A stretch of 64,000 nt of DNA from an uncultured SAR86 cluster bacterium (GCA_902635045.1 CACPMT010000004.1:34318-98317); one strand, 5' to 3'; positions 1-64,000 are shown, counted from the stretch's first letter. The notes: generated from the sequence alone by a model not told the origin. Program-made: numbers and translations.

Positions 1-388
1 AAGACAAGTTATTGATATCTTCCGAAGTACAAAATAAATGCACAAATTCTGAGTATTTTTTAAGATTTAGGCTCTCAAGCTTTTTTCTAATGAATATTTC
101 TACCGCCTTAACATCATGATTCGTTTTAGCTTCTATTTTTTTTATCTGCTCGGCATCTTTCAAAGAAAACTCTTCAATTATTTTCAATAACGAAGTTTCT
201 TTATTCTTAGACAATGCTGGAACAAAACTTAAACTTTTAGTACGAGACATAAAAATAAGCCAATTGATTTCAACAATAACTCTATTTTTTATCAAGGCAA
301 ATTCGCTGAAATATTGTTCCAGCTCAATTAACTTAGTTGCGTATCTTCCATCTAAAGGAGAGATTGAATTAAGCGTATTTTTCAGCAT
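1..388 (-). CDS. purB: Adenylosuccinate lyase, N-terminal 129 codons (gene runs off the window start)
   Basis: Not in the ORF track because it is edge-truncated. Reverse-strand translation from the ATG at 388-386 gives MLKNTLNSISPLDGRYA...KTNHDVKAVE...FCTSEDINNLS. This matches the PurB N-terminal signature blocks (SP-DGRY, TNHDVKAVE, TSEDINN). Confidence 0.85.
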   Translation of the reverse strand, partial: MLKNTLNSISPLDGRYATKLIELEQYFSEFALIKNRVIVEINWLIFMSRTKSLSFVPALSKNKETSLLKIIEEFSLKDAEQIKKIEAKTNHDVKAVEIFIRKKLESLNLKKYSEFVHLFCTSEDINNLS

Positions 389-425
389 GAGAAGCTAAAA
401 TATTATACATTAAATCATCTATACA

Positions 426-1493
426 TTATTCAATTTCGCCTCCGCCCAAACAGATATCTCCAGAGTAGAAAACTACAGATTGTCCTGGAGTAATAGCACG
501 TTGCGGGACATCAAATTCAACACTCCACCCATTAGCTGTTTCCCTTAAAGAACAAGTTTGCTCCTTTTGTCGGTATCGAATTTTTGCAGTTATATCTTTA
601 AGATTGGGAATAGTTTCAACTAACCAATTTATTTTTTTTACAGTCAACTCAGACTTAAGAAGCAAAGGGTGATTGTTGTCTTGCACTACTGTTAAAGAAT
701 TTTTTTGATTATCTTTTGCAGCGACATACCAGGGTTGTTCCTGTGAACCTTTGATGCCCCCAATTCCAAGACCTTGTCTTTGACCAAGAGTATAAAAATA
801 AACACCATTGTGTTCGCCAATTAAATTTTGATTTTCATCATAAATATTTCCTTTTCTTACGGGTAAATAATTCGATAAAAATTCTGGAAATGGTCTTTCT
901 CCAATAAAACAAATGCCGGTGCTATCTTTTTTGTCAAACGTAACTAAACCTTTACTTTTAGCTATTTCTCTAACTTGGCTTTTTTCTATATCGCCAATAG
1001 GAAATAAACATTTATTTAATACCTCTTTCTTTATGTTATTTAAAAAATAAGTCTGATCTTTCGATTGATCATAGGACTTTTTTAATAAATATGAGGAGTC
1101 TTTTTGTTCAATTTGACAATAATGACCAGTGGCAATCTGATCAAAGTTACTCTTAATTGCGTAATCGAAAAAAGCATCAAATTTTATAAATTTGTTGCAA
1201 AAAATGTCAGGATTAGGAGTTTTTCCGTTTTTTAAGCTATTTAAAAAATATTCAAAAACTTTTTCTTTATATTCTTTTGCAAAGTTAAGCTGAATGAGCT
1301 CGATACCTAACTTATCGCAAACTCGAGCAGCATCAAAAAAGTCTTCTTTCACACTACAATAAGGAGTGCCATCATCGTCTTCCCAATTTTTCATGAAAGC
1401 GCCAGTTACTTCAAAACCTTTGTCTTTTAAAATTGCAGCAGAAACCGAAGAATCAACTCCTCCTGAGATACCTACAAGAACTTTATTTGCCAT
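426..1493 (-). CDS. mnmA: tRNA 2-thiouridine(34) synthase MnmA
   Basis: ORF 426..1526. It has the PP-loop VGISGGVDSS near the N-terminus and is MnmA/TrmU-like throughout. The start is trimmed to the Met of MANKVLVG (1493). It lies directly upstream of purB, as in other gammaproteobacteria. Confidence 0.9.
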   Translation of the reverse strand: MANKVLVGISGGVDSSVSAAILKDKGFEVTGAFMKNWEDDDGTPYCSVKEDFFDAARVCDKLGIELIQLNFAKEYKEKVFEYFLNSLKNGKTPNPDIFCNKFIKFDAFFDYAIKSNFDQIATGHYCQIEQKDSSYLLKKSYDQSKDQTYFLNNIKKEVLNKCLFPIGDIEKSQVREIAKSKGLVTFDKKDSTGICFIGERPFPEFLSNYLPVRKGNIYDENQNLIGEHNGVYFYTLGQRQGLGIGGIKGSQEQPWYVAAKDNQKNSLTVVQDNNHPLLLKSELTVKKINWLVETIPNLKDITAKIRYRQKEQTCSLRETANGWSVEFDVPQRAITPGQSVVFYSGDICLGGGEIE

Positions 1494-1514
1494 AACTTTG
1501 ACCTTCAAAAATGC

Positions 1515-1520
1515 TATAAT
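1515..1520 (+). promoter_or_regulatory. Possible extended -10 element (TGcTATAAT) for icd
   Basis: A perfect TATAAT is preceded by TGC, 33 nt upstream of the icd ATG in the 59-nt mnmA/icd divergent gap. The TTGACC at 1498-1503 is only 11 nt away, so it is not a usable -35. Confidence 0.3.
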
Positions 1521-1552
1521 AGCCAAAAAATTTTCAATTCTAAATCGTTTAT

Positions 1553-2872
1553 ATGGAATTTAAAAATATTAAAGTCCCAGAAAGTGGGGAAAAAATTACT
1601 CATGATTACAAGGGAAACTTAATCGTTCCTGATAATCCAATCATTCCTTTCATAGAAGGAGATGGCATTGGAACCGATATCACCCCAGTTATGGTCAAAG
1701 TTATCGACCATGCCGTACAAAAAGCGTATGGCGGCAAAAAGAAAATTCATTGGATGGAAGTTTATTGCGGAGAAAAATCCTTAACAGTATATGGAGACGA
1801 CGAATGGCTTCCGGAAGAAACTATAGATGCTTTGAAAGAGTTTTCAGTGGGCATAAAAGGCCCACTAACAACTCCTATCGGAGGAGGGATAAGATCTTTA
1901 AACGTTGCTTTGAGACAGAAATTAGACCTTTTTCTGTGCCAACGTCCCATTCGATATTTTGAAGGTGTGCCAACTCCAGTACTAAAACCAGAACTTACTG
2001 ATATGACTGTCTTTCGAGAAAATTCAGAAGATATCTACACTGGCATTGAATTTCAAGCTGGTAGTGAAGAAGCTGAAAAGGTTATTAAATTCTTAATTGA
2101 GGAGATGAAAGTTGAAAACATTCGCTTTGAGCAGAATTGTGGAATTGGAGTTAAAAATATTTCCAAATCAGGCTCTGAGAGATTAGTAAGAAAAGCAATT
2201 CAATATGCAATTGAACATGATAGATCCTCTGTCACCTTGGTTCATAAAGGAAACATCATGAAATTTACTGAAGGCTCCTTTAAAGAATGGGGCTACAAAC
2301 TAGCAGAAAAAGAATTCGAGGCTTCTAGTTTAGACGGTGGAGAGTGGATGGAAATCAGAAATCCAAAAACAAACAGACCAATCATAATAAAAGACGTCAT
2401 AACTGATAATTTTCTCCAACAAATTCTAATTAGACCAGTAGATTACGATGTCATTGCAACGATGAACCTGAATGGAGATTTTATTTCGGATGCTTTGGCT
2501 GCAAAAGTTGGAGGCTTGGGATTGGCACCAGGAGCAAATATCGGAGATTCGGTGGCCTTATTCGAAGCGACACATGGAACAGCGCCAAAGTATGCCGGGA
2601 AAGATAAAATTAATCCTTCCTCATTGATTCTGTCTGCACACATGATGTTGGAACACATTGGATGGCAAGAAGCAGCTGATTACGTGCTTAAAGGTATCAG
2701 TTGGTCCATTCAATCTAAGCTAGTAACTTATGATTTAGATAGATTGATGGATGGTGCAACTTTATTAAAATGTTCAGAGTTCGGTGAATCAATAATCTCT
2801 GGAATGGAAATCATAGATAAAACAGATGCAAATGAGGAGCCTAAGATTAAATTAGTGAAAGACGAAAAATAG
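1553..2872 (+). CDS. icd: NADP-dependent isocitrate dehydrogenase
   Basis: 439 aa with prokaryotic homodimeric IDH blocks: [36 protein letters not shown] and [11 protein letters not shown]. Confidence 0.9.
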
Positions 2873-2875
2873 AAA

Positions 2876-3226
2876 ATGCAAAAAAATTATTTGAAAAATA
2901 ATAATGCCAATGAATTTGATGATGATTCATCCGTTTTAGTCAAACCCTCAGATCCAATTCTTAAAAGACCACCTTTATATCATGTAGTTTTATTGAACGA
3001 TGATTACACACCAATGGAATTTGTTATTTATGTTTTACAATCGTTTTTTGGATTCGATAAAGAAAAAGCTACGCAAATAATGTTATCCGTTCATACCAAA
3101 GGCAAAGGAATTTGCGGAGTTTTTACCAGAGAAGTTGCTGAGACAAAATCGATGCATATTAATAATTTTGCTCAGCAAAATGAACATCCTTTAATTAGTG
3201 AAATTGAACCGGCAGAGGACGAATAA
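2876..3226 (+). CDS. clpS: ATP-dependent Clp protease adaptor ClpS
   Basis: 116 aa. [27 protein letters not shown] is the ClpS core. It sits immediately upstream of clpA. Confidence 0.9.
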
Positions 3227-5488
3227 ATGTTAGAAAAAAACCTAGAAACCTGCCTGAATAATTCTTTCAAATATGCTCATTCTAAGAAACATGAATTCGT
3301 AACTACTGAGCATTTGCTTTTATCTATTCTAGACAACGATGAGTCGATTAAAGTGTTGACTTCATGCAACGTGAATATTGAGACTTTAAGAGCTGAATTA
3401 ACGAAATTTGTTGAAGACAATACGCCTTTGACTCAAGATGAAGCCAAAGAAATTCAGCCAACTCTAAGTTATCAAAGAGTAATTCAGAGAGCAGTTTTTC
3501 ATGTGCAGTCTACTGGCGCCGGCGAAGTTACAGGTGCCAATGTTTTGGTAGCTTTATTCAGCGAGAAAGAAAGCCAAAGTGTTTACTTATTAAAAAAACA
3601 AGGCATGAATAGACTGGATGCAGTTGCCTTTTTAAGTCACGGTGAAAAAAAATTAGAAGACGAGAGTTTTTCAGAGTTCACTGAAGAAAAGGAAGTAGAA
3701 AGCAAAACCGATTCAAACATTTCTAAGTTTGCCTTGAACTTAAATGAAGAAGCTATTCAAGGCCGCATTGACCCTATCATAGGTCGTGAGAGTGAATTGG
3801 TAAGAATCACACAAATTCTTGCACGTAGATCTAAAAATAATCCAATTTTAGTAGGAGAATCAGGCGTAGGAAAAACTGCTTTAATCGAAGGCTTAGCAAA
3901 AAATATCATTGATAAAAAAGTTCCGGAAACTTTAGCCAATGCTCAAATATTCTCTCTCGATATGGGATCACTCCTTGCAGGCACAAAATACAGAGGAGAT
4001 TTTGAAAAAAGACTAAAAGTGATCTTAAAAGACCTTTCAAAAATAGATAACGCCATATTGTTTATTGACGAAATTCACACAATTATTGGCGCTGGAGCAA
4101 CTTCTGGCGGTGTTATGGATGCTTCGAATTTACTCAAACCAATTCTTGGCAAAAGTCCTATTAAATTCATTGGTTCTACCACTTTTAAAGAATACAGAAC
4201 TGTTTTTGAAAAAGATCGAGCCCTGGCTAGAAGGTTTCAAAAAGTAGATTTAGACGAACCTAGCATTGAGGAAACTGTAAAAATTTTAGAAGGTCTCAAA
4301 TCTAGATTCGAAGAGCATCATGAATTGAAATATTCGCAATCGGCTTTGAAAGCAGCAGCTGAACTTTCAGCTAAACATATCAATGACAAATATTTACCTG
4401 ATAAAGCAATTGATGTGATTGATGAGGCAGGCGCAAGAATTAGGCTTTCTTCCGACAAAAAAAGAAAAACTGTGGGAGAACAGGACATTCAAAAAGTAAT
4501 TTCACAAATAGCAAAAATTCCTGAAAAGAGCATCTCCGTCAAAGACAGAGTTTCTTTAGGCAAACTTGAAGAAGATTTAAAGAGAGTCATTTTTGGTCAA
4601 GACCAAGCAATCAATAAACTGGCGAGCTCGATAATGATGTCTCGAGCAGGATTGGGCAACGATGAAAAGCCGATGGGCTCTTTCTTATTCTCTGGACCTA
4701 CAGGTGTCGGAAAAACTGAAGTTTCTAGACAATTAGCTCAACTGTTAGGAGTTGAATTGATCAGGTTTGATATGTCTGAATATATGGAGAGACATACTGT
4801 TTCACGTTTGATTGGAGCGCCTCCAGGATACGTCGGCTATGATGAAGGCGGACTGTTAACAGAGGCCATTACTAAAAATCCTCACTCTGTAATTCTTTTG
4901 GATGAAATAGAAAAAGCGCATCCAGAAGTCTTTAATGTTTTATTGCAAGTGATGGATCATGGAACCTTGACTGATAACAATGGTAGAAAGGCAAGCTTCA
5001 GAAACTGTGTGTTGATTATGACGACGAACTCTGGCGCACAAGAAATGGCTAGAGAGTCTATGGGCTTTCAAAAGCAAGACAATACCACTGATGGTTCGGA
5101 AGTAATTAAAAAAACTTTCACACCAGAGTTTAGAAATAGACTTGATGCCATAGTTCAGTTTGATTCTTTAAGTGAAGAAGTTATCCATACGGTCTTGGAT
5201 AAATTCTTAACAGAATTGCAAGCTCAATTGGATGAGAAGAAAGTAACCCTGGAAGTCGACGACAAAGCTAGAGCTTGGCTTGTTAAAAATGGTTACGACG
5301 AAAAAATGGGCGCTAGACCAATGCAACGTTTGATCCAAGATAAAATTAAAAAGAACCTTGCAGAATCTATTTTATTCGGAGATCTCTCTAAAAAGGGTGG
5401 AGTGGTGCTTGTTTCAGAGAAGAAAGACGACTTGGTAATTTCGTTTGAACTTGAATCTTCAGAAGAAGAAGTTAAAGCTGATAAGTAA
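3227..5488 (+). CDS. clpA: ATP-dependent Clp protease ATP-binding subunit ClpA
   Basis: 753 aa with two AAA+ modules (Walker A motifs GESGVGKT and GPTGVGKT). It has a Clp N-domain and is contiguous with clpS. Confidence 0.93.
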   Translation: MLEKNLETCLNNSFKYAHSKKHEFVTTEHLLLSILDNDESIKVLTSCNVNIETLRAELTKFVEDNTPLTQDEAKEIQPTLSYQRVIQRAVFHVQSTGAGEVTGANVLVALFSEKESQSVYLLKKQGMNRLDAVAFLSHGEKKLEDESFSEFTEEKEVESKTDSNISKFALNLNEEAIQGRIDPIIGRESELVRITQILARRSKNNPILVGESGVGKTALIEGLAKNIIDKKVPETLANAQIFSLDMGSLLAGTKYRGDFEKRLKVILKDLSKIDNAILFIDEIHTIIGAGATSGGVMDASNLLKPILGKSPIKFIGSTTFKEYRTVFEKDRALARRFQKVDLDEPSIEETVKILEGLKSRFEEHHELKYSQSALKAAAELSAKHINDKYLPDKAIDVIDEAGARIRLSSDKKRKTVGEQDIQKVISQIAKIPEKSISVKDRVSLGKLEEDLKRVIFGQDQAINKLASSIMMSRAGLGNDEKPMGSFLFSGPTGVGKTEVSRQLAQLLGVELIRFDMSEYMERHTVSRLIGAPPGYVGYDEGGLLTEAITKNPHSVILLDEIEKAHPEVFNVLLQVMDHGTLTDNNGRKASFRNCVLIMTTNSGAQEMARESMGFQKQDNTTDGSEVIKKTFTPEFRNRLDAIVQFDSLSEEVIHTVLDKFLTELQAQLDEKKVTLEVDDKARAWLVKNGYDEKMGARPMQRLIQDKIKKNLAESILFGDLSKKGGVVLVSEKKDDLVISFELESSEEEVKADK

Positions 5489-5490
5489 AA

Positions 5491-5709
5491 TTATTTAGAA
5501 CGAAACGTTATTCTTCCTTTCGATAGATCGTAAGGGGTCATTTCAACCTTAACTTTATCTCCAGTCAGAATTCTTATGTAATTTTTTCTCATCTTTCCTG
5601 AAATATGAGCGGTAATTACATGATCGTTTTCTAATTTAACTTTGAAAGTAGTATTAGGCATTGTGTCTATGACTTCGCCTTCCATTTCTATTAAATCTTC
5701 TTTTGCCAT
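5491..5709 (-). CDS. infA: Translation initiation factor IF-1
   Basis: 72 aa, [13 protein letters not shown]...[19 protein letters not shown]...LSKGRITFR, a near-canonical IF-1 sequence. Confidence 0.95.
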
Positions 5710-5734
5710 ATGTTATTGTTATAAAAAAATAATT

Positions 5735-5848
5735 ATGCCAGATCAAGAAAAAGATAAACAATTTAACTTATGGGGGCTTATCATTTTATTGGTCTCAGTC
5801 ACAGTTTTTTTAGCAGTGATTAGTTATGTAATTGATTACATTTATTAA
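5735..5848 (+). CDS. Possible 37-aa single-TM mini-protein
   Basis: An internal Met of track ORF 5642..5848 gives MPDQEKDKQFNLWGLIILLVSVTVFLAVISYVIDYIY. Its stop overlaps the next gene's start as TAATG. The upstream part of the track ORF is antisense to infA. There is no family recognition. Confidence 0.25.
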   Translation: MPDQEKDKQFNLWGLIILLVSVTVFLAVISYVIDYIY

Positions 5849-6315
5849 TGATTTTGACTTTGATACGTCACGCCAAATCGTCTTGGTCAGACCTTTCCTT
5901 AGATGATTTTGACAGACCTCTTAATGAAAGAGGCAACAGAGATGCACCAAAAATGGCACAGTGGTTTTCTAAGAATACTCAAGAGAAACCTATTTTTTTT
6001 TCTAGTTCAGCCAATAGAGCTTTATCAACCGCGAAATTTTTTGAAAAAGAATTGACCCCAATTAAATTTAACGTTGTTGATCATCTGTACCATGCAAATT
6101 TACAAGATTATGAAAGTTTAATCTTAGAAAATAACCATGAGGAGCATATTGTTATTTTTGGACACAACCCGACAATTTCTCAGGTCGCTGAAGAGATGTT
6201 GAAAACTAGATATGTTTATCTAAAAACTTGCTCAATCTGTCAGATAAATTTAGTAGAGCCGGATACTTTATCTGGAGAACTTAATTTTATAAAAAGCCCG
6301 AAAGAGCTAACCTGA
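5848..6315 (+). CDS. Histidine-phosphatase superfamily protein, SixA-like size and layout
   Basis: 155 aa. It has an N-terminal LIRHAKS (RHG/RHA catalytic motif) and a GHNP block near the C-terminal half, as in SixA-type phosphohistidine phosphatases. Confidence 0.65.
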   Translation: MILTLIRHAKSSWSDLSLDDFDRPLNERGNRDAPKMAQWFSKNTQEKPIFFSSSANRALSTAKFFEKELTPIKFNVVDHLYHANLQDYESLILENNHEEHIVIFGHNPTISQVAEEMLKTRYVYLKTCSICQINLVEPDTLSGELNFIKSPKELT

Positions 6316-6401
6316 TTGTTAAAATATTAAGACAGCTTTATAAGATTGCAAATTAAATTGTTTTTCTAACAAGAAAAAATTATTTCTAGTAAAATTAGAG
6401 T

Positions 6402-7100
6402 ATGAGTAAAGAACACATTTTATTGGTAGAAGACGAACCTGATTTGCTTCAGACCCTTTCCTTTAATTTTGAAAGTGAAGGTTACAAAGTTTCAAAAGCA
6501 TTGAATGGCAAAGAGGCCATGAAGGCGCTTGAGAAAAATGATTCCATAGCTCTAGTTATTCTTGATTTAATGCTGCCAGATACCAGCGGTTTAGATATTT
6601 GTCGACACATTAGAAATAAAGACGACCTAAAAAATCTCTTGGTTATTATGGTCACTGCCAAAGGAGAAGAAGTAGATAGGGTGGTAGGTTTTGAAGTAGG
6701 GGCAGATGATTACGTTGTAAAGCCTTATAGTGTCAGAGAGTTATTGCTTAGAGTCAATGGCATGCTCAAAAGATCCTCGAAAGAAAAAAACGAAAGCGAT
6801 AAAGAAGTGATTATTTATGAAAAACTAAAAATAGATACCAATAAGCATAAAGTTTACTTATTCGATAAAAAAATATCTTTAACCTCAAAAGAGTTCAAAC
6901 TTCTCAAACATCTCTTATCCAAAGCTGACAAAGTTCAAACTAGAGACAATCTACTAAATAAAGTATGGGGCTATGACCAGGATGTCACAACCAGAACTGT
7001 CGATACACATATTAAAAGATTGAGATCAAAAATTGGAAAATACGGTGACAAAATAGAAACAGTCAGAGGAGAAGGATATCTTTTTAATAAATCAGAATAA
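6402..7100 (+). CDS. phoB: Phosphate-regulon response regulator (OmpR/PhoB family)
   Basis: 232 aa with a receiver domain (LLVEDEP, ILDLMLPD). VTAKGEEVDRVVGFEVGADDYVVKPYSVRELL closely parallels the PhoB block [30 protein letters not shown]. It has a winged-helix C-terminus (TVDTHIKRLR) and abuts a PhoR-like kinase. Confidence 0.75.
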   Translation: MSKEHILLVEDEPDLLQTLSFNFESEGYKVSKALNGKEAMKALEKNDSIALVILDLMLPDTSGLDICRHIRNKDDLKNLLVIMVTAKGEEVDRVVGFEVGADDYVVKPYSVRELLLRVNGMLKRSSKEKNESDKEVIIYEKLKIDTNKHKVYLFDKKISLTSKEFKLLKHLLSKADKVQTRDNLLNKVWGYDQDVTTRTVDTHIKRLRSKIGKYGDKIETVRGEGYLFNKSE

Positions 7101-8453
7101 ATGAAATTTTCGGTAAAATTGAGACTGTTTCTGTTGGTATTAATAGTTGTATCTTCAGTAAGCTTGGTTGCATCTATATTTTATAGAGAGGATATCTTTC
7201 TGAATGAAAACCTAATCGCAGGCATCGGGTTATTATTGCTTATCTCAATTGTCGCAACCTATTTAATTTATCAATATTTTAAAAGACTATTAAATTCAGC
7301 AGCTCAGTTTATCGCCAAAAATAATATGGATGATCCTTCAGTGGCTTCTGAAGAAATTTTTGATAAGCTTCTTAAGGAATCTAAGCAAGTTAAAGATGAG
7401 CTAGTTAATTACTCTCAACAAACTGAACAATTTAGCTCTGTGTTATCAAAAATGGGACAAGGAGTTATTTTAGTTGATAGAAACCATCAAGTTTTGTTTG
7501 CGAATAAAACTATCAATTCAGAATTTTTTCCTGACTTAAATATCGGCGATAAACTTTTTGAAAAAATTAGTTACCCTCAATTTAAAAAATTTATTGAAAA
7601 GGCCTGGATTAAAAAAGACTTGGTTAGAGAGATTTCAGGCCCTATATCTATTAAGACTGTTTATCTGGTAAGTGCTAAAAAAGATGACATGAGAGATGAA
7701 TTGCTGATTGTTTTTAGTGACATATCCAAATCTAAAAACCTTGAAAAAATGAGAGAAGATTTTATTGGTAACGTCTCTCATGAATTGAGAACACCAATTA
7801 GTGTTATCAAAGCTAATGCTGAAACTTTGATTAACAATAAATTAATTAAAGATGATGAAAACGCTAAGTTTTTCACGGAAGCAATATCTTCTCAATCAGA
7901 ACGTATGACAGTCATAGTCAATGATTTGCTTAAAATTTCAAGCATGGAAGCAGGGGAATATCCGATCTCAATTGAGTCTTTAGAACCATTTTCAATTGTC
8001 AATAACTTAATTGAAGGATTTAAACCCAGTTTAGAAGAGAAAAAATTAACTGTGCAAAATAATTTGAACGAACAAACTAGGGTTATGGCTGATGTAGCTG
8101 CTTTGAACATTATCCTGACAAATTTCTTGAGTAATGCTATCAAACATTCGCCTAAAAAAAGCCTCATAAACATAGAAGAATCTTGCTTTACTAGGGGTTT
8201 TATAAGACTATCCGTATCAGATCAAGGTAAAGGCGTACCAAAAAAATACAGAGAAAGAGTTTTTGAAAGATTTTACAGAATAGACAAAGGTCGATCGACA
8301 AAAATAGGCGGTACAGGTTTAGGCCTTTCGATCAGTAAAAATTTAGCTTTGATGATGGGGTATCCCTTAGGAGTTGGATCGAATAAACCTAAAGGTGCAA
8401 CTTTCTTTATCGATGTAAAAATCGATGAAGAAAAATCAGTTCAAGCTGCTTGA
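7101..8453 (+). CDS. phoR: Phosphate-regulon sensor histidine kinase (PhoR-like)
   Basis: 450 aa with two N-terminal TM helices and almost no periplasmic loop, a PhoR trait. It has the H-box MREDFIGNVSHELRTP, an N-box and the G-box GGTGLGLSI. Its start immediately follows the phoB stop. Confidence 0.7.
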   Translation: MKFSVKLRLFLLVLIVVSSVSLVASIFYREDIFLNENLIAGIGLLLLISIVATYLIYQYFKRLLNSAAQFIAKNNMDDPSVASEEIFDKLLKESKQVKDELVNYSQQTEQFSSVLSKMGQGVILVDRNHQVLFANKTINSEFFPDLNIGDKLFEKISYPQFKKFIEKAWIKKDLVREISGPISIKTVYLVSAKKDDMRDELLIVFSDISKSKNLEKMREDFIGNVSHELRTPISVIKANAETLINNKLIKDDENAKFFTEAISSQSERMTVIVNDLLKISSMEAGEYPISIESLEPFSIVNNLIEGFKPSLEEKKLTVQNNLNEQTRVMADVAALNIILTNFLSNAIKHSPKKSLINIEESCFTRGFIRLSVSDQGKGVPKKYRERVFERFYRIDKGRSTKIGGTGLGLSISKNLALMMGYPLGVGSNKPKGATFFIDVKIDEEKSVQAA

Positions 8454-9331
8454 ATATTTTTATTTTCCTGTAGTTCTTTTTCCATTACCGCGTCAGCAAT
8501 ATTCCAAGAACTATCAAATAAGAAAGAGTTAGGAAAAAACTCAATGATTCCCATAAAAATAGCTATAGCATGTTCGAGTATATCGGCTCTGTCTTCTGGC
8601 AGAGAGTAAAAAGATACTTTTTCTTCAAAACTTTTGCTTGAAAGTTCTTTTTTTAAAACTTTTAATTCCTCTAAGGAAGATTTTCTGTTTTGTCTATTGA
8701 TAATTTCATTGATGAGTCTGGCGTTTCCACCAACCCCAACTATATTTCTTATATTTTCAGATGGAATTTTTGTTAGCCACTCTTTTAAATTATTCCAATG
8801 CTTGGGAGAGTCTTTTTCTTCTAAAATTCGTACCGCACCAAGCGGAAAAGACTTTGCGAGATGTTTACCATTTCCTTGATAGAATAATTCAGTACTGCCA
8901 CCACCAATATCCACCACCAAGGTTTCATCTCTTTTAAAATCTCTGTAATTAAAAAAATTTAACAATTGCGCTTCTTCATTTCCGGATAAGATTTTTATTT
9001 CTATATCGGTTTTTTTTCTTATTTTTTTACAAATTTTATGTCCATTTGATGCTGTTCTCATTGCAGAGGTAGCCACTCCAGTAATTATTTTTACATCTTT
9101 TTTATCGGCCTTGTCTTTGAGTTTCATTATGCTTTTTAATAGTTTCTGTTCTGTTTCAGAGGAGATTTTTTTAAATTTAAATGCATCGGTTCCAAGTCTC
9201 ACTGAAATTCTTTTAAAAGTATCTAGCTCAGCAAAATTTTTACTTTTTTGTTTTGATATACGATATTGACGATATTTAATTGCGTTTGAACCAATGTCAA
9301 TACAAGCTAAGCGTTGAGTTTTATTCTGCAT
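8441..9331 (-). CDS. Ppx/GppA-family phosphatase (short, ASKHA domains only)
   Basis: 296 aa. IDIGSNAIKY and VVDIGGGSTEL are the two Ppx/GppA phosphate-binding motifs. It lacks the C-terminal half of the 513-aa E. coli Ppx. Confidence 0.8.
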   Translation of the reverse strand: MQNKTQRLACIDIGSNAIKYRQYRISKQKSKNFAELDTFKRISVRLGTDAFKFKKISSETEQKLLKSIMKLKDKADKKDVKIITGVATSAMRTASNGHKICKKIRKKTDIEIKILSGNEEAQLLNFFNYRDFKRDETLVVDIGGGSTELFYQGNGKHLAKSFPLGAVRILEEKDSPKHWNNLKEWLTKIPSENIRNIVGVGGNARLINEIINRQNRKSSLEELKVLKKELSSKSFEEKVSFYSLPEDRADILEHAIAIFMGIIEFFPNSFLFDSSWNIADAVMEKELQENKNIQAA

Positions 9332-10220
9332 CTGCCATAACTTTTAATACCTTGTATTGCTGATAACTTAAGTTATTAAAAGGGACTTTATTTATTGTTA
9401 AAGAGTAATCGTTAATATTCTCTGTCCAAACTTTTGGCTTTGGTAATTTTTTACCAGGATAATCAAAACTTCCTAAGATGTAACGTAATGCGTGAAGCAC
9501 CGCTATTTTTTTATCGTTTGCATTTAAAACTATCCAAGGTGCTTCGGAATAGGAAGTATTTTTAAACATTTGCTCTTTATACAGAGTAAAAATATCCCAT
9601 TTGTCTAAACCTTTTAAATCATTTTCACTAATTTTCCAATATACCAAAGGACTATTCTTGCGCTTTTCTATTCTCATTTTTTGAGTTCCTTTTTCTATGG
9701 ACAAATAAAACTTAAGTATTTCTGTACCATTTTCTCTGAGTTTTTGCTCCCAGGGCACAACTTTTTTCATAAATGATTTGTATTGTCCCTTTGTACAATA
9801 GCCCATGGTTGATTCAACCAAAGCTCTGGTATACCAAGATCGATCAAAAAAAACTAGTTCACCTATATCTGGTAAATGTTTTTCATATCTTTGAAACCAA
9901 TTTTTTGATTCTCTTGCAGTAGGTATCCCTAATTTAACTAGGCGACAGTGTTTTGGTATTAAATATTTAGATAAAACAGAAATACTCCCAGTCTTGCCAG
10001 CTGTGTCCCTTCCTTCAAACACAACAGCAATCTTTTTTTTCTCTTTTATGATCCAATTCTGGAGTTTGACAAGCTCAATTAAAAGTTTTCTCTTCTCTTT
10101 TTCATAAAGCTTAGAATCAATTCTTCTGTAGTTTGGTATATCAAATTCAATCATACTTTTTTGGCGAAAATCTATTCTAGCTAAGTTTTTATGGAAGATT
10201 AAATTATTTATTGTAAACAA
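9321..10220 (-). CDS. ppk2: Polyphosphate kinase 2 (single-domain PPK2)
   Basis: 299 aa. FEGRDTAGKTGSI (Walker A of PPK2), LIELVKLQNWI and FFDRSWY are PPK2 blocks. An alternative start is Met23 (10154). It overlaps the downstream Ppx-like gene by 11 nt. Confidence 0.88.
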   Translation of the reverse strand: MFTINNLIFHKNLARIDFRQKSMIEFDIPNYRRIDSKLYEKEKRKLLIELVKLQNWIIKEKKKIAVVFEGRDTAGKTGSISVLSKYLIPKHCRLVKLGIPTARESKNWFQRYEKHLPDIGELVFFDRSWYTRALVESTMGYCTKGQYKSFMKKVVPWEQKLRENGTEILKFYLSIEKGTQKMRIEKRKNSPLVYWKISENDLKGLDKWDIFTLYKEQMFKNTSYSEAPWIVLNANDKKIAVLHALRYILGSFDYPGKKLPKPKVWTENINDYSLTINKVPFNNLSYQQYKVLKVMADAE

Positions 10221-10485
10221 TTTTATTTTCTCTTCTCACAAATTAATAAGCTATTCTTAATTTTTATGGCCAAATAAATATGGCTGCTAATGACCGTAAT
10301 GGCAATGGTGATTATTTTATCAATGCACCTAGATAAGGAGTAAAAGGAATTTTGGGTTTTAACGGATTGACTGAAATTTACTAAGTTCAATAAGAATTAA
10401 ATTCTACCGATGGTTCTGCATGAGATGAAGTTAAAAATTCCAACGGTGTTGTAACGGACTAAGTTTGAAAAGATCTTATATATAT

Positions 10486-10511
10486 AAAAGGGCTAAAACT
10501 TTGCCCTTTTA
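10486..10511 (-). terminator. Intrinsic terminator-like hairpin after the 141-aa gene
   Basis: The stem is AAAGGGC (10487-10493) paired with GCCCTTT (10503-10509), with a 9-nt loop. On the minus strand it is followed by TTTTATATATA. It lies 18 nt past the stop of CDS 10529..10954. Confidence 0.6.
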
Positions 10512-10528
10512 TAACTTGATCATATCTA

Positions 10529-10954
10529 TTAATTAAATGCCAAGAATTTATTTCGTTTAATATCGTTACAATGATTAGAAAAAAGATCTGCGAGATCATT
10601 TTGCTTTTCCTCTATTAGATAGTTTACTTGCAAATCACAAGTCAAAGAACTGTCTATTAATCCAATATTTGAATGTTGAAGATAATCGCTATATAGACCA
10701 AAAATCACAACATCATGATACGTTTTCGATAAATCATTTTCTACAAATATTCTACCCATGTCAGCAGATATATAGCAGCCTACTGATTGTTTTGGACAAA
10801 AGTCTTTAACTAGATTTAAATCATATTCAATCTCTATATATTTTGAGTCTAAATTTAAATGGTTTTTAGCACTTTCGAAAATTACTTTATTAGCCATGAC
10901 AGTTGTACTAGCTAAAATGATTGATAAAAAAATAATACTTTTAAAGTATTTCAT
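10529..10954 (-). CDS. Hypothetical secreted protein, 141 aa, 4 Cys
   Basis: The signal peptide is MKYFKSIIFLSIILASTTVMA|NK. There is no recognisable family. It has its own terminator and is divergent from the lipoprotein operon. Confidence 0.6.
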   Translation of the reverse strand: MKYFKSIIFLSIILASTTVMANKVIFESAKNHLNLDSKYIEIEYDLNLVKDFCPKQSVGCYISADMGRIFVENDLSKTYHDVVIFGLYSDYLQHSNIGLIDSSLTCDLQVNYLIEEKQNDLADLFSNHCNDIKRNKFLAFN

Positions 10955-10975
10955 AACAATTCTCCCTCTTTTAAA

Positions 10976-11035
10976 TGTAACATTAATGAAACATATTTAA
11001 CATAAATGTAACATTTGTGTAACATTTATGTCAAA
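10976..11035. promoter_or_regulatory. Array A of phased TGTAACA-type heptamers (Pho-box-like)
   Basis: The heptamers are TGTAACA at 10976, TGAAACA at 10987, TGTAACA at 11007, TGTAACA at 11018 and TGTCAAA at 11029. They form two blocks, each with exact 11-bp spacing. The array lies in the divergent gap between the 141-aa gene and the lipoprotein gene. Confidence 0.4.
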
Positions 11036-11144
11036 TTAGATCCTTTTAGTAAAAGTTTTTAACCGCAACTAAATGTCTCATATTTCAAAACAAAAATTTT
11101 TTTTAGAATTTTTTTCGTAATAATTTTCATTATCTTTAAAAAGA

Positions 11145-11188
11145 CGTAACGGTTTCGTAATATTTCTGTAACTATCCCTTTGTAAGAT
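11145..11188 (+). promoter_or_regulatory. Array B: three 11-bp-phased GTAAC repeats plus a candidate -10 (TAAGAT) for the lipoprotein/TBDR operon
   Basis: cGTAAC is at 11146, cGTAAT at 11157 and tGTAAC at 11168. TAAGAT at 11183-11188 lies about 10 bp after the last repeat. This is the geometry of PhoB-dependent promoters, where Pho boxes replace the -35. AAGAGG and the ATG (11219) follow. Confidence 0.4.
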
Positions 11189-11218
11189 TTATTTTTTATT
11201 AGTTAAAGAGGAAATCTT

Positions 11219-14167
11219 ATGAACCCAAAATCAATCAAATACCTATTGTCAGTTCTTTCAATCTTCGTTTTAGTCTCTTGTGGTGGTTCCGGTGATACCA
11301 ATGTTGCTTCGCCTGGTGAACTAGCACAACTAACAGCCCCAAGTGGTACTGATAATTTTGGAGCCACTACTAGCACTTTATTAACAGGAACGTGTCCTTC
11401 TTCTCCGTTTATTTCTGATGCTGCAACTCTTGGTGGAAACACATTATGTGCAATTACGGGACCAATTACTTCAAATCTTACTTTGACAACTGATGTAATG
11501 TATCGTTTATCTGGCTTAGTTGATGTTGGAAAAGATATGGGCGGAAACGGTCAAAAAACTGGAGGAGTTTCTGCAACATTAACGATTCCAGCTGGTGTAA
11601 CGCTTGCTCAAAAATCACCTGATGATTATCTTGTTGTTCAAAGAGGTTCAAAAATTATTGCTAATGGAACAAGATCTAAACCTATCAGATTTACTGCAGC
11701 TTCTGCTGTTGATGGATCTTTAACTAATCCGGATAGTGCAACTGGTCTTTGGGGAGGAATAGTAATTTTAGGAAAAGCACCAATTAACAAGTGTGCTGCT
11801 GCTGATTTAAACACTGTTGATTGTGAAAGAGTGGTTGAGGGTTCGACTACTGCTATCATGGGTGGAAATACTCCAACTGATAACTCTGGTGTCTTAAAGT
11901 TTGTAAGAGTTGAATATGCAGGTAAAGAAATATTCCCAGGCAACGAATTAAATGGTATTACCTTTGGTGGTGTTGGTTCTGGTACCGAAGTAGACTACGT
12001 TCAAGTTCATAATAACCAAGATGATTGCGTAGAGTTTTTTGGTGGAACTGTAAATGTCAAACATTTAGTTTGCACGAATGCGGGTGATGATAATCTTGAT
12101 ATCGATTGGGGTTATCAAGGAAAAATGCAATTTGTTGTTGTTAAACAAAATGTTGGTGCTGGTGATCACATTGTCGAATCAGACAACACAAACTCTAATG
12201 CAGCAGTAGGTTACCTAACAGAGCCTAGATCACAACCAATGGTTGCTAATTTTACCTTTATTGGAGGAGGAGCTGATGAACCACTTAAGTATAAAGAAGG
12301 TGTATCTGGAATTTATATCAATGGTATTGTTGTAAACCAAGCATCAGCAAATCTCATAGAGGGTACTTTTGCAGAAACTACGCAAGATGGTGCATTAACA
12401 GATAAAATTGCCCATCATTCCATATTTTTTGATTCAGCTAAGACAGGACAACCTACAGCGTTAAATCCGACAGTAGTAGCGTTTGATAGCTCAGTAACTG
12501 CTGCAGATTTTGCAACATCACTTACATCAAGATCAACTAATTTAACCATTGGAACCAATACTTTGGTGGACACATATTTCTTGGGTAATGCAGAGTCTGC
12601 TGTTCCTAGCGCTTTCTCCATATCACAAAAGAACGCTATGTGTGCAGTTGGAACTCATGCAGCTGGTGCTGTTACAGAACTATGCCCTGCATATGATGAT
12701 GGTAAGTACACAGTTAATACTTGGTTTTCAGCGACTGATTATATTGGTGCATTTTCACCTGGGTCTGATGCAGAAAATAACTGGGCTGCAGGTTGGACAA
12801 TTGGTTTATTTACCGATCCTGCATGTCCAGCTGGAACTCTTGAATCAGAAATTCTTTTAGGTAGAAAAGTTTGTGACTTAAGAGGAGTTATTACAAATGA
12901 TATAACTCTAGTTGCAGGAAACTATTATAAGCTTGATGGTAAAGTTCAAATCGGTGTTGATGTAGGAGCAGATGGCTCTGCTGCAAGCGGTGATGCAGCT
13001 ACACTTACTATCAATCCTGGCGTTACAGTTTTTGGTGAATCAGGTAATGACTATTTAGTTGTCATGAGAGGTTCCGATATTAATGCTGTTGGAACAAGAT
13101 CAGCTCCAATTGTGATGACCGGAAGACAAGATATTCTTGGTCAAGCAGATGTTAACTCAACAAGAGGACTTTGGGGTGGATTAGTCATTCTTGGTCAATC
13201 ACCTATCAATAAGTGTACATACACAAATGGAGTAAAAGCTAACCCTTGTGAAAAAGAGGTTGAGGGATCAGCTGGAGATGTAATGGGTGGTGAAATCCCT
13301 ACTGACAGCAGTGGAGCACTCAAATATTTAAGAGTTCAGTATGCAGGATATGAGGTATTTCCAGGTAATGAGCTAAATGGAATTACTTTTGGTGGTGTTG
13401 GAAGCGGTACCTCGGTTGAATACATCCAAGTGCATAACAATGCTGACGATTGCGTTGAGTTCTTTGGTGGAACTGTCGATGTGAAACGTTTGATATGTAC
13501 TGGAGCAGATGATGATAACTTAGACATTGATTGGGGTTATCAAGGAAGACTTCAATACGTAATAGTTCAACAGGCCAACGATACAGGCGATCATATTGTA
13601 GAATCAGACAACACAAACTCTAATGCAGCAGTAGGCTACCTAACAGAGCCTAGATCAAACCCCATTGTTTCTAATTTCACATTTGTAAGCAGAGGTCATG
13701 ACGATGTATTTAAGTTAAAAGAGGGTGTATCAGGTCAATATTATAACGGAGTTGCTGCAGTCCTTAACGCAGCTTCTGGCTTATCAACAGGTTGCATTGA
13801 AACAACTCTTGCAGAAACTATTCAAGATGGAGCTAGCACTCCTAAGTTCTCAATGAATTCTGTTGCAATGGATTGTCCTAGTTATATATCTACAGACGGT
13901 GCTGCAACCGTTGCACAGGTAAATGCAATTGTAAAAGCAGGAGCAAATAATCTCTATGGAGCTAATTCAGGCGGAGGTAATTATCAGAATACTCTTTCAG
14001 GAGTTGTTAACGGTACTGCAGAGGCCGCAGCTACTCCGACAGCTATTCCTGCAACATACAATGCCGATGGATTTTTTGACACTCCTACATATATAGGTGC
14101 AGTTAGCGGAGCTACTGATAGTTGGTACAAAGTATGGACATTACCTGGATCAATAAAACTTAACTAA
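11219..14167 (+). CDS. Large lipoprotein of unknown function with two tandem ~475-aa modules
   Basis: 982 aa, with SD AAGAGG and a lipobox LVS|CGGSG (Cys21). There are two homologous halves with invariant blocks NELNGITFGGVGSGT, VHNN-DDCVEFFGGTV, DDNLDIDWGYQG and GDHIVESDNTNSNAAVGYLTEPRS. The G/N/D/T-rich periodic sequence suggests a beta-helix fold (inference). Confidence 0.85.
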   Translation: MNPKSIKYLLSVLSIFVLVSCGGSGDTNVASPGELAQLTAPSGTDNFGATTSTLLTGTCPSSPFISDAATLGGNTLCAITGPITSNLTLTTDVMYRLSGLVDVGKDMGGNGQKTGGVSATLTIPAGVTLAQKSPDDYLVVQRGSKIIANGTRSKPIRFTAASAVDGSLTNPDSATGLWGGIVILGKAPINKCAAADLNTVDCERVVEGSTTAIMGGNTPTDNSGVLKFVRVEYAGKEIFPGNELNGITFGGVGSGTEVDYVQVHNNQDDCVEFFGGTVNVKHLVCTNAGDDNLDIDWGYQGKMQFVVVKQNVGAGDHIVESDNTNSNAAVGYLTEPRSQPMVANFTFIGGGADEPLKYKEGVSGIYINGIVVNQASANLIEGTFAETTQDGALTDKIAHHSIFFDSAKTGQPTALNPTVVAFDSSVTAADFATSLTSRSTNLTIGTNTLVDTYFLGNAESAVPSAFSISQKNAMCAVGTHAAGAVTELCPAYDDGKYTVNTWFSATDYIGAFSPGSDAENNWAAGWTIGLFTDPACPAGTLESEILLGRKVCDLRGVITNDITLVAGNYYKLDGKVQIGVDVGADGSAASGDAATLTINPGVTVFGESGNDYLVVMRGSDINAVGTRSAPIVMTGRQDILGQADVNSTRGLWGGLVILGQSPINKCTYTNGVKANPCEKEVEGSAGDVMGGEIPTDSSGALKYLRVQYAGYEVFPGNELNGITFGGVGSGTSVEYIQVHNNADDCVEFFGGTVDVKRLICTGADDDNLDIDWGYQGRLQYVIVQQANDTGDHIVESDNTNSNAAVGYLTEPRSNPIVSNFTFVSRGHDDVFKLKEGVSGQYYNGVAAVLNAASGLSTGCIETTLAETIQDGASTPKFSMNSVAMDCPSYISTDGAATVAQVNAIVKAGANNLYGANSGGGNYQNTLSGVVNGTAEAAATPTAIPATYNADGFFDTPTYIGAVSGATDSWYKVWTLPGSIKLN
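11393..12823 (+). repeat. Intragenic tandem duplication, module copy 1
   Basis: This copy covers residues ~59-535. Cys77 (nt 11447) aligns with Cys552 (nt 12872), an offset of 1425 nt or 475 codons. Confidence 0.8.
12824..14164 (+). repeat. Intragenic tandem duplication, module copy 2
   Basis: This copy covers residues ~536-982. It has the same order of conserved blocks as copy 1. A 57-nt patch (13601-13657) matches 12176-12232 with one mismatch. Confidence 0.8.
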
Positions 14168-14196
14168 TACCTTTTAAAACCTATTTTGGAGTCAAA

Positions 14197-16824
14197 ATGA
14201 AATCTACAAAAAAAATAAATAAAATCATGGGTTTTTTAAAGTTTGCTTTACCCTTCATAATAGTTTTTCCATTATTTATTAATGCTCAGGAAGCTGATGA
14301 AGAATTGGTTGTAAGTGGATCTTTTATACCAGATGCAAAAAGGAATACATCTGAGATTTCTGCAGTATTAGATTCATCAAGTATCGAAAGAGCTGGCGAT
14401 GACAATATTGCTATCGCCCTTACAAGACTTGCGGGTCTCAGTCTAGTGCGAGGCAAATACGTATATGTAAGAGGTTTAGGTGATAGATATTCATCTGCTT
14501 CACTAAACGGCCTTAATCTTCCAAGCCCAGAACCACTCAAAAGAGTTGTACCACTTGATCTTTTTCCAACAAGCATCATTGAATCGTCTGTAGTACAAAA
14601 AACTTATTCAGCTGACATGCCTGGTGAGTTTGGCGGAGGCATGGTTGAGATAAAAACAAAGGCTGTGCCTTTAGATAGAATCTTTGAATTTTCAGCTTCA
14701 ACAAGCTTCAACACCGCTACTTCGTTAAAAGATGATGGGTTAATGTACGATGGCGGAGAGGATAGTTTAGGGTACGATAACGGGATCAGATCAATTCCAA
14801 GCGGTGTTCAGAACGCTATCAATAACAACCTTAAACTTGATAGATCTAACTTTAATTCCACACAATTGGCTAACTTTGGTCGAGAGTTTGAAAATTCAGC
14901 GCTATGGGTCATACAATCAGGAGATGTTCCTCTAGATGAATCTTATAGTTTAACTTATGGAGATAGTCTTGACGGTTTAGGAATTGATCAAATCATTAAT
15001 ATTCCAAGTGCAACAATGGGCTTTATGGTTACAGGAGGTTACAAAAATTCTTGGGATACTCAAGAAGGAATCAGACAAACCGGTGATTTACAAAATGTGG
15101 GTGGAACTGTCAATGTAATAGTTCAAAATGACAAAACTTTTAGAAGCACAACGAATGACATTACAGCATATGCAATGGCTGTTCTTGGGGTTGAAACGGA
15201 TTTATCTGAATTAAAATACACCGGATTATATATTCATAAAGGATCAAAAGAAGCTCGTATCTTGCAAGGGTATGACTCAAGTGATTCGGCTAATGTTCGA
15301 GAAGATTTTACAGAATTTTACGAAAGAGAATTAACAAATCATCAGTTAAATTTTAATAAGACTTTTGAAAATGGCTGGAATTTAAATGTAGGCTTGAGCG
15401 ATGGAGAGGCAGAGAGAGATTCTCCATATGAAAGAGTTGTTTTCTATGAAGATGGAAACAATGACGGAGTTTACTTATACGATGTTAATACAGGTAGGAA
15501 CCAAACCCAGTTTAGTATGGTCGAAGATCAAACTACAAATGTTGTTATAGATTTAGAGATACCCTTAGAGATACCCTTTGGTTCTTCAACATTTTTAAGA
15601 GCTGGAGTTGAAAGTCTTGAAAATGACAGATCAGCTGAAGTTAGAAGTTATAGATTTCTGGCTGCTGGCGGTCCCATACCTCAAGATGGTCTAGATAATA
15701 GAATAGATTATATTTTTGCTGATCAAAATTTTGATCCTAATAGATTGTTGGTAATTGAGAATACGGCAAGTTCATCGCCAGCTGGGTACTTAGGATTATT
15801 GGAAGTTGATTCAACGTATATCAGCGTTGAATCTAAAATTAGAGACAATTTTGAAATTACTGCTGGAATTAGGCATGAAGACGGCCTTCAGCAAGTTAAT
15901 ACATTTGATTTATTTACAGGCGTTGACTCTACTATTGATAGATCAATAGAAGAAGATTATCTGCTACCTTCAATGACATTAACTTATCTTCCTGAATTTG
16001 ATGAAAACCTTCAATTTAGATTGGGTCTTTCTCAGACAATTGCTAGGCCAACCTTCAGAGAGCTTTCTCCAACACTATTTATAGATGTTGATACTGACAG
16101 AGTAATAGCTGGTTCACTATATTTGCAAGATAGTGAGATTGACAATATTGATTTAAGAGCTGAATACTATTTTGGCTTAAATCAATTTTTAACAGCTGGA
16201 ATTTTTTATAAGGATATTCTTAATCCTATCGAAGAAACTGTTAATGAGTCAGGTGATTTAATTATTACTTCTTACCAAAACGTTCCTTCGGCTGAAATCA
16301 CTGGTTTTGAAATTGAATATGAGCAAATATTTGAGGCGATTATGGACTCTAATAACGACTTAATCGTTAAGTTCAATTATACGGATACTGACTCTGAAGT
16401 AATTGTGAATCCTGGAGATACTTATATAAATAATCTTGGTACTTCAGTAAATGCTCAAACTCTTCTAGCAAACGGAAGAGATACCAGATTACAGGGTCAA
16501 TCAGATACAATTGCAAACTTTCAAATTGGTTTAGATAATTTACAAGATCAATCTGAAGCCACCCTAATCTTTAACTATGTTAGTGATAGAGTAAGGGCTA
16601 GAGGTGTTGATGTTTTACCAGATATTATTGAAGAACCTCCATTATTGGTTGATTTTACATATTCAAGAGTTTTAGCTTACCCTAATTACGATTTGAAATT
16701 GTCGCTTGAATTAAGAAATTTACTTGACGAGGAGTACTATGCTTCTATGAGAAATGTTGCAATATATGATCAATATGATCTTGGTCAATCAGCTTCATTA
16801 GGATTTAAATTCTCCTTTAAATAA
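14197..16824 (+). CDS. TonB-dependent outer-membrane receptor
   Basis: 875 aa with a signal peptide. Plug blocks are EELVVSGSF, VRGLGDRYSSASLNG and VVQKTYSADMPGEFGGGMVEIKTK, followed by a long beta-barrel region. SD GGAG lies 29 nt after the lipoprotein stop. The C-terminus is FKFSFK, so the last residue is not aromatic. Confidence 0.9.
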   Translation: MKSTKKINKIMGFLKFALPFIIVFPLFINAQEADEELVVSGSFIPDAKRNTSEISAVLDSSSIERAGDDNIAIALTRLAGLSLVRGKYVYVRGLGDRYSSASLNGLNLPSPEPLKRVVPLDLFPTSIIESSVVQKTYSADMPGEFGGGMVEIKTKAVPLDRIFEFSASTSFNTATSLKDDGLMYDGGEDSLGYDNGIRSIPSGVQNAINNNLKLDRSNFNSTQLANFGREFENSALWVIQSGDVPLDESYSLTYGDSLDGLGIDQIINIPSATMGFMVTGGYKNSWDTQEGIRQTGDLQNVGGTVNVIVQNDKTFRSTTNDITAYAMAVLGVETDLSELKYTGLYIHKGSKEARILQGYDSSDSANVREDFTEFYERELTNHQLNFNKTFENGWNLNVGLSDGEAERDSPYERVVFYEDGNNDGVYLYDVNTGRNQTQFSMVEDQTTNVVIDLEIPLEIPFGSSTFLRAGVESLENDRSAEVRSYRFLAAGGPIPQDGLDNRIDYIFADQNFDPNRLLVIENTASSSPAGYLGLLEVDSTYISVESKIRDNFEITAGIRHEDGLQQVNTFDLFTGVDSTIDRSIEEDYLLPSMTLTYLPEFDENLQFRLGLSQTIARPTFRELSPTLFIDVDTDRVIAGSLYLQDSEIDNIDLRAEYYFGLNQFLTAGIFYKDILNPIEETVNESGDLIITSYQNVPSAEITGFEIEYEQIFEAIMDSNNDLIVKFNYTDTDSEVIVNPGDTYINNLGTSVNAQTLLANGRDTRLQGQSDTIANFQIGLDNLQDQSEATLIFNYVSDRVRARGVDVLPDIIEEPPLLVDFTYSRVLAYPNYDLKLSLELRNLLDEEYYASMRNVAIYDQYDLGQSASLGFKFSFK

Positions 16825-16890
16825 GAGGTTTATTTCTATGAATCGAAGTTAAGTTTTTGTTTTTTCTCTGTTTATAATAAAAACACTTCA

Positions 16891-16918
16891 AAAAGGCCAT
16901 ATTTAAATATGGCCTTTT
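16891..16918 (+). terminator. Intrinsic terminator after the lipoprotein-TBDR operon
   Basis: A perfect palindrome, AAAAGGCCATAT-TTAA-ATATGGCCTTTT, ends in a T-run. It starts 67 nt after the TBDR stop. Confidence 0.75.
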
Positions 16919-17101
16919 CTAATATGAGTATTAAATTAATTTAATTACTGTTAAAGATAAAGAGAGCTACTTAACGAAATGAATTTAAATAAAACACAAG
17001 AAGTAGTTTTCTTAATATTGATGTAAAAATATAAATTAAAAACAGGGAAATTGTATGAGCTTTTATATTAATTTAAAGAAAAAAGTTTGATTTAAGAATT
17101 A

Positions 17102-17746
17102 ATGAAAATAAAAAAATACATTGCTGAATTTTTAGGAACCTTTTTTTTAGTGGCTACAGTCATTGGTTCCGGGATCATGGGTGATAATTTATCTTCTGGT
17201 AATGTGGCAGTGGCTTTATTAGGTAATACGATTGCAACCGGAGCAATTCTTTATGTCATCATTAAATCTTTTGAAGATTTATCAGGAGCTCACTTTAATC
17301 CAATTGTCTCAATAGTCTTTTATTTTTTAAAAGAGATCAACTTAAAAGATTTACTCTTCTATTTAATTATTCAATTCATTGCAGGATTTTTCGCAGTAAT
17401 ATTTATCCATTTCATATTTGAACTTAGTTTGCTTCAAATTTCATCCAAACCCAGGATGGGAATCAGTATGGTTTTAAGTGAAATAATTGCATCACTGGGA
17501 TTAATTTTAACTATCTTAATGGTTAGAAAAAATAATAAGTCTAATGTAGCTATTTCAGTGGCTTTATTTATTACAGCGGGTTACTGGTTTACATCGTCTA
17601 CCTCATTCGCAAATCCAGCAGTAACTCTAGCTAGGACATTTACGGATACTTTTACTGGAATTTCACCAGAGTCGATTATTTATTTCTTTTCAGGCCAATT
17701 AATTGGTCTGTTCATTGCTTTGTATATTTATAAATTTTTAAGATGA
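17102..17746 (+). CDS. MIP-family channel (aquaporin-like, arsenite-channel context)
   Basis: 214 aa with six predicted TM segments. The first signature is HFNPIVS (NPI rather than NPA) and the second is FANPAVTLAR. It overlaps arsC as ATGA. Confidence 0.85.
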   Translation: MKIKKYIAEFLGTFFLVATVIGSGIMGDNLSSGNVAVALLGNTIATGAILYVIIKSFEDLSGAHFNPIVSIVFYFLKEINLKDLLFYLIIQFIAGFFAVIFIHFIFELSLLQISSKPRMGISMVLSEIIASLGLILTILMVRKNNKSNVAISVALFITAGYWFTSSTSFANPAVTLARTFTDTFTGISPESIIYFFSGQLIGLFIALYIYKFLR

Positions 17747-18162
17747 GAGAATCGAAGAAAATATTATTTCTCTGCACTGGAAATTCTTGTAGATCGCAAA
17801 TGGCTGAAGGTTTTGCAAAAAAATTTACTACTTTTCAGGCTTATTCAGCTGGCACTAGAAAATCTAATTTAAATTCATATGCAATCAAAGTAATGTCAGA
17901 AGTCAAAATTGATATATCAGATCAATTCTCTAAAACCATAAACGAATTGGAAGACAAAGATTTTGATTATGTTTTTACTTTATGTTCAGATGTTGAAGAA
18001 AACTGTCCAGTCTTATTCAAAGGGAAGACCATACACAAAGGTTTTGAAGATCCTCCTATGCTCTCAGAAAATATAAATGATGATGAAAAAATATTAAATA
18101 TTTACAGAAGGGTAAGGGATGAAATTCTTGATTTCATTCTAAATATCAATCATGACATTTAA
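17743..18162 (+). CDS. arsC: Arsenate reductase, LMW-PTPase (thioredoxin-coupled) type
   Basis: 139 aa. The N-terminal LCTGNSCRSQMAEG P-loop (CX5R) and downstream Cys residues (LCSD...ENCP) are typical of the ArsC/LMW-PTP class. Confidence 0.88.
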   Translation: MRESKKILFLCTGNSCRSQMAEGFAKKFTTFQAYSAGTRKSNLNSYAIKVMSEVKIDISDQFSKTINELEDKDFDYVFTLCSDVEENCPVLFKGKTIHKGFEDPPMLSENINDDEKILNIYRRVRDEILDFILNINHDI

Positions 18163-18292
18163 ATTTAGTCATACTGGGACAATAGTTTCACAACAATTTT
18201 ATCGTGTATTATTTTCCAATTTAGAGAAATAAAATATGGAATCTTTTTTTAAACTGCTTTCCAGCTAGAATGTTCTCATTAAGTTTTTTATT

Positions 18293-18322
18293 TGTAACAT
18301 TTCTGTAACATTTTTTGTATAC
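18293..18322 (+). promoter_or_regulatory. Array C of phased TGTAACA heptamers upstream of TBDR-phytase
   Basis: TGTAACA is at 18293 and again at 18304 (11 bp apart), and TGTATAC at 18316. The array ends 30 nt before the TBDR ATG (18352). Confidence 0.4.
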
Positions 18323-18351
18323 ATTACCTCTAGGTTTATTGAGGGACTCCT

Positions 18352-20904
18352 ATGAAAAAAATATATTTACTCCTTTTAATTTTTACAAACCCTTTTGTAT
18401 TTTCACAAGAAAACTCAGAAATTACTGAGGAATTGTATGTAGTTGGAACAAAAGCTAGCATCATCTCTGCTATAGAAAAGCAAAGGCAATCCGATCAGAT
18501 TATATCTGTTATAGATTCAGATGCCTTAGGTGAATTTCCAGATACTACTGCAGCAGAGGCTTTAAGAAGAATCTCAGGTATTTCAGTTGAAAACGATCAA
18601 GGTGAGGGCCGTTACGTTACTGTTAGAGGTCTCTCGGGAGACTTAAACAATATTTCTGTTAACGGCGCAACTATTCCAGCACCAGAAGGTGGAAGAAAAG
18701 TGATGCTTGACGGTCTGCCAACAGAGCTTCTAGATTCTATTGAAGTATACAAATCTTTAACTCCTGATCAAGATCTTGATTCTATTGGTGGAAGAGTTGA
18801 GTTTAATACGAAAAGCGCTCTAGACTTGGATGGCACGTATTTCAAACTAAAAGCAAATACCCTATACAACGATCAAACATATAATGCTGATAATCCTAAA
18901 ATCTCCCTTACTTACGGAGATCTGATTAGTGAAAATGTGGGACATATAATTGGTCTTACTTATTCTAAAAAACAAGTAGTTACTTACAACAACGAAACCG
19001 GATTTCCTGCCTGGGCTGCCACTGGTGGAAACTATGCAATAGATGATGATTTTGAAAGCAGATATTATGATTTAACCAGAGAAAGATTAGGAATTACTTA
19101 CGACATTGATTATAGGATCAATGATGAATCATCTATGTATGCAAATATTTTATGGAATGAATACGTGGATGATGAGCTCAGATATAAAGATGAGTACGGG
19201 AAGTTAAAAAATAGCAATGTTACTGCAACGGGAAGCACTATTACAGAAATAAGAAGAGATTCTGAAACAAGAGTTAGGGAGGAAGTTAGAACAATTAGAA
19301 CATTCATTCTAGGTGGTAAAACAATAATCAACGGTTGGGATGCAGACTTTGCATATTCGAATTCTTTTGCTGAAGAAGATGATACAGACAATGTTGATGC
19401 AAAGTTTAGAAGTAGTACATTTAAGGCAGCTGCTTGTGGAGGACCTTGCGGATCTTTTGACTATTCAGATCCTCAAAAACCACGTTTGACTCTAGTTCCT
19501 GCAATTATTACTGGAGCTGGGAATATTTATGATCCAGCAAGCATGGGAGTAGATGAGATTGAAGAGGAAGATTCTATAATTGAGGACACAATATCATCAG
19601 TTCAGGCTGATTTTACAAAAGAAGGTTTTACGGTTTCTGATATTCCAACGACTTTAAAATTTGGCTTCAAATATAGTACTCGAGAAAAAGAAAAAACTGT
19701 TTCAGGTTTCAAATCGGATCCTGGTACTTCTCAATCAGCTTACAATCCAATCACTACACCAGTTAACTGGCCTTGGCCAACTGTTTTTGGTCCCATGGCA
19801 GATCCTGCAACAATCTTCGCTCTTCAGGGTACATTTGGTTCATTAACAAATAACTATGCAAAACCTAACTATAATAAAGATTTTGTTTCTGAAGAAGATA
19901 TCACAGCACTTTATTTTATGGGCACAATGGAATTTGAAAACGCAGTTGTGATTGCAGGTCTAAGGGCAGAGGACACCTCATTTGATACACTTGGATACAA
20001 TAAAGAAGATGGCTCTATTATTAGAGCATCTAAAAATTACACATTCGTATCACCAAGTGTAAACGTAAAATACTTCGTCAATGACGATACAATAGTTCGT
20101 GGTGCAATTTATCGATCTTTATCTAGACCTGGATTCGGTGAAACTGCTCCTGTAGCAGACTTTAAATCGGATGGAACTGCAGCGGATGGAAGTACAATTT
20201 ATAAGGGAGAAATGGGTAATCCTGACTTAGAACCATATGAATCTACAAATCTAGATCTTACCTTTGAAAGATATTATGAAAATGGCGCAGTATCAATAGG
20301 TTATTTTAGTAAAGATGTTAAAAACGCTATTTATCCTCAGGTTACAGCAGGTGTTGTTGGAGGGATTAACTTTAGTGAATTAGAAACATACATTAATAGC
20401 GAAAAGTCAACAGTTGATGGAATTGAATTTAATTTTTTCAGAGAATTTGTGAATCTTCCTGAACCATTTGATGGTTTATTCATCTCATTAAATTTAACTG
20501 AAGTTGACGCTGAAAGTGATATTCCTAGCGCTAAAGGTGTGTTTACCGTTCCATTTAGAAAACTCGCTGATAGTACAAGAAATTTATCAATTGGTTACGA
20601 CAAAGGAAAAGTTGACATGAGACTCTCATTAGCTCAAAGAAGTGATTACTTAGATTATCTTGCTGATGATGATATAGAAACTACTGTAGATAATCTAGAT
20701 TATGACAATATCAGATTTACTGACGATCATTCGCAAATAGACTTTACAGCCAAGTACTATTTAAATGACAATTTAACTTTTAAATTAGACTTAATTAATA
20801 TAAATGACGAACCAGAATTCTATTATTGGGGCAATACTTCAAGACTTTCTCAATATGATGAATATGGTAGAAGTGCGACAATTGGCTTCACTTATAAGTA
20901 CTAA
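18352..20904 (+). CDS. TonB-dependent outer-membrane receptor
   Basis: 850 aa with a signal peptide. Plug blocks are EELYVVGTKAS, VRGLSGDLNNISVNG and GGRVEFNTK. The barrel ends in the aromatic terminus GFTYKY. Confidence 0.9.
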   Translation: MKKIYLLLLIFTNPFVFSQENSEITEELYVVGTKASIISAIEKQRQSDQIISVIDSDALGEFPDTTAAEALRRISGISVENDQGEGRYVTVRGLSGDLNNISVNGATIPAPEGGRKVMLDGLPTELLDSIEVYKSLTPDQDLDSIGGRVEFNTKSALDLDGTYFKLKANTLYNDQTYNADNPKISLTYGDLISENVGHIIGLTYSKKQVVTYNNETGFPAWAATGGNYAIDDDFESRYYDLTRERLGITYDIDYRINDESSMYANILWNEYVDDELRYKDEYGKLKNSNVTATGSTITEIRRDSETRVREEVRTIRTFILGGKTIINGWDADFAYSNSFAEEDDTDNVDAKFRSSTFKAAACGGPCGSFDYSDPQKPRLTLVPAIITGAGNIYDPASMGVDEIEEEDSIIEDTISSVQADFTKEGFTVSDIPTTLKFGFKYSTREKEKTVSGFKSDPGTSQSAYNPITTPVNWPWPTVFGPMADPATIFALQGTFGSLTNNYAKPNYNKDFVSEEDITALYFMGTMEFENAVVIAGLRAEDTSFDTLGYNKEDGSIIRASKNYTFVSPSVNVKYFVNDDTIVRGAIYRSLSRPGFGETAPVADFKSDGTAADGSTIYKGEMGNPDLEPYESTNLDLTFERYYENGAVSIGYFSKDVKNAIYPQVTAGVVGGINFSELETYINSEKSTVDGIEFNFFREFVNLPEPFDGLFISLNLTEVDAESDIPSAKGVFTVPFRKLADSTRNLSIGYDKGKVDMRLSLAQRSDYLDYLADDDIETTVDNLDYDNIRFTDDHSQIDFTAKYYLNDNLTFKLDLININDEPEFYYWGNTSRLSQYDEYGRSATIGFTYKY

Positions 20905-21985
20905 AAATTATTTTTCCCCCAAAAAGGCAAGTTTCATACTTGCCTTTTTCTTGTCTACTTTTACTTTTGCAGATTATGTTGAGGTTGAGGCAATTTACGA
21001 GACACCGCCAGTTATAACTAAGGGAGATGCAGCTGATGATCCTGCAATATGGGTAAATAAAAATAATCCTTCAAATTCAATTATCTTTGGAACTGATAAA
21101 AAAAGCGGAATTTATAGTTACAATCTTCAAGGACAAGAGTTGAGTTATACAAATCTTGGCAGGATTAATAATGTTGATACAAGAAGTATGAATCTTGGAG
21201 ACGATGAGAATGTCTCTGATTTTACTTTCCTTTTTGGGTCTAATAGAACATTAGGATCGGTAGATTTATGGGTATTTGAAGATAATAAAACAAGACAAAA
21301 ACTTAAAAATAATTCATGGGAAGTCCCATCAAAACCATCATTTAGAGGTAAATCAAATATTATCGTATATGGTATATGCGCTGGAATCGATCCAAAGTAT
21401 GGATTAGTTGCTTTTTTAACAGAAGACACTGGTCCGAGAGTTGAAGTATGGAACCTGACTGATAATGGCCTCGATCTTATAACAACTTTTAATAATGGTG
21501 GAGAATCGGAAGGGTGTGTTTATGATGATTTCAATAGAACTCTTTTTATATCAGAAGAAGAAGTAAGAGGGGTTTTAAAAGCTTATAGACTCGATGACAG
21601 TTTTGATTTCTCTGAGCCTTATATTGTCGATTCTAGAGAAGGTCAAATTGGTGGCGACCCAGAGGGAGTATCTTTATATAAAACATCAAACAATTCAGGT
21701 TATTTAATTTTATCCTCTCAAGGCGATAGTAAATTTAATCTTTATGATAGGAATTATCCATATGATTATATAACCAGTTTTAGAATAGGTTCTTCAAAAA
21801 GTATAGACAATGTTACTGATACTGACGGTATAGAAACAATCAACTTTAAACTGAGTGATGAGTATCCAGAAGGTATTATGATTGCACAAGATGGTCTTAA
21901 TAAAGATGGGTATAAAACTAAAAGGCAAAACTTTAAAATTGTCTCTTTCAAAGATGTGCTTGATGCTTTAAATGTTCCTAGATAA
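20864..21985 (+). CDS. Beta-propeller phytase (3-phytase family), secreted
   Basis: DAADDPAIWVNKNNPSNSIIFGTDKKSGIYSYNLQG matches the N-terminal block of Bacillus-type beta-propeller phytases. The signal peptide is KKASFILAFFLSTFTFA|D. No ATG lies between the TBDR stop and the signal peptide, so the start is uncertain: ATG 20864, GTG 20873 or TTG 20882, all inside the TBDR 3' end. Confidence 0.85.
   Translation: MVEVRQLASLISTKNYFSPKKASFILAFFLSTFTFADYVEVEAIYETPPVITKGDAADDPAIWVNKNNPSNSIIFGTDKKSGIYSYNLQGQELSYTNLGRINNVDTRSMNLGDDENVSDFTFLFGSNRTLGSVDLWVFEDNKTRQKLKNNSWEVPSKPSFRGKSNIIVYGICAGIDPKYGLVAFLTEDTGPRVEVWNLTDNGLDLITTFNNGGESEGCVYDDFNRTLFISEEEVRGVLKAYRLDDSFDFSEPYIVDSREGQIGGDPEGVSLYKTSNNSGYLILSSQGDSKFNLYDRNYPYDYITSFRIGSSKSIDNVTDTDGIETINFKLSDEYPEGIMIAQDGLNKDGYKTKRQNFKIVSFKDVLDALNVPR
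20921..20949 (+). terminator. Terminator-like hairpin between TBDR and phytase (inside the phytase signal-peptide codons)
   Basis: The hairpin is AAAAAGGCAAGT-TTCAT-ACTTGCCTTTTT. It starts 17 nt after the TBDR stop and is followed by TTTTTCTTG. Confidence 0.55.
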
Positions 21986-22178
21986 CATCTAGGGTTTATA
22001 TCAAATAATTCAATCTCTCATATGCATTAATTCTTACCTTTGCCTTTTATTGTTCTGAATAAATCTATTTCTTGTCAGCCTAAGGACTAAACTGAAATAG
22101 GAATCGAATTAAATTTTTAAATATTTAAATTTAAAGTTTTGAAAAAAATGCTAGTTTTTTTTATAAAATTCGTCTATT

Positions 22179-22219
22179 GTGTCAATTATGTGACATGTAA
22201 GTGTCAATAAAGTTACAAA
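22179..22219 (+). promoter_or_regulatory. Array D: four 11-bp-phased GTGTCA-type repeats, distal to pit
   Basis: GTGTCAAT is at 22179, GTGACATG at 22190, GTGTCAAT at 22201 and GTTACAAA at 22212, with exact 11-bp spacing. TGTCA-N6-TGACA can also be read as an inverted repeat. Confidence 0.4.
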
Positions 22220-22453
22220 TAATATGAATACTAAAACCGTTCTTAAAGATCAAAGATTAATACCTGCAAAGTCTCAAGTGCAAGAGATGGTTATATTTGG
22301 TTTTATTTCTTTATGGATAGTTTTAGTGGCAGTTCTTTATTTTTCATAAATATCTCTGAAAAAAAAACCTAAGTCTTTTTATTTATCCATAAATTGCAAG
22401 GATTTGAATCATTCACTATTTCATATAAATTTTAATTTAATATCTAAAATTAA

Positions 22454-22492
22454 GTTACATTAAGGCAACAGTTTCTTAACAATCTTGTAGTA
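22454..22492 (+). promoter_or_regulatory. Array E: four 11-bp-phased xxAACA repeats proximal to pit
   Basis: GTTACA is at 22454, GCAACA at 22465, TTAACA at 22476 and GTAGTA at 22487. The array ends 30 nt before the pit ATG (22522). Confidence 0.35.
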
Positions 22493-22521
22493 AAATTATT
22501 TTTAATTTAGAGACTCTCAAT

Positions 22522-23772
22522 ATGGAAACTTTGTTTTTGGATCCTTTTAACATACTTTTGATTGCAGGATTTATTGGTTTTTTTATGGCTTTCGGCATTG
22601 GGGCTAACGATGTTGCAAACTCCATGGGGACTTCTGTAGGAAGCAAAGCTATAACCCTTAAACAAGCAATAATAATTGCGGCTATTTTTGAATTTTTAGG
22701 AGCTTTTTTAGCAGGTGGAGAAGTAACTTCTACAATTAGAAAAGGCATCGTAGATCCAAATCTATATGCCAATGATGTAAATATATTTGTAATGGGCATG
22801 ATATCAGCTCTTTTAGCAGGAGGTACTTGGTTGTTTATCGCGAGTTTAAGAGGCTGGCCTGTTTCTACTACTCACTCAATAGTGGGAGCTATTATTGGTT
22901 TCGTACTAATTTCTAAGGGAGTAGATGCTGTATCTTGGGGTAAGGTTGGTAATATCGCAATGAGTTGGGTAACTTCCCCTTTATTTTCTGGAACTTTAGC
23001 TTTTGGACTCTATATATCTGCAAAAAAATTAATTTTAGATAGAGCCAATCCTGGAAAAGCAGCTATCACTTTTATTCCATTATATAGTTTTCTAGTAGCA
23101 GTCGTTATTTCACTCGTCACAGCAAGGAAAGGTCTTAAACATGTTGGAATAGAATTTTCAGAAAATGAAATTTATTTATTTACTTTAATTTTTAGCATTA
23201 TTGTTGCAACTGGAACAGCATTTTTTTTAAGAAGGAATAAAGATCAAATAATGAGAGAAGGCGGCATTGAATTTGCATTTGGATTGCTGATGATAGTTTC
23301 TGCTAGCGCTATGGCTTTTGCCCATGGTTCAAATGATGTTGCAAATGCAATTGGACCTTTGGCAGCAGTTGTAAGTGTTGTGGATACTGGCGAAATAGGA
23401 TCTAAATCTTTGATTAGCCCATGGGTTTTACTTGTTGGAGGTATTGGGATAGTTTTTGGTTTAGCAACTCTAGGTTCCAGGGTCATCTCAACAGTCGGAA
23501 AAAAAATTACAGCTCTAACGCCTAGTCTTGGCTTCTCCGCAGAAATGGCCACAGCGTCTACTGTCGTTGCTGCGACTTATCTTGGGTTTCCTATTTCAAC
23601 TACACATACACTAGTCGGTGGAGTTATAGGCGTTGGGTTAGCTAAAGGCGCAGAACACTTAGATTATGCTTCGATAAGGAGAATAATTGCTTCTTGGTTA
23701 GTAACTATTCCTACTGGTGCGGCATTTACAATTCTCTTCTATATTTTATTAAGAATAATTTTTGGTGTATAA
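22522..23772 (+). CDS. pit: Inorganic phosphate transporter, PiT family
   Basis: 416 aa and polytopic. It carries the duplicated PiT signature GANDVANSMGTSVGS and GSNDVANAIGP. Confidence 0.9.
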   Translation: METLFLDPFNILLIAGFIGFFMAFGIGANDVANSMGTSVGSKAITLKQAIIIAAIFEFLGAFLAGGEVTSTIRKGIVDPNLYANDVNIFVMGMISALLAGGTWLFIASLRGWPVSTTHSIVGAIIGFVLISKGVDAVSWGKVGNIAMSWVTSPLFSGTLAFGLYISAKKLILDRANPGKAAITFIPLYSFLVAVVISLVTARKGLKHVGIEFSENEIYLFTLIFSIIVATGTAFFLRRNKDQIMREGGIEFAFGLLMIVSASAMAFAHGSNDVANAIGPLAAVVSVVDTGEIGSKSLISPWVLLVGGIGIVFGLATLGSRVISTVGKKITALTPSLGFSAEMATASTVVAATYLGFPISTTHTLVGGVIGVGLAKGAEHLDYASIRRIIASWLVTIPTGAAFTILFYILLRIIFGV

Positions 23773-23779
23773 AATTAAT

Positions 23780-24529
23780 TTAAAGAATAAATAATAACCA
23801 GATTCCAGACAAAGTAATGTGCGGACCAAAAGCAATAGTTTTTTCTGAAACATTTCTTTTTTTAAAAAAATACCAAATTATTCCTGATAAAGAAGAGACA
23901 AATAAAATAAAGGGTAAATTGTAGATACCAAAAAATAGAGATAGATTGGATATCAATATTATATCCCCCCAACCAAAAGAATCTTTCTTCAATATATAGT
24001 CTGCTAAAAATTTGATAGCAGATAACACGGCAAGGCATATCAAGAAAGAGACAAACCCTAGGCCTAAAGAAGTGAAATAAAAATTGGTAAGAATTCCAGT
24101 AAAAAAAACGATTAAATTAAGCGAGAAGGGAATTTTGAAAAAACTTTCGTCCAATCGAGCGATTAAGATTAAGGTAAAAATAAAAAGACAATCTAAAAGA
24201 AAGATATAATTTATCGAACCTGCTTTGATCAAAATTAAGGCAAATAAAATTCCAAGCAAAATCTCGAAAAAAGGGTAACTGATTGAAATACTTTGTTTGC
24301 AAGATTTACATTTACCCATTTGAATAAAAAAACTTAAAACCGGTATGAGCGAAAATACTGATAAAGGTGCTTTGCAATTTGGACAAAACGACCTGGGAAA
24401 AGAAAGTCCCATATCTGGGAACTCCTTCAAAGCATTACGATAATTAAGGATAATAGGCATGCGATATGACAAGCTATTGAGAAAGCTTCCAAATATAAGT
24501 CCTAGCAAGAAAGCATATAAAATTTCCAT
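23780..24529 (-). CDS. gspO: Prepilin peptidase (A24 family)
   Basis: 249 aa. It has the N-terminal Cys pairs CPNCKAPL...CKSCKQSI, a polytopic core and GWGDIIL in place of GxGDxKL. It is divergent from gspC and could equally serve type IV pilins (pilD). Confidence 0.8.
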   Translation of the reverse strand: MEILYAFLLGLIFGSFLNSLSYRMPIILNYRNALKEFPDMGLSFPRSFCPNCKAPLSVFSLIPVLSFFIQMGKCKSCKQSISISYPFFEILLGILFALILIKAGSINYIFLLDCLFIFTLILIARLDESFFKIPFSLNLIVFFTGILTNFYFTSLGLGFVSFLICLAVLSAIKFLADYILKKDSFGWGDIILISNLSLFFGIYNLPFILFVSSLSGIIWYFFKKRNVSEKTIAFGPHITLSGIWLLFIL

Positions 24530-24547
24530 AAAATTATAATATTCAAA

Positions 24548-24580
24548 TTGTCACTTAATTGTCATTCAAAATCGTATATT
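24548..24580 (+). promoter_or_regulatory. Pho-box-like direct repeat plus -10 upstream of gspC
   Basis: TTGTCAC (24548) and TTGTCAT (24559) are 11 bp apart with the AT spacer TTAA. Compare the E. coli consensus CTGTCATAWAWCTGTCAY. TATATT at 24575-24580 lies 9 nt further on, and the gspC ATG is at 24627. Confidence 0.4.
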
Positions 24581-24626
24581 TAGTAGATAATATATCCTCT
24601 AAAGGTCAAACTAGTATATTTAAATT

Positions 24627-25457
24627 ATGAATATAAATTTTTTTAATATTTACAATGAAATCGCTGATTTCATTTCTAAAAAGGCCAAAACAATTGCTAT
24701 TGCTATCGTTGTTTTAATATTTTCTTTTGAGACTTCAAATGTAATTTTAGAAATAATCTTTGCTGACAAACCCGTTCTAAATCAGTCCACCGCCGCAAAG
24801 ATCCAAATCAGAAAGATAGATCAAAATCCTTTCTTGTCAAATTATGATTCTAAAGTAAATTCCAATGCTCTTTTAAACGCTATCAAAGCTCCAGAAACAT
24901 CATTATCTTTGAAGTTATTTGGCGTGACTTCTTCTGAGGATAAAAATTTTGCAATCATTGGCCTCAATAAATCAGATCAAAAAGAGTATCAGACAGGAGA
25001 TCGCATCTTAGATAATGTTTTTTTAGAGTCGATACATAAAGATTATGTAACGATCAATAGATCTGGGGTTGCAGAGAGTCTCTCATTTAATAAACCGAAC
25101 CTAATTTCAGGAATAGAAACTGAAATTTTAAAAAATCCTGCAAATAAAAATGACAATATAATTTCCGCGGAGTGGCTATCAAATCAAAATATTCTTGACG
25201 CGATTTCTTTTGTTCCAATTTTTTCAAACGGCACTTTGTCTGGACTGGAAGTAAATCCTGGAGAAAATAAAGACTTTTTTGTTAACTTAGACCTTATGCC
25301 AGGAGATGTTCTTGTTTCAATAAATGGTGCTTTAGTCTCTGATCTAAATGAAAATTACCTTTCAAACCTGGAGACTTTTTTCAGCGAACCTAGGGATCTT
25401 AATCTTTCGATCTTGAGAGATAACAATCCAATTTCGATTGGTATAAAAGTAAATTAA
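24627..25457 (+). CDS. gspC: Type II secretion system protein C
   Basis: 276 aa with an N-terminal TM and an HR-domain pattern (LKLFGVTSS..AIIG....YQTGDRI...FLESIHKDYVTINRSGVAESLSF). It has a C-terminal PDZ-like PGDVLVSINGALVSD and is first in the gsp operon. Confidence 0.78.
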   Translation: MNINFFNIYNEIADFISKKAKTIAIAIVVLIFSFETSNVILEIIFADKPVLNQSTAAKIQIRKIDQNPFLSNYDSKVNSNALLNAIKAPETSLSLKLFGVTSSEDKNFAIIGLNKSDQKEYQTGDRILDNVFLESIHKDYVTINRSGVAESLSFNKPNLISGIETEILKNPANKNDNIISAEWLSNQNILDAISFVPIFSNGTLSGLEVNPGENKDFFVNLDLMPGDVLVSINGALVSDLNENYLSNLETFFSEPRDLNLSILRDNNPISIGIKVN

Positions 25458-25464
25458 ATAAAAT

Positions 25465-27357
25465 ATGTATTTAAGAAATTACTTAAAATTTTGCGCGACT
25501 CTGACACTAATATTTTCTCTGTACAGTCATGCTGTCACTATAAATATGCGTGATGCTGATATTAGAGCTTTTATATCTGATATTTCATCTTTAACGGGTA
25601 AGACTTTTATAGTCGACCCAAGAATAAATGCCAAAATAACAATAATTTCTCGTGAGGATTTATCCATTGATGAAGCCTATGAAGTAATGCTCTCTGTTTT
25701 AGCCGTGCATGGATATGCTGCTATAGAACAAGATAACGCAACTAAAATAGTTCCTGAAATAAGCGGAAGGCAAGCCTTTAATACTTTCCCTAGGTCTAAT
25801 AGCCCAGCCGACTCTTTTGTGACAGATATTATTAAACCTAAATTTGCTTCAGTGAATTCCTTAATTTCAATATTGAGGCCGATTATTTCTTCGCAGGGTC
25901 ATCTCGCTGTTTATGAGCCGACTAATTCACTGATAATTGCAGACCGGGCCGGAAATGTAGAAAAGTTAAGAGGCATTATTAATGAACTTGATAAAACACC
26001 AGGAGAAAAATATGAGGTTATTAAACTTAATTATTCTTCCTCAAAAGAAGTCTCAAAGATAATTGATAAAATTTTCAATGATAATTCAGGAGGAATGAAT
26101 CCAAATCAATTCACTTCATATTCAATTGATCGAAGCAATAGCATCCTTTTGGTTGGAGACGAGCCCATAGTGGATAGGATGAAAAATCTAATACAGAATT
26201 TAGATACCGAGCAAAGTGGTTCAAGCACCCTGAAAGTGAAATATCTTAAATATGCCGATGCCAAGTCTCTCGAAAAGATTCTAAAGAATTTATCAGAAAA
26301 TTTATCAGCACAAGATAGAAGTACCAGTAAAATAACAACTAGCATCGAAGCACATGAAGGCACCAATTCATTGGTAATCTCAGCCGACCCTGAAGTAATG
26401 ACAGCAATTGAAGATGTTATTGCAAGCTTAGATATCAAAAGAGCTCAAGTTTTGGTGGAGGCTATTATTGTAGAGATTTCAGATACTTTAGCAAAAGAGC
26501 TTGGTGTTCAAATCCTTTTCTCGGGCGATGGGTCTGATACCCCAATTGTTTCTCAACGATTTGGAAACCCAAATCCTGATCTAACTGCGATCGTAGGAGG
26601 AGAAGTTTATGATACTACGTCCGGTTCATCTTCTATTCCAGCTGCAGCACAATCACTATTAACCTTAGATGGATTCGCTGCTGGAGTTGGAAAATATAAA
26701 AAGGATGAAAAAAGTTTTGCTGCAATTCTTAATGTTCTTCGAAAAGATACAGATTCTAATGTGTTATCAACTCCTTCTATTCTCACAATGGATAACGAAG
26801 AATCCTCAATTATAGTTGGCCAAGAAATACCAATCACAACTGGAGAATCTTTAGGTTCTGACAATACAAATCCTTTTAGAACGGTCAGCAGAGAAGAAGT
26901 TGGCGTCAAGTTACTTGTTAAACCACAAATTAATGAGGGAAACTCCATTCGGTTAGATATAGAACAGGAAGTATCAAGCGTATTTGGACCTCTGTTGATT
27001 GGAGCTTCTGAAATAGCTACAAATAAAAGAGAAATTAAAACGGCCGTGATGGTGGAAGATAGTGAGATCATTGTTTTAGGTGGTTTGATAAGCGATGACG
27101 TGCAGGAATCAGAAAGAAAAGTACCATTATTAGGAGACATTCCCTTACTAGGCAGGTTATTTAAATCCACTACGACTTCGAGATCAAAAAAGAATTTAGT
27201 TGTCTTTTTGAAACCAACTATTGTTCGAGATGTAACAGACATGCAAACGATTACAAATGAGAAATACAACCTGTTGAAAGCTGAACAAATTTTAAAATCT
27301 AAAAGAGGGCGACCCACACCTGATTTAAAAGTATTAGAAGACTTAATTAATAATTGA
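25465..27357 (+). CDS. gspD: Type II secretion system secretin GspD
   Basis: 630 aa with a signal peptide, N0-N3 domains and a secretin core (VLSTPSILTMDNEESSIIVGQEIP, VPLLGDIPLLGRLF). Confidence 0.92.
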   Translation: MYLRNYLKFCATLTLIFSLYSHAVTINMRDADIRAFISDISSLTGKTFIVDPRINAKITIISREDLSIDEAYEVMLSVLAVHGYAAIEQDNATKIVPEISGRQAFNTFPRSNSPADSFVTDIIKPKFASVNSLISILRPIISSQGHLAVYEPTNSLIIADRAGNVEKLRGIINELDKTPGEKYEVIKLNYSSSKEVSKIIDKIFNDNSGGMNPNQFTSYSIDRSNSILLVGDEPIVDRMKNLIQNLDTEQSGSSTLKVKYLKYADAKSLEKILKNLSENLSAQDRSTSKITTSIEAHEGTNSLVISADPEVMTAIEDVIASLDIKRAQVLVEAIIVEISDTLAKELGVQILFSGDGSDTPIVSQRFGNPNPDLTAIVGGEVYDTTSGSSSIPAAAQSLLTLDGFAAGVGKYKKDEKSFAAILNVLRKDTDSNVLSTPSILTMDNEESSIIVGQEIPITTGESLGSDNTNPFRTVSREEVGVKLLVKPQINEGNSIRLDIEQEVSSVFGPLLIGASEIATNKREIKTAVMVEDSEIIVLGGLISDDVQESERKVPLLGDIPLLGRLFKSTTTSRSKKNLVVFLKPTIVRDVTDMQTITNEKYNLLKAEQILKSKRGRPTPDLKVLEDLINN

Positions 27358-27364
27358 AAATTAG

Positions 27365-28732
27365 ATGAAAAATGAAATCGATTTAAGTTATAAATATTGC
27401 AAAGAAAATCAAATTTTATTAGAGAAAGATCATAACCAATTGATCATTAAATACACTAACGATACTAAAATTTCTGCTATTTCCTATTTGCAAAAACATT
27501 TTGATCTGCCTTTGAACTTATCTAAGCTGCCCTTTAAAGAATTTAACAAAGCTTTATCTGATAACTTCACAAACAATACTTCTGCTTCAGAAGACTTGAT
27601 CGAAAATATCGATGAAAATATTGATCTTGATTCTTTGGTTTCTAATCTACCTAAAACTGAAGACTTGTTAGATGATAGTAACGATGCTCCTGTTATTAGA
27701 TTAATAAATGCTATTTTATCCGAGGCAATTAAAGATGGTGCTTCAGATATTCACATAGAACCATACGAAGAAAACTTATCTATAAGATTTAGGGTTGACG
27801 GTATCTTAAAAGAAAAATTAAATCCCAGCAGCAGAATTGCACCCTTACTGAATGCAAGAATAAAAGTTATGTCTAATCTTGATATTGCTGAACGCAGAAT
27901 ACCTCAAGATGGAAGGATGTCATTAAAATTAGGAGAAAAGTGGGTCGATATTAGAGTTTCCACTTTGCCTTCAAGTTTTGGAGAAAGGCTTGTTTTAAGG
28001 TTGTTAGATAAAGCAGATGCGAGCCTTGATCTAGAAGATCTGGGAATGACTAGTGAAATGACAAAAGATTATTTGCAACAACTTAAAAGTACAAGTGGAA
28101 TAATCTTGGTAACAGGACCAACGGGTTCAGGAAAAACAACTACTCTTTATTCTGGACTGAATTTTCTAAATGATCAGACGAGAAATATATTAACTGTAGA
28201 AGATCCCATTGAGTATGCTTTGGAAGGTGTAGGCCAAACTCAAGTAAATAACAAAGTAGGCTTGTCCTTCTCTAAAGGATTAAGAGCAATATTAAGACAA
28301 GATCCAGATGTTGTTATGGTCGGTGAGATTAGAGACAAGGAAACTGCTGAAACTGCCATTCAAGCGAGTTTAACCGGTCACTTAGTCTTGTCTACCATCC
28401 ATACGAATGATTCGGTTGGAGCCATCACAAGATTGATTGATATGGGGGTTGAGCCGTACCTTCTAGCCAGTACTTTAAAAATGGTTATAGCGCAGAGACT
28501 CGTAAGAAAATTAACCAACAAAAATGAATTCTCTGGAAGAGTTGGAATTTTCGAGATGATTAAAATAGATAGCGATATTAGAAATTTTATAAATGAAACT
28601 ATAGACGAAGATAAAATTAGAAAAGTAGCTTTCAAAAAATATAATTCTTTGCTGAATGATGGCGAAGAAAAAGTTAAAAAGGGCATTACTTCGGAATTAG
28701 AGATAAAAAGAGTTCTTAAGCAAGTTGATTAA
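27365..28732 (+). CDS. gspE: Type II secretion ATPase GspE
   Basis: 455 aa with Walker A GPTGSGKTTT, the Asp box, Walker B and His box (LVLSTIHTND), plus APVIRLINAIL. Confidence 0.93.
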   Translation: MKNEIDLSYKYCKENQILLEKDHNQLIIKYTNDTKISAISYLQKHFDLPLNLSKLPFKEFNKALSDNFTNNTSASEDLIENIDENIDLDSLVSNLPKTEDLLDDSNDAPVIRLINAILSEAIKDGASDIHIEPYEENLSIRFRVDGILKEKLNPSSRIAPLLNARIKVMSNLDIAERRIPQDGRMSLKLGEKWVDIRVSTLPSSFGERLVLRLLDKADASLDLEDLGMTSEMTKDYLQQLKSTSGIILVTGPTGSGKTTTLYSGLNFLNDQTRNILTVEDPIEYALEGVGQTQVNNKVGLSFSKGLRAILRQDPDVVMVGEIRDKETAETAIQASLTGHLVLSTIHTNDSVGAITRLIDMGVEPYLLASTLKMVIAQRLVRKLTNKNEFSGRVGIFEMIKIDSDIRNFINETIDEDKIRKVAFKKYNSLLNDGEEKVKKGITSELEIKRVLKQVD

Positions 28733-28734
28733 TT

Positions 28735-29943
28735 ATGGCTAGTTTTACATACAAGGCAATTGATCATAACGGTGAAACCGAAAATGGCTACCTAGTAGCC
28801 GAAAATATTAATGAAGCTCAAAACGAACTAAAAAATAGAAAACTAATTCCACTCAAACTAAAAAAATCAAACACAAGATTTAATTTTAGTTTTTTTTCAT
28901 CGATCGGCTTTTCAAAATTGTCATTAATTTCAAGACAATTATCTACTTTAATCAATAGCGGTATACCTGTTGATCAAGCTTTAGATTCAGTTTCAAATCA
29001 AATTGAACCTCTTCGAGTTAAAAATAAACTGAAACAGGTTTCTTTAAAAGTAAAATCAGGTTTCAAATTTTCTGAATCATTAGAAGAACACCCTGAGTCT
29101 TTTGACAAACTATACTGCTCGCTCATAAAAGCTGGAGAATCTTCCGGTGAGTTGGGAGTAATTTTAGAAAAAACATCAGACTTCTTAGAAAGAAGAGCAA
29201 ACATGACTCAGGAAATCACAGGAGCTTTAGTTTATCCCGCCATTCTCTTCACTGTTGCTTTGGGAATAATAAGTATGTTGCTTGTTTATGTAGTTCCAGA
29301 CGTAGTTTCACAATTTTCCTCTTTGAATAGAGAACTCCCTTTTTTAACCAAATATCTTATTAATCTTTCTGAAATGATCAGTAGTCCGTTTTTTTTATTT
29401 TCATTATTGATTCCTCTTTTATCTTTTTTTATTTTAGTAAGATATTTAGGAGCTGAAAAAGTAAAAACTAAATTTGATAAGGTTTTATTAAAAATTCCAG
29501 TTATAAAAGATTTTTTGTTAGACGCTGATTTATCTAGATTTACTAGTTCGCTGAGTCTACTAAGGATGGGAAATGTATCTATCCTAAATGCTTTGCAGAT
29601 TTCATCTGATACAATTTCGAATAGCTACTTGAGAAGCTCAATAAAAAAAGCATCAAATAACGTTAAAGAAGGAGAATCCATTGCGAGATCTTTGGAAAAA
29701 GTTGATGTTGTGCCGCCATTAGTTATTCAGATGATTCAAAATGGAGAAAATTCAGGAAAACTCGAAGAGATGTTATCTAAGCTCTCAGATTATTTAGAAA
29801 CAAGATTTAAAAATTCTACTAAAATTGCAATGAATCTTCTTGAACCATTAGTTATTATTATTCTAGGAGTCTTTGTTGCTTTGATTGTTTTAGCAATTCT
29901 TTTGCCATTAATTCAACTAAATACTTTTACGACAACGTTATGA
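28735..29943 (+). CDS. gspF: Type II secretion inner-membrane platform protein GspF
   Basis: 402 aa with the duplicated GspF/PilC domain (FSRQLSTLINSGIPV..., SLSLLRMGNVSILNAL) and three TM segments. Confidence 0.92.
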   Translation: MASFTYKAIDHNGETENGYLVAENINEAQNELKNRKLIPLKLKKSNTRFNFSFFSSIGFSKLSLISRQLSTLINSGIPVDQALDSVSNQIEPLRVKNKLKQVSLKVKSGFKFSESLEEHPESFDKLYCSLIKAGESSGELGVILEKTSDFLERRANMTQEITGALVYPAILFTVALGIISMLLVYVVPDVVSQFSSLNRELPFLTKYLINLSEMISSPFFLFSLLIPLLSFFILVRYLGAEKVKTKFDKVLLKIPVIKDFLLDADLSRFTSSLSLLRMGNVSILNALQISSDTISNSYLRSSIKKASNNVKEGESIARSLEKVDVVPPLVIQMIQNGENSGKLEEMLSKLSDYLETRFKNSTKIAMNLLEPLVIIILGVFVALIVLAILLPLIQLNTFTTTL

Positions 29944-30395
29944 AAAAAAAGATAAGAAAAAATTTTAATGTTAAATCATTGGAAAATGGATTCAGCCTTA
30001 TTGAAATATTAGTTGTTCTTATGATTATTGGAATGCTAACTGCTGTTGTGGCTATAAATGTCTTGCCTAGTCAAGATCGAGCAAGGGTAGATAAAGCAAA
30101 GGCCGATATCAGGATTATGGAACAAGCTTTAGAGCTTTATAGGTTAGATATGTTCTCTTACCCTACAAAACAAGAAGGTTTGAATGCGTTGATAGAAAAA
30201 CCCTCTAACAATAGATTTTCAGATAGATATCGCCAAGGCGGCTACATAAGGAGGTTAGAGCTTGACCCATGGGGCAATGACTATCAATACGAAAGGCCAG
30301 GAAAAAACAATAGTCCATTTGAGATTATTTCCTTTGGCGCAGATGGCCAAAAAGGGGGAGAAGGTCTTGAGAGTGACATATCTAATTTGGATTGA
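29940..30395 (+). CDS. gspG: Type II secretion major pseudopilin GspG
   Basis: 151 aa. It has the prepilin leader ...ENG|FSLIEILVVL, then AKADIRIMEQALELYRLD and DPWGNDYQYERPG...FEIISFGADGQ, which are canonical GspG blocks. Confidence 0.92.
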   Translation: MKKKIRKNFNVKSLENGFSLIEILVVLMIIGMLTAVVAINVLPSQDRARVDKAKADIRIMEQALELYRLDMFSYPTKQEGLNALIEKPSNNRFSDRYRQGGYIRRLELDPWGNDYQYERPGKNNSPFEIISFGADGQKGGEGLESDISNLD

Positions 30396-30400
30396 TTTGA

Positions 30401-30751
30401 GTGAAAGGTTTTACCTTAGTAGAAGTTTTAGTTTCTTTATTAATTTTATCTATAGTTGCTGCAGCAGGACTATCGAGTATTAGTTTTTCAGCAAATAGTT
30501 ATTTGAAATTAAAAGACGATTTTTATTCTTCAACCATTGCAGAAAATATTCTTCTGCTTTCTTTTTACGATAATAATTTTCTAACTAATAACATCTCCAC
30601 TCAATCGGAAATTATGATGGGTAATTCTTATATTTGGAGAAGGAATATTAATATCAACAGATCTCAGAATTCGTTAAGCATATCAGTGGAAGTAGCATCT
30701 GAAACTGAATCCAACCCATACAAATTAGAAATATTCAAAACACTAAAATGA
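30401..30751 (+). CDS. gspI: Type II secretion minor pseudopilin, GspI-like
   Basis: 116 aa with a GTG start and the leader MKG|FTLVEVLVSL. Its size and layout fit GspI rather than GspH. The assignment is by size and order. Confidence 0.62.
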   Translation: MKGFTLVEVLVSLLILSIVAAAGLSSISFSANSYLKLKDDFYSSTIAENILLLSFYDNNFLTNNISTQSEIMMGNSYIWRRNININRSQNSLSISVEVASETESNPYKLEIFKTLK

Positions 30752-31320
30752 AAATCAGCAAAGGCTACTCTTTGATAGAAATGTTAATTGTCTTATTCAT
30801 TTTTAGTATGATTGCCTTAATTTCTTTATCTTTTTTATCTTCTTCGGCAAATTCTTTTTTTCAAATAAATTCTAAAACAGACAATTTAAAACAACTTATC
30901 GTTGCTACGGAAGTAATAAGAGACGACTTAGTTCATGCTTCAGATAAATTAGCTCGAAATGAATTTGGAGTTAAAAAACAAATTTTCTTTATTTCACCTT
31001 TTTTAATTGAAAATGGAACAGCTATAGAGTTTGTTAGGTTTTCTTCCAGCGACGGATTGGGAAATACTGGATCCATGTTCAAAGTAAAATATATTTTAGA
31101 AAATGGAACTTTAAATCGATATGTAAGTAATTTTCTAAATTCTCCATATTCAAGTAACCCATTAGCATTAATTTCAGATGTTTCTGAAATTGAGATACAA
31201 AAACCTTTATCGAGTTCTTTTTCTTCTTTTGAACCTGAAAATATTCCAAAACTACTCAAATTCAACATAAAAATAGGAGAAGTTTTTTTTAAAAAAATTT
31301 TTATAGTTTCCAATGCTTAA
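30748..31320 (+). CDS. gspJ: Type II secretion minor pseudopilin, GspJ-like
   Basis: 190 aa with the leader MKISKG|YSLIEMLIVL. Its size and its position before gspK fit GspJ. Confidence 0.62.
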   Translation: MKISKGYSLIEMLIVLFIFSMIALISLSFLSSSANSFFQINSKTDNLKQLIVATEVIRDDLVHASDKLARNEFGVKKQIFFISPFLIENGTAIEFVRFSSSDGLGNTGSMFKVKYILENGTLNRYVSNFLNSPYSSNPLALISDVSEIEIQKPLSSSFSSFEPENIPKLLKFNIKIGEVFFKKIFIVSNA

Positions 31321-32305
31321 GAAAGATATAAAAATTGAAAGAGGAGCAGCTCTTCTTTTATCGTTGTTGATAACCTCTGTTGTGTCTTTAATAGGTTATA
31401 GGCTTTTTGACATTACAATTTTTACATCTGAGTTAGAAAAAAAATATTTAAGTGACCAGCAATCGCTTCTTTTAGTGCTGAGTTTGGAGGAATACACTTT
31501 AGACTTCATAAGTTCTTCAGAAAAAAGAAATTCATTATCATTAATGACAAATAAATATGATCCTTATAGTCCTATAAAAATTCCAATAGAGAGAGGCGAT
31601 GTTCTGGCTCAAATCGAAGATAAAAGCGATTGTTTCAACATCAATGTATTGGTAACTAACATAGAAAAAAGTAATAAGAAAATCGTAAATCAAGAAGAGT
31701 TAAAATTTTTTAAAAACTTATTAATCAGTCTGGATACACCAGATGAAAAAGTTGAACTCATATCTTCGTCTCTCACAGACTGGATGGATTTTGATGACTT
31801 TCCTGATAATTACAACGGAGCAGAAGATTTTTACTACTCAAATTTAGAATCTCCATATTTACCAGCTAATGATTATTTTCAAAATATCAATGAAATCAGA
31901 CAAGTTAAAGGAATTAGTGAAGATATATATCAAAACTTAAAGCCTTACATCTGCGCGTTGCCAAATGAATTAAATTTAATAAATTTGAATTCTATTTCGC
32001 CTTTAAAGCCAAAAATTTTAGTTGCACTAAGCGAGAATAAAATAACTGATCAAGATGCTATCAATATTATTGAGAATAGACCTTTAGAAGGCTTTCAAAA
32101 AATAGGAGATTTTTTTAATGATGACTTTATAAAAAAAAGTTTTGCTACAAAATTTGCCAAGGAAAAACTTACGACCGAGCCATTTTATTTTAATTTAAAA
32201 ACTCAGATAAAATTTGATGAGTTCACATTTATAATGAACACTGGATTTTTGAAAGAAAAAGAAACTATGCAAATTATCTCAAGAAAGAAAGGTAATTCAT
32301 TATGA
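31313..32305 (+). CDS. gspK: Type II secretion minor pseudopilin GspK
   Basis: 330 aa. The leader ERG|AALLLSLL lacks Glu5, as is typical of GspK. It has DWMDFDD...GAEDFYY and helix-hairpin-helix-like NEIRQVKGISEDIYQNLKPY blocks. Confidence 0.75.
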   Translation: MLKKDIKIERGAALLLSLLITSVVSLIGYRLFDITIFTSELEKKYLSDQQSLLLVLSLEEYTLDFISSSEKRNSLSLMTNKYDPYSPIKIPIERGDVLAQIEDKSDCFNINVLVTNIEKSNKKIVNQEELKFFKNLLISLDTPDEKVELISSSLTDWMDFDDFPDNYNGAEDFYYSNLESPYLPANDYFQNINEIRQVKGISEDIYQNLKPYICALPNELNLINLNSISPLKPKILVALSENKITDQDAINIIENRPLEGFQKIGDFFNDDFIKKSFATKFAKEKLTTEPFYFNLKTQIKFDEFTFIMNTGFLKEKETMQIISRKKGNSL

Positions 32306-33438
32306 ATAAATTGATTTATGTTATTTATGACTACTATTCGAAAGAAAAGTTATTTTTTCTAGAGACGGATGGCAAAAAAAATATAATTAGCGAAAATGAA
32401 ATCAATAATTTTCCTAGAGTTCAAAAAAATTTCTTTTTAATATCTGATTTATTTAATTCCTTTGAAATAAAACTTCCTGATACAAGTCTAGCAAATCAAA
32501 AAAAAGCCATACCATTCCTCATAGAAGATCAAATACTTGATGATGGCGAAAATTATTCAAAGTATTTGAACAACAAAGAGGGAATTTTATTGCTAGCAAA
32601 AAAAAATGATTTGGAAGAACTTATCAAAGATATTGATTTATTTTCTACTTCGTCTTTGCAACCCATAGAAGCTTCCTTTGAAGAAGATAAATTAATAATT
32701 ATCAGAGATAAAGTAATCATAGCTTTGAATAAAAAATGGTATTGGTCGGGAAATTTAGAAATTTTTGAATCTTATTTGCCTTATCTAGAAGAATATTCAA
32801 AAAATCAGATAATTCAATGCCATGTTTTGGAAAGAATTCCTGAGGCTTTAAAAAGTAAAAATTTTTTAAAGTTTAAATCTCATAAAGATATTCAATCTCT
32901 TTGGAGCGAAAACATACCCGATATCAAAAAAGAAATTAATATCTTAAAAGGAACTTTTGAGCCCAAAATAGATTGGTTAAAAAAATTTAAAGAATGGAAA
33001 ATCCTTTTTTATACTGGCATAGCGGTTTATTCAATTTTTCTATTTTCAGCTTTAATTCAAATTAGCGCTTTATCAATTTCTAATTATCAATTTAAAAATC
33101 AACTTTCTGGAATATTTAATGAAAAATTTCCCAATGAAACTTTAAAAAATGACTTAATTTCTCAGGTAAATAATTTAGTTAATATAAATTCATTTACAAA
33201 AAAAAATTTAGATTTGCTGGGACTTATATCCAATGAAATTTCTATAATGGATAATATTAGCCTGATCTCTATTAATTCAGATTCGAATAAGTTATCTATC
33301 GAAGTAGAGGCTATTGATTATCAAGAAATTGAAAATTTGGTAAGGCTTATGGCTAATTCAGGTGTTGATATATCAATTGGCAGTTCTAGACGCTCAAACA
33401 ATTTACTCATAGGGGAGTTGGATGTTAGAAATTTTTAA
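32302..33438 (+). CDS. gspL: Type II secretion protein L (by position, size and topology)
   Basis: 378 aa with a cytoplasmic N-domain and a single TM (ILFYTGIAVYSIFLFSALIQI) at about residue 235. The sequence is very divergent. Confidence 0.6.
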   Translation: MNKLIYVIYDYYSKEKLFFLETDGKKNIISENEINNFPRVQKNFFLISDLFNSFEIKLPDTSLANQKKAIPFLIEDQILDDGENYSKYLNNKEGILLLAKKNDLEELIKDIDLFSTSSLQPIEASFEEDKLIIIRDKVIIALNKKWYWSGNLEIFESYLPYLEEYSKNQIIQCHVLERIPEALKSKNFLKFKSHKDIQSLWSENIPDIKKEINILKGTFEPKIDWLKKFKEWKILFYTGIAVYSIFLFSALIQISALSISNYQFKNQLSGIFNEKFPNETLKNDLISQVNNLVNINSFTKKNLDLLGLISNEISIMDNISLISINSDSNKLSIEVEAIDYQEIENLVRLMANSGVDISIGSSRRSNNLLIGELDVRNF

Positions 33439-33880
33439 AAATATGTTCGATATAAAACTTACGAGATTGCATCAAATTATTCTTTTTGGAACTTTTCTAT
33501 TTGTAAGTTTTTATTTTTTAATTTCTATAATTTTTACTCTAAATAATAGTATTTTGGATATAAAAAAAGAAAATGAAATTACTATTAGTAGAATAGAATT
33601 TCTATCTTCAATAAAGGATCAAGAAATAATTTCAAGATCAAATTTCTCGAGTAATTTTGCATCTTCTTTAAATACATCCGCACTGGATAAGAATCTCAAA
33701 ATTGATCGCTCTTTACCTTTGTCTGATGGTGAAATATCCATTTGGATAAATGAATCTAATTTTGTTGATTTATTTAATTGGCTTTTAGAGATTAATAATA
33801 ATAATGTTGAGATTACAAAAATGAATATAAGAAGAGTTTCGGGAGATTCAGTTAGTGCTCAGTTAACTTTTAAATCTTAA
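33422..33880 (+). CDS. gspM: Type II secretion protein M (by position, size and topology)
   Basis: 152 aa with an N-terminal TM and a periplasmic domain. It overlaps gspL by 17 nt. Confidence 0.55.
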   Translation: MLEIFKNMFDIKLTRLHQIILFGTFLFVSFYFLISIIFTLNNSILDIKKENEITISRIEFLSSIKDQEIISRSNFSSNFASSLNTSALDKNLKIDRSLPLSDGEISIWINESNFVDLFNWLLEINNNNVEITKMNIRRVSGDSVSAQLTFKS

Positions 33881-33884
33881 AAAT

Positions 33885-34610
33885 ATGAAATATTTTATTT
33901 TTTTTATTATTTCCAGTCTTTTTATAACTCTCTTTGTAGTGACTATTAACTTGCCACTTAGTGTTATAAAACCGATATTGTCTGAGAATTTCCCAGAGAT
34001 AACTTATAGTAAAATCGAAGGAACTATCTGGTCAGGAGAAATTTCTGATTTATCTTTTGCTAATGAATATCTTGGAGATCTTAAAACCCAAACCGATTTG
34101 AGGAGCTTAGAATTTTTTCTTAATGACAATGAAGTTCTGGTAGAGGGAAAGCTCAATTTAATTGGCACATTGATTGAGAGACGAATTAATCTTAGAGAAG
34201 TTAATTTTGAAATTGGATCTAGAAGGTTTTTACAAAGAATACCTTCTATTTCCTCTTTCTCTGGCAATAACATCAACATGACTTTTGATATAGACGGTTG
34301 CTACGAAGCTTCAGGCAATCTTTTTGCTGATTTGGATAGACGCGGGCTTTTGAATCAAGAAGTAACTACAGAAATGGAAGTTATCTTGGGATGCAAAGAT
34401 AAAAAATTAATTGGTGATTTTTATAGCACACCAAATCAAGATATTTTGAAGGGAAATTTCAACGTGGATAAAGAGTTAAACTACGTATTAGTAGCTAATT
34501 CAGCAATGGTTATATCAAAAATTTCAAAACTCATAACAAAGCCGCTGAGTCGTGCACCAGACGTTAAAATTAAAGGAAATTTGTATAATTTTTTTTACGG
34601 AGATAATTAA
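33885..34610 (+). CDS. gspN: Type II secretion protein N (by position and the GTIWSG motif)
   Basis: 241 aa with an N-terminal TM and the EGTIWSGE motif typical of GspN. It is the last gsp gene. Confidence 0.55.
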   Translation: MKYFIFFIISSLFITLFVVTINLPLSVIKPILSENFPEITYSKIEGTIWSGEISDLSFANEYLGDLKTQTDLRSLEFFLNDNEVLVEGKLNLIGTLIERRINLREVNFEIGSRRFLQRIPSISSFSGNNINMTFDIDGCYEASGNLFADLDRRGLLNQEVTTEMEVILGCKDKKLIGDFYSTPNQDILKGNFNVDKELNYVLVANSAMVISKISKLITKPLSRAPDVKIKGNLYNFFYGDN

Positions 34611-35494
34611 TGCTTATTGGAAATAACCCGCTCAATGAGAAACCTGAATGGTTTAAAAAAAATATAGAGATTATCCCGCAATCTAAGCATGTTGAAGTTG
34701 AAAATAAAAAAATTAAATATTTCATTTGGGGCGATGAGTCTTTACCAAAATTAATTTTTCTCCATGGTTTTAATGCTCATAGTTATTGGTGGAGTCACAT
34801 TGCTCCTTTTTTTAATGCCAAATATTGTGTCGTTGCTTTGGATTTTAGTGGAATGGGAGAAAGCGAGCATCGAGAAGAATATTCTCAAGCGATGTATTCA
34901 AAAGAAATTAAAGCTGTCGTTGATGAAATGGGATGTACTAAACCAATTTGTTTAGCTCACAGCATGGGAGGAGCTATCGCAATGTTCAGCACGTCAATTT
35001 TTCCAGACCTTTTTTCTAAAATCATTTTGTTGGATTCGGTTGTAGTTTTGCCACCTGAAAAAGCAGAAATGATGAAATCTAGAAGACCAAAATCAAGAAT
35101 GGAGATAGCCTCTGATTCAATCGATAATGCAATATCTAGATTCCGATTAATGCCTCCCCAACCTTGTGCGCAAGAATACGTCTTAGAATATATTGCGAAA
35201 ACATCCTATAGAGAAACAGAGCAAGGATGGATGTTAAAATCTGATCCAAAAATTTCAAGCTCTTATAAATACAATGATTTGCACGAGATGATGATGAATC
35301 CAAAAACAGATCTTGAAATTATTTATGGCCAACTCAGTCAGGTATTCACCCCAGATGTACTTGACTATATGAAATATGTAGGACAACTAGATGAAACTAA
35401 GATTCATAGATTAGAAGGAGCGATGCATCATTTATTTTTAGACAGACCTTTGGAATTTAAAGATTTAGTTTTAAAAATTTTAGAAAATCAATAA
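34610..35494 (+). CDS. Alpha/beta-fold hydrolase
   Basis: 294 aa with HGFNAHSYWW (oxyanion region) and the nucleophile elbow AHSMGG. There is no signal peptide. The start overlaps the gspN stop as TAATG. Confidence 0.75.
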   Translation: MLIGNNPLNEKPEWFKKNIEIIPQSKHVEVENKKIKYFIWGDESLPKLIFLHGFNAHSYWWSHIAPFFNAKYCVVALDFSGMGESEHREEYSQAMYSKEIKAVVDEMGCTKPICLAHSMGGAIAMFSTSIFPDLFSKIILLDSVVVLPPEKAEMMKSRRPKSRMEIASDSIDNAISRFRLMPPQPCAQEYVLEYIAKTSYRETEQGWMLKSDPKISSSYKYNDLHEMMMNPKTDLEIIYGQLSQVFTPDVLDYMKYVGQLDETKIHRLEGAMHHLFLDRPLEFKDLVLKILENQ

Positions 35495-36682
35495 ATGAGC
35501 GTAAACGGATATTGCGATCCTAAATTTATTGAATTAAGAGAGTATTTCGAAGAATCCATAAATTCAAAATTCGAACTTGGTGCAGCTATTTCCATTGAAA
35601 TAGAAGGGGAAAGCGTTATTAATCTATGGGGTGGCTACCAGGATGCCAACAGAAGCCGTGCATGGCAAGAAGACACTTTGTGCAATACTTTTTCTGTTTC
35701 TAAAGCTATGACTTCTGCTTGCATTCTTAAACTCATAGAAGAAAGAAAAATTGATTTATATGAAAAAGTATCTTTCTACTGGCCAGAATATGGTTGCAAT
35801 GGGAAAGAAGATACTAAAATTATAGATCTACTAACTCATAGAGCTGGAATGTTCGCTTTTGAAGATAATTTTACAATTACCAATGAAGACTGGACTAATT
35901 GGAATTTATTTGTGACTAAATTAGAAAAACAAAAACCTTTTTACACCCCTGGCTCTACCCAAAGCTATCATGCTTTAACTTTTGGCTTTCTCGTTGGAGA
36001 GGTTGTAAGAAGGGTAGATGGAAGATCTTTGGGTACCTATTTCAAGGAGAAGATTGCAGATAATTACAATATAGATTTTATATTCGGACTAGGTAATGAG
36101 GACATAAACCGTACTTCGGACATTGTCATGTCAAAAATAAGATCACCGATCTTAGCAAAAGCTTTTTTTGGTATGCCTACTTGGCTTCTTCCAAAAAGGA
36201 TCAGACCTGTTGTAAGTCTTTTAAAAGAAAGTGATTTTCAGAAAGCATTCTTTAATACGCAAACAGAAAAAGATTCTGTCAATAGCTACGCGTGGAAAAA
36301 AGCTGAGATTCCAGCTGCTAATGGATTTGCTTCAGCAAAAGGCATTTCAAGATTTTATAGTGTTTTGAGCGATTTGAATGACAACTCTTTTATCAAAAGG
36401 GAGACTCTTGAACAAGCTATTAAGGTCCACTCTTCTGGTCCGGATACAGTTTTATTAAATCTTCCAATTAAATTTGGTCTTGGTTTCATGATAGAAAATC
36501 CATACTCCCCTCTAGGACAAAATCCTGATCTTTTTGGTCACTCAGGCGTTGGAGGTTCTGTTGGGTTTGCTGATAAAAAAAGAGGCATTGGATTTGGATT
36601 CGTAAAGAATTACATGCATCCACCTGGTAAATTATTTAAATCGGCTAATGATTTAACAAAGTTATTCTATTCAATTTTGTAG
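35495..36682 (+). CDS. Serine hydrolase of the beta-lactamase/esterase (class C-like) family
   Basis: 395 aa with the SxxK motif FSVSKAM and a late HSGVGGS block. There is no signal peptide. Confidence 0.8.
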   Translation: MSVNGYCDPKFIELREYFEESINSKFELGAAISIEIEGESVINLWGGYQDANRSRAWQEDTLCNTFSVSKAMTSACILKLIEERKIDLYEKVSFYWPEYGCNGKEDTKIIDLLTHRAGMFAFEDNFTITNEDWTNWNLFVTKLEKQKPFYTPGSTQSYHALTFGFLVGEVVRRVDGRSLGTYFKEKIADNYNIDFIFGLGNEDINRTSDIVMSKIRSPILAKAFFGMPTWLLPKRIRPVVSLLKESDFQKAFFNTQTEKDSVNSYAWKKAEIPAANGFASAKGISRFYSVLSDLNDNSFIKRETLEQAIKVHSSGPDTVLLNLPIKFGLGFMIENPYSPLGQNPDLFGHSGVGGSVGFADKKRGIGFGFVKNYMHPPGKLFKSANDLTKLFYSIL

Positions 36683-36684
36683 AT

Positions 36685-37440
36685 ATGGTTTTAGAGCCTT
36701 TATTTTACGTTGTAGCTCTTCTTTCGGTATTTGTCCATGGAATGGGAAAGGCTGGATTTGGAATGGGCTTGCCTATTTTAGCAATTCCAATGATGTCTCT
36801 TTTCATCTCACCAATACAAGCATTATCAATATTGGTAATTCCTTTAATATTTATGGATTTAATTACGATCCATAGGTTTAAAGGATTATGGAATAAAGAA
36901 ATTTTAAAGTTTATTATTCCTTTTTCTCTTCTAGGTATAGTAATTGGAACAATTACTTTTCAGTATCTGTCTGAGAATTCTTTAAGAGTTATATTGGGAC
37001 TCATAGCGTTAGGATTTGGGTTAAATTATTTTTTGACATCTATCCAAGAGGTAGCTTTTAATTCTTCAAAAAAAATTGGCAGCTTCTGGTCTATTCTTTC
37101 TGGTTTTACTAGTTTTTCAATCCATGCCGGAGGTTTGCCAATAAGCTTCTATTTGTTACCTATGCGACTAGATAGAAGAATTTATGTTGCGACAACAGCC
37201 GTATTCTTTTTATCATTAAATTTAATTAAATTAATCCCTTATGCGTATTTTGGACAAATTAATTTACAAAATTTTTATGTCTCAGCCATCCTTCTTCCTT
37301 TGGCTCCACTCGGAGTATATTTTGGAGCCTATTTGACTAATAAAGTTAGTCAGGATTTTTTTTATAATCTTAGTTATTTTTGTTTGATTCTTGCTGGATT
37401 AAAGTTGGTTTACGATGGAACAGGAGTATCATTATTTTAA
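36685..37440 (+). CDS. TauE/SafE-family anion exporter-like membrane protein
   Basis: 251 aa with about 8 TM segments and internal two-fold symmetry. The size and pattern fit the TauE/SafE (DUF81) family. Confidence 0.6.
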   Translation: MVLEPLFYVVALLSVFVHGMGKAGFGMGLPILAIPMMSLFISPIQALSILVIPLIFMDLITIHRFKGLWNKEILKFIIPFSLLGIVIGTITFQYLSENSLRVILGLIALGFGLNYFLTSIQEVAFNSSKKIGSFWSILSGFTSFSIHAGGLPISFYLLPMRLDRRIYVATTAVFFLSLNLIKLIPYAYFGQINLQNFYVSAILLPLAPLGVYFGAYLTNKVSQDFFYNLSYFCLILAGLKLVYDGTGVSLF

Positions 37441-38186
37441 TGACTAATTTAAGCGTTAATGTAAATAAAGTAGCTCTTATAAGGAACTCCCGTAAGGGAG
37501 AAGTTCCTTGTATAGAAAATTTTTCTAGAATTTGTATCCAAAATGGAGCCAAAGGAATTACAGTTCACCCGAGACCAGATTTAAGACACATTCGTCCTTA
37601 CGATCTTGAATTATTATCCAAAGTTACAAATGAACTAGACGTGGAATTTAATATTGAAGGAAATCCATTTGAGGGAAGTTCAGGCGAATATCCAGGATTT
37701 ATGAATTTGGTAGAAAATTTTGTCCCAACGCAGTGCACTTTAGTTCCTGATGCAGGCGATCAATTAACTTCAGATCATGGATGGAATGTTTTATCTGAAA
37801 AAAGGAGATTAATTCCAATAATACAACAATTAAACTCTTTAAAGATAAGAACAGCTCTTTTTGTTGACCATGATATTGATCAGATTGAGGCTGCAAAGGA
37901 AATTGGAATTGATAGGGTTGAAATTTATACCGGTCCATTTGCAAAAGCATTTAAAGAAAACGATTTGAAGGTAATTGATGACTATCAAGCAGCAATTAAT
38001 TTTGCAAAAAGCATTAATTTAGAACTTAATGCTGGCCATGATTTAAGTTTATTAAATTTAGATAAATTCTTAAGTCTAGGAGATATCGAAGAAGTTTCAA
38101 TTGGGCATGCTTTAGTCTCAGAAGCCTTGATTTCTGGACTAAGTAACACTATAAAGAGTTATATAAAACTTATAAATAAAATATGA
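37440..38186 (+). CDS. pdxJ: Pyridoxine 5'-phosphate synthase
   Basis: The start is trimmed to MTNLSVNVNKVALIRNSR. Blocks GITVHPRPDLRHI, CTLVPD, EIYTGPFA, NAGHDL and SIGHALVSEAL parallel PdxJ. The TAATG start overlaps the preceding stop. Confidence 0.85.
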   Translation: MTNLSVNVNKVALIRNSRKGEVPCIENFSRICIQNGAKGITVHPRPDLRHIRPYDLELLSKVTNELDVEFNIEGNPFEGSSGEYPGFMNLVENFVPTQCTLVPDAGDQLTSDHGWNVLSEKRRLIPIIQQLNSLKIRTALFVDHDIDQIEAAKEIGIDRVEIYTGPFAKAFKENDLKVIDDYQAAINFAKSINLELNAGHDLSLLNLDKFLSLGDIEEVSIGHALVSEALISGLSNTIKSYIKLINKI

Positions 38187-38509
38187 GCACAGAAGAAAGA
38201 ATCAAAAAACAAATATCAGAAAATTCAATCCTATTGTTTATGAAAGGATCTCCAGATAAACCCCAATGTGGATTTTCTCAGAGAGCTACTCAAATTCTCA
38301 TGGCTTGCGGTAAAGAATTTTCTTTTGTTGATATTCTCAGCAACCAAGATATCAGAGAAACTTTGCCCTCAATATCAAACTGGCCGACTTTTCCACAACT
38401 TTTTATCAATGGAGAATTAATTGGTGGAAGCGATATTATGATGGATATGTATCAAAGTGGAGAAATGCAAAAAGTAATAGACGAAGCTACAGAAGAAAGC
38501 TCAGATTAA
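38183..38509 (+). CDS. grxD: Monothiol glutaredoxin (Grx4 family)
   Basis: 108 aa with the CGFS active site, WPTFPQLFINGELIGGSDI. Confidence 0.9.
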   Translation: MSTEERIKKQISENSILLFMKGSPDKPQCGFSQRATQILMACGKEFSFVDILSNQDIRETLPSISNWPTFPQLFINGELIGGSDIMMDMYQSGEMQKVIDEATEESSD

Positions 38510-39220
38510 CTAATCTATTTTTTCATTTACAAACTCTATAGTTTCGCTGATTTTTAAAAAGTAATATTCTTTTTCCCAATCGCCTAAAACGTATCTGGTT
38601 CCGTATTTTTCCTGATGAATTTTTGGTCTATGAGTATGGCCATGAATTAAAATATTATTTTTAAATTTTTGAAAAATTTCGTTAACCGCCATTGGATTAA
38701 CGTCCATTATTTCGTAATCTTTGTCTTTATTTTCGGCTTTACTTACTTCTCTAAGGTTTTGCGCTAACTGGATTCTTTCTGAAATTTCTTTTTCTAAAAA
38801 ATCATTTTTCCATTTTTGGTCTCTAACAACCGTTCGAAAAGATTGATAGTCCAAATCATCTGTACAAAGAGAATCTCCATGCATGAGAACGACCTCAAAA
38901 TTGTTGATTTTAGCTGTTGTTGGATCATCTAATAATAAACCTCCAACATCATCACAAAATTTATCACCAAGAAGAAAATCTCTATTGCCATGCATCAAGT
39001 AAATTTTTTTACCTAAGGATGAATACTTCTTCAATTCTAGTTTTACATCTAGAATAAAGTCATTTTCGTAGTCATCTCCGATCCATGCCTCGAACAAATC
39101 TCCTAATATGTAAAGAGAATCAACATTTGCTGCATGAGAAATAAGAAATTTCTTAAATGCCTTTGTTAATTCTGGTCTGTTTTCTTGTAAATGAAGATCA
39201 GAAATTAAGCACGCAGACAT
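38510..39220 (-). CDS. lpxH: UDP-2,3-diacylglucosamine diphosphatase
   Basis: 236 aa with calcineurin-like motifs ISDLHL, GDLFEAWIGDD, GNRDFL, HGD and HGHTHRP. It shows lpxH-ppiB synteny. Confidence 0.88.
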   Translation of the reverse strand: MSACLISDLHLQENRPELTKAFKKFLISHAANVDSLYILGDLFEAWIGDDYENDFILDVKLELKKYSSLGKKIYLMHGNRDFLLGDKFCDDVGGLLLDDPTTAKINNFEVVLMHGDSLCTDDLDYQSFRTVVRDQKWKNDFLEKEISERIQLAQNLREVSKAENKDKDYEIMDVNPMAVNEIFQKFKNNILIHGHTHRPKIHQEKYGTRYVLGDWEKEYYFLKISETIEFVNEKID

Positions 39221-39715
39221 TTATTTTTTTTCTACACTGATAATATAAACGTCTTCTATAGGAACATCCTGATGATATCCTGCATTGGCTGTTTCTACTT
39301 CAGCAATTTTATCAATGACCTCATATCCACTGATTACTTTTCCAAAAACAGCGTACCCTCCCATTGATGGATAGTCTAAGGACTTATTATCGGTAAGATT
39401 TATAAAAAATTGAGAAGTAGCAGAGTTCGGATCGCTAGTTCTAGCCATTGATAAAGTATATTTTTCGTTTTTTAAGCCGTTATCTGCTTCATTAATGATT
39501 GGATCCTTAGTGGGTTTTTGTTCCATACCAATTTCAAATCCTCCACCTTGTATAACGAAACCTGGAATCACTCTGTGAAAAAGTACATTTTCAAAAAAAC
39601 CTTCTTCAGCATATTCAAGAAAATTTGCTGAAGTGACTGGAGCTTGTTCAGGGTAAAGTTCTATTTCAAAACTTCCCAAAGAAGTTGTTAAAGCTAAAAT
39701 AATTATTTCATTCAT
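39221..39715 (-). CDS. ppiB: Peptidyl-prolyl cis-trans isomerase B (cyclophilin type)
   Basis: 164 aa with FHRVIPGFVIQGGG and SATSQFFINL. It is divergent from cysS, as in E. coli. Confidence 0.9.
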   Translation of the reverse strand: MNEIIILALTTSLGSFEIELYPEQAPVTSANFLEYAEEGFFENVLFHRVIPGFVIQGGGFEIGMEQKPTKDPIINEADNGLKNEKYTLSMARTSDPNSATSQFFINLTDNKSLDYPSMGGYAVFGKVISGYEVIDKIAEVETANAGYHQDVPIEDVYIISVEKK

Positions 39716-39753
39716 AATGAAGAAGTATAATACGTATTGGAAAATTTAGATAA

Positions 39754-41136
39754 ATGAAAATTTTTAATTCTCAATCTAGTCTTAAAGAAGAACTCAAAAC
39801 AATAGAAAAAGGAAAAATCAGCATGTATGTGTGTGGTATGACGATTTATGATTTTTGTCACATTGGACATGCGAGAACTTTTTTTAGTTTCGATGTGATG
39901 GTAAATTTTTTTAGATTTATAGGTTTTGAAGTCAATTACGTGAGAAATATTACAGACGTAGACGACAAAATAATTCAGAAAGCTAAAGAAGAGCAAGTAC
40001 CGTTCAATTTAGTAACAGATAAATTCATTAAAGCTATGAATGATGATTTCAAAGCTTTAGGTATTCAGCCACCCAATCTTGAACCAAAAGTATCTGAGCA
40101 TATCGAAGATATTCTAAAAATGATTGAAAATTTAGAATCCAATGATTTTGCATACTCTAATGAGGATTCAGATGTTTACTTTGATATAGAGAAGTTCCCA
40201 GATTACGGTAAGCTTTCTAACAGAGTTCAAGAAGATTTAGATTCTGGTTCTAGAGTTGAAATAGATAAAAATAAAAAAAATCCAAATGATTTTGTTCTAT
40301 GGAAAAAGACAAATGAAGAGCCGTCGTGGAATTCTAAATGGGGTCCTGGCAGGCCTGGATGGCATATTGAGTGTTCTGCAATGAGCAATAAGTATTTAGG
40401 AGCTAATTTTGATATTCATGGCGGCGGGTTAGATCTAAAATTTCCCCATCATGAAAACGAAATAGCCCAATCCAAATGTGCCAATAATTGTGATTTTGCC
40501 AATTATTGGATTCATGTTGCTCCTTTGAATGTGGATGGAAAAAAAATGTCTAAGTCTCTTGGAAATTATATTACGATTAGGGATCTGCTTATCGAATACC
40601 ATCCCGAAGTATTGAAGACTTTTTTTCTTTTAACTAATTATAGAAAACCGATAAATTATACAAATGAGTCAATTATAGAGGCAAAAAATATCTTAGATAA
40701 ATTGTATGAATCTTTAAAAGATATTAGAGATTTTAATTCTTCAAAGGTGGACAATGAGACAATTGATTTTTTTACATCTGCTCTTAGAGACGACTTTAAT
40801 ACTTCAAAGGCTCTTAAAATTTTGCAGAAAATCTCTCAAAGAATTAACCTAAATAAAAATGATAACAAGACAAAAGAAAAGCTTTTAAATAGTCTTAAAG
40901 TTTTAGGAAATATTTTAGGTATTTTAAATAATTCTTCGCAGGAATATTTTCAGTACGATTTAAGTAAAAAAATATCTAGCAAAGATATTGAATTAATGAT
41001 CGAAGAAAGAGATCAAGCAAGGATTAATAAAGATTTTAAAAAAGCTGATTTAATCAGGGAAAAACTCTCTTCATTAAATATTGTTTTAGAAGATGACGGT
41101 AAAAAAACTACTTGGAAAAAATTAAGTAAAAAATAA
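39754..41136 (+). CDS. cysS: Cysteine--tRNA ligase
   Basis: 460 aa with HIGHAR (HIGH) and KMSKSLGN (KMSKS) motifs. WPGWHIECSAM is the Zn-site block. Confidence 0.93.
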   Translation: MKIFNSQSSLKEELKTIEKGKISMYVCGMTIYDFCHIGHARTFFSFDVMVNFFRFIGFEVNYVRNITDVDDKIIQKAKEEQVPFNLVTDKFIKAMNDDFKALGIQPPNLEPKVSEHIEDILKMIENLESNDFAYSNEDSDVYFDIEKFPDYGKLSNRVQEDLDSGSRVEIDKNKKNPNDFVLWKKTNEEPSWNSKWGPGRPGWHIECSAMSNKYLGANFDIHGGGLDLKFPHHENEIAQSKCANNCDFANYWIHVAPLNVDGKKMSKSLGNYITIRDLLIEYHPEVLKTFFLLTNYRKPINYTNESIIEAKNILDKLYESLKDIRDFNSSKVDNETIDFFTSALRDDFNTSKALKILQKISQRINLNKNDNKTKEKLLNSLKVLGNILGILNNSSQEYFQYDLSKKISSKDIELMIEERDQARINKDFKKADLIREKLSSLNIVLEDDGKKTTWKKLSKK

Positions 41137-42057
41137 ACTAGTCTGATAGTAGAAGGTCCAAGCAATTAATCCTATTCCCAAGAAAGGATAAATAAGTTTT
41201 TTAATTCTATTTTGATTTTCTCCAAATGTAATAAATATTACAAAAATTGCTGTAAACAGACTCATTAAAAGAAAGTCTCTTTCAAATATTTTTGAATCTA
41301 GTAAAACCGTTGTTGCGAAACCTATTATTGGAAAAATTAAAACAAGATTTAAAATATTTGATCCAATTATATTTCCAATTACCATATTTCCTTTTTTTCT
41401 TCTTAAAGCGGAAAAAGACGCAGCTAACTCAGGTAAGCTTGTTCCTATTGCAACAAGAGTAAGTCCTATGACCGTATTCGAAACACCTAAAGCTATAGCT
41501 AGGTTTTTCCCTCCATTAACTGTTAATTCTGACCCAGAAAGTAGAATGATTAAACTCAAAAGAATAAAAAAAATATTTTTTCCTATACCGTTTTCCTCTT
41601 CCTCTTTCATCTCTTCAGTTTTTTGTCTAAGAAGGTGAAGTATAAAAAGAACTAAAAAACAAACTAATATAAATGAGTCACTTTTTGAGATTGAAAAATC
41701 AAATATTACGTATCCAGAAATTAAAACCGATAAAATGAGTAAGAATATGTCTCTAAGATTAATATCTAGAATTGATTTTGAAAGAAAAAAACAACTAACA
41801 CCGAAAATTAAACCAATATTAGCTATGTTTGAGCCAATTGAATTACCAACTGCTAATTCAGGTGAATCATTGAGAATAGAAGAAATACTTACAAATACCT
41901 CTGGAATAGATGTTCCTAAAGCAACTATAGTGATTCCTAGAAACATATCGTTTAATTTTAACTTGGCTCCTAATTTTGCAGTATTTGAAACAAAATATTC
42001 TGCACCTAGTACTAATAAACTAAGACCAGTTATTAGAATTAGAAAATTTATCAACAT
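41122..42057 (-). CDS. Ca2+/cation antiporter (CaCA family, YrbG-like)
   Basis: 311 aa and polytopic. It has the two alpha-repeat signatures GTSIPEVFVS and GTSLPELAAS. Confidence 0.8.
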   Translation of the reverse strand: MLINFLILITGLSLLVLGAEYFVSNTAKLGAKLKLNDMFLGITIVALGTSIPEVFVSISSILNDSPELAVGNSIGSNIANIGLIFGVSCFFLSKSILDINLRDIFLLILSVLISGYVIFDFSISKSDSFILVCFLVLFILHLLRQKTEEMKEEEENGIGKNIFFILLSLIILLSGSELTVNGGKNLAIALGVSNTVIGLTLVAIGTSLPELAASFSALRRKKGNMVIGNIIGSNILNLVLIFPIIGFATTVLLDSKIFERDFLLMSLFTAIFVIFITFGENQNRIKKLIYPFLGIGLIAWTFYYQTSLFFT

Positions 42058-42060
42058 CTT

Positions 42061-42777
42061 CTATAAATTGGCTTTTTTAACATACCTACAATACTCACAA
42101 TTTGGATTGGGTTCTGGAATATCATCAGAGTTTAAAACTTTGTAGATTTCTTTGACAGTTTTGTCTATCCAAGAATCATCACCTTTATAAGGTAAAAGTT
42201 TCACATTGAACTTTAATTCGTTATTGAACATCACATTTTCTTTAACACCATTGCAATAAACAAAATATCCAATATTTTGAACATCAAAACCATTTTTTCT
42301 AAATAACCATTGGTAAATTTCTAATTGTCTTTTATAAGAGATCTGCCAAGGCGCATCTAGACTAACTTCTCCTTTTTTTGAAGTAGCTTTATAGTCCACT
42401 AGAATTAATTGATCAGTTTTTGTGTTTATCCAAACGTCATCAACCAAGCCATAAAAGTATAAATTAGTATCTTCATCTAAAAAGCCAATGCCTTTGTTTC
42501 TTGTTCTCCAATCTTCTATTTCCGGATGATCGAAAGGTTTAGCATCAAGACCATTTTCAACGATATATGGATGATTCTTATCAGTACCCCTGAAAGAGTC
42601 AAACTCTTCTTTCAATAATTCATCTACAGCATTGTTCAAGTTAAAAGGAAAAGATGCAGGCCTAGAGATACCAAGCTTTTCTTCAAGATAAAAACATTTT
42701 TTGCATCTACAAAAATTTTCTATCCTTGTTCTGCTAAGTTTATAAGGGTCTGTGTTATCTTTACTATAAATAGGCAT
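42061..42777 (-). CDS. PD-(D/E)XK nuclease superfamily protein with Cys cluster (Cas4/RecB-like fold)
   Basis: 238 aa from MPIYSKDN. Motifs are GLVDD (D), LVDYK (D/ExK) and QLEIYQW (QxxxY). Cys residues are at FCRCKKCFY and NCEYCRY. The track ORF's first 23 codons are the antisense of tRNA-Asn and were removed. Confidence 0.62.
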   Translation of the reverse strand: MPIYSKDNTDPYKLSRTRIENFCRCKKCFYLEEKLGISRPASFPFNLNNAVDELLKEEFDSFRGTDKNHPYIVENGLDAKPFDHPEIEDWRTRNKGIGFLDEDTNLYFYGLVDDVWINTKTDQLILVDYKATSKKGEVSLDAPWQISYKRQLEIYQWLFRKNGFDVQNIGYFVYCNGVKENVMFNNELKFNVKLLPYKGDDSWIDKTVKEIYKVLNSDDIPEPNPNCEYCRYVKKANL

Positions 42778-42785
42778 TTTAGAGC

Positions 42786-42861
42786 TGGCTCCGCGAGCAG
42801 GGCTCGAACCTGCGACCCAATGATTAACAGTCATTTGCTCTACCAACTGAGCTATCGCGGA
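42786..42861 (-). tRNA. tRNA-Asn (GUU)
   Basis: The reverse complement, TCCGCGATAGCTCAGTTGGTAGAGCAAATGACTGTTAATCATTGGGTCGCAGGTTCGAGCCCTGCTCGCGGAGCCA, folds as a 76-nt cloverleaf. The acceptor pairs TCCGCGA with TCGCGGA, the anticodon loop is CTGTTAA, the T-loop is TTCGAGC, and CCA is encoded. Confidence 0.9.
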
Positions 42862-42896
42862 AAACGAGGTGTATTATAAGCAAAAAAGTATGAAAT

Positions 42897-44894
42897 ATGA
42901 GTAAAACATTCGAAATAAATGCAGATTTTAAACCAGCTGGAGATCAACCTAATGCGATTTCTCAACTTGTTAAAGGCCTGAACGATGGTCTCTTAAACCA
43001 AACATTACAAGGAGTTACAGGGTCTGGAAAAACTTTCGCAATGGCTAATGTGATTCAAGAAGTTCAGAGGCCAGCAATAGTTATGGCGCATAACAAAACT
43101 CTTGCTGCTCAGCTTTATGGAGAATTTAAGGAATTTTTTCCAGATAATGCAGTTGAATATTTTGTGTCTTACTATGATTATTATCAGCCCGAGGCTTACG
43201 TACCTACCTCAGACACTTTCATAGAGAAAGATGCTTCCATTAATGAACATATTGAACAAATGCGTCTTTCAGCAACAAAAGCAATTATGGAACGCAGAGA
43301 TGTTGTGATTGTTGCATCAGTTTCTGCAATTTATGGGCTTGGCGATCCTAAATCTTATTTACAAATGGTTCTTCATTTAGATAGGGGGGATGAAATAGAT
43401 CAAAATGTCTTACTACTTAGATTAGCAGAGCTTCAATACAGAAGAAACGATATTGAATTTACTAGAGCAACTTATAGAGTGAAAGGAGATGTAATAGATG
43501 TATTTCCAGCAGAATCTGAGTCCGAAGCTCTCAGAATAGAACTTTTTGATAATGAGATAGAATCCTTAAAAATGTTCGATCCTCTTACTGGTGAAATTTT
43601 TAAAGAAGTTCCTAGAGTTACAATTTTTCCAAAAACTCATTATGTAACCTCAAGAGAAATTATGTTAAACGCGGTAAAGGAAATTAGAAATGAAATGAGA
43701 GAAAGAGTTAGATATTTTAAAAAAAATGAAAAATTAATTGAAGCTCAACGAATAGAAGAAAGAACAAAATATGATATTGAGATGATTAAAGAGCTTGGAT
43801 TTTGTTCAGGTATAGAAAATTATTCAAGATATCTTTCTGGAAGGAAAGAAGGAGAATCACCTCCCACTCTCTATGAATACCTTCCAGAAGATGCCATAGT
43901 TTTCGTTGATGAATCTCACGTTTCTTTACCTCAAATTAAGGGAATGTATCGAGGAGACAGGTCAAGAAAAGAAACTTTAACGGAATATGGTTTTAGACTG
44001 CCAAGTGCATTAGATAACAGACCATTAAGATTTGATGAATGGGAATCGATTTCTGGTCAGAAAATATTTGTTTCCGCAACGCCCGGAGAATATGAAGAAA
44101 ATAATATGGAACAAAAGGTAGATTTGATTGTTCGTCCAACTGGCTTAGTAGATCCGACTATAGAAATTAGACCTGCTACTAACCAAGTTGATGACTTGAT
44201 GTCAGAAATCAGTGAAAAAGTGAAGAAAAAAGAAAGAGTTTTGGCAACAGTATTAACTAAAAGAATGGCTGAAGACTTGAGTCAGTATCTTTTTGAAAGA
44301 GACATAAATGTCAGATATCTTCATTCTGATATTGATACAGTTGAAAGAATCGAAATACTAAGAGATTTAAGATTAGGAAATTTTGATGTACTTGTAGGCA
44401 TAAATCTTCTTAGAGAGGGTTTAGATCTCCCAGAGGTTTCTCTTGTTGCAATTCTCGATGCAGACAAGGAAGGATTTTTAAGATCTGAGACTTCGATGAT
44501 TCAAACTATAGGAAGAGCTGCTCGACATATTAATGGTCATGCTATTTTATATGCCGATAAAGAAACAGGTTCAATAGAAAGAGCAATTGAAACAACTAAG
44601 AAGAGAAGAAAGATACAACTCGAATTCAACAAAAAACATAAAATTACTCCAAAAGGAATAATAAAACCTGTTTCCGATATCATGGAAGGTTCTAAAAACT
44701 TCACCAAAAAACAATTTATTTCGGAGATGGACAAAAAAATTGAAGAAGATTATTTATCTCCTAAAGAATTAGCAAAGCAAATTGATTCACTAGAAAAATT
44801 AATGATTGAACATGCAAACAAATTAGAATTCGAAGAAGCCGCGAACTTAAGAGACAAGATAACCGAACTAAAAAATAGATTATTTGCCGCTTAA
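42897..44894 (+). CDS. uvrB: Excinuclease ABC subunit B
   Basis: 665 aa. It has GVTGSGKTF, the [10 protein letters not shown] beta-hairpin block, helicase motifs and the C-terminal UVR domain ([13 protein letters not shown]). Confidence 0.95.
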
Positions 44895-44942
44895 ATTTAA
44901 ATAAGCATTGCAACTCAGTTATAATGACTCTTTCTAATCTAA

Positions 44943-47900
44943 ATGTTAGATATTTATCAAATTAATCCTTTTCTAATAGGCCTACTAGGGCAAGAAACCT
45001 TCACAGATTTTGAATTCAAAAACCTTTCTTCAAAAATAGAAAAATCATCAACAAATAGATTAAAAGAAATTAAAGATTTTTATCTTCTAGAGTTGTCAGT
45101 AGAGTGGGATAAACTTTCCGAAGAAAAAAAGGCACAAGTATTTAAGTTGCTTCAAGCTGAGGCTAACTTAGAAAATCATCTACTAGAAAAATTTTGTTTT
45201 TCATCTCCAAGAAAAGGAGTGCAATCTCCTTGGTCAAGTAAAACTCTAAATATTTTTGAAAGTTGTGGCCTTACTGAAATTTCTAAAATAGAAAAATTAA
45301 AAGCTATAAAGTTTTCAAATGAACTTGCAAATATAAAGAATTTAGAAAAAGTACTTTTTGATCCCCTAACGGAATCTTTTTTTGCAGATTCTGATTTTTT
45401 GGGAGAAATATTTTCTGACTTAGAAAAAAAGAAAACTAAATTTATAGAACTAGATCAAAACAAAGAAAATTTAAAAGCCCTAAATTCTTCGATGGGCCTA
45501 GCTTTAAATGAATATGAAATAAGCTATTTAACCAATGGTTATGAGCGTTTAAAAAAGGATGCTTCTGATACTGAATTGATGATGTTTTCTCAAATAAATT
45601 CAGAGCACTGTCGACATAAAATATTTAATTCAACATGGATTTCAAATGGAATAAATCAAAAAGATACTCTTTTTGATATGATAAAAAGTACTTACAAAAA
45701 TTATTCGTCGGGTGTTTTATCAGCCTATAGTGATAATGCTGCTATTATTTCTGGTGAAGGCAAGAAAAGATTTTATCCAGACCCATTAACTAAAGAGTAC
45801 AAGTCCATAAAAGAAAAAAATAATTTTTGTATAAAAGTAGAAACTCATAATCACCCAACAGCAATATCACCTTTTTCTGGAGCTGCAACTGGTTCTGGAG
45901 GAGAAATTAGAGATGAAGGAGCAACTGGAAGAGGAGCTAAACCCAAAGCTGGATTATGCGGATTTTCTGTTTCTTATCTAAGGATACCAAACGAAGTTGA
46001 AAAGTGGGAAGGACAAGAAGACAGACCTTCAAGAATTGCGAAACCTTTAGAAATTATGATTTACGGCCCGGTTGGAGCTGCTTCCTTCAATAATGAATTT
46101 GGAAGACCAAATATATTGGGGTATTTCAGATCTTTTGAGCACAGAAATACAAATTCTTATTTTGGTTTTCATAAACCTATTATGTTGGCTGGGGGTCTTG
46201 GAAACATCAAGCCTATTCATACTAACAAGGCTAAAGTATCTAGTTCTGCGAAAATAGTGATTTTAGGAGGCCCTGGTTACCTAATTGGGTTGGGAGGCGG
46301 CTCTGCGTCTTCAGTTGAATCAGGTCAGTCTAGTGAAGATTTGGATTTTGCATCAGTTCAGAGATCTAATCCTGAAATGCAAAGAAGATGCCAAGAGGTA
46401 ATAGATCAATGTTGGCAACTCGATTTAAATAATCCTATTGCATTTATTCATGATGTGGGAGCTGGAGGCCTTTCAAATGCTATTCCAGAATTAGCAAAAG
46501 ATTGTGATTTAGGTGCAGTCATAGATTTAAATAAAATACCAATAGTAGATAAATCTATGAGTTCTTTAGAGATTTGGTGCAATGAATCACAAGAAAGATA
46601 TGTTTTAGCTATAGAAAAAGATGATTTAGAAAAATTCAAAACTATCTGCAATAGAGAAAAATGTCCTTATTCCATAGTTGGTAGTTTTACTAAACAAAAA
46701 AAACTCAAATTAATAGACAAAAATTTAATTGAAAACTCCATTGACCTTGATATGGATTTTATTTTTGGAGCAAAAGAACAGTTAAAGAGAACTTTAAAAG
46801 ATACTCCAAAAAATAAACTTGAAGAAGTTAATTTTGACTTGGATTTAAAAAAATCTATCTTAGATGTTTTAAGGCATCCCACGGTAGGAAGTAAAAATTT
46901 TTTAATTACCATTGGAGATAGAAATGTTGGAGGTCTGACTTATCGTGACCAAATGGTTGGACCATTTCAGGTGCCAGTTGCTGATAATGGAATAACAATG
47001 TCTCACTTTGATTCCATAGAAGGAGAAGCAATGTCTTTAGGTGAAAGATCACCGATAGCTGTTTTCGATGCTCCAGCTTCAGGAAGGGTTGCGATAACAG
47101 AAGCTTTGACGAATATCCTTTCCTCAGGCGTTGAGGAGATATCAAAAGTGAAATTATCTGCTAATTGGATGGCTTCTCCAAATAATGACTCAAATAACCA
47201 GGACTTATATGAGACTGTTCAATCTATTTCAAAAGATCTATGTAATAAATGGAACCTTACTATACCTGTAGGAAAAGATTCTTTATCGATGGAAACTGCT
47301 TGGAGTAATAAAAAAAATACTTCTCCGCAATCTTTGATTGTTTCTGCATTTTCATCAATTTCAGATGTTACAAAAAGCATTACTCCTGATTTGCATCAAA
47401 ACTCAGATTTAATTGTTTTGAGAGTAAATCTTGGTTCTAACAATTATAGATTGGGAGCTTCCATATTATCTGAGACTATCAAAAAAGACTTAGGAGAGGT
47501 GCCTGATATGGATACTATTGAAGAATTTCCTAAGATTTTTAATTTTGTTGCAAAATTAATTAAAGAAAGAAAAGTATTCTCTTACCATGATATCTCTGAT
47601 GGAGGTTTAATTGCATGTTTGGTCGAAATGATAATTTCGGGCGATTGCGGCTTTCATTTAAAAACAAAGTTATCGAAAAAAGATCTTCAAAATTTTTTAT
47701 TTTCAGAAGAGCTTGGTTTTGTAATGCAAGTTTCCAAAGAAACTTTTAAAGAAATAGAAGCTTTCATGAAAGCCCTCAAAAAAATAGACAAGTTAACTAT
47801 TTTAGGGAGTACAGACAAAACTAATGGTTTGACTATTTCCTCAAGAGAATTTGAAGAAACAATCGATTTAAAAACTTTAATTACAAATTGGACACATGTA

Positions 47901-48812
47901 TCAACAAAAGTTAAAACGCTGAGAGACAATCCAATATCTGCTCTAGAAGAGTCAGAATATTTTATTGAAAGAAAAAAAAATAAACTTAATCAAAAAACTT
48001 TTTTCAAAAGTTCAAACTTTAAAAACTCCTTTTCAATAAAGCCAAAAATCGCTGTCTTAAGAGATCAAGGTATTAATGGACAAGTTGAAATGTCAGCTGC
48101 CTTCTCAAAAGCTGGATTTAAAGTCTATGACGTTCACATGACAGATTTAAAAAATAATTTTTTTAATCTGGATGATTTTAAAGGTTTAGCCTTTCCTGGA
48201 GGTTTTTCATATGGAGATGTTCTTGGAGCTGGTAGGGGTTGGGCAAATTCAATCTTAATGAATAGTGAATTAAGAGATAATTTTGAATATTTTTTTAATC
48301 GACCTGATACTTTTACTCTGGGAGTATGCAATGGATGTCAGGTTTTATCAGAATTAAAAGAAATTATCCCTGGCACTGAGGGGTGGCCCTGTTTGAAAAG
48401 AAATATTTCAAATCAATTTGAAGCTAGATTAGTTCAATTGAAAGTTAATAACTCAAAATCTATATTTTTTCATAATATGGAAGATTCCCAATTAGTTGTT
48501 CCAGTTGCACATGGGGAAGGAAGGATGGAATTTTCTGATTCATCTCATTTAGAAAAATTATTTTCAAATAATCAAATCCCATTACAATACGTTGACTCGA
48601 AAGGCGACATTGCTACTAGTTATCCTTCCAATCCCAACGGCACAACCGATGGTATTTCGTCTGTTTGTTCTTCTGACGGTAAAGTAACTATTCTCATGCC
48701 ACATCCAGAAAGAGCTTTTTTAAATAGACAGCTCTCATGGACAAATAATGAGGATCAAGGTTTTAGTCCCTGGTTCGAAATGTTTATTAATGCAAGAAAA
48801 TTTGTGAATTAA
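44943..48812 (+). CDS. purL: Phosphoribosylformylglycinamidine synthase (large single-chain)
   Basis: 1289 aa. It has ETHNHPTAISPF, SNPEMQRRCQEVID and the C-terminal glutaminase GVCNGCQ...PHPER. Confidence 0.95.
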   Translation: MLDIYQINPFLIGLLGQETFTDFEFKNLSSKIEKSSTNRLKEIKDFYLLELSVEWDKLSEEKKAQVFKLLQAEANLENHLLEKFCFSSPRKGVQSPWSSKTLNIFESCGLTEISKIEKLKAIKFSNELANIKNLEKVLFDPLTESFFADSDFLGEIFSDLEKKKTKFIELDQNKENLKALNSSMGLALNEYEISYLTNGYERLKKDASDTELMMFSQINSEHCRHKIFNSTWISNGINQKDTLFDMIKSTYKNYSSGVLSAYSDNAAIISGEGKKRFYPDPLTKEYKSIKEKNNFCIKVETHNHPTAISPFSGAATGSGGEIRDEGATGRGAKPKAGLCGFSVSYLRIPNEVEKWEGQEDRPSRIAKPLEIMIYGPVGAASFNNEFGRPNILGYFRSFEHRNTNSYFGFHKPIMLAGGLGNIKPIHTNKAKVSSSAKIVILGGPGYLIGLGGGSASSVESGQSSEDLDFASVQRSNPEMQRRCQEVIDQCWQLDLNNPIAFIHDVGAGGLSNAIPELAKDCDLGAVIDLNKIPIVDKSMSSLEIWCNESQERYVLAIEKDDLEKFKTICNREKCPYSIVGSFTKQKKLKLIDKNLIENSIDLDMDFIFGAKEQLKRTLKDTPKNKLEEVNFDLDLKKSILDVLRHPTVGSKNFLITIGDRNVGGLTYRDQMVGPFQVPVADNGITMSHFDSIEGEAMSLGERSPIAVFDAPASGRVAITEALTNILSSGVEEISKVKLSANWMASPNNDSNNQDLYETVQSISKDLCNKWNLTIPVGKDSLSMETAWSNKKNTSPQSLIVSAFSSISDVTKSITPDLHQNSDLIVLRVNLGSNNYRLGASILSETIKKDLGEVPDMDTIEEFPKIFNFVAKLIKERKVFSYHDISDGGLIACLVEMIISGDCGFHLKTKLSKKDLQNFLFSEELGFVMQVSKETFKEIEAFMKALKKIDKLTILGSTDKTNGLTISSREFEETIDLKTLITNWTHVSTKVKTLRDNPISALEESEYFIERKKNKLNQKTFFKSSNFKNSFSIKPKIAVLRDQGINGQVEMSAAFSKAGFKVYDVHMTDLKNNFFNLDDFKGLAFPGGFSYGDVLGAGRGWANSILMNSELRDNFEYFFNRPDTFTLGVCNGCQVLSELKEIIPGTEGWPCLKRNISNQFEARLVQLKVNNSKSIFFHNMEDSQLVVPVAHGEGRMEFSDSSHLEKLFSNNQIPLQYVDSKGDIATSYPSNPNGTTDGISSVCSSDGKVTILMPHPERAFLNRQLSWTNNEDQGFSPWFEMFINARKFVN

Positions 48813-49348
48813 CTTTTCTTTCTTACTATATCCTCGACATGAAGTTTGAAAGATTTTTTTTCCAAACATTCGTAATAATGGTTAATAGTTTTCGGTACGA
48901 ACGGAAAAGCAAGCTCTTCCCAAGGAATCTCATCATAAGAAAACAGTTTCACGTCCAAACTTTCAGATGTAGGTCCGAAAGAATTATCTTCAATATCAGC
49001 TAGATAAATTACATAAATTTGATTTATTTGAGGTATGTTAAAAATTGAAAAGATATCTCTCATAGCTACCTCAGCTTGAGTCTCTTCCTTTGTTTCTCTC
49101 CAAGCTCCTTCTAGCAAAGATTCTCCATTTTCCAAAAATCCTGCAGGCACCGTCCATAAGCCCACCCTGGGTTCTATAGCTCTTCTGCATAAAAGAATCT
49201 TATCTTCAAAAGTAGGCAAAGTACCTACAACCACATTCGGATTTGAATAATGAATTGCTCCACAATTAGTACAGACATATCTTTCTCTATTGTCACCTTC
49301 AGGGACTTTGAGAATAACTTTTCCAGAGCAAATAGAACAATAATTCAA
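48809..49348 (-). CDS. NUDIX hydrolase with N-terminal zinc ribbon
   Basis: 179 aa with CSICSG...CTNCG (four Cys) and the Nudix box GFLENGESLLEGAWRETKEETQ. Confidence 0.8.
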   Translation of the reverse strand: MNYCSICSGKVILKVPEGDNRERYVCTNCGAIHYSNPNVVVGTLPTFEDKILLCRRAIEPRVGLWTVPAGFLENGESLLEGAWRETKEETQAEVAMRDIFSIFNIPQINQIYVIYLADIEDNSFGPTSESLDVKLFSYDEIPWEELAFPFVPKTINHYYECLEKKSFKLHVEDIVRKKS

Positions 49349-49394
49349 GATAAAATTAATTAATTAAAAAGAATCAGAAGTATAATTGATTTTA

Positions 49395-49976
49395 ATGCCT
49401 TTAAAAATATTAACTACTTTAAAATCGAAACTCGACAGTTATTCTCCTAATGGATCTCTAGAAGACCATCCTCAAGCGGCTGTTTTGATAATCTGTTATG
49501 AATCCGAGGGAGAATTATTTATTGTTATGACCGAAAGGTCAAAAAATCTCCCAAGTCACCCAGGGGAAGTAGCTTATCCCGGAGGCAAGAGGGAAAAAAA
49601 CGATACATCACTTATACAAACAGCTTTAAGAGAAGCTTCGGAAGAAATTGATTTGGATGAAAGCAAAATTAAAATAATTGGAGAGATTGATACTTTGAAA
49701 TCTAGATTTGGATTGAGCGTAACTCCATTCATAGCTGTCGCTAATGAAAAATTGAGTCTTAAAGCTAATTCTAATGAAGTAGAAGATATTTTTCATATAC
49801 CTTTATCATTCTTTACAAATAAACCCAATATTTCTGAAAAAGTTACTAATTACAAAGGTGAAACTTTTAAAACCCCTGTCTTTAATTTTGAAAAATATAA
49901 AATTTGGGGGCTTACACTAGCCTTTACAATTAACTTTTTAGACTTATTAGATATAAAATTCGATTATGATTTTTAA
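49395..49976 (+). CDS. nudL: CoA pyrophosphatase-type NUDIX hydrolase
   Basis: QAAVLI..., [26 protein letters not shown] (Nudix box) and the late WGLT block parallel NudL. The first ATG is used; the track start at 49386 is TTG. Confidence 0.7.
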
Positions 49977-50493
49977 ATTAGGTGAAAATGAAGTTTCTAC
50001 TGATGGCGAAGATTTTTTTATTGCGCCTTCAGCTTCAGTAATGGGTAGCGTCTTTCTAGCTAAACACGTAAGTGTTTGGTTCGGTGCTGTAATCAGGGGA
50101 GATGTGGAAGAAATAAGAATTGGTGAGAACTCTAATGTTCAAGATTTATCAGTTTTACACGCTGATCCAGGACATCCTTTAAAAATTGGGAAAAATGTTA
50201 CCGTTGGACATAAAGTTATGTTGCATGGATGTTTGATCGGAGATAATTCTTTAATTGGAATTAATAGCGTAATTTTAAATGGAGCCAAAATAGGCAAAAA
50301 TTGTTTGATTGGAGCAAACTCTCTCATAACAGAAGGTATGGAAATTCCAGATAATTCTTTAGTAATGGGTTCACCAGCAAAAATTAAAAAAGAACTTGAT
50401 CCTTCAATGAAAGATATTTTAATTGGAAGCGCAAGTCATTATGTAGAAAATTATAAAAGATTTAAAAAAGACTTAATGGAGCAAAAAATATGA
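49966..50493 (+). CDS. Gamma-carbonic-anhydrase-like hexapeptide-repeat protein (YrdA/PaaY family)
   Basis: 175 aa. It has a left-handed beta-helix repeat pattern with conserved His residues ([22 protein letters not shown]). Confidence 0.85.
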
Positions 50494-51191
50494 ATACAGA
50501 AAAAATTATTTATAAATCAGGGGAAAAATCTTTTGAGGGATTTTTAGCCCAACCAGATGGAGATTTAAATCCTTGTGTATTAATTGCCCATACTTGGGCA
50601 GGAAGAGATGATTTTGTAGAAGAAAAAGCTAAATTATTAACCGAGTATGGATATGCAGCATTTGCAATAGATATGTATGGAGATGGAAAAATTGGAGATT
50701 CAAATGAGGAGAATGCAGCTATGATGCAACCATTGCTTGATGATAGAGAAGAATTATCAAACCGAGTCCTAGCCGCATTTGATGCCGTGTCTAAAATAGA
50801 AACTATCGATACAAATAAAATTGCCATAATGGGTTATTGTTTTGGAGGATTAGTTGCAATAGACCTTGCCCGCACAGGGGCTGATATCAAGGCTGCTATT
50901 AGTTTTCACGGTTTTCTTGCCGGGCCGGAGAATTCTTCTAATGAAATAACGGCAAAAGTTTTAGCTCTTCATGGGGATTCAGATCCTATGGTAGGGCAAG
51001 ATCAAATTGAATCCTTCAGAGAGGAAATGACAAATAAGAAAGTTGATTGGCAATTACATGTTTTTGGCGGCGCTATGCATTCATTTACAAATCCCGAAGC
51101 AAATGATCCTGATTTCGGAGCTGTTTATTCAAAAAATGCTGATCAAAGGTCTTGGAAAATACTTACAGACTTGCTTGAGGAGATCTTTTAA
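50490..51191 (+). CDS. Dienelactone hydrolase family protein
   Basis: 233 aa with an alpha/beta fold. It has the nucleophile region GYCFGG, a late HG.SD and the MHSF His block. Confidence 0.8.
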
Positions 51192-51199
51192 ATTAGAAG

Positions 51200-53785
51200 A
51201 TGAATTCCTCCGAAGTTCGAAAAACTTTCCTTGATTTTTTCAAAGAAAAAAATCACGAACATGTTAAAAGTTCATCTTTAATTCCTCATAACGATTCAAC
51301 TTTATTGTTTACGAACGCGGGAATGATCCAGTTCAAAGACGTATTTCTCGGTGCTGAGAAAACTTCTTTCAAAAGAGCTACTTCTTCTCAAAAATGCATT
51401 AGGGCAGGTGGAAAGCATAATGATTTAGAAAACGTAGGCTATACCTTAAGGCACCACACTTTCTTTGAAATGTTGGGAAATTTTAGTTTTGGAGATTATT
51501 TCAAGGAAGATGCAATCAAATTTGCATGGGAGTTGCTCACTGAAAGATATAAATTACCGAAAGAAAAGCTTTGGATAACTGTACACATCGATGATGATGA
51601 ATCTGAAGATATCTGGCTTAATAAAATTGGGATACCAAAGGAAAGAGTAAATAGATTAGATCAAGACAACTTTTGGTCTATGGGAGATACAGGCCCTTGT
51701 GGGCCATGTTCAGAAATATTTTATGATCATGGAAGTGATTTTTTAGGTGATCCGCCTGCAGAAGGTAACGAATCTGGCGATCGATATATAGAAATTTATA
51801 ACTTAGTTTTTATGCAATTTGAAAGAGACATCAAAGGAAACTTGACGCCTTTACCAAAACCATCGGTTGATACCGGAATGGGTTTCGAAAGAATTACAGC
51901 TGTAATGCAAAATACAAATGACAATTACAAGACTGATATCTTTGATAATTTGATTAAAAATATTGCAAAAAAACTAAATGTTAAAGACATATTAAATCCT
52001 TCGTTGAGGGTAATTGCAGATCATTTAAGATCTTCTTCTTTTCTTTTATCAGATGGAGTTTTAGTAGGGAACGAGGGAAGAAGTTATGTATTAAGAAGAA
52101 TTATTAGAAGGGCGTTGAGACATTCATATAAATTAAATATTTCGGAAAAAAATATTTTGTCGAAATTAATTGATGAATTAATCGATAATTTAGGCGATGC
52201 TTATCCAGAGCTTATTAAAAATAAAGAATTGATTAAAGATTCTCTTGAAAGTGAAGAAAACCAATTTAGTAATACTTTGCGTTCAGGAATGCACTTACTG
52301 GAAGAAAAATTAAAATATTTAAATGATGAAATCATCTCCGGCGAGTTGGCGTTTAAACTTTATGATACCTATGGGTTTCCTCTAGATATGACATTGGACC
52401 TTGCCAGAGAAAGAGGTCTTGAAGTAGACGTGGATGAATATAAAAATTTAATGGATATTCAGAGAAATAGAGCTAAGGAAGCAAGTACTTTTGATTCTAT
52501 TCTTCCCTCTTCAATTGATTTAGATGAGGAAACCAATTTTTTAGGATATCAACAAGAATCTGCTGAGGCCCAAATAAAATTAATTTTTAAAAATGGTTCA
52601 GAGGTTGAAAAAGCTGACTCTGGAGACTGTTTATTTATCTCAGATAAAACTCCATTTTACGCAGAATCCGGTGGACAAATTGGAGATTCAGGTTTTATAA
52701 AATCTGATACAGGATTCGCAAAAGTTAAAGATACTCAAAAAGTAGGCGGCCATTTCGTGCATATTGCAGAGATAGAAAAAGGTTCTTTTAAAAAATACCA
52801 AAACGTTTTGATGGAAATAGAAATTGATAAAAGAAAAAAAATAGTTTCGAATCATTCTGCTACTCATTTAATGCATGCTTCATTAAGAAATATATTGGGC
52901 GATCATGTTGAGCAAAAAGGCTCACTAGTTAATGATGAAAAGTTAAGATTTGATTTTTCTCATGACAAAGCTTTGACAAAAGAGGAAATTTCTAAAATTG
53001 AAAATCAAGTTAATGAAATTATTAGTAAAGACATTGAAACGGAGGTTTTTGAAACTACTTATAACGAAGCAATAAAACTTGGTGCTCTGGCTTTTTTTGG
53101 AGAAAAATATGGAGATAATGTAAGAGTATTAAAAATTGGAGGAGATTTTTCAACCGAACTATGTGGTGGAACTCACGTCAAAAGTACTAGCGAAATCAAA
53201 CTATTCAAAATAATTTCTGAATCAAGCATATCGTCAGGAATTAGAAGAATTGAAGCTGTTTCTAATTCTTTTGCTGAGGAGCTAGTTAGCAACTTAAAAA
53301 ATGAAATTATTGAATTATCGAATTTTTTAGGAGCAGAAGTTCGAGATATTCCAGATAAAATTAAAGACTTAGAAGCTCGCTTAAAAAAATATCAAGAAAG
53401 ATTAAAAAAAATAGAACAAAAACAAAACGAAAACTTGATATTAGATTTAAAAAAAGATTTTAAAAAAATTAATGAAATGAACGTTTTAATTAAAAGAATA
53501 GACGGAATAAATTTATCTAATCTAAGAGGCCCCATAGACTCATTAAAGCATTCTATTGGAGAGGCGATAATTGTACTCTCCGGTGAGTTTCAATCAAAAG
53601 CAATGATAATTGTATCTGTTTCAAAAGACATGTCGGATACGATTGATGCAAGAAAATTGCTAGAATCTTGTTCAAAATTAATTGGTGCCAAAGGCGGCGG
53701 TAAAGAAGATTTTGCTCAAGCAGGCGGCGGAGATCCTAAAAAAATAAATTTGGCATTAACTGAAGCTAATAATTTTTTGAATTAA
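51200..53785 (+). CDS. alaS: Alanine--tRNA ligase
   Basis: 861 aa with FTNAGM, RAGGKHNDLENVG, the editing-domain HSATHLMH...CGGTH and a C-terminal DHHA1-like tail. Confidence 0.95.
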   Translation: MNSSEVRKTFLDFFKEKNHEHVKSSSLIPHNDSTLLFTNAGMIQFKDVFLGAEKTSFKRATSSQKCIRAGGKHNDLENVGYTLRHHTFFEMLGNFSFGDYFKEDAIKFAWELLTERYKLPKEKLWITVHIDDDESEDIWLNKIGIPKERVNRLDQDNFWSMGDTGPCGPCSEIFYDHGSDFLGDPPAEGNESGDRYIEIYNLVFMQFERDIKGNLTPLPKPSVDTGMGFERITAVMQNTNDNYKTDIFDNLIKNIAKKLNVKDILNPSLRVIADHLRSSSFLLSDGVLVGNEGRSYVLRRIIRRALRHSYKLNISEKNILSKLIDELIDNLGDAYPELIKNKELIKDSLESEENQFSNTLRSGMHLLEEKLKYLNDEIISGELAFKLYDTYGFPLDMTLDLARERGLEVDVDEYKNLMDIQRNRAKEASTFDSILPSSIDLDEETNFLGYQQESAEAQIKLIFKNGSEVEKADSGDCLFISDKTPFYAESGGQIGDSGFIKSDTGFAKVKDTQKVGGHFVHIAEIEKGSFKKYQNVLMEIEIDKRKKIVSNHSATHLMHASLRNILGDHVEQKGSLVNDEKLRFDFSHDKALTKEEISKIENQVNEIISKDIETEVFETTYNEAIKLGALAFFGEKYGDNVRVLKIGGDFSTELCGGTHVKSTSEIKLFKIISESSISSGIRRIEAVSNSFAEELVSNLKNEIIELSNFLGAEVRDIPDKIKDLEARLKKYQERLKKIEQKQNENLILDLKKDFKKINEMNVLIKRIDGINLSNLRGPIDSLKHSIGEAIIVLSGEFQSKAMIIVSVSKDMSDTIDARKLLESCSKLIGAKGGGKEDFAQAGGGDPKKINLALTEANNFLN

Positions 53786-53795
53786 AAAATATATT

Positions 53796-55013
53796 ATGAT
53801 TTCAAATTTGGTTGTACAAAAATTTGGCGGCACTTCTCTGGCTAATATCGAGAGAATTCAAGCTGTAGCAAACTTAATTGAACAATCTGTTAAGAGTGGG
53901 AAAGAAGTCGTGGCAGTAGTATCTGCAATGGCGGGAGAGACACAACGTTTAATCGATCTTGCTAAAGAAGTTCAATCAGAGCCTGATCCGAGAGAATACG
54001 ATGCACTTATTTCTTCGGGCGAACAAGTATCAGTGGCTCTTTTAGCAATGGCTTTGAAGGAAAAAAATTTCTTATCGAAATCTTATACTGCTTTTCAATT
54101 AGGCTTAAAAACCAATGAAATTCATGGCAAAGCTAGAATTAATTCCATAGACACAAGAATTCTGCATAAAGATTTAAAAAAGGGAATAGTACCAGTAATT
54201 ACGGGGTTTCAAGGAATTAACGAATTTGGTGATATCACAACTCTTGGGAGAGGAGGATCAGATACCTCAGCCGTTGCTTTAGCCGTTGCTTTAGATGCTA
54301 ATGAGTGCCAAATTTATACAGACGTAGATGGAGTTTATACCACTGATCCACGTGTCTATGATAAAGCAAAAAGAATAGATAAATTATCTTTCGAAGAAAT
54401 GTTAGAACTTTCTAGTTTAGGTGCTAAAGTTCTTCAAATAAGATCAGTTGAGTTTGCTAGTAAATTCAATATGCCTATAAGAGTTTTATCGAGTTTTAAT
54501 AAAGGAGAAGGTACTTTGATAGATAAAGAAGATGAAAATTTAGAAGAAGCTCTAATTTCAGGTGTAACCCATACAAAAAACGATTCCAAACTGATTATTA
54601 GACAAGTTCCTGATGTACCAGGAATTGCTGCCAAAATATTGTCTCCTATCAGTAAAGAAGGCATTGAGGTCGATGTAATCGTTCAAAACGTGGCAGAAGA
54701 TAAAACAACAGATTTTACTTTCACAGTTAAAGACGAGGAAGCTGATAAAGCTGCGAAAATTTTAAATGATCTTTCAGATGAATTAGGAGGTGGAAGCGTA
54801 GAACTAGCTAAAGAAATTAGCAAAGTTTCTGTTGTAGGCGTTGGAATGAAATCTCATGCTGGAGTAGCAGCAAAAATGTTCTCAGCTCTTGCGGATAAAA
54901 ATATTAATATAGATATGATTTCTACCTCAGAAATTAAAATCTCTGTTGTGGTTTCAAGAGAAAATGCAGAAGACGCAGTAAAAGCTCTTCACGATGCATT
55001 TGAATTAGGCTGA
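53796..55013 (+). CDS. lysC: Aspartate kinase (monofunctional, ACT-domain regulated)
   Basis: 405 aa with VQKFGGTS, LGRGGSDTSAVALA and YTDVDGVYTTDPR, plus two C-terminal ACT domains. It follows alaS, as in many gammaproteobacteria. Confidence 0.9.
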   Translation: MISNLVVQKFGGTSLANIERIQAVANLIEQSVKSGKEVVAVVSAMAGETQRLIDLAKEVQSEPDPREYDALISSGEQVSVALLAMALKEKNFLSKSYTAFQLGLKTNEIHGKARINSIDTRILHKDLKKGIVPVITGFQGINEFGDITTLGRGGSDTSAVALAVALDANECQIYTDVDGVYTTDPRVYDKAKRIDKLSFEEMLELSSLGAKVLQIRSVEFASKFNMPIRVLSSFNKGEGTLIDKEDENLEEALISGVTHTKNDSKLIIRQVPDVPGIAAKILSPISKEGIEVDVIVQNVAEDKTTDFTFTVKDEEADKAAKILNDLSDELGGGSVELAKEISKVSVVGVGMKSHAGVAAKMFSALADKNINIDMISTSEIKISVVVSRENAEDAVKALHDAFELG

Positions 55014-55014
55014 T

Positions 55015-55572
55015 ATGAATACTATAGACGCATTATTAACTAGGAATTCTGTACCAAGACTTACGACTCCAATCCCGACGAAGGATCAACTTGAAATAGC
55101 TTATCGCTGTGCTTTAAGAGCGCCAGATCATGCTTGGATGAGACCATGGAAATTCATTCAAATTTCTGGAAAAGGGTTAGATAAGCTTTCCAATGCCTTT
55201 GTGAATACAGCAAAAAAACTAAATGAAAATATTGATCCTGAAATTTTAAAAAAATATAAAGATGCACCGTACAGAGCTCCACTTATAATTGTTTTAGTAG
55301 CAGATACCAAGGAACATCCTAAAGTTCCTATTATTGAGCAGCAATTGTCAACTGCTGCAGCTGGTCAAAATATGTTGCTAGCTTTTCACGAAATGGGCTT
55401 TGGCGGTATTTGGAGAACAGGAAAATTTTCATTTAATAGAGAAATATCTATGGAATTGGATCTTAAAGAAAACGAGATAGTAATTGGTTATTTATACATA
55501 GGAACAATTGAAGGTAAAACTAAAAAAATTCCAGAACTGAACTCAAAAGATTTTGTTATAACTTGGGAGTAA
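55015..55572 (+). CDS. NAD(P)H nitroreductase family protein (YdjA-like size)
   Basis: 185 aa with N-terminal LLTRNSVPRL and RAPDHAWMRPW, and the QNMLLAFHEMGFGGIW block. Confidence 0.8.
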   Translation: MNTIDALLTRNSVPRLTTPIPTKDQLEIAYRCALRAPDHAWMRPWKFIQISGKGLDKLSNAFVNTAKKLNENIDPEILKKYKDAPYRAPLIIVLVADTKEHPKVPIIEQQLSTAAAGQNMLLAFHEMGFGGIWRTGKFSFNREISMELDLKENEIVIGYLYIGTIEGKTKKIPELNSKDFVITWE

Positions 55573-55575
55573 AAA

Positions 55576-56514
55576 CTAACTTTTAAAAGTTTTTAACATT
55601 CTACTAGAGATTTCATTCATCAACTCTTCTGGTAACTCATGCCCAACTCCTTCCATGACATATAATTCTGATTTGGTAATACCTTCTGAAAGAGCAAATG
55701 CATGATCTATAGGAATTAAGGGATCTTCAGAACCATTTATTATTAAAGTAGGGATCTTTATATTTTTAAGCTTATCCAAATAGCTTGGAGTTTTCTCTAT
55801 GGCTTTAGAATGAAAAGCATAAGTATTAGTTCCATGATCATCTACTATATTGAATAGTTCCTCGATTACTGCGTCATCGTAGGAAAATCTGGTACCAATA
55901 GACGCTTTAAAAGTTTTCAACATAGCCTCTTTTTGGTTATTTTTAATCATCATTAACGCAGATTCAGTCATTCCATCTAAAAATATAGGGTCAGGCTTAG
56001 ATAATCTTTCATCTCTTATTCCAGGTGAAGTAACCATTAAAGTTAGTGAACTGACTATTTCAGGACTGTTTAATGCAATTGTTTGAGCTATTAACCCTCC
56101 CATTGATGCACCTACTAAGTGGGCCTTTTTAATTTTAAGATATTTCATTAAAGCCATGGCATCGTTAGCCATGTCGTTTAAATCATAAGGAGATTTAACA
56201 GTTTTAGGATTAGGTGATTTTTTATAATTTGATTGAATTACGTATCTAATTAAATATTTAAGAATAAAACTCGGTATAAACTTTATTAGATTTTCAAAAA
56301 AATTTCGCTTTCCAAACCAAGTACTTTTTCCTGAGTCTCTGTTATCAAACCTTACAACATGATAATTATTTTGAACTAAAAGATTGATTAAACTCATAGG
56401 CCAAGCCTGAGAATTTGTATAGGCTCCCATGATTAATAAGACAGTAGGATTTTTTGAATCACCAAAATCCTCCCACCAAATATCAATTTCGTTAACCTTT
56501 GCTAAATCTCCCAC
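55576..56514 (-). CDS. Alpha/beta-fold hydrolase
   Basis: 312 aa with the nucleophile elbow GASMGG and a C-terminal GVGHELPEE His block. Confidence 0.75.
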   Translation of the reverse strand: MGDLAKVNEIDIWWEDFGDSKNPTVLLIMGAYTNSQAWPMSLINLLVQNNYHVVRFDNRDSGKSTWFGKRNFFENLIKFIPSFILKYLIRYVIQSNYKKSPNPKTVKSPYDLNDMANDAMALMKYLKIKKAHLVGASMGGLIAQTIALNSPEIVSSLTLMVTSPGIRDERLSKPDPIFLDGMTESALMMIKNNQKEAMLKTFKASIGTRFSYDDAVIEELFNIVDDHGTNTYAFHSKAIEKTPSYLDKLKNIKIPTLIINGSEDPLIPIDHAFALSEGITKSELYVMEGVGHELPEELMNEISSRMLKTFKS

Positions 56515-56591
56515 TTTTTTTAGTATATTTCTTTGTAATTAATCGGTAAATAAAATATATTAAAAAGCCCTATATACAAGGAGAGAAGGAT

Positions 56592-58217
56592 ATGGAAAAA
56601 AGTTTTGATTATGTAGTAGTTGGTGCAGGAAGTGCAGGTTGTGTCATGGCAAACAGACTTTCAGAAAATGGTAAAAATACCGTATTAATTTTAGAAGCTG
56701 GAGGCAAAGATAGGAATTTTTTCATTCATATGCCATCGGGCTATTCTCAAATCGTTCCAACTAAAAGTAACCTTAATTATGCTTTTGAAACTGAACCAGA
56801 ATCAACTACTAGTAATAGAAAACTTTATTGGCCAAGAGGTCGTGGCTGGGGTGGCTCCTCGTCAATAAATGCAATGATTTACATAAGGGGCCATGCGCAT
56901 GATTACGACTTGTGGAGACAAATGGGAAACAACGGCTGGTCTTATGATGATGTATTGCCATACTTCAAGAAAGCCGAATCTTTTAATGGTGATGGAGATA
57001 AAGACTACCACGGCTTTGATGGCCCACTAAATGTAAAAAAATCTGAAAGAACCGATGATGAATTATTAGATGTCTATGTTGAAGCTGGAAAACAAGCTGG
57101 TTTTCCAATAACTAAAGATTTTAATGGAGAAAATCAAGAAGGGTTTTCGAGGTATGAGCATACTATGCACGATACGAAATTAGGTCCTAGAAGATGGAGC
57201 TCTGCAAGAGCATACTTACATCCAGCTTTGAAAAGAAAAAATTTAAGCACAGAGATTAACGTTCAAGTGAATAAAATTTTATTCGAAGGCAAAAAAGCAA
57301 TCGGCGTAGAGTATCTTTACAAAGGAAAAATTTTAACTGTAAAAGCAAATAAAGAAGTTATTCTTTCTGCAGGAGCAATTAATTCTCCTCAAATTTTGAT
57401 GAATAGTGGTATTGGGGATTCTAAAGAACTTATGAAACATGGAATAGATTTGGTTCATGAATCAAAGGGTGTAGGAAAAAATTTGCAAGATCATTACGCA
57501 GTTGTGCATTCTTTTCATTGTACTAAACCTGTAACTCTTCATAGATCGGCAAGTTTTTTGAGAACTCAACTTTCAGGACTGCAATATTTACTGCTTGGGA
57601 CTGGAGACGCAGCCAATCCACCTTCGAGTGCTGGAGCCTTTTTTAAGTCAAGTCCTGAAAAAGATATTCCTGATACACAAATTCATTTTGCTTCTTACCA
57701 AACAGATGACCTTCATGGAAGAGAGGGCATAGGAGCTGAGCATGGCTTTAGTGCGGTCATTTGCATTTTAAGACCGCAAAGTAGGGGTCATTTGGAGCTT
57801 AAAAGCGCTGATCCAAGTGAACCGCCTTTAATGTATCCAAATTATCTTTCTGAAGAACAAGATATCATCGACACAAGAAATGCCTTTAGAGAATCAAGAA
57901 GAGTCTTTATGCAACCCGCATTTGATGATTATCGTGGAGAACAATCTAAACCCGGTCCTGACGTAAACGTTGATAATGATGACGAAGTTGATCAGTGGGT
58001 ACGAGACACGGGCGAAACTCTTTATCATCCAGTTGGCACTTGCAAAATGGGTAATGATGATATGGCAGTTGTTGATGACAACTTAAAAGTAAAAGGTGTT
58101 GATAATTTAAGAGTTGTTGATGCTTCAATAATGCCTACTTTAATAGGAGGTAATACTAACGCTCCTTCGATCATGATTGCTGAGAAAGCTGCAGATATTA
58201 TTAGACAATCCGTGTGA
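56592..58217 (+). CDS. GMC-family FAD oxidoreductase (choline/alcohol dehydrogenase-like)
   Basis: 541 aa. It has FDYVVVGAGSAGCV (FAD), GRGWGGSSSINAM and C-terminal HPVGTCKMG and GNTNAP blocks. The substrate is not inferable. Confidence 0.88.
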   Translation: MEKSFDYVVVGAGSAGCVMANRLSENGKNTVLILEAGGKDRNFFIHMPSGYSQIVPTKSNLNYAFETEPESTTSNRKLYWPRGRGWGGSSSINAMIYIRGHAHDYDLWRQMGNNGWSYDDVLPYFKKAESFNGDGDKDYHGFDGPLNVKKSERTDDELLDVYVEAGKQAGFPITKDFNGENQEGFSRYEHTMHDTKLGPRRWSSARAYLHPALKRKNLSTEINVQVNKILFEGKKAIGVEYLYKGKILTVKANKEVILSAGAINSPQILMNSGIGDSKELMKHGIDLVHESKGVGKNLQDHYAVVHSFHCTKPVTLHRSASFLRTQLSGLQYLLLGTGDAANPPSSAGAFFKSSPEKDIPDTQIHFASYQTDDLHGREGIGAEHGFSAVICILRPQSRGHLELKSADPSEPPLMYPNYLSEEQDIIDTRNAFRESRRVFMQPAFDDYRGEQSKPGPDVNVDNDDEVDQWVRDTGETLYHPVGTCKMGNDDMAVVDDNLKVKGVDNLRVVDASIMPTLIGGNTNAPSIMIAEKAADIIRQSV

Positions 58218-58238
58218 AAAACTTACAATTCCTCTTTC

Positions 58239-58329
58239 GGAGAGGTGGCTGAGTGGTTGAAAGCGCTCCCCTGCTAAGGGAGTATGTGGTAATCCTGCAT
58301 CGAGGGTTCGAATCCCTCCCTCTCCGCCA
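58239..58329 (+). tRNA. tRNA-Ser (GCU)
   Basis: The sequence is GGAGAGGTGGCTGAGTGGTTGAAAGCGCTCCCCTGCTAAGGGAG...GAGGGTTCGAATCCCTCCCTCTCCGCCA. It is 91 nt with a long variable arm, anticodon loop CTGCTAA and encoded CCA. Confidence 0.9.
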
Positions 58330-58364
58330 GGTATTAAAAATACTGTAAAATTGAGTTATACATT

Positions 58365-59339
58365 ATGAAAATATATTTAGTAATTATTTTGTTTTTGTCG
58401 AGCTTCAGTGCTGCTGAAAAGAATATCGAATCATACGAAGTTAAGATTATTGATGAATTTAAGATCAATAAATTATTGCCTGGAAAAATTACACCAAAAA
58501 GGCAATCCATACTTGGGTTTGAAATTTCTGGAAAATTGAAGAAAGTAGTTGTTGATATTGGTGATGAAGTTAACGCGGGAGATCTATTAGCAGAACTAGA
58601 AGATTCTGAAGCTTTGGCTAACTATAACGAAGCAAAAGCAAAACTTTCAATGTTCGAAAAAATCTTTGAAAGATCTTTATCTTTAAATAAAGATAATTTT
58701 ATCTCTGATCAGGAATTAGAAAGGGCTGAATCTAATTTTTTAGTTGCGCAAGCTCAATTTGATAAAGCTTTAATAAAATTTCAACAAACTAAAATTCTAG
58801 CTCCTTATGATGGCATTATACAAAATAGGTTTTTAGACGAAGGCTCTATAATTAATGCTAGCATCCCAATAGTAGAAATCCTTGATTCAAAATTTGTTGA
58901 AGCAAAAGTTTCTTTGCCAAAATCTTTAATTAATATATTAGATATTGGAAAAGAGTATGAATTTTTGATTGAAAATAAAGAATACAAAGCCAAATTAACC
59001 AGAATTGCTCCTATGTCAGAAAAAGGCACCAAAAATAAATTAGGATTATTCGAATTTAATGATTTTTTTAATCCTGGTGCAACTGCAAGATTAATTTTGA
59101 GTACTACTGAGTCAAAAAAAGGAGCTTGGGTTCCATTAAATTCTCTCTCTCAGTCAGAACAGGGACTTTGGAATCTATATACTGTTTCACCCAGTAATTT
59201 AGCTCAAAAAGACTACGTAGAGCTTATTCATATTGAAAATAATATGGCTTATGTTTCTGGAACAATTAAAGATGGAGATTTAGTTATCATTGGCGGAGCT
59301 TCTAAAGTAGCAGAAGGGCAAAATATAAATATTAATTAA
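58365..59339 (+). CDS. RND efflux periplasmic adaptor (HlyD/MFP family)
   Basis: 324 aa with a signal/anchor. It has a lipoyl-like hairpin (GDEVNAGDLLAELE ... ILAPYDGII) flanking a coiled coil. It is upstream of the RND pump with an ATG/TAA overlap. Confidence 0.8.
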   Translation: MKIYLVIILFLSSFSAAEKNIESYEVKIIDEFKINKLLPGKITPKRQSILGFEISGKLKKVVVDIGDEVNAGDLLAELEDSEALANYNEAKAKLSMFEKIFERSLSLNKDNFISDQELERAESNFLVAQAQFDKALIKFQQTKILAPYDGIIQNRFLDEGSIINASIPIVEILDSKFVEAKVSLPKSLINILDIGKEYEFLIENKEYKAKLTRIAPMSEKGTKNKLGLFEFNDFFNPGATARLILSTTESKKGAWVPLNSLSQSEQGLWNLYTVSPSNLAQKDYVELIHIENNMAYVSGTIKDGDLVIIGGASKVAEGQNININ

Positions 59340-62300
59340 TGAAAAAAATAGTTGATTTATATTTAGATCGACCAAAAATCTTTCTTCTTTTTTTGTTATT
59401 TGTTGTGGTTGGAGGACTTTTATCCTTTGATTCATTACCAAGACAAGAAAATCCTCAATTGGCTGAAAGGTGGGGCGACATCACAGCTGTTTTACCTGGC
59501 GCTTCACCTGAGCGAATAGAAACTCAAATTTCGGATATCTTAGAAACAGAACTCAGAGAGATTGATGAAATAAAAATATTAAGTTCAAACTCGTCTACCG
59601 GAGTTGGACTAGTAGGAATCGAGCTCAAAGAAACCGTTAGCAAATCTCAAACAGATGAAGTTTGGTCAAAAATAGAAAATAAATTAAGAGAAACTTCTAA
59701 TTTAGTTCCAGAAGGTACAAGGATTGGCCTCAATCATAGTGGACCTCCCACAACTCTTCTTTTTGCTCTTCAGTGGCTTGGAGATGGTGAACCTCAGATG
59801 ATTATTCTCTCTCGATTAGCAAGTCAACTGAAAAGAAAGTTAGCAAATATCTCTAATTCAGAAAAATCTATAATTTATGGTGACACTAAAGAGGAAATTT
59901 ATATTGGAGCAGATTTAGATTTATTAGCAGATGCTGGAATGAATATTCAGGATATAGCTAATGCAGTAAATCAATACGATAGTAAACAAGCTGTAGGAAA
60001 CATAACTGGTGCAAAATCAGAATTTAGAATTCAAGCTCAGGATAATATATCTTTAGTAAATGATCTAAAAAAACTACCTTTAAAAATAATAGGAGACTTC
60101 CAAGCCTTGAGGCTGGAAGACGTTGCAACAGTTAATAAACTGCCGGTGGATCCTCCTATAGAATTCGTTGAATTCAATGGCATTCCTTCCGTTTTTGTTG
60201 AAGTGAGAGGAATTTTCTCTCAAAGAACTGATTTGTATTCTGGCTCAGTTTTAAAAATCATCGACGAATTTAAAAGAGAATTACCAGAAGAAATAGGACT
60301 AGAGTTAGTTTTTAATGAGGCAGATTTTGTTGAAGAAAAATTTTCTTTTTTACTGCAAAGTATTTTAATTGCGACGTTTTTAGTTTTAGCCTTAAGTTAT
60401 ATTTCACTTGGTCCAAGATCGGCAATAATAGTCAGTGCGGTTGTTCCTCTTACAATTCTTCTTGTTTTAGTGTTATGTAGTATTTTTAGTATTCCACTTC
60501 ATACCACCTCTGTTACGGGGATTATTTTATCTCTTGGATTGTTAATTGATAACTCCATCATCGTAGTTGAAGATTATAAATTTAGAAAAAGTAAAAATTT
60601 AATAAATCGTGAGGCAATATATGCCTCAATAAGACATTTATCTTTACCCCTGCTAGCTGCAACTGTTACTACTGGCCTTGCATTTATGCCTATGGCGGCA
60701 GGGAAGGGAGCAAGCCCTGAATTTGTCGGAGATATGGCAATTACAATTATTTTTGCTGTTTCTTCTTCATTATTATTAGCTTTAACAGTGGTGCCTGTTT
60801 TATTAAAAATAATGGAAGAGAAAAATTTCTTAAATTTAAATAATTCAAAAAACACAGGCTTTAGTAATGAGAAAATATATAAGAATTATGAGAGTTTCTT
60901 GAAATGGAGCTTTCATAAACCTTTTAGAGCATTCGTTCTTGCTTTAATACTTCCTCTGATAGGATTTATTTCTTTCAATTTTCTTGATACTGATTTTTTT
61001 CCTAATCAAGGAAAAACAATGTTTAAGGTTGAAGTGGAGTTAGATAAAAATGCTTCTATTTTCGCTACGAAAGAAAGAGTAAAAAGTATTAGAGATCAAG
61101 TTTTAATGGAAGACTACATAGAGTCTGATATGTGGTGGATTGGAAGGAGACTGCCTAGACTTTTATACAATGTGATTGGAGGTTCTTCTGGAGAAGGCTC
61201 AGATAACCTTGCTACAGGTGTCTATTTTACGAACTCATATTCTGAAATGGATAGAGGCTTGGAAGATTTGGCTAAAAACTTAGAAAAAGATCATGCTGAT
61301 GTAAGAATTAGAGTAAGTAAATTTACTAATGGGCCACCGGTAGAATTCCCTGTACAGGTAGCTATTTTTGGAGACGATAATCAAGTATTGAAAATTTTAG
61401 GAGAAAGGCTTAAAGCAATAATTTCCAAGTCTCCGCAAGTGAGTGATGTTTTTGCCGATCAATCTGCAGGTATTACTGGATTAGAACTGAAGTTAGATGA
61501 AATAGATTTAGCCTTTTCTTCAAAGTCTTCAAGAGAAATCTTAAATGAAATTTCATCTTCAACAAGAGGAATGTACATAAGCTCTATGTTGGATGGCAAT
61601 AAAGAAATTCCAATTAGGATAAAAAATAACAATATTGAGTCAAAAGAGATAAATCAAACTTCTCTATTAGCGATACCTGGGAGAAACGGATACGAATATG
61701 TGGAAAATTTTTCAGATATTGAATTTAAAAGTGAAATTAATCAAATTAATAGATATCAAGGATCGAGATTGAATTCTGTTAAAGCAGCAGTTTATCCAGG
61801 TCGCCTAGCATCTATGGTTTTAAAAGACGTTGAGGAAGAATTAAAAGTTTTCGAAGATTCTCTGCCTGCTGGTTATTCAATGCGACAGTTTGGAGATGCA
61901 GATGAAAGAGCAAGATCTTTCGGACAATTATTCAGTACTTTTTTCTTATTCCTAGGCTTGATAATCCTTACTTTGGTAATGATTTTAAATAGTTTTCTAC
62001 AAGCTGGTGTAATTTTATTGGTCGGTTTTCTTTGTGTAGGTTTGGGGTTTTTGGGAATGTTTCTAGGTTTTCAAAATTTTGGATTTATAGGATTGGTGGG
62101 AATAGTTGGTTTAGCAGGGCTGGCAATTAATGATGCAATAGTAGTTTTATCTCATTTAAATGAAGAGGCTACTGATGGTAAATTATCAAAAGACGAGTTA
62201 ATTACCACCACCATAAGATCAACAAGACATATAGTTACTACTTCCATTACCACTGTCGGCGGTTTATTTCCTCTTCTGTTCGATACTTTTTTTGAGACTT

Positions 62301-62398
62301 TAGCGTGGGCAATGTGTTTTGGTGTGATTGGTTCCGCTCTGATTGCGCTTTTACTTATTCCCTCTATGTACTGTTTTTTAGGGCGAGTAGAAGTTTAA
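59339..62398 (+). CDS. RND-superfamily efflux transporter (AcrB/AcrD/AcrF family)
   Basis: 1019 aa with a 12-TM layout, two large periplasmic loops, and GLLIDNSIIVVE and GLAINDAIVVL TM4/TM10 blocks. Confidence 0.9.
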   Translation: MKKIVDLYLDRPKIFLLFLLFVVVGGLLSFDSLPRQENPQLAERWGDITAVLPGASPERIETQISDILETELREIDEIKILSSNSSTGVGLVGIELKETVSKSQTDEVWSKIENKLRETSNLVPEGTRIGLNHSGPPTTLLFALQWLGDGEPQMIILSRLASQLKRKLANISNSEKSIIYGDTKEEIYIGADLDLLADAGMNIQDIANAVNQYDSKQAVGNITGAKSEFRIQAQDNISLVNDLKKLPLKIIGDFQALRLEDVATVNKLPVDPPIEFVEFNGIPSVFVEVRGIFSQRTDLYSGSVLKIIDEFKRELPEEIGLELVFNEADFVEEKFSFLLQSILIATFLVLALSYISLGPRSAIIVSAVVPLTILLVLVLCSIFSIPLHTTSVTGIILSLGLLIDNSIIVVEDYKFRKSKNLINREAIYASIRHLSLPLLAATVTTGLAFMPMAAGKGASPEFVGDMAITIIFAVSSSLLLALTVVPVLLKIMEEKNFLNLNNSKNTGFSNEKIYKNYESFLKWSFHKPFRAFVLALILPLIGFISFNFLDTDFFPNQGKTMFKVEVELDKNASIFATKERVKSIRDQVLMEDYIESDMWWIGRRLPRLLYNVIGGSSGEGSDNLATGVYFTNSYSEMDRGLEDLAKNLEKDHADVRIRVSKFTNGPPVEFPVQVAIFGDDNQVLKILGERLKAIISKSPQVSDVFADQSAGITGLELKLDEIDLAFSSKSSREILNEISSSTRGMYISSMLDGNKEIPIRIKNNNIESKEINQTSLLAIPGRNGYEYVENFSDIEFKSEINQINRYQGSRLNSVKAAVYPGRLASMVLKDVEEELKVFEDSLPAGYSMRQFGDADERARSFGQLFSTFFLFLGLIILTLVMILNSFLQAGVILLVGFLCVGLGFLGMFLGFQNFGFIGLVGIVGLAGLAINDAIVVLSHLNEEATDGKLSKDELITTTIRSTRHIVTTSITTVGGLFPLLFDTFFETLAWAMCFGVIGSALIALLLIPSMYCFLGRVEV

Positions 62399-62399
62399 A

Positions 62400-63878
62400 T
62401 TAAAAATTATATTCAGTTATTATGCCTAATATGTTTCTATCTAAATTTGAATCTAAAAATGGTAGTTTTTTGTCAGTTAAGGATAGAATTAATTCCATCG
62501 ATAATTTTTTTGAAAATTGAGTTTTATATTTAGTTTTTAAGCCGTAAAAAGGCTTTCCAGATGAACCCCAAACACTTACCCCACTTTGATCAACATTTGG
62601 CTCTGCATAAAATAAATCCAGTTTAAAATGAGCATTATCACTAACTTCCTTTAAGAAAGATAATTGTGAATACTTGGAATCAGCATCTATAAAAGCCCCT
62701 ATTGGCAATCCCCTATACCTATATCCAGATAGATAAATACCATGTGCATATGTAATGTTATATTTTTCATAAGCAAAATGATCTTCAGTAGATGTTTTAG
62801 AAATTTCTAGAACGATTGAATTTAATAAATCATTTTTAAAAAATTTAAATTCTGTTCCCAGAGTAGATATATAGGATGATATTAGGCTTGTAGTGCTGGT
62901 ATCAGAATCTTCTCCAATTCGTTGAAAGTAAATAGAAGCAATATTTTGATTAAATTTTATATCATACTTAATGTCATAACCTCCCAACTGATTTGACAAA
63001 TTTGTTCCAATATATTTTCCTCCAACTCTTTGATATTCTCCTGATCCTCCTCCTGCTTCAAAAAAAGCTTTATAAAAGGAGTTAAAACTTTCACTTTTGC
63101 CTTCTCCTCCCATCATTATAGTTCTTGAAAGGCCTAAATAAAGATTATCTAACGGATTAAAAGTAACTCTTGTACCCACTAGAAAAGGATTTGGAATATG
63201 TCTATTTTTTTCAAGCCTGTTTATAAAAAGAGCAAAATCAATTTTACCCAACGGCGCTAAAAATCTATTTGAAAAATCAAACCCTTTTAAAGTATTTATG
63301 AACAATCCTAAAGGAGGTTTGGCATAGTTTGAAAGAATCAAATTATTATTATGAGTGGGCCCCCACCAACGATCAATAAATCCAATCCCAAAAATTAAAT
63401 TCCATTTTGAAAATGAGATATGAGATCCATTATAAATAATTTTTTTTTCGTCATAAGAATCTTCGATAAAATGAAGGTTTAGGTTTAAGGAAAAATTTTT
63501 GTTTGTATAACTATTTTTAAGAACAATAGAATTTTTGCTGGTCCAATTATCATCTGAATTTTTGATCATTAAATCATCAGAAAAGGCGTTCAAAGAAATA
63601 GATGAATTAAACCTTTCAGTTTTTTTAAAAAATTTGTCAACGAGGGAGTTTAATTCAATTTTATCGCTTAAAAACGAGGCTTCGTAAATTGTAGAATTTT
63701 TTAAAGAATTTAAATTTAAAGGATAGGTTGTTGTTCTAATATTAATATTTTTTTTTGCAGAATAAAGTTCAAGTTTTTTTATCTTTAATTCATCTTTTGG
63801 TTCAATCCAAATATTAGATAAATAATAATTTGAAAAAAGTATTATTATTAGTAATAAGAAATTTTTAAACTTTAACAT
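62400..63878 (-). CDS. wzi: Capsule-assembly outer-membrane protein, Wzi family
   Basis: 492 aa with a signal peptide. Several blocks parallel E. coli Wzi as I recall it. RWWGPTHNNNLILS matches QWWGPGYEGSLIR, and VGTRVTFNPLDNLYLGLSRTIMMGGEG matches IGGRFTFSPIQSLELGASRIMQWGGKG. Also IGEDSD matches IGEDES, and YAHGIYLSGYRYRGLPIG matches YTHHIYKDGYYQQGYPLG. Confidence 0.75.
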   Translation of the reverse strand: MLKFKNFLLLIIILFSNYYLSNIWIEPKDELKIKKLELYSAKKNINIRTTTYPLNLNSLKNSTIYEASFLSDKIELNSLVDKFFKKTERFNSSISLNAFSDDLMIKNSDDNWTSKNSIVLKNSYTNKNFSLNLNLHFIEDSYDEKKIIYNGSHISFSKWNLIFGIGFIDRWWGPTHNNNLILSNYAKPPLGLFINTLKGFDFSNRFLAPLGKIDFALFINRLEKNRHIPNPFLVGTRVTFNPLDNLYLGLSRTIMMGGEGKSESFNSFYKAFFEAGGGSGEYQRVGGKYIGTNLSNQLGGYDIKYDIKFNQNIASIYFQRIGEDSDTSTTSLISSYISTLGTEFKFFKNDLLNSIVLEISKTSTEDHFAYEKYNITYAHGIYLSGYRYRGLPIGAFIDADSKYSQLSFLKEVSDNAHFKLDLFYAEPNVDQSGVSVWGSSGKPFYGLKTKYKTQFSKKLSMELILSLTDKKLPFLDSNLDRNILGIITEYNF

Positions 63879-63931
63879 TTTGAAATAATTATACTGAGGG
63901 AAGTATAATGTATATGAAATATTAAAACTTT

Positions 63932-64000
63932 ATGAAAAAAATCCTTATTTTCTCATTGCTGATCATTATACCACTTGCCTTTGCTGGCTATTTTTCTTTG
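63932..64000 (+). CDS. Start of an exported or membrane protein (truncated by the window end)
   Basis: The ATG at 63932 gives MKKILIFSLLIIIPLAFAGYFSL, which is signal-peptide-like. Only 23 codons are visible. Confidence 0.3.
   Translation, partial: MKKILIFSLLIIIPLAFAGYFSL

Follow-up and report, generated by a model that had tools for sequence, protein, structure and literature searches.

The closest described relative of the locus reported here is ElpS (CC0170/CCNA_00169) of Caulobacter crescentus, which was studied together with the TonB-dependent receptor (TBDR) CC0171/CCNA_00170 by Le Blastier et al. 2010 (PMC2996285). Production of ElpS is confined to Pi starvation; the protein is palmitoylated, located in the outer membrane and sensitive to proteinase K, and its released form results from cleavage at position 38, within a Pro/Thr-rich linker. 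Neither refolded ElpS nor immunoprecipitated secreted ElpS had phosphatase activity on pNPP, and deletion of elpS left supernatant phosphatase activity unchanged (PMC2996285). The PhoB regulon of Caulobacter includes the type II secretion system (T2SS) and TBDRs (PMC11208175). In F. johnsoniae, Fjoh_0545/Fjoh_0546 belong to the 'PhoBR operon', are abundant in the exoproteome and increase by log2 8-10 when Pi is depleted (PMC8115612). Price describes the lipoproteins of this pair and of Bacteroides BT4055/BT4056 as homologous to ElpS and notes the pairing of lipoprotein and TBDR in 621 genera (bioRxiv 10.1101/2023.03.17.533168). Within the literature that could be searched, we found no paper identifying the substrate of the pair.

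Here we show that a gene pair from an uncultured SAR86 cluster bacterium is a tandem-duplicated new member of this known ElpS/TonB-transporter phosphorus-scavenging pair. By the window we mean the whole stretch of DNA analysed, 64,000 nucleotides in length; its relevant features are collected in Table 1.

A two-module lipoprotein of the ElpS family

The lipoprotein begins with MNPKSIKYLLSVLSIFVLVSC followed by GGSGD, an N-terminal signal peptide with a predicted lipobox, LVSC, that ends in Cys21 and is followed by Gly at +2. Its two halves align with each other at 53% identity over 390 aa (BLASTP, E=1e-134), and conserved blocks recur once per module: NELNGITFGGVGSGT lies at residues 242-256 and again at 717-731, and VHNN.DDCVEFFGGTV, DDNLDIDWGYQG, GDHIVESDNTNSNAAVGYLTEPRS and YIGA..W..W are each found in both copies. 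The earlier note on this DNA, made from sequence alone, had described just such a lipoprotein, with its length, lipobox, tandem build and repeated blocks, and translation and alignment agree with it throughout.

The same note could place the protein in no characterized family and took the pair as a candidate for an uncharacterized system, and neither statement holds. Module 1 aligns with ElpS at 38% identity over 277 aa (E=3e-51) and module 2 at 37% identity over 446 aa (E=4e-69), the receptor is of the CC0171 type and the pairing is already on record. The model PF28492.1 is precomputed for a protein identical to the window lipoprotein, and PF28492 is carried by all 120 homologues among the matches listed; we found no paper naming this model. 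Searches of the whole lipoprotein against Pfam-A (in a release older than PF28492), NCBIfam and PDB sequences gave no match. A family search yielded 5,528 sequence clusters at 50% identity, and a homologue is annotated in one source as 'trimeric autotransporter adhesin'.

The ElpS sequence used in these comparisons was obtained from metagenome contigs by means of the published 5' and 3' cloning primers for the Caulobacter gene. A homologue search with a Caulobacter sp. query and a cluster look-up of ten matches returned no C. crescentus entry, and the peptides encoded by the ElpS primers were absent from all 402 fetched proteins. The recovered gene encodes 515 aa, with a lipobox at residues 17-20 and the C-terminus TACTSLPTN. 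Among the RT-PCR primers, ELPSF, CC0171F and CC0171R find sites in the recovered contigs only when 1-2 mismatches are tolerated, and ELPSR has no site even at two; the contigs therefore come from close relatives of strain CB15N, not from CB15N itself.

An ancient duplication followed by specialization of the modules was considered and rejected, as modules 1 and 2 of one lineage group together in the tree in most two-module lineages. This clustering means either recent duplication, repeated several times over, or concerted evolution. Doubling of the module has occurred repeatedly within the ElpS family.

Table 1 Features of the SAR86 locus and its surroundings (positions in the window)
Feature	Position	Strand	Basis or remark
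PhoB-like response regulator	6402-7100	+	best NCBIfam match PhoB TIGR02154
PhoR-like histidine kinase	7101-8453	+	best NCBIfam match PnpS/PhoR
Second cluster of 4-5 phased TGTAAC repeats, divergent intergenic region	10976-11034	+	nearer to minus-strand 141-aa gene
Three phased (11-nt) Pho-box-like half-sites, GTAACggtttcGTAATatttctGTAAC	11146-11172	+	47-73 nt before lipoprotein ATG
Lipoprotein ORF	11219-14167	+	982 aa
Lipoprotein signal peptide, lipobox LVS-C (Cys21; +2 Gly)	11219-11281	+	translation; predicted lipidation
Flexible tether, residues 22-58	11282-11392	+	pLDDT 24-42 (AlphaFold)
ElpS-type beta-helix module 1, about residues 59-530	11393-12808	+	BLASTP to ElpS, AlphaFold
ElpS-type beta-helix module 2, residues 531-982, and stop codon	12809-14167	+	BLASTP to ElpS, AlphaFold
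Intergenic spacer, 29 nt, with GGAG ribosome-binding site	14168-14196	+	transcribed through
CC0171-type TonB-dependent transporter, 875 aa: signal peptide, TonB-box-like EELVVSG, plug, barrel	14197-16824	+	Pfam
Palindromic hairpin, 13-bp stem, terminator of the two-gene unit	16890-16919		sequence and transcript depth drop
gspO, type II secretion	23780-24529	minus	Pfam
gspC to gspN, type II secretion cluster	24627-34610	plus	Pfam

A conserved and co-transcribed transporter

The downstream gene encodes a TonB-dependent transporter, with a plug (Pfam Plug, E=4e-7) followed by a predicted barrel (OMP_b-brl_3, E=2e-18) and a TonB-box-like segment directly after the signal peptide. It aligns end to end with CC0171, the TBDR adjacent to elpS, at 32% identity over 868 aa (E=4e-114). 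Its match to the NCBIfam model TIGR01782 (TonB-Xanth-Caul) is partial, at 186 bits and below the 310-bit cut-off, and PDB sequences gave no match.

In the window this transporter gene adjoins the lipoprotein gene and shares its strand. Its orthologues do likewise in 76 of the 80 related alpha- and gammaproteobacterial loci compared, just downstream of the lipoprotein gene in 74 and upstream in 2. The pair lies on a single mRNA. The receptor's ATG follows 29 nt after the end of the lipoprotein gene and has GGAG 7 nt ahead of it, and two metatranscriptome contigs (13717-14219 and 13653-14263) bridge the gap. In four independent marine metatranscriptomes, the pair has a depth of 20-85 over 11003-17005, whereas phoBR, ppx and ppk2 stay at about 0-3 (maximum 12); the two genes are co-transcribed at a depth 10-50 times that of their neighbours. 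Depth falls from about 20-28 to 1-5 in the bin after the hairpin, about fivefold beyond position 17005 or so. The receptor's own ribosome-binding site and the terminator seen in the earlier note are confirmed, and the functional coupling to the TBDR that it proposed is supported by conserved neighbourhood as well as co-transcription. A published AlphaFold-Multimer prediction counts against the model proposed below, with few confident contacts between Bacteroides BT4055 and BT4056 (bioRxiv 10.1101/2023.03.17.533168).

Pho-box-like repeats in a phosphorus island

The operon is preceded by two clusters of phased Pho-box-like repeats, and by its sequence the region resembles a putative Pho-regulon promoter, for which at least two direct 7-nt repeats in 11-nt phase are expected and which here has three such half-sites upstream of the start codon. 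The motif TGTMAY-N5-TGTMAY, with at most one mismatch, occurs 13 times in the whole window compared with 4.0 +/- 2.1 expected, a count reached by 1 of 100 shuffles, and 10 of the 13 matches lie in five promoter regions between genes of the phosphorus/T2SS island. The same motif is found at 18293-18309, upstream of the TBDR2-phytase operon, and a Pho-box-like site at 24549-24565 lies between gspO and gspC and precedes gspC. Of the 12 homologue loci from Gammaproteobacteria, 11 have an equivalent motif at -77 to -94.

The neighbouring genes are a PhoB-like regulator, a PhoR-like kinase, Ppx, PPK2 and a second TBDR alongside a beta-propeller phytase, and a complete gspC-N cluster with gspO lies 7.8 kb downstream of the pair. 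In two other SAR86 genomes, the phoBR-like genes immediately precede the pair. Among the 80 loci, phoB/phoR adjoin the pair in 11, pstB in 7 and T2SS genes flank it in 40. Profile matches bear out the phoBR/ppk2 and TBDR-phytase neighbours that the earlier note had listed, and its phosphate-starvation context gains from the conserved Pho boxes, the phoBR adjacency and the Pi-induced homologues ElpS and Fjoh_0546 (PMC2996285, PMC8115612). Weighing against phosphate control, the SAR86 repeat TGTAAC differs from the enterobacterial half-site TGTCAT, the PhoB-like regulator scores 239 bits with TIGR02154, below the 296-bit cut-off, and cc0171 was reported to be constitutive, unlike elpS (PMC2996285).

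Beta-helices with stacked acidic residues

AlphaFold models the two-module protein as two right-handed parallel beta-helices, and a model of module 2 alone is again a beta-helix (pLDDT 82.4, pTM 0.88), in keeping with the scaffold suggested in the earlier note. In Foldseek searches against the PDB, both models matched only generic beta-helices and no close relative. Overall, the matches had E values of 1e-4 to 1e-2, TM scores of 0.15-0.35 and 8-12% identity; the single module reached at best E=0.014, with TM no higher than 0.35 and no more than 12% identity. These matches are too weak for catalytic residues or function to be transferred. Likewise, membership of a lyase or GH28 family with its catalytic residues found no profile-level match in Pfam or NCBIfam and no PDB sequence match, nor did any confident match to a characterized non-phosphorus family emerge from the Pfam, NCBIfam, PDB and Foldseek searches.

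Across 100 modules, about 15 polar positions do not vary, and both window modules keep every one of them. They include Asp268/269, Glu272, Asp290/291/294, Glu320, Asn344 and Asn368, with equivalents in module 2. The invariant Asp, Glu and Asn residues appear stacked on successive helix turns of both modules, and the invariant Asp/Glu cluster, with a His conserved in 97% of modules, spans five turns. The acidic blocks singled out in the earlier note are conserved.

A proposed model for phosphorus capture and its alternatives

Taken together, these results make it probable, in our judgement, that the SAR86 pair is the orthologue of Caulobacter elpS-cc0171, a PhoB-controlled outer-membrane phosphorus-scavenging module that captures its ligand through an acidic groove and the TBDR. 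At low phosphate, PhoB would bind the upstream repeats and a single mRNA for both genes would be made. The lipoprotein, lipidated at Cys21, would be displayed at the cell surface on its flexible tether of about 35 residues, as suggested by surface-exposed ElpS. Each beta-helix module would carry a groove lined by the stacked invariant residues; this acidic groove, probably loaded with a divalent cation, may capture an anionic phosphorus-containing ligand whose size or scarcity puts it beyond the reach of porins, and may also trim it. The lipoprotein would then pass the ligand to its dedicated transporter, and phosphate freed in the periplasm would enter through Pit/Pst systems. The nearby T2SS, itself preceded by a Pho box, probably governs surface release of the lipoprotein, as in Caulobacter, and the doubling would provide two capture sites per anchor. 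A role as phosphomonoesterase was dropped as the leading idea because ElpS was negative in pNPP assays (PMC2996285).

A less likely account is that each module is a surface enzyme, a metal-dependent hydrolase or lyase that cuts a phosphorus-rich polymer whose fragments the TBDR imports. Polymers that come under this heading are polyphosphate, nucleic acid, teichoic-acid-like or phosphorylated glycans and phospholipid head groups. The fold is shared with polysaccharide lyases and hydrolases, all Foldseek matches are such beta-helices, and the five-turn acidic cluster with its conserved His resembles an active site; ppx and ppk2 adjoin the pair in the window, and overexpression of ElpS raised supernatant phosphatase activity (PMC2996285). 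However, the ElpS preparations assayed were inactive on pNPP (PMC2996285), ElpS itself has Tyr at the conserved His position, a catalytic-family match is absent from the Pfam, NCBIfam and PDB sequence searches, and catalytic residues cannot be carried over from even the best structural matches (E>0.01, TM at most 0.35).

TBDRs for metals with surface lipoprotein partners are well known, and the groove could instead bind Ca2+, Zn2+ or Fe3+, with the TBDR importing metal for metallo-phosphatases. The clients considered are Pho-regulated enzymes of the PhoX, PhoA or PhoD types and the Ca-dependent beta-propeller phytase, of whose family a gene lies nearby. The invariant residues are classic hard-metal ligands, and ElpS behaved as an activator of a phosphatase while being none itself (PMC2996285). 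We nevertheless find metal capture improbable: Fur/Zur-type context and metal-uptake genes are absent from the conserved neighbours, where T2SS, phoBR and pstB recur; Ca2+ is abundant in seawater, so TonB-driven uptake of it should be needless; and the F. johnsoniae homologue was tightly repressed when Fe was limiting, its only inducer being Pi depletion (PMC8115612).

There is a similarly small chance that the lipoprotein serves the TBDR passively, as a lid or plug-gate partner lacking any ligand site, and that specificity resides wholly in the transporter. The protein has been proposed among several 'lid' families for non-SusC transporters (bioRxiv 10.1101/2023.03.17.533168), and the near-obligate pairing (76 of 80 loci) fits this. 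A passive lid, though, would have no need for some 15 polar residues that stay invariant in both modules and throughout about 5,500 sequence clusters, the module has undergone repeated duplication, and cleavage and release of ElpS (PMC2996285) would be more natural for a soluble capture protein than for a fixed lid.

TBDRs for carbon compounds are plentiful in SAR86. The lipoprotein might have nothing to do with phosphorus and be a carbohydrate-active enzyme or adhesin that lies in the island by coincidence, as the pectin-lyase-like fold and the adhesin label of one homologue might suggest; this is very improbable, given that phoBR, pstB and Pho-box linkage recurs in distant lineages, two homologues are experimentally Pi-starvation-specific (PMC2996285, PMC8115612), such profiles are unmatched in Pfam and NCBIfam searches and sugar-utilization genes are absent from the conserved neighbours.

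A broader proposal, which we consider doubtful, is that ElpS-type modules may be an unrecognized class of cation-dependent binders or hydrolases of condensed or polymeric phosphate, such as polyphosphate, pyrophosphate or a phosphorylated polymer. If true, repeated module doubling would raise avidity for a polyvalent ligand, and the pair would form a major TonB-powered route by which oligotrophic-ocean bacteria such as SAR86 take up phosphorus. The ElpS family is very large, and Pi starvation induces it in both species tested. SAR86 is one of the most abundant bacterial groups of the surface ocean, and the pair, within a compact phosphorus island, is among the most strongly transcribed genes of the region in the four seawater metatranscriptomes. 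Such 'hypothetical proteins' can now be named as ElpS-family lipoprotein and ElpS-associated TonB-dependent transporter; knowledge of the ligand would give models of dissolved-phosphorus turnover in the sea a further defined route and would explain the widespread link of the T2SS to phosphate stress.

Comparison with known systems

The window and C. crescentus have in common a lipoprotein with 37-38% identity per module, a TBDR directly downstream (32% over the full length), the lipobox (LAG-C at residues 17-20 of ElpS; PMC2996285 and the recovered sequence), a flexible linker and Pho-linked regulation, the last predicted for the window from its sequence. The window tether is the counterpart of the Pro/Thr-rich linker of ElpS, and the layout of elpS, TBDR, gspC-N and an opposed gspO is also common to both (PMC2996285). 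Unlike C. crescentus, the window has 7.8 kb between TBDR and T2SS, occupied by further genes related to phosphorus: MIP, arsC, the TBDR2-phytase genes and a PHO4-family transporter. ElpS is a single module of 515 aa, whereas the window protein has two in 982 aa; ElpS has Tyr where both window modules have His264/739, reads VELQS where the window lipoprotein has NELNG, and differs from the window modules in their SAR86-specific Cys pair (DDC...VC). Surface exposure, release and phosphorus induction are experimental findings on ElpS alone.

Fjoh_0545/Fjoh_0546 and BT4055/BT4056 resemble the window pair in combining a TBDR of plug and PF14905 barrel with a pectin-lyase-fold lipoprotein outside the older Pfam families; their homology to the window protein follows from the published statement on ElpS (bioRxiv 10.1101/2023.03.17.533168). 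In these Bacteroidota the order is reversed, TBDR first and lipoprotein second, and the TBDR has an additional N-terminal PF13715 domain. In Xanthomonas, XAC0692, an ElpS homologue, and its TBDR lie upstream of the second T2SS, xcs (PMC7777525), and the Xanthomonas arboricola locus in our set runs lipoprotein, TBDR, gspC/D/E; the homologue there has, unlike the window protein, a single module and a plant-associated host.

The tandem arrangement of two right-handed parallel beta-helix domains also occurs in PL6 AlyGC (5gkq) and GH55 Lam55A (3eqn), although the window protein matches no profile of pectate or alginate lyases or of GH28/GH55, and their catalytic residues cannot be aligned with it. 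SusD/SusC, BtuG/BtuB2 and HmuY/HmuR, pairs with known ligands, share with the window pair the logic of a surface lipoprotein feeding a TonB-dependent barrel encoded beside it; in sequence and fold they are unrelated, SusD being all-alpha and TPR-like and BtuG a beta-propeller, in contrast to the beta-helix of the SAR86 lipoprotein.

An ElpS-type lipoprotein–receptor pair

The lipoprotein had no match in local Pfam, NCBIfam or PDB sequence searches, and the earlier note had placed it in no characterized family. A large protein database contained 1,559 homologues (E ≤ 0.001), and all of the best 120 of these carry PF28492, a recent Pfam model of the ElpS family. A profile-free scan with module 2, the second of the two repeats, returned 5,528 clusters at 50% identity, with 1 to 6 modules per protein. 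Because the neighbourhood layout (lipoprotein, TonB-dependent receptor (TBDR), type II secretion system (T2SS)) resembles that of Caulobacter crescentus elpS, homology was then tested directly. The forward primer published for cloning elpS was used to search metagenome contigs; three matched, one of which (L081) also contains the exact elpS 3' primer. The recovered elpS encodes 515 amino acids (N terminus MKLYRNLMLVSCAAMALAGC, C terminus TACTSLPTN), in agreement with both primer sequences and with the lipobox position reported for ElpS, and is followed 3' by the genes for an 890-residue TBDR and then GspD. The recovered contigs come close to strain CB15N but differ from it, and the proteins of L081 and a second contig (L083) are 98% identical.

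Module 2 matched ElpS with 37% identity over 446 residues (E = 4e-69), module 1 matched with 38% identity over 277 residues (E = 3e-51), and the window TBDR matched the elpS-adjacent TBDR with 32% identity over 868 residues (E = 4e-114; all BLASTP). These similarities identify the pair as an elpS–cc0171 orthologue with a tandemly duplicated lipoprotein. It belongs to an already known kind, an ElpS lipoprotein with a CC0171-type TBDR. Leaving the lipoprotein outside all characterized families was wrong; the proposal that a surface lipoprotein induced by phosphorus starvation serves TBDR import of a phosphorus compound was largely right.

Genomic setting and Pho-box-like sites

The structural features that the earlier note had read from the DNA were recovered: a lipobox (Cys21 with Gly at +2), two copies of one module (halves 53% identical over 390 residues, E = 1e-134), conserved blocks that all occur in both halves, phased repeats ahead of the lipoprotein gene, a closely spaced downstream TBDR gene and a terminator hairpin. 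G+C content is ~32%, and the nearest homologues among the matches listed are from SAR86 cluster bacteria.

Features of the pair and its surroundings, in window order
Feature	Position	Strand	Remarks
SixA-like phosphohistidine phosphatase	5848-6315		Directly 5' of PhoB-like regulator
PhoB-like regulator, then PhoR-like kinase			
Ppx and PPK2		-	
141-aa secreted protein	10529-10954	-	Immediately before pair in gene order; clear signal peptide MKYFKSIIFLSIILASTTVMA
4-5 further phased TGTAAC repeats	10976-11034		Just upstream of 141-aa protein gene
Half-sites GTAAC/GTAAT/GTAAC	11146-11172		11-nt phase; 47-73 nt 5' of lipoprotein ATG
Lipoprotein ORF	11219-14167	+	982 aa; N terminus MNPKSIKYLLSVLSIFVLVSC/GGSGD
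Cys pair C270/C285	12026-12073		Module 1
Cys pair C745/C760	13451-13498		Module 2
TBDR ORF	14197-16824	+	Plug and OMP_b-brl_3 domains; start 29 nt past lipoprotein stop, GGAG ahead
Hairpin	16890-16919		13-bp stem
MIP-family channel, then thioredoxin-type arsenate reductase (ArsC)	17102-18162		
Second TBDR (TBDR2), with beta-propeller phytase			
Overlap of TBDR2 end and longest phytase ORF	20804-20904		101 nt
Three more phased Pho-box-like repeats	22179-22217	-	In 537-nt gap between phytase and PHO4-family genes
41-aa ORF	22224-22349		Adjoins these repeats
PHO4-family phosphate transporter			
gspO		-	
Pho-box-like site TGTCACTTAATTGTCAT	24549-24565		Exact, canonical; between gspO (-) and gspC (+)
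Complete gspC-N T2SS cluster	24627-34610		
Alpha/beta hydrolase	34610-35494		Directly after gspN

Several neighbours merit comment. The placement of the MIP channel and ArsC within the phosphorus island fits arsenate entry through phosphate uptake systems. Because the signal-peptide-like stretch of the phytase ORF begins only near residue 40, translation probably starts at an internal ATG. The 141-residue protein, which had no family match and a transcript depth of 22–34 in metatranscriptome runs X1 and X2, may be another Pho-regulated secreted protein, and the alpha/beta hydrolase may be a T2SS cargo.

The window is enriched for the Pho-box-like motif (13 matches versus 4.0 ± 2.1 expected), and one occurrence (TGTAACATTTCTGTAAC) lies 43 nt 5' of the TBDR2–phytase operon. 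The site between gspO and gspC suggests Pho control of the SAR86 T2SS, which has also been reported in Caulobacter, where the PhoB regulon takes in the T2SS and several TBDRs (PMC11208175). Sites ahead of the lipoprotein gene are conserved in position: 11 of 12 gammaproteobacterial homologue loci have a match of the same orientation (at most one mismatch) 77–94 nt 5' of the lipoprotein start, with 0–5 matches in the rest of each 15–17-kb locus. The best NCBIfam match of the regulator was PhoB, below the cut-off, and those of the kinase were PnpS and PhoR.

Transcription in seawater

An index search found marine metatranscriptome runs that contain as much as 87% of the words in this region. Assembled contigs from four metatranscriptome runs (three studies) were placed on 20 kb of the window and gave a depth of 20–85 over 11003–17005. 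Depth was ~0–3 in most phoBR, ppx and ppk2 bins (maximum 12) and low (0–5) on MIP–arsC; at TBDR2–phytase it was 20–400 at the 5' end, with lower or patchy values beyond. The pair is strongly expressed in situ, alongside another Pho-box gene set. Contigs run across the junction between the lipoprotein and TBDR genes, from the stop codon of one to the start codon of the other, and depth falls beyond the hairpin; the pair is therefore a single transcription unit.

Two variants were also seen. Over the 5' part of TBDR2 (18340–19006), where depth reached 402 in X1, the numerous substitutions in the contigs indicate a second strain or paralogue that is closely related and very highly expressed. One contig of run X5, but none from the other three runs, has an in-frame 12-nt deletion in the TBDR gene at 15553, a population polymorphism that is probably located in a loop.

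Conserved linkage and module duplication

The earlier note had proposed surveying the neighbourhoods of homologues for TBDR and Pho-regulon linkage, and both were found. Scanning species-representative genomes gave 80 loci, spanning SAR86, Hyphomonadaceae, Caulobacterales, Sphingomonadales, Xanthomonadales, Alteromonadales, Kordiimonas and others. Pairing is near-obligate: in 76 of these loci, the lipoprotein gene has an orthologue of the window TBDR as its same-strand neighbour (directly downstream in 74, upstream in L077 and L078), and the remaining four are interrupted by contig ends. The pair is flanked by T2SS genes in 40 of 80 loci, by phoB/phoR in 11 and by pstB in 7, with GspC, GspD and GspE the commonest other neighbours among clustered flanking ORFs. 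No dedicated inner-membrane transporter accompanies the pair among these clustered ORFs across the 80 loci, as would suit a cargo whose sole value is its phosphate.

Where modules could be counted, 35 loci had two, 24 had one and 2 had three, the last in Halieaceae-like genomes (L031 and L035). In a neighbour-joining tree of modules (loci L001–L080), a lineage's own modules 1 and 2 group together in most two-module lineages, including SAR86, pointing to either repeated independent tandem duplication or concerted evolution of the copies. Module doubling, common in the ElpS family, is not described in the ElpS-family literature cited here.

Fold and invariant residues

In line with the beta-helix scaffold that the earlier note had suggested from the periodic sequence, the AlphaFold2 model of the full lipoprotein (mean pLDDT 82) contains two right-handed parallel beta-helices, which follow a disordered tether (residues 22–58); a single-module model reached pLDDT 82.4 and pTM 0.88. 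Across 100 modules from the 80 loci, polar residues conserved at ≥96% were (module 1/module 2 numbering) Arg142/617, Glu207/682, Asp221/696, Ser223/698, His264/739, Asp268-Asp269/743-744, Glu272/747, Asp290-Asp291/765-766, Asp294/769, Gln304/779, Glu320/795, Asn344/819 and Asn368/843. All are kept in both window modules, which are therefore probably both functional. From Asp268 on, conserved residues are spaced 22–28 residues apart, which corresponds to one helix turn in the strand pattern of the model, and are predicted to stack on one beta-helix face as a groove.

Both SAR86 modules also contain a Cys pair. The first replaces a Gly present in 94% of family modules (DDCVE versus DDGVE) and the second lies 15 residues further, in VCT/ICT; together they probably form a lineage-specific disulfide joining adjacent helix turns.

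Proposed role and comparison with known systems

Caulobacter elpS (cc0170) encodes a ~50-kDa lipoprotein with a lipobox at residues 17–20, the production of which is limited to phosphate starvation. The protein is palmitoylated, located in the outer membrane and surface-exposed, and is cleaved at residue 38 and released in a T2SS-dependent manner; the TBDR gene cc0171 and then gspC–N lie 3' of elpS (PMC2996285). An ElpS homologue is also found in the Xanthomonas xcs T2SS cluster (PMC7777525). Lidbury et al. place Fjoh_0545 (TBDT) and Fjoh_0546 (lipoprotein) within the 'PhoBR operon' of Flavobacterium johnsoniae; both rise by log2 8–10 upon Pi depletion only, and the lipoprotein is a major exoproteome component (PMC8115612). 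In BT4055/BT4056, Price sees a TBDT partnered by a putative lipoprotein 'lid', describes BT4056 as an ElpS homologue of the pectin-lyase superfamily, and finds the pair adjacent in 621 genera (bioRxiv 10.1101/2023.03.17.533168). BT4056 and Fjoh_0546 are related here to the window protein on the strength of Price's statement. By analogy, the window pair would be induced by phosphate starvation, and its lipoprotein would be displayed on the surface by a flexible tether and released T2SS-dependently.

We consider capture and hand-off the reasonably likely role of the lipoprotein. Its acidic groove would capture an anionic phosphorus compound, probably with a bound divalent cation, may also trim it, and would pass it to the TBDR; periplasmic release of phosphate and its uptake through Pit/Pst would follow. 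That the lipoprotein is primarily a surface enzyme seems unlikely. Everything that Foldseek matched in the PDB was a generic beta-helix protein (PL6 and GH55 two-domain enzymes, tailspikes and pectin enzymes); E values were no better than 1e-4 with the full model and 0.014 with a single module, and TM-scores reached at most 0.35. Against a simple phosphatase, both refolded and immunoprecipitated ElpS were inactive on pNPP (PMC2996285). A passive lid, in keeping with Price's term, is improbable, and so to the same degree is metal capture, against which stands the repression of the Flavobacterium homologue when iron is limiting (PMC8115612). An unrelated glycan enzyme or adhesin is the most improbable role; profile and PDB Foldseek searches gave no confident match to a characterized non-phosphorus family with conserved catalytic residues.

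The remaining interest lies in the biochemical function of the ElpS family as a whole. Compared with the Caulobacter ElpS pair, the SAR86 pair has a doubled lipoprotein module, other phosphorus genes inserted between it and the T2SS, and small sequence peculiarities that include the SAR86-specific Cys pair.
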